From assembly GCF_046119375.1 (NCBI RefSeq), contig NW_027368056.1:1-52616 (forward strand): a DNA stretch of 52,616 nt, written 5' to 3'. The position numbers and the translations under genes were made by a program. The notes below the pieces were generated by a model. The model was not told where the DNA came from. It saw only the letters and a list, made by a program, of their open reading frames with translations, and made no database searches. The stretch is from Phyllobates terribilis (taxonomy: Eukaryota). Below, piece after piece: positions 1 to 52,616 of the stretch (the stretch's first letter is position 1; each line of letters starts with the position of its first letter).

Positions 1-1233
1 GCCTGCTGGAGCATACGATCATAGCTGAGATAGGCATCCCTATCATTGATTTTTTCCGCCCGAGCCTGTCTTTGAAATCAGTATCGTCGAGCAGTCCACC
101 GAAGAACGCCTGCCGAGCGCCATCCTTAGTGAAATCATGCGCTTCGAGTGCTATGGCAGTGAACCTCTTGACGTAGTTCTCCAGGCTCTCGCCCACTTTT
201 TGCTTGACACCCTGTGTCTGCAGCATCGTCACCTTTCGCTTCTTGGAGGCGCTGAAATGAGTAACAAAGCGCTCCTCCAGGTCGTCGAAGTTTTGGATGG
301 TTCGTTTAGGCAAAGACAGGATCCAAGAGAGAGCAGTCCCTGACGGAGTGTTTGGAACCCCTTGCACATCGTGGCATCGTCGGCATTGCACGCCAGCATG
401 GCGTACCTGTACCGGTTGACGTGGTCCCGTGGGTCATCGTTACCGGAATACTCCTTCGAGGTCGGGTACTTGAAGTCTTCGCGAACGGGAGTATGCATGA
501 TATGATCCGCGAATATGGTGGCTCCCCGGGAGATCAACCCTGCACTGAAGTAGTGGCCATGGTTGGGAGCCGGTAAAGGATTATATGGGGCTAGTGGTCG
601 AGATGCCCCAAAGTGTTCATGACTATAGTGCTCGGGCGCCTGATATGGGATCGGGTGGCAATCGGCGAGGTTCGGCGCATAGTTTGGAGGCAAATAATGT
701 TCACGCTGCGGCTCGTGTGCTACGGGTGGCATGTGGAGCTCATGTGCTCGAGGAGGAGGTCGTTGAGGCTCGAAGAGCGGAGCATTCGGACGAAGGCTGT
801 TGGCTCTGTGGGCGTCGAGTACTCGAGGGTGCGGCAGATCCCCCTCCATATACCTCGGGGGCGCGGAGTTACACACTCCCCTATGCGCTAGGGCATTGCG
901 CCGAGGTTCAACATCTAAACACGCGAGCTCACGTTCTCTGGCGGCTCGGGACTCCTCTCGTAGGCGGGCCAATGCCTCCTCGTCCTCTTGATGCTGTCGC
1001 TCTGCCTCCTCGCGACGGAGGCGCCGCTCAAGCTGCTCTTGTTGCCGCTTGGATGCCTGGAAACGATGAAACTCGTGGAATTCGTACATATCTGCAGTCA
1101 AGGCGACGTTTCGGCTTCGCTGAGTAGGCTCCTCTACTGACACAGTTCCCATGCGCGATCCACCCTCTCGTCGACATCTCGCTGGCGGGCTATCATTAGG
1201 GCGCCTGCTCTGTGTTGTGTTCCGGCTCGCCAT
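1..1233 (-). mobile_element. Ty3/gypsy (Tat/Retand-like) gag, frameshifted; continues beyond the left edge of the window
   Basis: ATG at 1233, 36 nt after the PBS. Translation gives YSGNDDPRDHVNRYRYAMLACNADDATMCKGFQT, then after a frameshift near 350 SGTALSWILSLPKRTIQNFDDLEERFVTHFSAS...QKVGESLENYVKRF, a Retrotrans_gag-type domain. Further shifts lie below about 125. Confidence 0.85.
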
Positions 1234-1268
1234 TCGGTTTCTTGTGTTTGCTGAATGTGTGAGTGACT

Positions 1269-1285
1269 CCCCACGGTCGGCGCCA
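1269..1285 (-). other. Primer-binding site complementary to the tRNA-Lys 3' end
   Basis: Minus strand reads AACA-C-TGGCGCCGACCGTGGGG: an LTR end followed by a PBS matching the plant tRNA-Lys acceptor end, typical of Tat-clade elements. Confidence 0.8.
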
Positions 1286-1286
1286 G

Positions 1287-1768
1287 TGTTGAAGCCCAAG
1301 TTCCTCGTCAAGTCAACACACCTCGACGAGTGGCTCTGGTTCACTCTAGTCTTCCTTGGCTCAGGGTAAAGGCGACTCAAGCTCTCAGATGATGGGACGG
1401 TGCTCGTCGAGCGATTCTTCTCGGTCCTCGTTGGTATACCTGCACGACCAAATCCAGAGGGGAACGGGGGGCTTCCTCTGGATTTGGCTCTCCGACGCTC
1501 AAGTAAGTAGTAGCACAAAGAGGGGTGATGATAATGTATTTAATTTATGCGTAGGATAAGACAATAGGGGACTTTAGCTCTGAATTTCGGCAGAGTTTTG
1601 GTACGGAAGTCAGAAAGTGATCCCTTTTCCGTACGCCTTCCCTTTGTATTTATAGGAAAAGCTATATGGGCCGTTATTTAATGGGTTTTTCCCTATTTTT
1701 ATGATTTTCGGCCATTATATTTGTTGAAAATAACACGTTACCAAAGTAGAAAATACGTGTTTTGATCA
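1287..1768 (-). mobile_element. 5' LTR of the Tat-like element (right boundary uncertain, about 1740-1770)
   Basis: TGTT at 1287 next to the PBS. Minus-strand TATA box (CTATAAATA) near 1647-1655. Contains a CTCCGACGCTCAAGT motif typical of Tat LTRs. Confidence 0.65.
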
Positions 1769-1861
1769 GCTATTGTCTTTTGTCTCTAAGGTTCATTAAG
1801 CCTTAGATGCGCTTCACTAGTATTGAATTGCGCTTTCGATACTTGAGATGCGCTTGATCAA

Positions 1862-2920
1862 TGTAGGACACTTAGTAATGAATTTACTAATGTCCTTTAA
1901 GTGCGGAAGTGGTCAGACGACAATAAAGCGCGCTTTAAGTTATTAAAGCGCACTTCTATTTGCACACAACACAAGAGTTTTTTCCAAGGTGAGAACCCTA
2001 AGCCACTAATTGACTCGGGATAAAACTCACCACTAATTTTGTATTGATTGAATAGGGTTACAATCTCTTGCTTCAACACGAGAAGCTCACTTGTAAGCTT
2101 TCTCCTCACAATACAACCAATCAGCTCAAGAACAAATGGCTCTACACTCTCTCTGAATACAAACCTGAGTAATCAATCTAAGCACCCCTAGCTTTCCCTA
2201 TGAACTACTCACTTTGTATTACAGCTTCGAAATCCCTCGGATCCCCCTTTTTTTTTAGAGTGAATGCTATAGTCCTCTATTTATACAAAAACCTTAAGCT
2301 ACCCTTGCTTAATTCCTTGTAACAAACTAGAAGACTAAGCAATAGCCACCTCATCAATCCGTGTGCCTTGATCACTTCACCAGAATTAATCCACGGCTTG
2401 GAGTGATTTGGTTTTGTTCTCCATGTGTTGATCCACGCCACATAAGCAATCCGTGTGCTTTAAGCTCTAACAAACTCTTGCCACGCTGGCGATCCCTGGA
2501 GTAGCGTCACAAAGAGTGTAAAGTTCTTCTCGCACCTTCCTGTGCACGCAACTTGCACTCTCCCGCTTTACCAGCCTTCGAAGCGTCTAGATTTGTTCTC
2601 CTGCGCTCTGGCACACCCTAAGCTTCAGTGGAACCTCGTGATCAACTTTCTCCTTTTGCTTCAAGCGCATCTTCAATGGCTTAGAAGCACGCCTACACTC
2701 ACATCTGTACGTTGACAGGATTTATTGAAACACCGTTTTGCGAAACTTGATTTCTCCGCTTGATGTTAAGCGCGACTGTGACCAGTCAAGCGCATCTCTA
2801 AGTGACTTAAGCGCATCCTTACAAGTATGGCAATGACCTGGAAGGCTTAAAAAACACTAAGAGATTAAACATATTAGTTTGTTATCATCAAAACACAGAG
2901 AAATACATTGAGCTTTAATA
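1862..2920 (-). mobile_element. Copia-type (Sirevirus-like) LTR, apparently solo
   Basis: Right end has TTAGTTTGTTATCATCAAAAC, typical of Sirevirus LTR ends. Minus-strand TATAAATAGAGG near 2274-2285. Clustered AAGCGC/GCGCTT motifs. No matching TSD found and no coding region. Confidence 0.55.
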
Positions 2921-4294
2921 TTCCTACCAAAGCTCAACTAACAATATTATAGTAATTAAATCAGACTGCGGACCCGCCCCAACACCATCAGATTTATCTT
3001 CGATATAGTATCGCCCTCCAGAGTGGAATAAAGGAAAGAGCGTAGTTCTATTACCGTTTGCATTCCTGTCATTGAAGATTTAACACCAAGCTCAATCCAA
3101 ACTGTACAATACAGACTATCTTAGCCAATTAACTTACACAAAGTTCTGAAATCACTTTTAATTCCACCATTTCAGGAAAAATTAATCCAATCAGCATCAA
3201 TTGCAACGATGAAATAAGGCGGCAGAATCACAGAATTCGAGGACTTTTAGTGCGAAAACATCAAGAAATGTTCGAATTATAAGGGTTTAAAGGGAACTAA
3301 CCAAACAGGACGCAATGGAGAGGGTGAGAACCGAGGTTGCGGTAGCGGCCATGGGCGATAATAGGACCTCTAGGGAAGCAGATGCCACATTTCACGAGCT
3401 TCAACCAAGATATAGACCTGCGGTTGGAGATTAAACTAGGAAGGATTTCTGAAGCTCAGTGGTGAAAGCTAAGCCCGCGTCTCTTGCCAGCTTGAACGCG
3501 AATTTCCGCCCTAAAATAAAATGAAAAGACATTGACCATTAATATTTAATATATATATTTCTAATTTATTTTAGATAATGTATGTGCTCTTTTAACTTTT
3601 AATTTATTCAATTTTTATAAAGGTAATTCAAATGAAAATTAAAAGATTTATGAAAAATTATTTATTAGAAACACATAATATATCAACAGTTTCATTTTAC
3701 ATTTTAGATTTTATCGATGGATGTTCTTAAGTATTTGCTTTGGTCTTGTATCTCTTTCAAAGAGCTACGAGAAAGTGATGTATTTCGTCAATCTCGTAAT
3801 TGGGATTGTATTCGCCTAGTCTATTCGCCAATTACTTTAACGTAGTAAACGTGCCCAAAGACTCCCATGGCTATCTATCTTTCGGACAACGTTGTTTCTA
3901 TCTACTATTATCTAAAAAGCATGAAAAATTGTAGTCTTAGTAGTAACTTGTAACAATGTGTAATCAACTGTATGTAGCTAATGTCAAAGGTTATGAAATA
4001 GCTCGACCGAGGGGAGAGGTTACTAGTGTAGCTGCCGATAGGGACGTCCCACCCTTTGTCTTACTTCAAAGATGGAAAGCAGATTGACTAAGAATCCTCT
4101 CACTACCAACCAGCAGAGACCCTTTACAAAAAGTCTAGGAAACAAAAGAAAATTTTCTCGGCCTCGTCATCGAACCCCGTCCCTATCCCTTTGTCTTGAC
4201 TGAGCTATTTCAGCGACTCATTCAACAGGCGAATCTAGTCAGAAAATGACTGACTAGGAGACCAGGTATACCAATTTAGAGAAAACCTGCTTGA

Positions 4295-4357
4295 ATGGAT
4301 CCGGCAAAAGTGCAAGCAATTCAGGAGTGGCAGCCGCCAACCAACGTATCGGAGCGA
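4295..4357 (+). pseudogene. Ty3/gypsy RT-RNaseH connection micro-fragment
   Basis: Translates to MDPAKVQAIQEWQPPTNVSE, matching the gypsy DPxKVxAIxEWPxPxNVxE motif. Unrelated sequence on both sides. Confidence 0.7.
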
Positions 4358-4566
4358 AGAAAGATCGAAGACGAAGATTTTCTAAACGCAGTGCAGGCAC
4401 TGAATGGAAAAGACCCGAGGCCTAATAATAGGTCGACTGTACCCTCACGCGAACCTTATTGAAAACTCAAGGCAAGCGCTTGTCGCTCTTGATATGTATT
4501 CTATTAATGCGCTCAAATGAATTGATTCGCTAATGAGCTCACTCAGCCGGAAGATTCTCCTGCAGA

Positions 4567-4596
4567 GAGCCGGATGAGGGGAGACCTTCACGTCCG
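4567..4596 (+). other. Group II intron domain V fragment
   Basis: GAGCCGGATGAGGGGAGACCTTCACGTCCG is a domain V hairpin of the plant mitochondrial type. Domain VI and a downstream exon are not recognisable. Confidence 0.7.
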
Positions 4597-4889
4597 CCTC
4601 TTACTATATATGCTTTGGTTCAAAGCTGCCTCGTTTGGTTTCGAGAGCTTCCCCCTCCTCGTCCCTTAAGGAGTAGAGCATAAACCTAAAAGAATTAAAG
4701 AGGCCCCTTCAAGAACAAGAAAATGACATCGTGTTTTCCATTCGATCTCGATGAAACAAAAATCAACGAGCGCCTTTTTTTCGCTATGTAGGTTCAACTA
4801 CCTTTTGATGTGGGCCCTATCATTCCTTCCAAATCTAAAGATCATAGGGTTGAGGGTCCGTAGTACCCGAAGCACTGGAGTGATCTGAA

Positions 4890-4927
4890 CCGTGCAGTGT
4901 TGTAGCTAACACGTTAAGTATCCCGCC
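4890..4927 (+). pseudogene. rrn16: Plastid 16S rRNA micro-fragment (38 nt)
   Basis: CCGTGCAGTGTTGTAGCTAACACGTTAAGTATCCCGCC against recalled plastid CCGTGCAGTGCTGTAGCTAACGCGTTAAGTATCCCGCC: two transitions (C>T, G>A). Confidence 0.7.
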
Positions 4928-5259
4928 AATAAGAAAGAGATTTTTCTTTTGCAGGACATCAGACTACTGATCTTACTCCAAGAGATTCAATATCGAATTT
5001 TCGGAAATATATTAGCAACTAAGAGAGAACAGTAGATCGTCCCAGGTCCACTAGACCCGCCCTCTAGCTGTAAGAAGCTTTTCGGATCGTTCATATCCCT
5101 AGCTTGAATGAAAGCTGCACTCGACCTTTCTTTTTTACTGCTAGGCCAGATAAGCGCCTTCTTTAGTGAGATTATACGAGCAAATTCCTGAACCAAAATA
5201 TGTTATTGCGGAAAAGAACCTCCTACCCGAACCATTCTTAAGACCGCCAAGCCCCCTCA

Positions 5260-7186
5260 GTTCCTCGGCAGCACCTCGAAGTGCATTTCGTTTTCTTTTA
5301 CCGATCTAATCCAGAGTTCTTATGTGTTTACACGCCCCTTTGAGACCACAGAGGGTGAGTCAGGGCCTAAGATCAGGCCGAAAGGCGTAGTCGATAGACG
5401 CAACACACCCAATCGGTTGGAATTGAAAAAATTCTGTCCCAGGGGCCGTCCTGCGAGGCCAGAGTGGTGGGATCAGCAGTCAGCGGCTATAAACACTTTT
5501 TTGTTCCTATTAACAAAACATCCTCTTTTTCTTTGCATTTTATTCTTCCCCCTATGGTCGTAGGAACTTCAGAAGGAAAGAACTTCTGCAGCCGAGGGTC
5601 GAAGCGAGCGAGTTGGTTTGTGAGGACCTAGTATGTAATGGACTATATTCCTCGATCTAGGTGTATCACCTCCACCTACTGGCACTTTTGTAATCCTCTC
5701 CATCAGATCAGTAAATTTGAGGATTTTATACAGGAGACCTCAACCAAGCTTTTACACATTAGGAGACCTCTTGTTTGAATTCAATGGTATAATATAAGCT
5801 ATTAACCGATCACAACTTGAATAATAATACAACCTTTTTTTATCCTTGGCAGGAATTCTTTTAAAATTGGGAACTTACGGGTTTTTAAGATTTTCAATAC
5901 CCATTTCATTGGAACAGTATAGTACATTAAACAATAAGGGCGCTCATCTCTGGATGACCAAGCGTGGGAGTACTCCTCTTACAGCAAAAGCTGGGGAAGA
6001 AGAAGCTGAAACAGCCATATCCTAACCAGATTCGGGTCCATAGCCATGGGTTACAATGCACGAGATCTTGTAGTAGAGGAATCGGACTCATCAACAGAAA
6101 GAGTCAAATAGAATACAGATTCTATTCATGGTTAAAAATGGACACTATTTGGGCTAAGCTCGATCGAGAGCGACTGCCACCTCAAAGACTTCGCACTTTC
6201 AAGATGAGAGCTAGAGGCCAAAGACGAAAAGGGAGGCGAAGACCGGATGTTCATTAACAGGCTGGCAAGGCGCGAAGATCAATTGATCAATATGAATCTC
6301 GAGAGTGAATGCTTGACTGCCCAATTGGACTGGATCCCCGTTCAACCCGAAATCGGAAGTGAAGCCCTCGATTAGCAAAGAGCTACCCCAACGAGCTCTC
6401 TCCGCTCTATCCAATAGACTATTTGCTAAAGTTTGAGATAACCACGCCTCTGCTAGGCAGCGTGTGGAATGGACGGGGTTTCCATGGCTCCCGGGCCTTC
6501 TATGATTCCAAAAGATGATCCAGAATTGGGTCAATCGTCTTGTGCCATATGTACTGAGATTGTTCGGGAGACATGGTCCAAGCCCGGCTTTCAAAAAGTG
6601 ATTTCAACTAAAGCTTTAAGTAAACAGATCCTTTAACTTGACAGGTGGAACTGCCTACCTGCGTCGGCTTGGAGTCAACAAAATCGAGTGCCAACTCCCA
6701 TTTCGAGACCCCATATTATACCAGCATCTTTTTTGGTTTGAAAGGCGTTGTTAAGCGAAAACTAAGAGAAAGAAGGTCAATTGGGGGTCGTTGAACAAGT
6801 GTCCCTGCTGTTGCTCCTCTGGTGAATTTAGCTCTTTCGGATTATCTCGGAAATTATGCCTCTCGATCTACTTACTGCAGCCCAGGAAGAAAAACATCGT
6901 CTAGGGGAACGTAGAATGTAAGAGAATTTCAAATGAGAACTCAATTTCGTACGAAGTATGACTTGCAGTGAGCCCCCAATTCGACTAGTTCAGTTCAGTT
7001 AGCAATTCAATCAGATTTCGATGACGAGGCCGAGAAATTTTTCTCAAACCCGTAAGCTACTTCCTTTAGTTGACCAAATCTGTAACCTTCATTAGCAGAT
7101 TCATTTTCTGTGGTTTCGAAGTCAAATCAAGAAGCATAACAAAAAATGAAGAAAACGAAATGCACTTCGAGGTGCTGCCAAGGAAC
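5260..7186. repeat. 38-bp inverted repeat pair (5260-5297 and 7149-7186)
   Basis: GTTCCTCGGCAGCACCTCGAAGTGCATTTCGTTTTCTT matches the reverse complement of 7149-7186 with 1 mismatch, at a CG site. Confidence 0.85.
6029..6073 (+). pseudogene. ycf2: Plastid ycf2 micro-fragment
   Basis: Translates to FGSIAMGYNARDLV against recalled Ycf2 FGSITMGSNARDLV. Flanks do not continue the match. Confidence 0.7.
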
Positions 7187-8109
7187 AATAGCTGCTTGCT
7201 TGGCTTCAAAGCCTTACCTGCCAATAGGCGCCTATCCTCCCAGAGCTGGCCTAATCAGGAAGCTATAGTGAAAATTCGGCTGACAAAGAAAAAAAGGTTT
7301 CGTCGAGATAGTTTTCGTTTACCAACGCGTAGGTAGTATAAGTTCCTATGACCGAGTCTTTCTGGCCCCTCAAAAAATATGGCAGATTAGCGAGTCCTTC
7401 GGTAACGGAAATGGGGGGCACGTCTGCCGGCACAGAAACAACGAGCATTTCGGTCAATAAGCCGGAGAAATCCTTTCTTTCTCGTCCACTCAGGGGGGTG
7501 CGGACACATCTGCGTGCTAGCATTGAAAATAGATGACGTGAACTTGACCTCGGCTGACACGTTGACTGCCCTCAAGACTATTTCAATAAGAGACGTGTTT
7601 GGGCCCGCCTTGAAGACACCCAGGAACTGCTAGTACCACAGTCTTCACCAAGACAGCAGGAAGGAAGAGAGTCGTCCCCTATCTGAAACGACTACCTTGT
7701 ATCGGGTGAAGAAAAGAGGGCGGTAGGCTTAGTAGGGCTCGCGGCAGTCAAACGAGGGCGTGAATGCGAGATGCCAGTGGAATGATCGGTCGGACAGAGG
7801 TTAGGGCTGCTAGATAATGGAATACGAAAGAAAGGTAGGCGCTTTACATGCTTAGCCTCTTAGGGTAAGCAAGCCATGCCTCACCACTTGAAAACCCTCC
7901 TCATCCACTTCCTGGTCAGTTTTCTCAGAGTTGGAAACTGAAACTTGAAAAGAGAGAATTTCTGAGTTCCGCACCCGGTTACCAGAGAAGAGGGTGGGAG
8001 TAGATCAGCGCTATGCACCTTGCCTTGCTCAAAGCCAACGTGATGCTCCTTGGTCAGATGACCAAAATATTGGCGAATACCACATATGATGGATTTTGGG
8101 TGAGGGTAG

Positions 8110-8145
8110 AGGAGGTAAGATGATATCTTGAGCAGTTACACATCC
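8110..8145 (-). pseudogene. rpoA: Plastid rpoA micro-fragment
   Basis: Minus strand translates to GCVTAQDIILPP against recalled RpoA GYVTAQDIILPP. Only 36 nt long. Confidence 0.55.
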
Positions 8146-10542
8146 AGACATTGATGGTCATACATACTTGTTTATCAGACTCCCTGGTTTACCGACGCCG
8201 TGTCCTCGCCGTGTCCTCGTCGCCTCCTCTTATAGTTCTAACTCTTCGTTCCATATCGAACAATTGGATCTATTATAGGGGCCGGATTACGCCTATTCAT
8301 CTCTTTGGGCTTCTATTGAATCGAGAAAGCAAATCGCGCGCAGAGGTTCGAGACCAAGGTGTCGTGTAGGCGTCCAAGCAGGATCTGAAGTATCTGCCTT
8401 ATTGGGTCCTAAAAGTTGGAGTTGGTACCTTTCCTTTGTCTAAGGATCCTGCACATATCACTAGCTGATTAGGCAACTACCTTTCTTTCATCCGTAAAGT
8501 GAAATAAAAGAAGTGTTCTTGCTTTGTTTGGATGTTATTGCCTTTGCAGGCGAGGGAGATCCATAAATGAAAGACGAGAGCAAGGGGTTCCGTCACCCGT
8601 TGCTTGATAGCACACAGAAGACGGCCGCCGCGTTCGTAGCGGAGGTCCATGGCACTAGACCGGTTGAAGGAAGATTCATCCATTCGATCTCGCTTGATGA
8701 AGAGCTTCTACTGGATGTCATACCGGGCATTCAGTCTTCAGGTTCAGAATGGCCAGAACCACACGTGCAAGTTTCCCTGCATCCTTTGGTGTCGGCGGGT
8801 TCCTTTCTTGTCTTGACCAAAAGCCTCTTGAATCTTCTCTTTCCCTATTTTTTCTTTGGTTTGTTAGTTGTGTGTAATTGGCCCGGTCGCCCTACGCGAC
8901 TGGCGCTTCAACGGAATTTCACCATGATGAAGCAATCCTTTGTGAGAAATTCGACTATTAAAATCTTTCCCGGCCCCCCTCCGACCGGGCTCTAGGCCCA
9001 GTTATCCTATATTTACTTGTAATTTTTAATTTTTACACTTTTTATAAGGTGATATATGAGAAATACATAATTTATAAAATGACATTTACCAATATCACTT
9101 ATGTGATCAATAGAGTCATTTACTTTTCAGTCTTTGTCTCACTCTATATTAGAATTTGGATTAAGATAAGATTGACACCCACTACTTCATACTATTATTT
9201 GCAAAAATAAGATAAATATTTGGAAATTAATACCTATTTTTTGTCTGTCTTCACTTGCCAAAAATAAGATATATATGATGTGACATATTCAAATATAGAC
9301 CTAAGAATTTTTTATTATATTTTTCCCGTAAATTTACTTATAAATCCCATCATAGTGAAAACAAGAAATTACATGTAATATATACTACTTGAATTAGGTG
9401 GACAAAGCAACGTACTTAGGCAGACATAATTCATCATAGTATTTTTCATGCATACTTATTTCTATAACATTTACAGCCAAATCAATAAAAATCTCAATAT
9501 AAATAATGGAAATCATCGTATAAATAAGCATGTAATTTATCAAATCAGATAAAAAAAATTTAGTGAACCCTCAAAAACACCTTATAATTAAAATTTTCCT
9601 ACATTAGTAAAGTAGTCTGTCACGTATGAGCTTCAAGACAAGTTTCATCCTAGAAGCAGTAGATTTAATAATAATTCTAATTTCTGCACAAAATATGATA
9701 GATTTACCGGATTATGTTAAAATAGTGGTGTATGAGTGTTTTCAACCTTCTTGATGGATCAAGACATGGTGACCTTCTTGATTTTATATTATAAATGTCT
9801 ACTGTGCTATGGATTGTGGATTATTTTCTTTACGCATGAGCGAAAATATGTCTATTTATATGCACTCTTTACATAACTATTAACTCTTTTCTTGAAGGTG
9901 AAATGGTAAAACATCTAGTCATCAGGATTCATTTATGGGAGAAGGAGGTAAGAATATTAAGGGATTGTATGAAATGATATCTAGCAACTAATATGTTTTG
10001 ATCGTATATTTGAAAGCATTGGAATTCGAATGGTTTGAGAAGTAAACTGTTTTGACTTTAACTCAAAAGAAGAAGACGAATTCCTCCTACTAAATACTGA
10101 AATATGTTTCTAGTTTTATTTATTTGAGTTATTTGGTTTTCATTTTATAAGTTAACGCATTAAAAGAAAGAAAAAGCTTACTATATTAAAAAGAATTAGA
10201 ATTAGATTTATAATTATTAGAAAGAATTATAATTAGATTTAAAATTAGAAAAAATAAGAATTAGAATTAGGATTCATTTGCATTTTTTAAATTTTTTTTT
10301 CAAAATAATGGTGCCTTAATCTAAAGGAGATTAAGGGTTTTGGTAAATATGAGCAATAAAGTGGAGGATATAAATGAAAAATAATGGTTAAGATGTTTTT
10401 TTTGAAGGACATAACGGTAATTTATAAGTTGACTTGAAGCCATTTAATGGACCTTCAACTCAACTTTTATAGTATACTAGAATCATGTTATATATGTCAA
10501 TATTTTAGTTTATGTGATGAGTTTAATTTATGTTTCACGTAG

Positions 10543-11502
10543 GTGTAATTCTAGTTTATTTCATACAATGTTAAATAGGTCTAATATTAATACTATAAAT
10601 ATATTCATATAGGTCTAATCCTAATTTATTTTATACAATTTTAAATAAGTCTAATTATAATATTATAATTATCTATTTATTGTATACACAAACATCTATT
10701 TATATTATATAATATGCTCTCATATCAGATGATTAAGTGATATATATATCTTGTATGATATAGCTGTGAATAATTAGACGTTCCAAATATCTGAGACTCA
10801 AATATTATGTGTAATTCTAGTTTATTTCATACAATGTTAAATAGGTCTAATAATAATATTATAAATATATTCATGTAGGTCTGATTCTTATTTATTTTAT
10901 TCAATTTTAAATAGGTCTATATAAATATTATAATCATATATTTATTATGAAGATTGATCGGGTGCGAACTAATTTTTGACGCGGACTATTACAGTGCACC
11001 AGTATATTACTGGATAGTGCACTAGTATATTACTGGATAGTGCACCAGTGCACTACTACAAAGTGCACCAGTGTACTACCGTAGAGTGCACCTGGTAGTG
11101 CACTACTGTAAAGTGCACCAGTACACTATTGGGGGTGCACCTTAGTACACCGAGGAGTGCACCTTAGTACACCGAGAAGTGCACCAGTGCACTACTGGGA
11201 AGTGCACCTTAGTACAACGAGAAGTGCACTAGTTGTGCACCAGTAGTGCACTGAAAGAATGCACCAGCAGTACACTTGATAATGTACTTGAAGTGCACCA
11301 ATAATATGCTGAAAAGTGCAGAGTCCGCATAGTCCGCACCGAAAATCAGTCCGCACCGGAAACGTCTTCTATATATTATATACACGAACATCTATTTATA
11401 TTATATAATATACTCTCATATCAGATGATTAAGTGATATATATATCTTGTATGATATAGCTGTGAATAATTAGACGTTCCAAATATTTGAGACTCAAATA
11501 TT
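10543..11502. repeat. Tandem duplication of an approximately 266-bp AT-rich unit; second copy interrupted by a MITE
   Basis: Both units start GTGTAATTCTAGTTTATTTCATAC (10543 and 10809) and end GAGACTCAAATATT. Confidence 0.85.
10949..11369. mobile_element. Mutator-like MITE (421 bp) with an internal GTGCAC tandem array
   Basis: Imperfect TIRs of about 39 bp (GAAGA...GGTGCG.ACT.ATTTT...GCGGACT). 10-bp TSD TATTTATTAT/TATATATTAT (1 mismatch). The empty site is visible in the adjacent duplicate unit. Confidence 0.8.
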
Positions 11503-11513
11503 TCGATGATTGA

Positions 11514-11705
11514 ATTATCCATTGGGCCTATTCTTTTTGTTGGGATTAGGTGGATGCCACAAATAAGAATCTATTGATTTTGATTTTGATTATCAATTTT
11601 TTTAGATTGAGTATTATCCATTGGACCTATTATTTTTGTTGGGCTTAGGTAGATACCACAAATAAGAATTTATTGATTTTGATTATTAGTTTTTTTAGAT
11701 TGAGT
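11514..11705. repeat. Two tandem units of about 95-99 bp
   Basis: ATTATCCATTGG...TTTTTAGATTGAGT repeated at 11514 and 11613. Confidence 0.8.
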
Positions 11706-12367
11706 ATTAGATGTGGGCCTTTTACATAATTAGGGTATAATTAATGTGTATTAGGATCACATTTAGTGTTTTTTGCATCCCCTAAGATTATAGTATGCTA
11801 GCGATGACATGTCCGTGCTACGCACGGGCTATATTGTGTCATTCTTTTTTTTTAAAGGAAAATTACTTTTATTGAAGAGCTGTATGCTTCGCACGGGCTT
11901 GTGTTTGGGTTGTTGGATCTTTGTATAGGTGAAAAAATATAATTGAGGCGGCATTCTCCTTAGAAGTTAATAGAATAATTTGTTGCTTTAACATACAATG
12001 TGCATTGTCGGTCAGGCACATACTTGCAATTGAAACTTTTTTTATTATGTAACTTGTGTGACTATGTGTGATACTCCATGAATTATTGTACATTACATTA
12101 TTTTTTATTAGGTATGTAACTTTTCGTTGTTATTATTTGAGCCTATTTTTTTATAGTTTTAAATTCCATTTCATCCACTATATTAACTAACATCGTAAAA
12201 TGACAACAAAATATATACACATATTAAGAATTGAAGGTACTAGAAAAGGTGGAAGAAAACATGCAGAAGAATAAAAATTTATAGGAATAAATTGACATTA
12301 AGTTTGACTTCGGTTTGATATTGATCATCTTTTCCCAATTATAAAACCACTCAATTTTTTTATTCAT

Positions 12368-13095
12368 ATGTATAGATTCATGGTGATGGCCGCTCTTATG
12401 GGACTGCACGCGTGCATTCATTTATGTATTTATAGAGTGATAGAGGTTATGCTTTGACTTCTGCAAAGAAAGGTAGGAACATAAAAAGAGAAAAGGTTTA
12501 AGGCGGTTTTGAGAATGAGAATATTTAATTGTACTAAAGGATATGAAATGAATTACGTGGAGTCTTGGAATTCAAAGAGACATGAAGTTAAATTTAATTA
12601 ATTTGACAATTTATTTTCCATAATCAAGTAGAGGGTTAATACAATTTCTATTTTATTTGAGAGTTTTTCATTTTTCTTTCGCATTTATTTCAAAAATGAT
12701 CAATAATGAAAATAAGGGTATGTTGAGAAATATGCTTAAAAAACTCAACTTTATAAGGATTGTGATATGATATGATGTATAGATTCATGGTGATGGACTC
12801 TCTTATAGGATTGTATGTGTGTGTTCATTTATTTATTTATAGAGCAATGGAGGTGATGCTTTGACTTGTGCAAAGAAGGGTCAGAACATAGGAAGAGCAA
12901 ATGTTCAATGCGGTTTCAGAATAAGAAAGGATGGATAAGAAGTGAATTATGTGGACTCTTGAAATTCAAAGGGACATGAAGCTTAATTTACTTAATTTGA
13001 CTATTTATCTTTCCTAATTGAGTAGAAGGCTAATGCAATTTTCATTTTATGTGAGAGATTTTAGTTTTTCTTTCACACTTATTTCCAAAAAGATG
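12368..13095. repeat. Diverged tandem duplication, period about 407 bp
   Basis: ATGTATAGATTCATGGTGATGG starts at 12368 and 12775. Colinear similarity continues over about 320 bp. Confidence 0.8.
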
Positions 13096-13793
13096 AAAGG
13101 TTAAAAATGAACGATTTATTGGAGAGGAGAAATCCCTAGCATTGAGGGATAAGAGTGAAGCGATTCCCACATGCGGGTTGTCAAACTCGAGTTTCCCTAA
13201 AGGAAGAGAAAAGGAAAACGAAGTGAGGGAGTCAACTACAGAATTAGCTTCCTTAAAGACATAATAGAAACAGGTAGTCCAGTTCTTGCAGAGGAAGCCA
13301 TAACACTCATATATCAAGCTAGAAAATGGGTTATGTGTTATAAGTAAAAGTATTTTGAAATGCATGGGCTTCAATGTGCATGCCATTTCGTTTTTAAAGT
13401 GCATGTACATTTTACTTGTACATAAGAATTCAATTGAGAGTGTGTGTTTTATGTAGTGAGTGCATGTGAATTTCAAATAGCGTGCAAACTTTTTTAAGAA
13501 TGCATATTGTTTAACTTGTGAGTCTATGTTTTTTGGGTTGGATACATATCAAGTATTTTTTTTAAATGTCATGTAGTATATGATAATAAAGTAGTATCAA
13601 TTGATATAAATTAATTATTTTTCACAATAACTAAGAATTTAATGAATTATGCACATAATAGTCAAACAAAAAAAAAGAAATAAATGTAAAAACGTTTCAT
13701 TATAGTGTGTTCGATATGTATATCATAATAATCATGGATAAAGAACAAAGATGTTATTCAAAGAAATCATATACATGATATGCATTTTATGTA

Positions 13794-14265
13794 GAATAGG
13801 TTAATCGGGTGCGGACTAACTTTTTCGTGCGGACTGTGCGGACTATGGTAGTGCACCAGTATATTACTGGATAGTGCACCAATGCACTCCTAAAAAGTGC
13901 ATCAATGCACTACTATAGAGTGCACCTGGCAGTGTACTACTATAGAGTGCACCAGTAGTGTACTGAGGAGTGCACCAGTACACTACTGAGGAGTGCACCA
14001 GTAGTGTACTTAGGAGTGCACCGGTACACTACTGAGGAGTGCACCAATAATATACTAAGGAGTGCACCAGTGCACTATTGGGAAGTGCACCTTAGTACAC
14101 CGAGGAGTGCACCAGTACCCTATTGAGGAGTGCACTAGTAGTACACTGAAAGAGTGCACCAGTAGTACTATTGGTAGTGTATTGAGAGTGCACTAATAAT
14201 ATGCTGAAAAGTGCACCAGTTGTGATAGTCCGCACCGAAAATTAGTCTGCACCGGAAACGTCTTC
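13794..14265. mobile_element. Second copy of the GTGCAC-array MITE
   Basis: Same ends as 10949-11369 (AATCGGGTGCGGACTAAC... and ...CCGCACCGAAAATTAGTCTGCACCGGAAACGTCTTC) and a similar array. Left terminus degraded; no TSD found. Confidence 0.75.
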
Positions 14266-14565
14266 GCAAAATTGTTGAATATGTATAAAATAAAATTTAT
14301 GAATAAAAAAAAAGACAAGGATGTAATGATGATGCAACCTCATTGATATAAATACATATAAAAAATATAAATAATAGTCTTGACGAAAATAAATAATAAT
14401 TTTCTAAAAAGGTAATAACACTCTAAGTATTTATGTAATAGTTAGGGGATACTAAATTACTACATCAATCAATTCATAAAGATGTCAAAGAGAACAAATT
14501 TTTATAGTTTTGAATTTGAGTAGTATCGGATTCCAGTCGATTAGTCGAAAAACTTCTTCATGTAA

Positions 14566-17278
14566 CACTACTAGAAAACACCTTTTAGTGACGAAATTAA
14601 ATTCCGTCTCTAAATATGCTAAATAGCGATGGATTTCACGACGGATAGGGTACATGTTGCACATTCTTCTAAACTCGAGATTAGCGACGGATTTTCCGTC
14701 GTTGATCCGTCACTATTTTGGCGACACAAAGGGGTGCCTAGTTTTCAGGATTAGCGACGGAAAATTAGCCACCTAAATTTTAATGAAAATTAGCGACGAA
14801 TTCACTAATCCGTCGCAAAAAAGAGGGGACGTATTGAGATTTAGCGACGGACGTCCCAATTCCGTCGCTAATTAGGGGACGTATCGAGTTTAGCGAAGGA
14901 CATGAGACGTATCGAGTTTTAGCGACGGACGACCCTAGTCCGTTGCTAATGAGGATATAACGCGTTTTAGCGACGGACTTGGGCCGCCCATCGCTAAAAT
15001 AAAACCCGATTCCACTTTCTTTTCTTCGTTCTCTCAGTTCTTCAAACCGTTCTCTCATTTCTTCGTTCTCTCAGTTCTATTCTTCTTCGATCTTCCTTTC
15101 CTTCGAGCATCTCCTAGATCTATCTCCTCTTCGAGCTTCCTTCTTTTGAGCTTTCATGAACAAGTTCCGATGGGGAGAACGATGAGGATTTTGACTTCCT
15201 TCTTCCATCGAAATAGGTCATCGACCCGATGGAAACGATATAAAGAAGCTGTCCTCGAGCGCCCCAAGGCTCCAGGTTTGCCGTCTAATATTCTGTTTTT
15301 TCTTCTCACCTAATTCTATATTGTTTTTATTTATTTGATTGATTGGAATGGAGGTTGTCAAGTGAATTTTGCTTACTGTTTTAATGATTATTTTGTTGAG
15401 GAGTTGATAAGACGAACCAAAATGACAACAAAATCATTATTTAGCTTACATGTATGATCAATTTATTGTAATATGATTCTTTTTCATTCTTTAATCAACA
15501 AGGTATTGTCTTTGGTTAGAAAGATACAATGATAATGATGGTATATGAACTACAAAGTCAACTCCTTTCTTTCATTTTGAATTGCAAGATTTGGTGTATG
15601 TATTAAAATACACGAATCACTAAGTCATGCTCATGACAACTCTGCTATTTCTCGTCACCTCCACCCATTGTTATTTTCTTTGACAGCTATGCAGATCACA
15701 AGGCCATGGATCCAGAATAACAGACAATGCTTCTCGTCGTGGTTTATTCTTCCAATCCAGTAAAGGTATTGGTTTGGTGATGGTGGGGTTCTTATAGTCT
15801 AGGAGTTGTCTTCTAAACATAAGCCTAAATGAATGATTTGCAATTCATTATTGTGCATTTTTCTGCAGTTAAATTCCATTTAGCAGCTACACTGCCATTC
15901 AGGATCCGGTTCATTAAAAGGGGTTATGCATTACATTTTAGTAATGCATATATAAACCATTCAGGCACACGTATAATATCTATTGCACAAATCTGACAAA
16001 TATTTGTAGAACAAGCACAAACCTAGAAACATACACTCGATTACACTACATCATATTCTTGGATCCATGTGTCAGGTAAACTAACATTCTTTCCAATTTC
16101 CAAGATATCCTTCTTTGTTCAATATACTTGGATTTTGCTTACTGGGCTTTGGAAGGAAAAAAATCATTGTCAGTTTTTGGGTGTACTGTAGTAGCAATTA
16201 CATGTATAATTGGACAATACTTCATACTTGGTGGATATAGAAAGTGTGAAACTAGATTCTACCTCCTTTGTTATTCTGCATTCATGTTTTTTTTGTTGAT
16301 TTGTTGATCTTTTGCAACAACAAGTTGGAGTGTTCTTAGCTGTAGTCATATATATGCATAATCCTTGAAGCTTGATGGTTATAGTGCTTAGTGAGAGCAT
16401 TTACTGATTTGTATCCATATTGTAATTTTCTTGTGAAGTATTAACTTCGTACCGATAATACCATGTGTTCATACATTCTTTTTCCTGCCTATGAACTCAA
16501 TGTTGAATAGGAAGTAACACCATGGAAGCAAAGGGTGCAACAAACCCATTCAGAGAAAACAAAGGTGCAGTTCTAATGATTTGCAAGACATGCGGGAAAA
16601 AAAGATGACCATTGGACTTCAAGACGTCCTTACATGGATCTCTCAACTCCAACCAACACTTTTGTTGACAAGCCAGCAGATTCTACTACAACTTCTTCTA
16701 AAGGAGCCTATATTCCTCCATCACATATATAGGGGCATAGAAAGGCCCACAACGAGAGGCTAATTTACACAAGCTCTTTAGGCCGTTTGGATCTATTACT
16801 CGTGTGTTTGTCCCTATCGAATCATTTATACGAACTATGTTTGTAATGATTTGTATGTTTGTTTAAATGACAATGTTGGATTTTTCTTTTAATTGACAAT
16901 GTTGCATTCAAATCATTTGTACGGAATAACGACGGATGACGACGATGTTGAGATAGATGTGTGTCCAAATAAAGACGACTTTTGCGTCGGATTAGTGACG
17001 GACTGTCGTCGCCATTTTGCTCACACGTCGTTCGAGACTATTGGATTTGGTTATGGATTTCCGTCGCTAAATCCGTACCAAAGTGTGTCTCGTCGGAGTC
17101 GTCATTTGCGACAGACTTCCGTCGCCAAATCCACCGCTGATTTGGCGACGGACACCGGTTCCGTCGCAAAATATTTTTGCGACAAATTATACGAGACAGA
17201 AGCCGTCCGTCGCGAATTCGTTGCTAATTAAAGTTAGCGACGGATGCCATATGATTAGCGACAGATTTTATAGTAGTG
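14566..17278. mobile_element. Non-autonomous CACTA (En/Spm) transposon, 2713 bp
   Basis: TIRs CACTACTAGAAAA / TTTTATAGTAGTG (1 mismatch). 3-bp TSD TAA on both sides. Dense subterminal TAGCGACGGA/TCCGTCGCTA repeats at about 14590-15000 and 16905-17265. No transposase. Confidence 0.92.
15156..16750 (+). pseudogene. eIF3g: Captured eIF3 subunit G remnant inside the CACTA (2 exons and 1 intron, disrupted)
   Basis: Exon 15156-15275 gives MNKFRWGE/DEDFDFLLPSK*VI..DGNDIKK/VLERPKAPG. GT-AG intron 15276-16510. Exon from 16511 gives GSNTMEAKGATNPFRENKGAVLMICKTCGKK/DDHWTSRRPYMDLSTPTNTFVDKP...SKGAYIPPS. These match plant eIF3g motifs (KFRWGE, LLERPRAPG, GAVLMVCRTCxKKGDHWT, AYVPPS). The RRM is absent. 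Confidence 0.88.
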
Positions 17279-20218
17279 TAAGACCATGTTGGATTAGGGT
17301 CAAATCATGTGATATTCAGGTAGAGCGAACATACCGAGATTGTCAAAATCATCATTTTGATAATAAATTTATCACTAAACACTATTATCGTTGATCTTGT
17401 GCATAAAGTGCTAGTTATTTCTAATCACCTTCAAACAAACATATTAAAATGATGTAAGAATATTCACTTTAAGAGTTTATGTCTTTTGATCTTGAAAGTG
17501 CATGTGAAGTGAGTATTTACATATAAATTTTTACCTTGAAAATATATCTGGAACATTGTTTATGTAAATTATGATGTATTTTTTTACAGGTAAACAGAAG
17601 ACTTTCATAAAAAAAACTGAAGTCATATAAAAAGATGATTGTGAAAAAATCATGAACAAGTCCAGATGAGTTATGGAGACCTAAGAACTCATGTCGAGGA
17701 AGAGACAGATTCACAGTCGATACATCAGAATGAAGGAAAGCCCCCTAGCAAAGGGTATAAATATTAACTGTCTTGGACATAATAAAATTTGCATCTTTGT
17801 TAGCTTTTCGAAAGCAATGAGACAAATGCATTGGAGTGAATGATGAAAGGAGACTTCTAGCTTTAATGATCTTTTTAATTTTTCAAGACACTTTTCATGT
17901 ACCCTTCAATGTTGTGCATGTCTTCTTACTCTAAAGAATATGCAAGTTGACATTGTGTATGTGAATTCCATAAAATATACAATCCAAAACCAAAAATGGC
18001 AAATAACATGTATTTCTATTTTTTGTATCTAATATGATTTGTTTAACCGACACAACGATAAAATCATATTTTAGATTTTACCATTTATCTTGAATTATAT
18101 CTTATAAGATTTTCTGGCATATGCCCTTACTAGCCAAGTCGACGTGGCTCCACTGGTATGGGGTATTTCCTTCTTACTAGTTTACCCATGTTCAACTCCG
18201 ATGGGTGGCATCTCCAAATTAGTTAGAATGGGATCACCTTAAAGAAAAAATCTCGATGACAATGACAAAAATATCATTGTTTACATTTTACATCCTTAAT
18301 ATAAGGAGTTAACATGTATCTCATATATGCTCAACAAGAAAAACTAGAGATTATATTTGGATTTCATAATCATTATTCAAACTTTGAAATCTTAGTTTGA
18401 ATTTTCTCTTACTTCTCTCCAATAACGCATGATTGTGTTTAGAATTAAACACAAACATAAACACGGATTTAGATTGAAAAACTCTCCTTTTTATTTCTCT
18501 CATTTCAAAATTTTTCACCCCCTTTTACAAATGGGTTAGCAGATCTATATATAGGAAAAAGGGGAGGGTGTGCTTGTGAGATGCCCGAGACAAGTGTCGC
18601 GTACCCATGCTGCACGTTTTTTTAATTGTCCTTAGGCGTCGATCCTTGATTGGACCAAAAAGGGGTCTTGCTTCGATCATGTATCGCTGTAGTGTAGACC
18701 ACGTTAAGCAGGAGGTCAGTACGAACAAGGGGTCTACTCTGCCATGACAGCGATTGGCTTAATCTGTATTAACTTATCATTAAAGGAATAAATATCGGCT
18801 AACTGTGCTACTTTAGTATCGCGATCTATCAACACAAACAATCTATGTGTATGTAAACTAATTATTTATAAATACAAGTAAGCCTGGTTCACAAGCGAGT
18901 GTGATAAGTTTTTAAAGACCCCTACTAATGTTTAACATATATTGATAGAGTGATTTGAACTTCCCGAGTTGATAATAGAATCAAACATGATTTTCCTTTT
19001 ATACTCTCCATTTAAAAATTTGGTCACCAAATATGTGTGATATTAAGAGGCCAATAATAGAAATAATATATATTATTTATAATATAAGTTCAATAAGAAA
19101 ATAATTATTAGATACACCGGATGATATCTAGTGAATTAACTTGTATAAAGGATACAATGAACCATACCCTTGATCTAGTAATTTGACATTACTTTCTATT
19201 AAGTGTTTCTATTTAGAGGAGTTTGATTCCTTCTCAAGAAATGTCTACTTGCAAGATGACCAAACCCGTAAAAGTACAAATACGAATTACTCTTGCAAGT
19301 ATGAAAATATTTTTTCGTAATCTTACTGCCCTAATTCAAACTTATATTTATGAAATTGTTGAGTTTGAATTTTCTCATAAATGTATTGACTAGTTTGAAA
19401 ATTAGGGACTCGTACTCATCCATAATGATGCTATTGATAGATTTATTCTGATCGATAATTTGTTATAATTTCCCGTATCAGTAAAAAAAAACTTATATTT
19501 ATGAATATTTTCTTAATTTGATAAGTTATATTTTCTTACCTAAAATCGAGCAGGCACTCCAATGTGGGGCCGGTCTCCTTACTCCTTAGCCACCGAAGCA
19601 GCAAAGTCGGCTATTCTTTCGCCTCATTTCGCCTGTCACCTACGGAGTATAAAAGACCCCCGTTTCTTTAGGTTTCCTCTCTCTCTCATCATCCTCCTCT
19701 CTCTGTTCTGCCCGAAAAATAACGCTCCAATAGATTCCAGATTGTAAGACTTGATCCTTCTCTCTCCCTCAATCAAAACCAAGACTTCATCCCGCTGAGT
19801 TTTTATTCATGAAAATCAAACTGCTGTTGACATTATCTGTTGTGAATTGTTGTTCCAGGTCTGGAGTTGCCCATAGCATTAGACAACCATTTCTGGTGTT
19901 TATTCTGAGTAGTCATTCTTTGGTCCATCTTGTAACAGAAAACATTTCAATTTAGGTTCTGTATGTGTATCGATATTCATGAAAAAGACTTATGTAACTC
20001 CATACCTATATAGATATGCGACTTTGACGATTATTTGATCACATTTCATGAACCTCAGTGCTTTAGCCATTATTTAAACTGTGATTTATCTGCTTTATTT
20101 TCAACCTAGACCCAAATTTCGAATTTGATGGTAAATTTGCAGATATATTCAGCTAATTTGGAAAAAAGGAGAGGAGGTACTTCTGTTCGTTGCGTGAATC
20201 TATCTTTGTTGGATCATC

Positions 20219-23200
20219 ATGGAGAATATGGTACAACTTGAAGCACTTTGTGAAAGGCTGTACAACTGTCGTGATTCTGCTGAACGAGCTTTCCTAGAGA
20301 GTACTTTAAAGAATTTTTCTGTTGATCCAACTTGCATTGCACAATGCCAATACATACTAGGCCGTGCAGGCTCTCCTTATACCGTGTTGTTGGCTAGTTC
20401 AAGCTTGATGAAGCAAGTCACAGAGAACAAGCTCCCATCACATCTCAGGCTTCCGATTCGTAATTTTCTTGTTTGCTAATGGCGTAACTTTCTGATTAAG
20501 CAATTCCAAATATTCTATATGTATTATATTGACAAAAATCGCTTGATCATAGAACATACTCTTATCAAATTAATTGCAATGTAATATGGAAGTTTTCATC
20601 TTTGGACTTTAGGCTCTCTAAATATTGTCGTAGTCTGTATATAGTTGCCGTTATATTATTTCTGTTAAATTGCTGTACTTACTATTCTTTAACCTCTCTC
20701 GTGTATTTGAAGGTGATTGTCTTGTAAATTATCTGGCTTCTAGAGGGCGTAACTTGGAGTCTTTTGCAATGACATCATTAATTCAGCTACTCTGTCGTGT
20801 GACAAAGTTTAGCTGGTTGGATGATGACAGATTTAAAGAACTGGTAAAAATTTGTGCAAGTTTTCTTGATCAGGTAAGCTTCGCTCTGCATCTGGCCTTT
20901 TTTTCCGTGATATAGGTGCTATCAATTAAAGATACGCTGCTATTCGGTTCTTATAACTTGTATAATTACTATTAAAGATATGTTGCTTTTCGATTCTTTT
21001 TGGTTTGTTCTTTTCTAAATCATGATCCTTTGAGTTTCCATTGTAGGATATGCCCTATTATCAGGAGTAAGTCGCTGTTTTATTACGTCATTAATTTCTT
21101 GTGCGGTATTTCTCCTTATCTTTATGTGAACATACATAGACATCATTAATTCTATTTGTCGGTATGTGTGGACTTGCATCTTATCGCCTGTAGTACAGTT
21201 GTATATATTTCTGATGATTTTTTGGTTTGTCGTTTTCCGAACTATGATGCTCTAATATTTCCATTCAAGGATGATGGCTCGTAAGTTGGAATATGTTTTT
21301 ATGCTATTAATATTGTTTGCAGTAGTTTATTTTATTATGACCAGATACAGGCAGTGATGTCATCAAGTTTATTTACAGGAAACATTTCAGTATGAGATAG
21401 GACTGAAGATATTGAACCAGCTGACCACTGAGATGAATACAGTAAGCTTGAGAAATCTTATACCATATGCTCGAATCCTTTGAGTTGCATGACTAAGTAA
21501 TTCTGAAGTTATTTTATACTACATTCTCTTTGTATCTGATTCGAATTTACAATGATTTGTCAGCAAAATCCTGAATTGACCTTCATGCAACATCGAAAGG
21601 CTGCAATATCTTTCAAAGATGACTACCTGCTTCAAGTATTTGAAATGTCTCTCGCTTCGCTGTGTAAACTGAAAAGTGATGGTATGAATCTACCCGGACT
21701 TTTTTTTATCTTCTTTTATTCCTTTCTATGAAATTGCATGCTCTAGCTTATCTTTCTTGTTTGGATTCTAATTCTTATGCAAATTGTATATCAACTATCT
21801 TAATGATTGCAGCCCGAACAAAACTTCAAGAATTGGCTCTTTCACTTTCTCTAAGATGTCTGTCTTTTGATTTCACTGGAGCATCTTCTGATGAAACGTC
21901 AGATGAGATTGGTACTGTTCAGGTAAAAGTTTATCCTCTAATTTTACCTTTCTGAGTTAGTTTGAAGAAGATGTATGATCATTAATCACCTATACTTTGT
22001 TGATGCTGTAAGTTGAAAATGTTTTTGTGGTTTCACAGGTTCCGTCCTCCTGGAGACCAGTAATCGAGGAACTGTCAACAGTGCAGGTCTATTTTGACTA
22101 TTATGCAATGTCTAAACCTCCTCGTTCAAAACAGGTTAGCTTAATCTCTTTCAGTGTATTATGATAATCTGTAGATTTTCTTTTCTGATTTTTCCCTATC
22201 TATATACAGCAATAGCATGTTGAAATAAGTAAATTCAAATTTATCAACAGTTGATCTGGTCTTGCTCATCATGTGGAACCTAACTCATATAGGTTGAGAA
22301 AGCTAATTTATCTACAGATGAAGGTCAAAATAAGGTTTCTAACCTTGAGTTTACTAAAAAAAGTTGCATTATATTAATTCAGGCTCTAACCAAATCCTTC
22401 ATGCATGCCTTGTATTACTGTATATATTGAAGCTCTCTTTGGGTCATTGCTTCAGCTTATTCTCTGCTCAAAGAGGATATTATCATTTGCATAGTGACAT
22501 TTTAGTTGTTGCAAACCTTTGTTCTGACTTGCTTTTATTTTCAGGCTCTGGAATGTTTGGTGTGGCTTGCTTCTGTGAGAAGAACCTTGTTCACAACTGA
22601 CTCATCGCGCTTGAAATATCTGGCCGCATTGATGGCAGGGTCTAAGCAAATAATGGAAACAGGAAGAGGTTAAATGGATGATGATACTTATTTTTTCCCA
22701 TCTTTTCCAATTTCTATTAATGATATCCTACTTGTATAATATATCTATTTATTTGAATGCTTTGTAATGTAAGGATCTGATCGTTTAACCTCATTCAATC
22801 TCGACTTCACAGGAACAATATTAAAATAGTTAGAGGTCTGCTAGTTCCAAGTCTTTGCTTTTGCTGTACTTGGACTTTACACATGGCATTAATACCATCT
22901 TATTTCTATTTTGATTGTGGCAAGTTAAATTACGTAACTCTAGAAAGTTGACAGTCTTTATCCTTCAGATACAATTATGGATTTTTCGGGCATTCACTGA
23001 ATACCATCTTCAAAAGCTACAAGATCCTGGAAATAGTCAAACCTGGGAATCATTTTAGAGGATGTGTAACCTTTGTCTTCCATTTGTTGATTTTAGGTTT
23101 GGATGATCATGATAATTACAATGAGTTTTGTCGTCTCCTTGGACGTTTCAAAGTGCATTATCAGGTATGCCAGCATCATTCCTTTCCATTAAATTTAGCC

Positions 23201-26200
23201 AATTTGTTTGGAAATCGTACTCCTACTTGTGTAGTCAGAACATATGGAAATTTTGATGTTCCCTATGAGTTATGAGTTATAAAACATTCTTTTACTTTAA
23301 ATTACATAAAATTAGTATATAAGTAAATATTTTTACGGGCATTATTTTATTGGATTTCACGGGCATTACTGCTAATTTTATAATTTTTACTAAGCAAACC
23401 CATTCTCTCCTAAGTCCTGCATAAGCGAACCCTTTATGTCATTCATGCATTGATCATGAATTGCTATTATGACTATATTAGGTTGCTTTTTTGAACCAAG
23501 ACTTGTCAATACACTTATCATCATGATGACTGTGTTCACGTGTTCAAAATAGCAATCACATTCTATGTAGCATAGCTCATGCTTCTTATTGAGAGATAAT
23601 ATCTTATCTAAAATCTGGCTTATACTAATAAAAAATGAACCCGGTGGTTATGATGTTATGCTTTTTTGTGGGCATTGATTTCAGCTTTCAGAGCTGGTGA
23701 ATAGGGAAGAATATGGTGGTTGGTTGAATTCAGTGGCAGAGTTCACTGTGAAGTCCTTACAGTCATGGAAGGTTTTTTTTAGCTTCTTCTACTTCTCAAT
23801 AATTCACAGATTATTTAGCTTCTCCAATAACAGTGAAAATGGAAAACTTTTACTTGTTTGTACATAATCCTAATCAGTTGTTATTACTAATTGAACATTT
23901 GCTCTTAGTGGGCGAGAAGCAGTGTATACTATCTACTTGGGCTGTGGTCTCGGATGGTAACATCCCTGCCCTATTTTAAGGAAGGCACTGCTCACCTGGA
24001 AGATTATGTTCCCATGATTTTGCAAAGTTTCATATCTTCAAGATTTGATTCTCTTCAGGTTTGATGCACTAAATCAGCTTATTTTGTAATTGTTCTGTTC
24101 CTATCTTTTCTGGGGTGTAATATTATGTTTTGGGCAGGGTGAAGACATTTCAGAAGACCCTCTTGACAATACTGAAGTGCTTCAAGATCAGCTTGATTTT
24201 CTGCCACATCTATGCAGATTTCAGGTGTGTTGTCTAATGCCTCTTAGACTTAGTTTGTATATTCTGAAGCTGTATTCCTAATGAAATTTGATATATTTGT
24301 TCCTGCTTTGCAGTATGAAGGTTGTGGAACCTACATTATGACAATTATGGACCCAATTTTGCAGGCCTATGTGGTATTTCGACTATCTTGGATCTGTTGT
24401 CATCTTTTCTTTTAGCCCCCACTTAGTTCTCTAATATGGTTGCATGTATCTCTACAACTGCAATTATCTGGGCAGAGTGCAGCAGGAATCCAGGATAATT
24501 TCAATACTGATAAATATGAAATCTTGGAGCACCAACTTGCTTGGATAGTGCACATTATTGCAGCCATTCTTAGAGTTAAACAATATTCTGGCCCAAGGTA
24601 AAATAAATTATTATAATCATTTAGAACATTATGTGAAGATTAGTAATCTTATCATGTTGTTGCTCCTGGCAGTGTGGAGCTGCAACAAACAATAGATGCA
24701 GAACTCTCAGCTCGTGTATTTCAGTTGATAAATGCTATGGACAGCGGAGTGCACTCTCAGGTATTGTGTAACGAAGACTTCTGCAGTATTCTTAAATTTT
24801 GTTGCTGGAGAAAGATGCTAGAGAAAGTTCATAAGCGTACGTAGTGAATACAAAAATGAGGAACTTTTGGATCATTTTGGAAAGTTAGTAAGCAGAATAT
24901 AAGTTTCTAATACTTCTATACTCCTCACCTGCTCTCTGGTTATTATTGATAATATTTTCGCCTGTTACATTGCACATCACATCCTATAATCATTATATAT
25001 CTATTTGGTTGAAGTCATTATTAGGGTGTTACAGGTAGGGCTAGGTTTTTTTGTGTGCTTATATTATACTTCGGTATTTCTTGCATTGGTTTGTTTCTTC
25101 AGTATTCATCTTTGTTTTGACTGACTTGTCAAAGAATGCTTCTTATGCATGCCTTGTTGTATTTTCTTCCTTTGCTTCATGCAGAGATATTCTGAACAAA
25201 GCAAGCAGAGACTTGATCTTGCAGTTCTCTCATATTTTGAAAGTCTCAAGAGGTCTTACATAGGTGATGATGCAATGCACGCATCTAAGGTATATATATT
25301 TGAGAAAAAGGACATTATTTGACTACATCTACTAATGAAAAAGGTTCTAGTCTTATTTTTATCATTTACTTGCAGCAATTCTATGTTCGACTCTCATCAC
25401 TCGTTAGATTGCATGACCATCTGTTGGTCTTGAATGTAATGATTCAAAAGCTAGCTTCAAATCTGAGGTTTTATGTAGAGGTAAATGTAAATTTTGTTAT
25501 GTATAGAATCAGTCTTTCATATGCAGGACTTCATCCTCTGATTTTATTTCTTTTGCAGAGTAAAGAGATCATCGATCAAACTTTGAAATTCTTCCTGGAA
25601 ATGGCATCAGGGTTCGTTTTTCGTAAGAAATTTATTATTTCAGTTTTGACTTTTGAGGTCATGCTTGCCGTAATTATGTGAAGCTTGAACAGGTATATGA
25701 CTGCAAAGCTACTTCTGAAGCTGGACTCAATTCAGTACATCATACTGCACCACAGTGTAACATAATTCTCTTCTAATGATTTCATTACTGCAGTTTTAAA
25801 CCTGATATTACACGTAACAATGAATACTGATTTAATTGCTTCTCCATCTAGCGAGAGCACTTCCCATTTCAGGAAAATTATGAGTTAACTTGCTCAAGAA
25901 CAACCTTTTACTATGCCATCAGCTCACTTATGTTTGCAGACGACAATCTCTCAGTTACTTTTAAACGCTTCATGGAGCCACTCTGGCAGGTAGTGCAAAC
26001 ATATAATTGTTTTCGTTTAAATAAAGAAATAAGATTCTATAAAGGACATATACTTTCAACAAAAATAAAACTAAAAGTTCAATTATATTCCCATAAGGTT
26101 TCGGTGAGTTTAGAGCCAACTCCTGATTCGTTGTTCCGCAACGACGGTATAAAATACGCATTAATTGGGTTGGCACGGGATCTTAGAGGAATTGCAATGG

Positions 26201-28773
26201 CTGCTAGCAGGTGATTGATTACATAATCCTTTCACATGGCATGCTTCTCATTTAACAAGAGGAATTGTAGTGTCTATAACAGTGTCCTTTTTTTTGCAGC
26301 CGCAAGACATATAACCATCTTTTCAATTGGTTGTATCCAGCACATATGCCTCTTCTCTTGAGAGCTGTGAATCAATGGGCTGATACTCCTCAGGTATGGA
26401 ACTTACCTTCGACAAATTACAACTAGATTTTTATTTTTATTCAGCAGTTGATTGTGGAGATGTAGCACATTATGATGTATGAATCATGCTGATAGGAAAT
26501 GATGCTGTGCAGGTGACAACACCAGTGTTGAAATTCATGTCGGAGTTTGTGCAGAATAAGTCTCAGAGAATAACATTTGATCCTTCATCTGCAAATGGGA
26601 TATTGCTTTTCCGGGAAGTTAGCAAGTTTGTTGTTGCTTATGGATCAAGAATTCTCTCATTTCCAAATCAGAGTGACTTATACACCTTTAAGTACAAGGG
26701 GATATGGCTTTCGTTAACCATGTTATCTGCTGGTGTGTGCTACAATTCATTTCATACTATATATCATAGCAAACTCCCCTCTCTGCCTCCTGAATAATGC
26801 TTTTATTTTCTTCTTCCTTCTGAAAAATGAACACTGTATGAAATAAGATACATACTGTGAAATATGAATCTCAACATATATGATTTCTTTTATAGTTATG
26901 CTGTTGCTGTATTCATCTCATGTGCCCATTTCCCTGAAATTGCAGCTCTTTCCGGAAACTATGTGAACTTTGGTGTGTTTGAGTTATATGGTGATACAGC
27001 AGTGTCTGATGCTCTTCATGTTGCAATAAGGATGGCGTTGACAATTCCGTTTGCTGACATTATGGCATATAGCAAGGTATTTTAGATGCCACTTATTCCC
27101 CATAAGCTATCTCTCGTGTCTTTTGCATGACTTATGTGGATACTAGTTTAACCCGCATGCCATGGACGGAATTTATCTAATATTTTTTTACTTAAAATAA
27201 ATAATTTTTTAGATATATTATAATTTTAAAATATATATTAATAAATAATGCTAGTAAAAATATCATATTGAGTCACAATATAAGTAATTATCTTTCTCAT
27301 AGATAAAAATAATGATTGTTTTTATATAATACTTTCGTTATAATTGTGATTGTGTGTATTCTTTATTTTAGTCATTTCCCATTTTTCTTTATAGGGTATG
27401 TTTATAATCAAATGTAAGAAAATGTTGGATTCTAGTTCTTTCTCTTATAGAGATTTTTTTTCTACCTACTGTTTTCTTTTATTAAGTCAGAGTATCTTAG
27501 TCATATAATAGTGAAGGAAATGTTTATAATTTATGCTACGTATCTGTCAAATTGGATGCCATGTAATTATAGTCCAAAAATAACAATGCTCTTAAAATTT
27601 GACACGATTAGAAAACTGTTAAGAATTAATGAGAAGATGACATGTGTCCAAATCAATGAAAGACTGGCACATAGGCTGTTTTTCGTGTAGATGCAGCAAG
27701 TTATGCCCCAGACTAAATCATTTTTAATCACCATAAACTCTATAAAGCCTATTTTGCTACTGAAATGAATTGTTGCAAACATGCAATCACACATATAAGA
27801 GGTTATAATCTCTTTCCCTTGTCCTTTACGGTTCTTCCGTTTTCAGGTCACAAAAGCCTATTTCACTTTCGTGGAGATAATTCTCAGAGACCATATCAAA
27901 TTTGTTCTGAGTCTCAACACAGACACTTTCTCATATATTGTCAAGTCTCTTGAGTTAGGCCTTCAGGCTTTTGATACAGGTGTTGTATCTCAGGTGAGCA
28001 TCTACATAGACGACTTATTAAAGCTTGCAATTTATCACTATCATTTATATTCCAGTGAAAAGCATGGAAACCTTTTTCATTTTTTCAATTAATTAAAATT
28101 ATACTTTCCAGTGTGCTTCCTCCATTGATCATTTGGCAACTTGCTATTTCAACCATGTTGTGATGGGAGAGCCGCCGGCTTCACCTGTTGCAATAAATTT
28201 CGCGAAGCATGTTTCAGAAGGTCACGACGTCTTCCCAAGAGTGAGTTTTATTTCTAATACATATTGCCAATATCGTTTTCTCTCAGTGATGGACTATCTA
28301 GTAATGTGAGTGGATCTTATTCAATGTCAGATACTCAAAATGATATTTGAAATGCTTCTGTTTCAAGACAACAGCAGTACTTGGAGTCTTAGTAAACCAA
28401 TTCTCAGTTCGATTCTCATGAGTCAAGAGGTAATTGTATTAGCCTTTGCTTTTATGTGCTATATTGCTGGAAAGGCGCATATTCTAACTTAATTTCCTTT
28501 ATTTCTTATAGATGTACGCCCATGTGAAAGCACAGATCTTGGCTTCATTGGTAAGTTTTACTTAGTTTTTTGAATAGTGAGGAAAACTTGGGAGCTTTTT
28601 TTTTGCTATACTGACAGAATTAATCTGTAATCCAGCCATCAGAACAACAGCTTAGGCTTCAGCAGTGCTTTGAGAAGCTTATGGAAGATATTAGCCCAAA
28701 CCTGGAACCGAAAAACAGGGAAAAGTTCACACAGAATATGGTGAAATTTAAGACTGAATTTCGTGGAAAATAG
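20219..28773 (+). CDS. XPO7: Exportin-7 / RanBP16-like importin-beta family protein, 28 exons, 1049 aa
   Basis: Exons: 20219-20459, 20713-20873, 21379-21441, 21564-21681, 21813-21922, 22039-22134, 22545-22668, 23097-23164, 23685-23771, 23909-24058, 24138-24224, 24314-24373, 24476-24597, 24673-24760, 25185-25289, 25376-25480, 25559-25611, 25693-25756, 25852-25989, 26098-26210, 26300-26393, 26513-26732, 26946-27076, 27847-27993, 28112-28240, 28331-28429, 28512-28550, 28636-28773. All introns GT-AG; sum 3150 nt, in frame. Motifs QLEALCERLY, EFCRLLGRFK, SGNYVNFGVFELYGD. Confidence 0.93.
27143..27453 (-). mobile_element. Small non-autonomous Helitron in XPO7 intron 23
   Basis: A|CTAG at 27143 with a degenerate hairpin at 27152-27169. 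Minus-strand 5' end A|TCTCTATAAG at 27453. The reconstructed empty site is AT. Confidence 0.6.
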
Positions 28774-30160
28774 CTTGCAGTGACGGACTTGAATATCATG
28801 CTGTGGAAAAACAAGCATTGATGTACTGTTAATTATAGTTTTTATGTTTTGTTACAAAATGAAACTACATGGTGATGGTATGAATAGTTATGAGCAAGGG
28901 TAGAGGTTTGTTGAGAATTTAGCTTTGTGCATATCTTATAAACTACATAAGTTAGTTTCCTCAGAAGCTTGTGTATAGTCGATTGATTGATTGGTTAATT
29001 GGTTGATTGTAAGTGTGGGCAGGTTTCCATAGTATTTGTTAAATTGGAATTACATTAATACCATATTTACTTTGTCTGAAGAACAGTGTTTGCCTATTGT
29101 TTCTTCTACACTTGATTGGTATCCATCTGATGTAGATACTAGTAATTGTTTAATCTTTCACTCAACGATATGCTGTTATTTCGCCAGCATATTTTGCTTG
29201 CTGGCTATTCTAGATTTGCTCTCTTCTCCGATTTGGTACCCCCCATAATGAGTACTTGGAGTGTGATTTAATCTCAACATACAGCTTCCAGTCTTTTAAT
29301 GGTGGATCTCTGATTATCCATCTTCTATTAAGCAACCAATTTCTATGCTTCTAAGATACATAATTGTCAGAATGGGAAAGATGAAACTTGTAACTGTCTA
29401 TTTTATAATGGCAGCAAAGACACGTATCTTTTTTTTGATTCCTTAGCTTCTTACAACTTTCGTATGAGAAATTTGTCTCGCAGTAAATAATATTTTCGAC
29501 GGATTTTGAGATTTTATATGATTGACTATTTCGGATATTTTTATAATATTAATTTACACGGAGGAGTATAATTTTTTGGATAAGTTTGAAAGTGATATGG
29601 TGGGGCTCGGCCGTAACGTGAAAGCAAGGGCCTTACACTTGTCCAAATCGGTAGATTCATTCCGATTCATTTTTATATATAAGCCAGTTCATGTGACTAG
29701 ATCTCTCAAACCACTCAAAATCCTCACCTTGTTGAAGTGAACTTCTGAATTTCATTCCATTCCTGGTAAAGATTGCATTTGCTCTTTGATCACCAGTTGT
29801 TTAGATTTTGCTTTTTGATAATTCTGATAGATTGTGTTTGTATGAACTTTTTCAGTTCTGACTGTTGGTTACTCTGTATTAATTAATATTTGTAATGACG
29901 TGAGTGTTCATTGACCTGAACTTAATCTAATTATTATTATTATCCAATTTGTGGGCCTTTCTAGCTATCAACTGCTCCAGCCTGTGACTCACTGCTCTTC
30001 TACAAACAAGTCTTTGTTTTGGTTGAAGTATTTGCGACTCTATCGTTCATCATTGAGCTAGTCTTGATCGGTATTTGACTAAATTTCTTTCTCTTCTTGT
30101 TTATGAAGGCTGCTCAACATTGCAAGATTGACGTTGTGACAAAGCGAGGAGATAATTGAA

Positions 30161-33100
30161 ATGGAGTGTTCTAAAGCTACATGTAGTTATTCTTTTCTTC
30201 TTTTGGCTTGCTTGTTAACTGCGTCAAGCAGTTTCTGCCAGTGTCGTCGGACCCATGATCACCATCTTCGCCTAAATCAGACTGCAAACCTCCTCGTCAA
30301 TGTCTCTAAATCTGCCTCGTCGCCGATTCCTGATACCCTCTTCGGGATATTTTTTGAGGTTAATGTCAATACCCTAATTGATTTTCAGTTTGTCAACTTT
30401 TTTAGTCAATCGGGGCTTGTGTAATCTGTTGTATTCAGAGTTGTCTGGAATGCATGCGCAGGAAATTAATCATGCTGGAGCTGGCGGATTATGGGCTGAG
30501 CTTGTCAATAATAGAGGTCCATTTAACCTTTTATTATGAAATCAAACATACTCTATAATGGAAGTCATTGTACTGTAGGTGTTTGTTTAAATGATAATAT
30601 GTGATAACAGGATTTGAAGCTGGAGGACTTCACACTCCCTCTAATATTGATCCCTGGTCTGTGATTGGGGATGAAAGCACTATACAAATTTGGACTGAGC
30701 TTTCATCGTGCTTTGAGAGTAACAAGGTTGCACTTCGAATGGAAGTGCTTTGTGGTGATGATGATGGTGAAACAGTTTGTCCAGCTGGCGGAGTTGGAAT
30801 CTACAACCCTGGATTTTGGGGCATGGTACATGATACTGCATTGCTCCTTTAGTCCATAGTTATTGCCTTTTAGTTATTCTACCAATACCAAATGAAGTTG
30901 AATGGTGAACTAGTCTAATTAGCTTTAGATATGTTCTTATAGCTAAAGTTTTCCTTTTTCCTTATATAAGAAAACAACATCATTCCTTCCTTTGGTCATT
31001 GATTTTAGACTTGATTTTTTCATTGGCTTGCAGCTTTAATCATGTTTTCTATCTCTTGATTCTGTGATGCCTTTTCTTGCAGAATGTTGAAGACAGTAAA
31101 ACTTATAAAGTGGCTTTGTATGTACGCTCATCAGATGCAATCAATGTATCTGTGTCGTTAGCTAGCTCAGATGGATCACAAGTGTTAGCTTCCTCTAGCA
31201 TAATGTGAGACTTGTGACCTTTCTAAAGCTTATCATATATTTATTTTTCACTATGCTCTGCATGAGCCTCATTAAACTGGTGTGCTAATTGCAGAGCTGA
31301 TGCTTCTGCTGTTAATAATTGGACAAAGATGGAGGTCATCCTAAAAGCTAAAGGATCTAATACAAAATCAAGACTTCAGTTGACAACTAATAGAAAAGGA
31401 GTAATATGGTTTGATCAAGTCTCAGCTATGCCAGCTAATACTTATAAGGTACATATATATGTTAATTCATATTGAAGGAAATATGCCATAATTCTTCTTT
31501 CAATTTTATTTGGTACAAAAAAATGGAATTTTAGACCACGAACTTTTGATCATGTTTAGTATCTTCGTCATACATTTGCCCGATTTGTCTAACATCTCCT
31601 TTAACTTTTTTTCTGGGAAACTAATAATCTGGGGTTCTTCAGGGTCATGGATTCAGATCAGACCTAATGGACAAGCTTATCAAATTAGAGCCTAGATTTC
31701 TCAGATTCCCAGGTAAAGCTTGAGTAGTGTGATTAACATACTATTTTGTTTTTACAATGGAAGATTCCTTGTTTCTTTTGTGGGAAGATTCTATTACTTA
31801 TGCTACCTTTTTGTGTTGTCCTAGGTGGGTGTTTTGTGGAAGGGGAGTGGTTAAGAAATGCTTTCAGGTGGAAAGAAACAGTTGGACCGTGGGAGGAAAG
31901 ACCCGGACACTTTGGTGACGTTTGGATGTATTGGACAGATGATGGACTCGGTTACTTAGAGTTTCTCCAAGTAACAAATATATCCAAAAAAAAAAAACTT
32001 CTCCTGGATTTTTTGAGTTATATAGTCTGTAACCACTATTACATTTAATTGCAGTTAGCTGAGGATTTGGGTGCAGCTCCTGTATGGGTCATTAACAACG
32101 GTGTGTACAAGTAACAAGTCTCTTCAGAAATAGATCTATGCAGACTGTTTAAGTTACAATTTTGCTTCTACTCAATGCAGGAATCAGTCATCAAGATGAG
32201 GTTTCTCCCGACAGCATTGCGCCTTTTGTGCAGGTATGTAAAACGTAATAGTCAAGGTTACCTAATTACTTGAAATGTATGCCATTTTCTATTTTTGGAC
32301 ACCAACTAGCATATTTTCCGGTGCCTTGCACGGAATCTTATAATATAATTATGATAGACAAATATGAATAAAATGTAAAATAACTATAAAATCTGGATAT
32401 AATTACTACACATTCCTTGTATGGTGTCAATATTGTATAATTTAGAAAAATTTGTACCAAAAATTATAATTAAATATTTTTATTTATATATTTTTGAAAA
32501 TACAACCATTTACTTCAGAAGACATTATATAGTTCAACCAAAAAATGATAAATAAAATCAAATATTATTTGTTCATATGGTTTTTATTTTTTAAGTTTTG
32601 TCTATAAATAGATTATAAATTATTATATTATATTCATATGTATAGTCATACTTTCTATATGGTAAAAGTTTATAAGAAATAAGAAAATAACTAAAATAAT
32701 ATTTAAATAGGTAATCTAGCTTGTAAAACATATATGGAAGTCACGTATATGGTACATTGAATAGAGAAAGTGCAATTAAGATAAATATATAAGGGTAATT
32801 AAGTAAATTTGAAAATAAAATAACAATGTGGACTATCTAGATGAATGACACGTACGAAATAGAAGACCGACTTTTGTAATAGTTATAAATAGATAGATAG
32901 ATTTCCGTAATAAACATATAAATATATAATTCCCACACGGATTTTTGTGGCTATAGGAAATGCTAGACAGTCTTGAGTTTGCTAGAGGTGAGGCAAATTC
33001 GACATGGGGTTCTGTTCGAGCTGCAATGGGTCACCCTGAACCGTTTGACCTTAAATATGTTGCAATTGGAAATGAGGATTGTGGAAAGAGAAATTACAAA

Positions 33101-35066
33101 GGTAAATAACCAATGATTATATTGTTTATGAGAAGTTGCCGGAGTTTTTCTCCTGTTCTTCTAACAAAAATATGTCTTTTGTTTATTTTTAATTGGGCAG
33201 CAAACTATCTCAAGTTCTATGCTGCCCTTACAAGTGCGTATCCAGACATCCAAGCGATCTCTAATTGTGAGGCATCAAATGGGCCATTGGATCATCCTGC
33301 TGATTTATATGATTTCCATGTAAAAGCCTCTCTTTCAATTCTCTTCTACAATATGAATTAACATATTCTTGAACCATTCTTAATTAACTGGCTAATATGT
33401 TGTTGTCAGAGATACGAATCAGCTTCACGCCTGTTTTCGCTCACCCATGCTTTTGACAAATCACCTCGTAATGGTCCAAAAGTACGTGAAATGTTTCATA
33501 AAGTTTTTTTTTGTCTGAGACTCTTGAAATATTGATGCTATAATGTTTTATACAGGCTTTTGTAAGTGAATATGCTGTGACCGGTAACGATGCTGGAAAG
33601 GGGAGTCTATTGGCTGCACTGGGTGAAGCTGCTTTTCTTGTTGGTGTGGAGAAGAACAGGTCATTGTTATACTTTGATTATTATCTTTTTATGATTCATA
33701 GTGGATTAAATTGTGGATGGAAATACTTTTCAACTGAAATGCAGTGATCATGTTGCCATGGCGAGCTATGCCCCTCTTTTCGTCCATACAAACGACAGAC
33801 GGTAATGTATCATATTTTTACCCGTAAAAGATTATATCACCATTTTGAATTATTAATCTTTTAATTTCAATTATATAGATGGAACCCAGATGCTATAGTA
33901 TTCAACTCTTCACACTCGTATGGAACACCGAGTTATTGGATGCAACATTTCTTCAAAAGGTCAAGTGGGTCAACTCTTTTGAGCTCGTCTCTCCAGACCA
34001 ACTCCACTTCTCTTGTAGCATCTGCAATCTTGTGGGATAATCCTGATGATGAACAAACCTATTTAATCATTAAGGTAATTAGAATGTATTTAGTATTAAT
34101 TTCATTTTTTAATATCCTGATACATTCCTAACTAGTATCTTGACCCTGTGCTTTGCATGGGGTTAATGGTAAATATGATTTACAATGTTATAAAATTTTA
34201 TCGTATTTTTTATTTTTACTTTTGAAGTTTTTGGAATAATTGAATTTAAATTTACAAAATAAATTGAATATCATCAACCACATGAAATTAATGTTTAGAT
34301 TATCAAAAATTTCTTATTTTTGGTGTTTTTCAGAAATTGTTACTCTATGATCTTATATGACACGCGTGTAGAGAACATTTTCCTTTAACAATAAATTTTA
34401 ATATTATACTGGCATATTACCCCTTTAATTTTTCTAATGTTGATATATGTAAATAAAAGAATGGTACGTAGGGTATTATTAGAATAATTTAGTTACTTAT
34501 AAGAAATCTACATAATTACTTAATGTTACTATTTAGACCATTTCCTATAAGAAGGTAGAAGATGACAATAACTTTAACATTTATTGTTTTTGGCGTATGC
34601 TAAGTTTATAGTATATTAAGATGAGATAAGATATTAAGATAAGATTATGATAAGATAAGATGATGAAGGATTAATATACTTAATCTTCTAGGTTGTCAAT
34701 ATGGGAAGCGATTCTGCTAATGTCAAGCTCTCCATAGTTGGCCTTGATCAAGATACAGCTTACTTCAAAGGCTCAAGAAAAACTGTACTCACGTCTAGCA
34801 ACGTGATGGATGAAAACTCACTTGATAATCCAACCAAGGTATTATTATCATTAGATTTTCATGTAGATACATAGAAAGATGCTGAGATGCATGCATTTTT
34901 TTGTATGTTTTTTCAGGTGGTACCTATGTCATCTTTATTTGAACTATCAGGCACAAGCTTGAACCTCGTGGTTCAACCTCATTCTCTTACCTCTTTTGAT
35001 CTAGTGAAGGTCTCAACCTACATTGAAATCAATGGAGGGAATATCATTCCCAAGTCCTCAATCTGA
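30161..35066 (+). CDS. ASD1: Alpha-L-arabinofuranosidase (GH51) copy 1, 17 exons, 682 aa, with signal peptide
   Basis: Exons: 30161-30358, 30462-30516, 30611-30825, 31083-31204, 31295-31448, 31643-31712, 31825-31970, 32055-32100, 32181-32233, 32957-33101, 33201-33319, 33410-33481, 33556-33659, 33745-33801, 33879-34074, 34692-34838, 34917-35066. Sum 2049 nt, in frame. Motifs GIFFEEINHAGAGGLWAELV, RFPGGCFVEG, catalytic GNED and SEYA. Confidence 0.95.
32306..32901 (-). mobile_element. Non-autonomous Helitron (596 bp) in ASD copy 1 intron 9
   Basis: 5' A|TCTATCTATC at 32901. 3' hairpin at 32318-32333, then CTAG|T at 32306. Inserted in AT. The matching intron of copy 2 is only 97 bp. Confidence 0.8.
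34132..34621 (-). mobile_element. Non-autonomous Helitron (490 bp) in ASD copy 1 intron 15
   Basis: 5' A|TCTTAATATACTATAAAC at 34621. Degenerate hairpin at 34144-34162 and CTAG|T at 34132. The matching intron of copy 2 is 72 bp. Confidence 0.7.
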
Positions 35067-36419
35067 TCATAAACCCAGATTATGATGCAGTCAGTTTGCT
35101 GCTTTGTATATGAGTCTCAATTGCAGTTTAGATGTGGAGCTGTAACTTATGCTTTATAAATAATCATTTCTGGCATTCTGTTAATTACATTTTAATGTTG
35201 TGTTCTCCTGCTTTACATATTGTAGCTTCATTTATGAGAGTGCTTCATATAGAGCAAATGTTTGTAAAGGTGTAGTCACAGACTGACAATATGAAACCAT
35301 AGAATAAATAAATATGGAATGATTCTTTTAGTAAAACACCTAACTTATTATGATGTGGAATGTGATAAATGATTAAGGAACACTTTTGTATATGGAGCAT
35401 ACATTTTTGTACTAATAAAAACATGAATCAGTCAAGAATTAAGCTTGACAGTATTTATACAACAAAGACCTCATTTGCAATAGTCAGTAGCCAGTAATGA
35501 ATAGGTAGAAATTACTATGTAGAGAAATAGTTGCACTTACATAATTAGCTCTGCTGAATCCTTAGTCTAGAAGAATTTAATTAATTATTTGGTCGATTTA
35601 CCGTGCTTGGGATCTTCCTTGGTTGATTGTTGTTTTTGCAGGTTGATCTATGTTGAAAACTCAAGATTGTCATGCAGAAATTAATTGATTAATTTGAATG
35701 TGTGCCTTGTTACACTATGTTGTAAAGTTCGAATTTATTACTAGCTAGTTCCATTCTTTCCTCCTGTTTTCTCTTTAAACTTGTCATGAGTAACTAATCT
35801 ATCTTCCCTTTCATTTTACTTTTCTCCTGAGGTGAGAGGTTTTATTATTTCTATAGTAACTTAATTAGTGAGTAAACCTGATCCAATCACCAAATCTTCG
35901 CAGCAACATGCTCATATACTATTCTGATGTTTTTTTTTTTTTTTTTTTTTGATGTGTAGTGGGAGTAAATTATGAGCTAACTTGGAGTGTAATTCAATCT
36001 TAAAGTACCCTCATAGCCCTTTTTTAATGTGGCTTAGGCTTTTTTGTTAAGCAAGTAAATTCCATGCTTGTAATAGTCACAGACATGATTATAAAACTTA
36101 ACTGGTATTTTTGTACTAACAAGTGGATTAGTGGAGTTCTATACTTGTTTATCCAATTTAGATTAGCAGCAAAGGCACGCAAGAAGCAAAATAACTATTT
36201 AATATGTAGCAACTAGCTAGCAAGTACTGAGACTTATTAACAGATAAGATTTATCCTAGGTTAAGCCTCAAGTCCTGAAACATTCTGAAATTTACAATTT
36301 TAATGAAATTTAGATTTGGATAAGTTGGAGTGGGTCCCAACCAGTGACTCTAGTTAGTATGTATATAAACCCAGATATTTGGCTCCTTGTAGAAATTCAA
36401 GATTCAGTTCCTCCTAAAA

Positions 36420-39400
36420 ATGAGTTCTTCTAAGAACATAAATTACTCTTTTGTACTGGCTTGCTTCTTAATTGCCTCAAGCAGTTTTTGTCATTGCCAA
36501 AACCTAACAGCAAATCTTCTTGTCAATGCTTCTGATTCCAGACCCATTCCTGATACCCTTTTGGGAATCTTTTTTGAGGTATCCTAATCATTTTCCGTTA
36601 TACAATTTCCTGAAGAAATGGATTAAGAAAAGACCATTCTACTCACTGCACTGTAAAAATGGCTGTGCAGGAAATCAATCATGCTGGAGCTGGCGGGTTA
36701 TGGGCTGAGCTTGTCAGCAATAGAGGTATACTTTATTTAAAAAAACAAGTTTACTGAAATCTGAAATTCAGTTTCTAAAATGGTACAATGTTGTAATAGG
36801 ATTTGAAGCAGGAGGATTTCACACTCCATCCAATATTGATCCTTGGGGTGTAATTGGAGATGAATCAAGTATACGAGTCTCAACTGATTTTTCTTCATGC
36901 TTTGAGCGTAACAAAGTGGCACTCCATATGAAAGTCCTCTGTGATGATAATACTGCAACTGTTTGTCCAGATGGTGGAGTTGGAGTCTATAATCCTGGAT
37001 ATTGGGGCATGGTAATTATACACATTCATTCAAAAATATATGTCAAATTATAATGTCTGGTGTTCAATATGCTAACTTCTTTTTTGTTGCAGAATATTGA
37101 AGAGGGTAAGATTTATAAAGTGATTCTTTACACTCGTTCATTAGGTGCAATCAATGTATCTGTATCCTTAACCAGCTCAGATGGTTCACAAGTTTTAGCT
37201 TCCTCTAATATAATGTGAGAATTATATCTTTTTAAGAACTTAGACATAGTAGTGAGGTTCATTATTAACGTGTCATGTTTGTTGCAGATCTGATGAGTCT
37301 GTTGTTATTTGGACAAAAATGGAGGTCATGCTGAATGCTACTGATTCTGTTACAAATGCAAGACTTCAACTGACAACCAATAAAATAGGAGAAATCTGGT
37401 TTGATCAAGTTTCAGCTATGCCAAATGATACTCATATGGTATATTTGGTTATATCTCTTGGTGGAATATGTCAAAAAATAATGTCTCTATTTTCTTACTC
37501 AACATTCAGACAAAGCTGAAACATTGAAATTATGACTAGACTCAAGTATTCAAATACCATGGACCAAAACAATGAATATAAACCGGGTCCAAAAATAATT
37601 TCTCTTTTTTCTTTGTACATTTCAAAAATATTTGGTACACATTTTTGTGAATGTGTTGTATGGTAAACCAAAAACCTTGCTTGTACTATAGGGCCATGGA
37701 TTCCGAACAGACCTTATGGATAAGCTCAATGATTTGGAACCTAGATTTATCAGATTCCCAGGTAAACTTGAGTATATTTGTCATTATATTTTCCTTGTAC
37801 TACATTATAAAGGGATGCATCTATGATTGTTGCAGGTGGTTGCTTTGTTGAAGGGAATTATTTAAGAAATGCTTTTCGATGGAAAGAAACAGTTGGACCA
37901 TGGGAAAATAGACCAGGACACTTTGGTGATGTTTGGATGTACTGGACTGATGATGGACTTGGTTACTTTGAGTTTCTTCAAGTAAATTATCTGTCTATTA
38001 ATTCTTCAATCTGAAATCTTTTTTATAGCTAATTGTAACAACTAATGATAGTATCTTATATGCAGTTAGCTGAGGACTTAGGGGCTGCTCCTGTTTGGAT
38101 AATCAACAATGGTATGTAAAAGCAGTGAATCTCTTGATTTGTTCCGAATTAATTTATGAGCTTTTTCTTTGTGTGGAATGCAGGTTTCAGTCTTCGAGAT
38201 GAAGTTCCTCTATCTACCATTGCACCTTTTGTGCAGGTACTTATATAGCTACTAGCTAAATAGTGGTATTATCGGCATAAAAAACAAAACTTATGTACAG
38301 TATTTATAATGTAAATGAATTTTGTTCCTATAGGAAACGTTAGATAGCATAGAGTTTGCTAGAGGTGCGACTAATTCAACATGGGGTTATGTCCGAGCTG
38401 CAATGGGCCACCCTGAACCATTTGACCTAAAATATGTTGCAATTGGAAATGAAGAATGTGGAAAGGCAAATTACAGAGGTATGTACTTTACCCATTTTTC
38501 ATCTCTTCAATGTTTTCTTCAATTGGAACCAACTTCAGAAATAAGTCTTTCTTGTACTATGCAAATCTTTGTTGGCCAGCGAACTATCTCAAGTACTACA
38601 GTGCCATTAGAAAAGCATATCCAGACATCAAAATAATCACTAATTGTGAGGCATATCGTTACCGTTTGGATCATCCAGCACATCTTTATGATTTTCATGT
38701 AAGCCCCATTCAACATATTCTAGAAAAGAAACATATACATTAATAAGAAGAATAACCTCAACTAACTTTAGTGTTTCTTTGTCAGAGATACTTACCAGCT
38801 ACGCGTACATTTGACATGAATCATATTTTCGACAAATCCCCACGGAACGGCCCAAAAGTACCTGATCAACTTCCTTAATGACTAGCTGATTGTGTCATTA
38901 GCATTTGGTTTTAAGCATTGACACTAAAATAAATAAATAAAATTCAGGCTTTTGTGAGTGAGTATGCTGTCAGAAATATTGCTGATACTGGTAAAGGAAG
39001 TCTTTTGGCTGCTCTTGCTGAAGCTGCATTTCTTCTTGGAGTGGAGAGAAATAGGTCTGCATATTAACGACATTACATTCAAGATTATTATTAAGACTGA
39101 AAATTTGATTACTTTCCAACTAAATTGACTGCAGTGATCATGTGGTAATGGCAAGCTATGCTCCACTTTTTGTCAATGATAATGACAGAAGGTATGATTT
39201 TTTATTTCATATTCCTTGTTAAAAAAATCTCACCATTTTCTTGATCTTTTTTTCTTCTAGATGGAACCCAGATGCAATAGTGTTTAATTCATCACAAGTA
39301 TACGGAACTCCAAGCTATTGGATGCCAACTTTTCTTCAAGCGTTCTAGTGGATCTACTCTTCTACAATCTGTTCTCCAGACTAACTTAACTTCTGGTTGA

Positions 39401-40251
39401 GGCCACTTCTATCTCTTGGGAAAATCCAAATGATGGAGAGACCTATATCCTAATTAAGGTAATCAATTTTGAAAATATGAAAGCTTGTGATTAACTTCAT
39501 GGTTTTTTAAGTTTGGTTTTTGTATTTCAGGTTGTCAACTTTGGAAGTGATTATGTGAATCTTACAGCAAACATAGTTGGTCTAGATGCAAACACAGTCA
39601 ACCTGAAAGGCTCAGGAATGACTGTACTCACATCTGATAATGTGATGGATGAGAATTCATTTCAAGATCCAACCAAGGTAACTATAAGAAATTAAGACCA
39701 CACTTTGACTTTTGATACATCTTCACTTGCATACAGTGGCGGATGGGATGTCGGCCACGAAAACTTATTCTACGCGAAGCTGGGGAAATCTTTTTAAGAC
39801 ATAAATTTAGCGGAAATATTTATAATATCATCAAATAGACCGTAAATCAGTATAAATATTCATAAGTCAATCCGATATAGCATAAAAATGAAAATATTCA
39901 TTAAATCATCTCTAATTTATTAAATTATTGGGTCAAGGTTAACATATAGAAACATTTAATTATGATATCCAGCCATATTAATTATAAAGTTCTCTATAAT
40001 AATAATATTTTTTTGCTCTGTGGGACCAGCGGGGGCTTGAGACCCCACTGAGACCAAGGTGCATCTGCCGTTGCTTGCATAATGTGCTGTTTATGATCTT
40101 GTAGGTGGTTCCTGTGTCAGCTTCATTTGAACAAACAGGCACAAACTTGAACCTTGTTCTTGAACCATATTCTCTTACCTGTTTTGATCTGTTGAAGAGT
40201 AACTCGAGCTCCATAGGGTTCGACGTGAGTGTACCAAACTCCTCAATCTAA
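36420..40251 (+). CDS. ASD1: Alpha-L-arabinofuranosidase (GH51) copy 2, 17 exons, about 667 aa if two +1 indels in exon 15 are corrected
   Basis: Exons: 36420-36578, 36671-36725, 36800-37011, 37093-37214, 37288-37438, 37692-37761, 37836-37981, 38066-38111, 38184-38236, 38334-38478, 38580-38698, 38786-38857, 38948-39054, 39135-39191, 39261-39458, 39531-39677, 40105-40251. As written, extra C at 39325-6 and extra G at 39395-6 give a premature TAG at 39346. Confidence 0.9.
39734..40073. mobile_element. hAT-type MITE (340 bp) in ASD copy 2 intron 16
   Basis: Termini CAGTGGCGGATG / CATCTGCCGTTG (9 of 12 match). Perfect 8-bp TSD CTTGCATA at 39726-39733 and 40074-40081. Confidence 0.88.
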
Positions 40252-40919
40252 TCAAAACCCAGATCATGTAATTAGTTCATCAACTAGTTCACCTATACTT
40301 CTTTTACTCATATGGCATTCTTTCTCTACTAATTTCCAGTGTTGTCCTGTGTATAACAATCATGTGTGACATTGTTGTAATAACAGCATTTCATTGTTTT
40401 TCTCCTGGTTTACATTTATAGGATTGCAAGTTTCTCATGTGAAGATTGAAATACCATAATAACTAATTATAGGAATTAAGATGTGGTTGGTAGGATATAG
40501 AAATTCTATTAAGGCCCTAAATTTCAGGAAGTATTATTGTTAACTCCTGACATTTTGGATTACCTACCACACCATTGTTCTCCTGATTTTTGGAACCGTT
40601 GATTGTTTGGGGGAAAAACAGAGAGATGAAGCAATTGGGTGAGAGAAACAGAGGAAGCCATTGGAACAGGGGAACATGCTGTTGCGAAGAAGAAACATTC
40701 AATCCAGAAAGAATAAGAGATAAATCACGGCAGGGGAAGAAAATAAAAGATGAACTAGTTCTTCCCCTTGCTTAATCAAGTAGAGTTTCATAGATTTTTA
40801 TAGTTTCTTGCAATAGTTTTCATGAATCTTTCTTCTGATAGTAAAAAATCGCGAAAAAAACAATAAAAAGCAGGGGAGGGAGGAGTAGATACAGAAGAAA
40901 ACAGAGTGGAGATTTGAAT

Positions 40920-43036
40920 ATGAACATTAATGATGGGAGCAACAAAAGTGCCCCAAATCTTACTACATCCAGATCCAACCCGGCTTCTAAACCCAGAAGA
41001 CTCTATTCAGTTTGGCCTGCAAATAATGTATGTATGCCATTTTTCTGATCACCTTTGGAAATTCAAGTTGCACCATCTTTAGATTCTGATTTTATGATAT
41101 ATTTGCTGAATGGTTTTCTTGTCATCAGTTCCTTAAAGAAAGAATGTGCTACTATCTAGTATTTCTCTGACAATGAATATACAATCAGATCAGTAACTTG
41201 GTTAATTTGAAGAAATTTGATTGGACGGATGAAATGAGTTCGTGTGAGACATTGATCAAAATTATTTTGTGTGTGATAGATGAAGATATTATGTGTTGTC
41301 CCCCTATAAATGGAGGAAAGACTAAACAATACAATATACTCAGTGTTCATGTGTGACAGATGAAATGAGCTCTTGTGTAACGGACGAAATGGGTTCGTCT
41401 GAGACATAAAAGATAATTCCTCTCAAAAAAATGGAATAAGGACTATGTTTAGGATTTTTTCTATGTGCAATGCTTAGTAATGACCTTTTTTATAGTCAAT
41501 GGATACTCCATATCACATTTGGTTGAGACTTGTTGAAGGCTAGTAGCTAATGAGTTTAATTCTTCATTTATAAAACAATGGCAGAGATTTTTGTGTGGTG
41601 GAAGATTGATATTCGGTTCAGAATCAAAGTCACTCTACTTGACGACCTTCATGATAGCCTTCCCTTCCATAACATTTTGCATAAAAACACTAATCAGAGT
41701 CAGAAATCATGATCCCATCATTGGCAAAATAGTACTGATCATAGGCATTGCCCTCACTATACTGGTAATACCCACTTTGCATTTCTAATTTCATGATTTC
41801 TGACAATTAGGTTAGCTTCAATTGTATGTATAACACAGTTGTACTTGTTGACATCATCTTAGGCTATGTTGTTCCTGTGCATGACATCAGCTCGGGATCC
41901 GGGTATAATCCCTAGGAACCTCGAACCTGATCCTATGAGGTTGCAAGAAACATCTTTAGTACGTTGGGAATCAAATTCAAGCATCAAGCTTCCACCAACA
42001 AGGATGGTCAAGGTAAATGGACATACTATCAAGATCAAGTACTGTGAAACTTGTCATGTGTATCGCCCTCCTCGCGCTTCCCATTGCTCGGTTTGCAATA
42101 ATTGTGTGCAGAAGTTTGATCATCACTGTCCTTGGGTGTGTCAATGCATTGGATTGGTAAGTCCAAAATCAATTGCATATAAGATAAATGGTTTCATGCA
42201 ATGTCAGTCAAGTTTCTGCTGAAATAAGACCTTAAAATGCGAAAACTTCGCAGTCAAACTTTATTATCCAAATTTTGAACATTTATGTACTCGTGAAGCT
42301 ACTAAAAAAAAGAAAGTGATGAAAAAAGCGACATGGTGGCAATTCTGTAAATAACTCAAAATTTATTTTTCTTTCTTTTTTAGTAGGTTCAGAAATTCAT
42401 ACTGTATGTCCATAGTTTAACACTCTACATTCAGTATTTGGATAGAGAGATTCGGTTAAGAAGTTTTCGTATTTTAAGGTCTAATTTCAGCATAACCTGA
42501 TTCTTAAATTTGAGGACTAATTCAAGATGCACGAATGATACTTGCAGCGAAACTACAGAAGTTTCATGATGTTCATATCATCAACGACATTGTTATGCAT
42601 ATACGTGTTTGTAATCTCATTGATCAGCCTTCTTAATCGAGGCATCAACATCTGCCATACGGCAGTAGATGATCTCATTTCGGTTGCTCTTGCTCTTTAT
42701 TGCTTCATAATTGTGTGGTTCCTCGGAGGTCTAACCGTCTTTCATTTCTATCTCATCTGCACAAATCAGGTAACTAATATAAGTTTTTTCTCCATAAAAG
42801 TTTATATTAAGCATTCATTCATGATTAAGTCTCATTTTGGTGACAGACAACTTATGAGAACTTCAGGTACCGTTATGAAGGGAAGAATAATCCATACAAT
42901 TTGGGTGTTTCAAACAACATGAAACAGGTGTTTCTTCTTAAGAACACCGCCGAGTCAAGTTAACTTCAGAGAGTGGGTTGTTGTGGAAGAGGAGAAGTGC
43001 AGCCAAAGTGGTGATGACAGTTCAGAGGTTGAATGA
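40920..43036 (+). CDS. DHHC protein S-acyltransferase (PAT), 5 exons, about 330 aa if one +1 indel is corrected
   Basis: Exons: 40920-41027, 41585-41764, 41863-42156, 42548-42769, 42847-43036. Motifs [33 protein letters not shown] and [12 protein letters not shown]. Extra T at 42931-3 gives an early TAA at 42961. Confidence 0.9.
41224..41406. repeat. Short imperfect direct repeats in PAT intron 1 (probable MITE remnant)
   Basis: GACGGATGAAATGAGTTCGTGTGAGACA (41224) and ACGGACGAAATGGGTTCGTCTGAGACA (41380), with a partial third copy between them. Confidence 0.4.
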
Positions 43037-43641
43037 TGTTTTTGAAGAGGATGAAGCTATGACAGGTAGAAGAAAGTAGAGGGGAATTTCTCTGCCTCTC
43101 TGATTCTGACATCAAATATTGCATAAAGATTCAAGATTTGACAGAAGACGAAACACAGGCACAAGGAAAAGCCAAGTCTATGTTCAGCTGAGCTTGCATC
43201 ATAGTCGAACAATGAAGAACGCTCCAAAAAAGATGCTTTTTTGATAAGTTGTTATTTGTATGGTCAATCAGAAACAAAGTTTAACAGTGTCAGTATGATT
43301 TTTGAATTGACAGATAAATCGCTCTCAGCATGTGTTTGATTTAATAACATACAGAATCTGAAATAGTGTAAATATCTAGATTCTTTCACAGACCAAAATG
43401 CCCGCTGATTGGTTTACATTATTTTATACTCCGAATCAATTGTTTGTTATTGTTGCCGGAAGATGCCCGCTTTCACGTTCGCCATTGCAGAGATAACTTA
43501 TTCAATTCAGTACAGCACAGCTAGAAGACAAGATAAGGCTTCATATTCGCTGTTCAATCGGTAGTAGTCCGATCACCCCCCCGTAATTCCAAGTTTTTGT
43601 ACAGAAAATCGCTTCGAAACGCGAAGATTTGAATCCAAAAA

Positions 43642-44580
43642 ATGGGAGAAATTGAGCAGAAGAGAGAGCTGAAACAGGTCAAACGACTCAAATCCCACAA
43701 CAATCGAGTCAAAAGTCCAAGCAACACCCAGATTTTGATTTCCGATTTTGTCTGTCTATCTTATGGGTTTATTCGAATTCCATCATCAAGCTACTGGTTC
43801 ACCAAGGTGTTAGGTTTACCTCATACTCTCACCGCCGATATCGTTACTTTGTCCTTCAAGATTATCAACATGTTTATCTTCGCCCTACTTATTAGCATCA
43901 GCAAAGGCGGATCCTATTAATCCTCTCACGTTATGGCTGCTGCCGTATCTGGTGGTTTCAGTCGCTTTCTCTTCACCGTCGCCGCTAGAATCCCTGCGCA
44001 GGTATCTCAGATTGGAAGTTCAATTGTAATTTCATACTGTTGAATTATGTTTCTAACTGCTAGCTTCATATGGCTTGCTGTGCAAATTTCAGGTGTTTGG
44101 ATCAATTGTAGGAGTTAAGCTTCTTATAGCTACCATCCCTGGTATCGGACGAGGGCCAAAGTTGAATGTTGAAATTCATCACGGTGCATTGACAGAAGGA
44201 GTTTTGTCATTTATGATCGCCATTATTTCAATGGACTAACGAAGAACTTACCTGGAAGTTTCTATATGAAAAACTGGATCTCAAGTATTTCGAAGATCAC
44301 CCTTAACATTCTTGGTTCTGATTTAACTGGTGGATGCATGAATCCTGCTTCTGTATGTGCCTTTCTGATCTCTATTTGATTATATTCGTGTGTGGATTTT
44401 CATAAGACTGATGCATCGAATTTGCAGGTAATGGGATGGGCATTTGTTCGTGGCGATCATATAACTCAGGAGCATCTAGTTGTTTACTGGCTTGCTCCCA
44501 TGGTTGCAACTTTGTTTGCTGTTTGGGTATCTAAGTTTCTGTTCATGACACGAAAGGATTTGAAGACAAAATCAGAATAG
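43642..44580 (+). CDS. SIP2;1: Aquaporin SIP2 (small basic intrinsic protein), 3 exons, with five single-base indels as written
   Basis: Exons: 43642-44001, 44093-44352, 44428-44580. Restored frame gives KGGSYNPL, RIPAQ, GPKLNVEIHHGALTEG, DLTGGCMNPAS, VYWLAP and a C-terminal KTKSE dilysine motif. Indels near 43753, 43803, 43917, 43930 and 44233. Confidence 0.9.
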
Positions 44581-44859
44581 TCTTCGTATTAAGTTTATGC
44601 TCAAATCTTGTCTGAGCTCCAACACGATCTATGACAAGCTGCATCTTAATGAGCAAGTTTGTAAAATAGAGCTTACTTTTATTTGGCAAGATTCGGTTTA
44701 CATGCTAATTTGTTCAGTTAATATGGCTATATCTCAAACTGCACCCAGCATATTAAAAGCTACTCCAGTAACCAAAATTATTCTGAAACAATAACATAAA
44801 CATAAGCAATCAAGCTAGATTTTAACAAGAAACAACATACATAATTACATATGTATGCA

Positions 44860-46245
44860 TCAAACTGCTACAACTTCCACTTCATTTTTCTCCACCTTGT
44901 CTGTTTCTTGAACAATAACACCGTTACTGCAGTCATCTACCACCACCAAGATCTCCTTAACCCGGTTCTTAATCTGCTCAGTCATCACTTCATCTGAAAA
45001 CCAAAATCAAATCTTGGTTAAAGGAGATGAACACGACAAGATTGTTGATGAAAGAGTTAAAGCATCGTACCTAGCCTTGGAACAAGATGGCCTTGTGGGT
45101 GCCTAATTATGAGAGGATCAACAAATGCAGTGGCGAATTCTTCAGAAGGTTCATTGAGATGATCCTTTGCACCTATTATATGAACCGATTTAACCTTAAT
45201 CGGATCTTTGTAAGCCACTTCGCACATAGCTGGATCTCTGAACTTTGTTCCTGAAATGGACACAAACAGTTTGAATGGAGGGTGATCCTTCAACAGCTTC
45301 CCTTGTGCTTGATACCCCATCAATAGCCCTGATAATGTTGCACCCTGTATTAATTTATTTCTACAAATTAAACAGGTTGTTCAATGAAATTAACTACTTA
45401 ACGGGTCAATCATTTATCTCTTACCTGGGAGAATCCTAGTAGACCATCAAAAGGTCCTTTGCTTGTGATGTAATCACATAAATAGGAGATGCATTCGTCA
45501 AGTTTGTGTATTCAGTGAAGTCCTAGTACACAAATTGCATATACATTACTTATTTACTTGTACTCATATTTTATATGTATATCAAACGAGTCCTTAGAAA
45601 TAACCATACAGGGTTGAATTGGAACCATTCGAAATAAGGAGGTGGGAAGAATCCTTCAATATCTGATTTGCCTCCAGCAGGAACTTGCCATCTGGGAAAT
45701 CTGTTACAGATTAAACTTAGGCATTGTTAGCTTGAGTAAGTAAGTTAAAATAGGATTTTTTTATTTATAAGGAGGTTTATAGAAATAATTGTTTGGCTAT
45801 CACAATTTATAATGTCATTTTTCTTACTTTTACTTCTACTTTTTGACACGCATTACAAAGTACGAAAACCCCCTTAAAAATAAGCTACTTATAATATAGA
45901 AAATTGAAGCAAGGCGAACAGACCCTTAATTTTCTTTTAAAATAGTAATAATACTTCTTTCGGAATTTGTATAATCGTAAAACTCTCACCTAAGCCTGAT
46001 CGTACTAAAGGTCCATGTATAAACATAAACCCTAAAATTTGGAATTAAAATTTCAGTATGATAAATGACAAGAAAGAAAAGGTAAAATATATGGTTACCA
46101 AGTCAAAATGAGAGAGTATAGAAGGACCCCATCTCCCAATTTGTTTCTTAAGAAAAGCACCACTAGTTCTGAAGCCATGGAGGCACAGGATCTTCATCTT
46201 CTTCCCCTCAACTTCAGTACCAGCTGCTGCTGCTGCATCTTCCAT
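44860..46245 (-). CDS. FSH1/OVCA2-family serine hydrolase, 5 exons, with three -1 indels as written
   Basis: Exons: 46245-46099, 45700-45610, 45522-45425, 45344-45071, 44993-44860. Motifs KILCLHGFRTSG, PPYFEWFQF, GPFDGLLGFSQGA (nucleophile) and HPQGH. Exon 2 is 2 nt short and exon 3 is 1 nt short of frame. Confidence 0.9.
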
Positions 46246-46705
46246 TTCTTCTTTCTCTGTCTCTGACAATTAAGTCTATTATTAGTTTTTATAAACGTAA
46301 GTACGCAACGGCTATTCAGTGACGAGTGATGCATGATGATATTCATTATTCACCCTCCACATCTACCCCCATAATAGGAGATTGATAAGAGTTTAGAGCT
46401 AGCTAGCTACCTACCTACAATGACACACTCTTTCAATGTGATCGGTGGAGTTTGAACGTAAGGTTAGTAAACCATGCACGTGCATGCATGTATAATATTG
46501 TACCTAATTGCTATTTCTCGATCGAGTAACGACTTCCCAAAACCAAAAATTAATTCACGGATGAGGACCGGCCACTTGGTTAGCAAAGGATGGACAAGGG
46601 ATCATGCAGGAAGTTCAATAAAATTGCATCCTAAATAATTAGAAATATGAGGAGACATCTCATTTTTTTTATAATCAACGTCTTAACAAACTCATGAAAC
46701 CGGAA

Positions 46706-47150
46706 TGTTGAATTGTTTGAATGCCAACAAAAACGAGATACTTCATTACTTGAATTGGAAAAGCTTAAATGCAAAGAGACTACTGGCCTAACTCCTAACT
46801 ATCCAGCATGACTCAAGTTTTTAATTCCTTAAGCTGCTAACTAATTTGACCCACTCTTTACTTAATTGACTTAAACAAAATAGCAACAGACTCAATAATA
46901 ATAGACCCAACATAATAACATAAATGCATAAATAAAATGCCAACAAATCCTCCCCTTTAAACTCAACCACTTAGGTTCGAGTTTAACCACCAGCAAACTC
47001 TAATCACTGAGAACGGGTTCTTCAATGACACCCAGCTGACTTCTCAAATTTTCAAGCACTTCTAGTTTCACTGCTTTCGTCATAATGTGCAATCTGATAT
47101 TTTGTGCCATAATACTCCAACTTGATGTTTATGTGCGAAAAGTTCATGAT
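46706..47150 (-). mobile_element. Truncated Ty1/copia 3' end: RNase H C-terminus, PPT and a 240-bp 3' LTR
   Basis: Minus strand gives IKLEYYGTKYQIAHIMTKAVKLEVLENLRSQLGV (copia ADIxTK region). PPT AAAGGGGAGGATT at about 46946-46958. LTR 46706-46945 bounded by TGTTG/CAACA. Confidence 0.75.
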
Positions 47151-47823
47151 TATATGTTAAAAAGTGCATGCTAACGTGTTAAAAGTGCAACCGAACTATG
47201 CATGCATACAGAGGTCCCCGGCTTGTTTCTTTTATATGCATAAAACAAATTGTAGTTTTTTTGGCATGCATAAAAAGGTATTTTGGCTTGCATGTAAAAA
47301 AGGGCCTCCGACTTCCATTTTTTATATGATCTAACAGTCTAAATTTGTTCTCATTTTACACCATAAACCCCCAATTCACGTGATCTTTTCCTTAAAAAAT
47401 GTATAGATTTTTTTTCAACCACCATATTATTCTCCCATTTTCTTAATCAATTATGCATCTATTATCTCATACTAAATCTTTTGTAAGGGGTTTTAACGCG
47501 CACTTTCATTTTTGGAACCCACACTCTTTGATAGGCACATATCAAATGCACCTTCTCTGTCCTTTCTCTCCCAGGTAAGCACATAAATATACGCATATAC
47601 GAGAATATCCTTACAATTTTCGGGAATATGCCTCACATACCCGCTTTTATAATTGTTTACTCATTTTATCATATCATTCCCTTGCATATATATATCTTAA
47701 CGAAAGAAGAAGAGTGCTCTCTTTTCCTAAAAAAACAACGCGCCCCATGCGCTTGTTTCCGTTAGGGACTTGAGATATCTTTGGAGGACTACCTAGTCCT
47801 CTGTTGCAACCCTCGATGTCAAT

Positions 47824-48402
47824 ATGCATTGGCCCGAGCCACTGTCGGATACCCCGCCACCTCTGGTGATTATGGATTGCTCGTTAGCCATTGAAATTTC
47901 CACGACTTCTCCCTTGAATGGATCTGATAGTGGTCAAATGCAAGCTAGTCCTAGCACTGGGAAGGAGATACCAAGTGTAGCACTGAAAGAGGGTAGAGTA
48001 GGACCTCCATCCCCAACCGCGTCTATCCCGGTAACCCTGGAGAAGTCAACGTCCTCAGCAAGCTGATCAACAGGTTCAAAACAACATGAGGCAGAACAAG
48101 AGGATGCTATCTTCAAGGGAAAAAATCACAGTTACTATCCCTCTTGAGGAGTATGAAGTCCCGGTATTAACTATGGGACAAGAGGCGATAGAATGTTTGG
48201 ACAAGATTTGGAAGAACTCAGTCATCATTAAGCTGCTTGGTGACCCCACAACCTCCTGTATAGAAAAATCAAGGGTGTGTGGAAACCTGGAGGAAGATTT
48301 ATCATCATGGATCCCCTGAATGGTTTCTCTATAGTGAGGTTTGAGCTTGAACTGGACTTCTTCAACGCCCTCACCAGAGTACCGTGGATTATCTTTGAGA
48401 GA
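47824..48402 (+). mobile_element. LINE (L1) ORF1 fragment, DUF4283-like, frameshifted and cut by an LTR
   Basis: WKNSVIIKLLG then, after a shift, LYRKIKGVWKPGGRFIIMDPLNGFSIVRFELELDFFNALTRVPWII. This matches the plant LINE ORF1 pattern. Confidence 0.75.
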
Positions 48403-49627
48403 TGTCTGGCAGGGCGTCGTTCGGCCCTGCCAAAGTAATTATCCCAACTAACTACTCTACCAAAGTAAAGCGGCAAGTAGGAGTCGATATCATAGGGAAT
48501 TAGGGTGATCAATTCTTGTGATATTGAATTCAATTAACTCAAAAGGTAACCAAAGGGGGAAATGATTAAACTAACTACCAAATGATTGATTTATGACAAA
48601 TATGGGAAAACACTTTGCACAACTGGTATCCACCTAACAAGTTGATTAAATGATCATTAACTTCTTCTATTCGGGTTCTATCCTAATGCTTATATCATCT
48701 AGTTTCCCTAATCCTTGTTCCTATGTAACTATTAGTCCAACTAGTCCTAATAACCCTTACCTAAATACAACCCTGAAACTATCAAAGGTTAATCCCCAGG
48801 CAACAATGTGCTCAAGAATAAATAGGAATATGCAGTGCCATTTGGATGACACATTATTATCCTCCACACAACTACAAGTTCAACTAGCCCAAGTAATTGA
48901 TTTGCTACTCTATGGTAAGACTCTCCAACTCGGACAAGTCAGACCTAGCTATATGAAATTGACTTAATCTACCTAGTTGATCAGGCCAGACAAGTAAATC
49001 AATCCAGTCAACAATATACACAAGAGAGATGAAGCAAACTAGGATATATTATTAGAACCAAGTGATAGAAGTCGTATCATTTAATCAGCTTGTTGGCTTC
49101 CACCAATCGAACAAAGTAAAGGAGATTACTCATGTCTCATTGCGAAATAAACTACGTAAAGTGAAAATGAGAATGTGAATTGATAATTACGATGGAGGCA
49201 ATCTGTCCCTATTTATTAACCCTAACACAAAAAGTCTAAACTAGTCAGCCCAAAACTCCATCCGAAAATAGTCCAAAGCCCCAAAGTGAAGTCCCGATGA
49301 ATATTGAATTTGGATCTGTCTCGGCCCGACACGGGCGCGGTCGCTCGTGTATTGGCGCGATCACGCCTGGGCCGATTTTCTCTCTTTGGTCCACGTTCAG
49401 TGGTGCAGTCGCGCCAACACCTTTGCGGTTCAACGCGTTCGTGTCCTTGTGTGCGCGGCTCCGGATTTGTCCCCTTGGCTTGGTTTCTCCTCGAATATCC
49501 ATAATCCTCGTGTTTAGTGCCTTTACTTTGCTCGTCCCGGATCACGGTAAACACGCCATAATCATTCCAAATCACTCGTAATGATGCTAGCGACCACTTG
49601 TTGCACCATACTAAATGCCGCCTATCA
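48403..49627 (-). mobile_element. 3' LTR (about 1.2 kb) of an Athila-type Ty3/gypsy element
   Basis: Minus-strand start TGATAGGC at 49627, directly after the Athila-type tract CTCGAGGACGAGCAAGGTTCAAGTGTGGGTGTT. Left boundary uncertain by about 5 bp. Confidence 0.8.
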
Positions 49628-52616
49628 AACACCCACACTTGAACCTTGCTCGTCCTCGAGTAAGCCGCTACTAACTCTTTGGCGATCTCAGCGAGTATGG
49701 AAGACGTGACAGTAGTGGTTGTCGAATCAACACTCCAACTCTAAGTACCTACAATCATCAAAATTAATGGTTGTAGACTCCGACTCTACTAGAAATACTC
49801 AAAGTAATGCAAACTTAACTAGACTCTAAACTAACCCAACAATGGCATCAAATATTCCCCAAATTTTGAACTATGTTCACTCTATGCAAATACATTACCT
49901 GAATCCTCAAACCATGCTAAAGATGTCTCTATCCAAGTAATATGTTAATGTGAATAAAGGAAGATCAAATAAGCGACTAATTCTTGTCCTAACATGCTTC
50001 ATACTTATGACAATTATGCATGAGTTCTAATACCATTGAAAGCAAACAAAAAACCACAACTCAACTCAAGTCATATCACATGCACTTTTATTGCCCCTTT
50101 TCATCCTATTCACACATTTTTCACTTTATTAACACTTATTGGGTATTGGGCCCGTCCGTCTTATGGTCGGGCCAACTAATGATATTTGCTTATTTAGCCA
50201 TGGAGGATCGCACTAGGAGCCCAGAGTGATCTTTCACACCACGGAGATTGCGTGCTTTTCCGACTTATTTCACTGGGAGTTCGCTACCTTTTTATTTCCT
50301 TTTTTTATTTTGTAATGCAAAAGGACGGAAGCAATTTATTATGACATAATGACAAACTAGAGAAGAGATGGTAAACATGCAATCTTAGTATCGGTCCTAA
50401 TGCGGTCCTAATCATAGTCCACGTGCTCAAGTCAAAGTCATCTACTTGATCAAACATATCCTCATCATACATACTTGAAATATTAACATCTATAGCGTAG
50501 TAAAAAGATTCAAAATTCATGCACCATTATAGAAGTTCACACAACATCAAAATAGGGGGAAAACTATTAATACTGACTATAAAAATTCGAAAATGCTAAA
50601 AAATGCAAAGATAGGTGAAGTAAATCCCCTCCCCCACACTTAAACTACACAATATCCTCATTTTGAAATAAGGAACAAAGGTAAAATAAATGGAAGTTAG
50701 AAAATTACCTCCTCGACGGGTTGTTTCCCGGACAGCGCCTTTGGTTTGAGTCGTAGGCCTGACTTCTTGCTCTCATGTCAACCTGCACTGGCCCTCCTAA
50801 GGGCCAACTCATCCTTCCTAATCCAATATTGCTTGATTCCTTTCTTTTTCGCGAGCCCCTTGTTGTACCATCCCTTCATCTCTATGTAATGTCCTGGAGG
50901 TAACACATACACTCTAAGTACCTGCGCAATAGGGGAAAGAGAAGAAGGATTGTCTCCCTCTAACATCACCATCGGGGGCCCATCAACCAAGGCCATCTTA
51001 GTCCTGTCTATATCCCCTGCGGGATCAACTATCTTAATAGCAAATACACTAGCTAACTCATCACCGGACTCCTCATCAGTATCATAAATGTCAAAACTCA
51101 CTACGTCACCATCGAACTTCAATGACAAGGTCCCATTCCCTAGGTCTACCTTGGTACCCGTTGTCCTTATAAATGCCCTTCCTAAAAGTATAGGTACATC
51201 CTCCTTATCACTTTCCATATCAAGTACATAAAAGTCTGTGGGAAAGACTAACCTATCAACCTTAACCAACACCATTTTCCACTGTTCCCTTAGGACGAAC
51301 AGTAGACCCATCAGCTAATTGTACTAATATATCAATTTCATTCAAGGGGACTAATCCTACTTGCATGTAAAGGGGGTGAGGAATGACATTAATGACAACT
51401 CCTAAATCTAGCATGGTCCTATCAAAATTAGTGCTGCCGATATGACAAGGGATAGTAACCATACCTGGTTCACTGAATTTGGTGGGCATGCGTCTCTGGA
51501 AGATGGCAAACACTCTCTCTCCATCTGTTACCTTGTTGCTTCCCTTCATCATCTGCTTCTCTTAACTGTGCAAAGTTCCTTTAGAAACTTCGCGTACCTG
51601 GGCATGCTCTTGATTAGCTTCAACATGGGAATGTTTACTACACACTTGCTAAAGGTTTCAAACAACTCTTTGTCATCCACCGACCTTCTAGTGTCTCTTA
51701 ATGCCTCTAGGAAGGGGGCCGGGGGTTTCTCCGAGTTGAGTAGAGGGAAGTTGGGACGTACGTGATTGCTCTACCGAAGCTTAAAGTCTCCTCTTGGATC
51801 ATCAGCTCCTCTTCCTCCTCCATCGAAACAGCATTATTAGAATCCAGCACGAGAGGGGTCTCGTTTCCAGCAATGGGGATGGCGCGATCGCGCACTAGGG
51901 GGCGCGGTCGCACCATACTGCAGACTCGGTGGCGTGGGCGCGTGGCTCTTGGCACGGTCGTGCCACTGACAGATTTCAGCACACTCCTCTCCTTGGCCTG
52001 ATTTCTCCTCCGAGTTCCTCCCACTCCTTACTCCTTACTGACATTGTGTTGGCATTCTTAAGGTTCTGGTTTGCTGAATTTTGGCTCAGGGTCACCACAG
52101 TCTACGCTGATAGTGAATTCGATTGGTTTTGAACAAGTGTTGACACCGCCTGCGCTACTTTCCCTATTTGGACCTCCAAATTCTTGAGTCTTGCATCGGT
52201 GTTCTGGGCATTCGACGCGAGGGTGGTGAGATTCTTGGTCAGCTCCTTGATCATTTCTAAAGTAGGGGCTCCGGGGGTCTGTTGTGGGTCGCGGGGCCTC
52301 CATCTTTTTTGCTCGGACTGCTCTCTATATTTTGACTGGTAGTTCTGCTATTGCTGGTTGTCCCACGGCTGAGGAAGTCCATATCCTCCTATAGGATTTA
52401 CCTCTGCAACTGTGTCGTCCCACAACTTGGGAGACCGGTCTGAATGATGGGTTGAACTAGCACATATACCACAAACTCGTGCGGGTTGTTGCCCTCCCTT
52501 TGGTAGTAGGCTCACGAGCATCTTCTTTATCTCAGCTATCTCGCCCGCTTAACCTGATCCTTCGTACTTGAACTCATAGCATTCACCATCCTCTTAGTGT
52601 AAGTCCTTCCTAAGCT
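49628..52616 (-). mobile_element. Athila-type internal region: degenerate gag-linker-aspartic protease, no RT/RH/INT; continues past the right edge
   Basis: Motifs PPFLEAL, NIPMLKLIKSMPRYAKFLKELC, PGMVTIPCHIG..MLDLG, QLADGS.V.PKG, VFPTDFYVLDM..PILLGRAF. Frameshift near 51270. Stop at 50778, only about 1.15 kb from the 3' LTR. Confidence 0.85.

What the first reader, a model, noticed from the sequence alone, without database searches (positions are those of the whole stretch)
14566..17278. Pack-type CACTA transposon carrying a captured, intron-containing eIF3g gene remnant
A cleanly bounded CACTA (TIRs, TAA TSD, subterminal repeats, no transposase) holds two eIF3g exons in the right order and splice phase, joined by a 1235-bp GT-AG intron. 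The intron shows capture of genomic DNA, not cDNA. Exon 1 has a large internal deletion (IKK joined to VLERPKAPG), stops and frameshifts. Exon 2 keeps the zinc-ribbon region but ends before the RRM. Gene capture by CACTAs is known but much less often described than Pack-MULEs. A TE-borne copy of an essential translation factor could produce siRNAs that act on the parent gene.
Basis: partly seen in the sequence, partly recalled or inferred. Interest (0 to 1): 0.75.

Follow-up and report, generated by a model that had tools for sequence, protein, structure and literature searches.

The report
Pack-CACTA transposon carrying decayed eIF3g
A 2.7-kb non-autonomous CACTA transposon in a plant genome carries a badly decayed, intron-containing piece of the translation-factor gene eIF3g; this is a genuine but ordinary example of a known kind of gene-capturing transposon.

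Summary
Window 14566-17278 is bounded by 13-nt CACTA inverted repeats (CACTACTAGAAAA, and CACTACTATAAAA on the other strand) and by TAA on both sides. It holds 29 copies (2 mismatches or fewer) of an 11-nt subterminal motif, TTAGCGACGGA. In the 52.6-kb window this motif occurs only in the element's two end regions.

The interior carries co-linear eIF3g fragments. A 120-nt exon-1 remnant lacks about 58 codons. A 1235-nt GT-AG intron follows at exactly the position and phase of the single intron of the Eucalyptus grandis eIF3g gene. A 311-nt exon-2 remnant comes last. There are at least four frameshifts and two in-frame stops, the last zinc-knuckle Cys is lost, and a second internal deletion is present.

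The ATG is at 15156. About 23 residues of the RRM are present, so the cargo does not end before the RRM.

No transposase is encoded. The element is best read as a Pack-CACTA that inserted here as one unit, 2.9 kb upstream of an exportin-7-like gene, with an inert cargo. I could not reach the parent locus, other copies, transcription or siRNAs.

The scan's first readers also noted two other Pack-CACTAs elsewhere in this genome. Verdict: a new member of a known kind, of low to moderate interest.

The parts
14563..14565 (.). Left target-site duplication, TAA
   Evidence: Read directly. It is identical to 17279-17281.
14566..14578 (+). 5' terminal inverted repeat, CACTACTAGAAAA
   Evidence: (I20). 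The same 13-mer is the TIR of FbCACTA1 in Flaveria (PMC13369971).
14579..15000 (.). 5' subterminal region with 17 TTAGCGACGGA-like motifs on both strands; CpG observed/expected 1.8
15001..15155 (+). CT-rich leader directly upstream of the eIF3g ATG, probably the captured 5' UTR (and perhaps core promoter). It contains the telo-box-like AAACCCGA at 15007-15014 (window coordinates).
   Evidence: Read. By analogy, the E. grandis eIF3g leader is CT-rich with AAACCCTAG. This is inference and was not tested against the parent gene.
15156..15275 (+). eIF3g exon-1 remnant. It reads MNKFRWGE / NDEDFDFLLPSK* / PDGNDIKK joined to VLERPKAPG. About 58 codons (aa ~50-107) are deleted, there are three frame changes, and TAG at 15214-15216 and TAA at 15241-15243 are in-frame stops.
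   Evidence: blastn 15168-15251 to the E. grandis CDS, 68%, E 4e-06
15276..16510 (+). GT-AG intron, 1235 nt, phase 1, at the conserved single-intron site of eIF3g. It is CpG-poor (observed/expected 0.33) and holds no recognisable protein fragment.
16511..16821 (+). eIF3g exon-2 remnant. It holds the linker and the CCHC zinc knuckle, with a frameshift in the A-run near 16600 and the last Cys changed to Arg at 16625-16627. TAG at 16730-16732 is a stop. A deletion of about 22-25 codons removes RNP2. Then comes the RRM piece QREANLHKLFRPFGSITRVFVPIE. About 47 C-terminal residues are missing.
   Evidence: (RRM_1, E 0.017)
16822..16928 (.). AT-rich tail of unknown origin with short internal duplications. 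It could be parental 3' sequence, filler DNA or the element's own DNA.
   Evidence: D18, D19; no protein similarity
16929..17265 (.). 3' subterminal region with 12 TTAGCGACGGA-like motifs on both strands; CpG observed/expected 2.0
17266..17278 (-). 3' terminal inverted repeat, CACTACTATAAAA on the minus strand
17279..17281 (.). Right target-site duplication, TAA

Best explanation
This is a non-autonomous CACTA (En/Spm-type) DNA transposon of the Pack-TYPE class.

Its two ends hold everything needed for mobilisation in trans by the TnpA- and TnpD-type proteins of an autonomous relative: a 13-nt TIR plus about 350-430 nt of TTAGCGACGGA subterminal repeats. Everything between the ends is passenger DNA copied from the genomic (not cDNA) eIF3g locus of the host. 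The passenger comprises the leader, exon 1, the gene's single intron and part of exon 2.

Shown here: the anatomy, the eIF3g origin, the conserved intron site, the absence of transposase coding capacity, and the coding death of the cargo.

Inferred: (a) the whole unit transposed into this TAA site, 2.9 kb upstream of an exportin-7-like gene; (b) capture happened elsewhere and much earlier, either by the neighbouring-insertion and aberrant-excision route described for Arabidopsis Pack-CACTA or by gap repair; (c) the internal deletions arose by abortive gap repair during later transposition cycles; (d) the cargo has no protein function and is at most a source of non-coding RNA.

The ends are well kept (8 perfect 11-mers, CpG retained, TSD intact) while the cargo is heavily decayed. 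This fits an element that stayed under selection for mobility long after the capture.
For: TIRs, TSD and subterminal repeats lie only at the two borders.

The same subterminal motif lies next to canonical CACTACAAGAAAA termini in unrelated plant-derived metagenome contigs L042 and L020. It therefore looks like a real CACTA end motif rather than a local oddity.

The cargo is eIF3g: phmmer E down to 1.5e-12, and the hits carry PF12353 plus RRM_1. tblastn and blastn hits are co-linear for both exons.

The intron has the same site and phase as the only intron of the E. grandis gene.

No Pfam family other than a weak RRM_1 was found in any stop-free segment of the exon regions, the intron or the tail. 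The subterminal-region reading frames were not scanned. About 790 nt of ends plus about 1.9 kb of cargo leave no room for a transposase.

The lesions are listed.

Pack-CACTAs that carry exons and introns of passenger genes are documented (PMC6379663, PMC8903248).
Against: Only one copy was seen. No second copy, autonomous partner, parent locus or empty site could be examined, because no plant genome or read collection was reachable.

A 3-bp TAA match on both sides has roughly a 3-4% chance in this AT-rich DNA, so unit transposition is likely but not proven.

The 107-nt tail and the leader are assigned to the cargo by inference only.
Confidence: 0.85

Rival explanations
1. A resident eIF3g pseudogene (a decayed local duplicate) was flanked by two separate CACTA insertions. 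Each lost its inner end, so this would be a nascent composite that has never moved: the first step of the Catoni model caught in place.
For: This is the published route by which Pack-CACTAs are thought to form (PMC6379663; review PMC13317346). Only a single copy was seen here.
Against: The same TAA lies outside both outer ends, as expected for one insertion event. The two independent insertions of this model would not be expected to leave the same 3-bp sequence outside both outer ends, except by chance (about 3-4%). No inner TIR remnants or inner TSDs are present. The neighbourhood shows no other eIF3g-like sequence. The cargo is far more decayed than the ends.
Confidence: 0.07
2. The element is still doing something. 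The captured leader or promoter drives a spliced non-coding transcript whose small RNAs act on the parent eIF3g gene or on related elements, or the insertion alters regulation of the exportin-7-like gene 2.9 kb downstream.
For: The leader, the ATG, the GT-AG intron and a polypyrimidine tract before the acceptor are all kept. Donor-gene siRNA conflict has been described for captured fragments in maize (reviewed in PMC13317346). A CACTA with the same 13-nt TIR supplies an enhancer in Flaveria (PMC13369971).
Against: No expression or small-RNA data could be obtained. Nucleotide identity to eIF3g coding sequences of other plants is only 64-69%. The heavy decay makes long perfect matches to the parent unlikely. 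Nothing indicates selection on the cargo.
Confidence: 0.06
3. The resemblance is chance or an artefact: an AT-rich intergenic stretch with spurious inverted repeats and spurious protein similarity.
For: The exon-1 pieces taken singly give weak tblastn E-values (0.07-0.55). The PDB and Pfam hits of single pieces are weak.
Against: There are 19 motif copies against 0.2 expected, confined to the two borders. Only the two terminal copies match the TIR pattern with 1 mismatch or fewer. Exon-2 E-values are 1e-11 to 1e-22. The fragments are co-linear and the intron sits at the conserved codon and phase.
Confidence: 0.01

Closest known systems
Arabidopsis Pack-CACTA1a family (Catoni et al. 2019, PMC6379663)
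   Same: Both are non-autonomous with CACTA-type TIRs and a 3-bp TSD. Both are a few kb long, with an interior made of host gene exons and introns and no transposase.
   Different: The TIR differs (CACTACAA... in Arabidopsis, CACTACTAG... here), as does the cargo. Mobility was shown in real time for the Arabidopsis elements and is only inferred here. Copy number is unknown here.
Soybean Tgm-Express1 (Zabala and Vodkin 2007, PMC1947982, cited in PMC13317346) and the morning-glory Tpn1 family (cited in PMC6379663)
   Same: These are CACTA elements that carry intron-containing fragments of host genes.
   Different: Those elements carry fragments of several genes, and their spliced chimeric transcripts were shown. 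Here a single donor gene is recognisable and no transcript data exist.
FbCACTA1 of Flaveria bidentis (PMC13369971)
   Same: It has the identical 13-nt TIR CACTACTAGAAAA and a 3-bp TSD, a similar size (2820 bp), is non-autonomous and has asymmetric subterminal repeats.
   Different: Its subterminal motif is different, TTG(T/A)(C/T)GCA(A/T)N, so it is another family. It carries an enhancer, and no gene fragment is reported.
CACTA ends in metagenome contigs L042 and L020 (sample Ga0153959)
   Same: They have the same subterminal motif TTAGCGACGGA / TCCGTCGCTAA in both orientations, directly inside a CACTA terminus.
   Different: The TIR is CACTACAAGAAAA, one base different. Beyond the repeats, sequence identity is only about 74-83% over short stretches. 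The host plant is unknown.
Rice and maize Pack-MULEs
   Same: They show the same logic: terminal repeats mobilised in trans, genomic gene fragments as cargo, and frequent pseudogenisation.
   Different: They belong to another superfamily (Mutator), with long TIRs and a 9-bp TSD.

Membership tests
CACTA (En/Spm, DTC) superfamily | Termini 5'-CACTA...TAGTG-3' forming a short TIR | tested here: met
   A 13-nt TIR matching at 12 of 13 positions, at 14566-14578 and 17266-17278
CACTA (En/Spm, DTC) superfamily | 3-bp target-site duplication | tested here: met
   TAA at 14563-14565 and 17279-17281
CACTA (En/Spm, DTC) superfamily | Arrays of short subterminal repeats in direct and inverted orientation at both ends | tested here: met
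   29 TTAGCGACGGA-like copies, 17 at the left end and 12 at the right, on both strands and nowhere else in the window. The same motif lies beside CACTA termini in L042 and L020.
CACTA (En/Spm, DTC) superfamily | An autonomous TnpA/TnpD-encoding partner with matching ends in the same genome | not testable with these tools
Pack-TYPE / Pack-CACTA (PMC6379663, PMC8903248) | No transposase coding capacity | tested here: met
   Pfam scans of the stop-free segments of the exon regions, the intron and the tail found no transposase domain. The subterminal-region reading frames were not scanned. The 2713-nt length is filled by the ends and the eIF3g cargo.
Pack-TYPE / Pack-CACTA (PMC6379663, PMC8903248) | Interior derived from host protein-coding gene(s) | tested here: met
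   eIF3g fragments with the intron at the conserved site. Alignment to the parent locus of the same genome was not possible.
Pack-TYPE / Pack-CACTA (PMC6379663, PMC8903248) | Belongs to a cluster of at least 2 related elements (packFinder removes singletons) | not testable with these tools
   The window holds one copy. Protein-word searches with a reading frame from the subterminal region, and exact look-ups, found nothing. Scan notes list two other Pack-CACTAs in this genome, but I could not read their sequences.
Functional eIF3g gene | Intact reading frame with the eIF3g N-terminal domain, CCHC zinc knuckle and complete RRM | tested here: not met
   At least 4 frameshifts, 2 in-frame stops, two internal deletions, the last Cys changed to Arg, and the RRM truncated after about 23 residues

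The most novel reading that the evidence does not exclude
The element kept the eIF3g leader (and perhaps promoter) and a spliceable intron. It may be transcribed and feed small RNAs that touch the essential parent eIF3g gene, an 'epigenetic conflict' case for a translation factor. Alternatively, it may be one of many amplified copies that spread eIF3g fragments through the genome.
Probability: 0.05. Interest if true: 0.5.

Novelty: new member of a known kind. Interest (0 to 1): 0.25.

Why it matters
It is a clean, fully bounded example of gene capture by a CACTA element. The conserved intron site shows that the copy came from genomic DNA. It is useful for curating the transposon library of this genome, so that the eIF3g fragment is not annotated as a gene, and as one data point on which genes Pack-CACTAs pick up. 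It does not change what is known about the mechanism. It would only matter more if the cargo were shown to be expressed and to act on the parent gene.

Tried and rejected
No read, RNA or copy-number evidence was therefore sought, and read laying was not used.

Species and parent locus.
- A word search with the gag-like ORF 229-1518(-) found nothing.
- A word search with the 92-aa reading frame of the 5' subterminal region found nothing.
- Exact look-ups of ten window ORFs were all absent from the collection.
- Ranking 117 eudicot eIF3g proteins against the cargo gave no clear nearest taxon. Myrtaceae were best on one piece, but there is no intron or high nucleotide identity to the Eucalyptus loci.
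- Two Logan contigs with eIF3g exon 2 (L005, L006) are no closer, at 64-65%.
- The Bienertia partial eIF3g locus came back without DNA.

Literature. The subterminal motif is not in the searchable papers. No paper links eIF3g and CACTA.

Second cargo gene. I looked for one in the intron and the tail and found none.

Empty site. I looked for a paralogous empty site in the window and found none. The left flank only repeats a nearby MITE.

A 13-of-14 match between 16869-16882 and the right flank 17282-17295 (D13) was judged to be at chance level.

Joined model. The spliced exon 1 plus exon 2 reading was not joined or searched as one sequence. The exons and frame pieces were searched apart, by reference.

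Full report
**What is there**

Reading 14300-17500 shows ...catgTAA|CACTACTAGAAAACACC... on the left and ...TTTTATAGTAGTG|TAAgacc... on the right.

- The repeat finder reports the terminal inverted repeat at 14565-14578 / 17266-17279 (pair I20).
- A pattern search for CACTACTAGAAAA finds only these two sites with 1 mismatch or fewer in the 52.6-kb window.
- The 11-mer TTAGCGACGGA, allowing 1 mismatch, occurs 19 times on both strands against 0.21 expected. Every copy lies in 14603-14977 or 16992-17265.
- With 2 mismatches there are 29 copies, 17 on the left and 12 on the right, and 8 are perfect.

This is the textbook anatomy of a CACTA element: a CACTA...TAGTG TIR, a 3-bp TSD (TAA) and asymmetric subterminal repeat arrays.

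**The end motif is real**

One scan of metagenome contigs for a convergent pair of the motif returned mostly GC-rich bacterial hairpins. It also returned a few AT-rich contigs packed with the motif.

- In L042 the motif array starts directly inside a terminus CACTACAAGAAAA.
- In L020 the array ends at TTTTCTTGTAGTG.

So the same subterminal motif flanks canonical CACTA termini in DNA of another plant.

The exact 13-nt TIR of the window element is also the TIR of FbCACTA1 in Flaveria bidentis. That element has a different subterminal motif and is therefore another family (PMC13369971).

**The cargo is eIF3g**

Single frame pieces were searched apart, by reference. The spliced, joined reading was not built or searched.

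- Pfam gave only a weak RRM_1 hit for 16741-16863 (E 0.017).
- The only PDB hits of 16580-16729 were human eIF3g, and they were weak (E 0.16-0.22).
- The exhaustive representative search with that 50-aa piece returned 28 proteins with E of 1e-3 or better. A few of the strongest are long proteins matched in several repeated stretches at 36-38% identity. The single-stretch hits (best E 1.5e-12) are the eIF3g-like ones.
- The ten of these that I scanned all carry PF12353 (eIF3g), and most also carry RRM_1.

With the full-length Corchorus protein P0014 and others, local tblastn places the pieces as follows:

| eIF3g residues (P0014) | Window position |
|---|---|
| aa 16-49 | 15159-15251 |
| aa 108-119 | 15242-15277 |
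| aa ~119-151 | 16510-16602 |
| aa 145-197 | 16580-16723 |
| aa ~228-250 | 16753-16821 |

Nucleotide blastn to Eucalyptus eIF3g gives 68% identity for exon 1 (E 4e-06) and 69% for exon 2 (E 3e-17).

**The intron**

The E. grandis gene (L002) has one intron. It follows ...GCT CCT G|gt and resumes ag|GT ACT, so it is in phase 1 inside the Gly codon of Ala-Pro-Gly.

The window reads ...GCT CCA G|gtttgc ... aatag|GA AGT. This is the same codon and the same phase. The 1235-nt spacer therefore occupies the gene's own intron site, and the copy was made from genomic DNA.

No other protein fragment is recognisable inside the intron or in the 107-nt tail.

**State of the cargo**

Exon 1:
- The ATG is at 15156. 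MNKFRWGE is followed by a frameshift.
- NDEDFDFLLPSK is followed by TAG at the conserved Gln position.
- A second frameshift lies near 15225. The VIDPMETI reading that it interrupts ends at TAA 15241-15243.
- IKK is joined out of frame to VLERPKAPG, so about 58 codons are missing.

Exon 2:
- A frameshift lies in the A-run near 16600.
- The last Cys of the CCHC knuckle is Arg (16625-16627).
- TAG lies at 16730.
- About 22-25 codons, including RNP2, are missing.
- Then come 23-27 residues of the RRM (QREANLHKLFRPFGSITRVFVPIE). Similarity ends at 16821.

The best identity to any of 117 eudicot eIF3g proteins is about 65% over about 133 alignable residues. Those proteins share 79-94% with the Corchorus query. 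The cargo is a dead and old copy.

**The ends are better kept than the cargo**

The two end regions have a CpG observed/expected ratio of 1.8-2.0. The intron has 0.33 and exon 2 has 0.43. The TSD is intact. Nine of the motif variants are CpG transitions.

My reading is an inference. The ends stayed under selection for transposition while the passenger decayed, so the capture is much older than this insertion.

**Interpretation**

The element is a Pack-CACTA. Its ends are competent for mobilisation in trans, it encodes no transposase, and it carries a single recognisable donor gene.

The identical TAA outside both ends argues that the whole unit inserted here (about 3-4% by chance). This counts against the rival of a resident pseudogene bracketed by two insertions.

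Capture could have occurred in either of two ways:
- by the route proposed for Arabidopsis Pack-CACTA: neighbouring insertions, complementary terminal deletions and re-mobilisation (PMC6379663, PMC13317346);
- by gap repair.

The sequence alone cannot tell which. Pack-TYPE elements with exons and introns of passenger genes are well documented in Arabidopsis, rice, maize, soybean and morning glory (PMC6379663, PMC8903248). The intron is therefore expected rather than special.

**Context**

- The element lies in AT-rich intergenic DNA.
- About 300 bp to its left is a second copy (76% identity) of the MITE/minisatellite at 10951-11369.
- 2.9 kb to its right begins an exportin-7-like gene (IBN_N at 20198-20476, TPR_XPO7 at 25319-25681).
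- Further right are arabinofuranosidase, DHHC and FSH1 exons.

**What could not be done**

- The species was not identified.
- The parent locus, other family members and an empty site were out of reach.
- The scan's notes list two other first-reader Pack-CACTA findings in the same genome. These are unchecked leads. They fit a genome in which this class is common.

**Verdict**

It is a new member of a known kind, of low to moderate interest.

Noticed in passing
window 13798-14265: A second copy (76% identity over 473 nt) of the MITE/minisatellite at 10951-11369, with internal tandem structure, lies about 300 bp left of the Pack-CACTA.
   Followed up: partly
window 20198-31000 (+): An exportin-7-like gene. 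The IBN_N domain exon with a likely ATG near 20219 is at 20198-20476, and the TPR_XPO7 exon is at 25319-25681. The N-terminal exon looks rather diverged from what I recall of plant XPO7; this was not tested.
   Followed up: partly
window 30598-30849 and 36724-37050; 31737-32045 and 38334-38633 (+): Two similar N-terminal-type exons, and two ASD1 (alpha-L-arabinofuranosidase) domain exons about 6 kb apart, suggest tandem arabinofuranosidase gene copies or fragments.
   Followed up: no
window 41863-42919 (+) and 45060-45380 (-): DHHC palmitoyltransferase exons and an FSH1 serine hydrolase exon.
   Followed up: no
window 1-9000 and 47500-52616: GC-richer blocks with long ORFs that look like retroelement gag or protease by eye. 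They gave no Pfam hit, and the first gave no protein-word hit.
   Followed up: partly
L001 5980-6527 (Eucalyptus globulus CM100870.1): A partial eIF3g copy covers aa 106-292 and runs without interruption across the intron site, so it is an intron-less (processed-type) fragment. Three partial eIF3g proteins are annotated on that chromosome. This is a contrast to the intron-bearing copy in the window.
   Followed up: partly
L045 8001-11219 (Coptis chinensis CM027378.1): Gene model KAF9622871.1 joins TPT and AMP-binding_C exons to a complete eIF3g exon 2. No CACTA-type termini were found in the 19 kb fetched. It may be another transposon-mediated shuffle or a merged gene model.
   Followed up: partly
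L042 1186-1373 and L020 1-265 (metagenome sample Ga0153959): Plant-like contigs hold CACTA ends (TIR CACTACAAGAAAA) with the same TTAGCGACGGA subterminal motif. L019, L009 and L035 also hold dense arrays of the motif core.
   Followed up: partly
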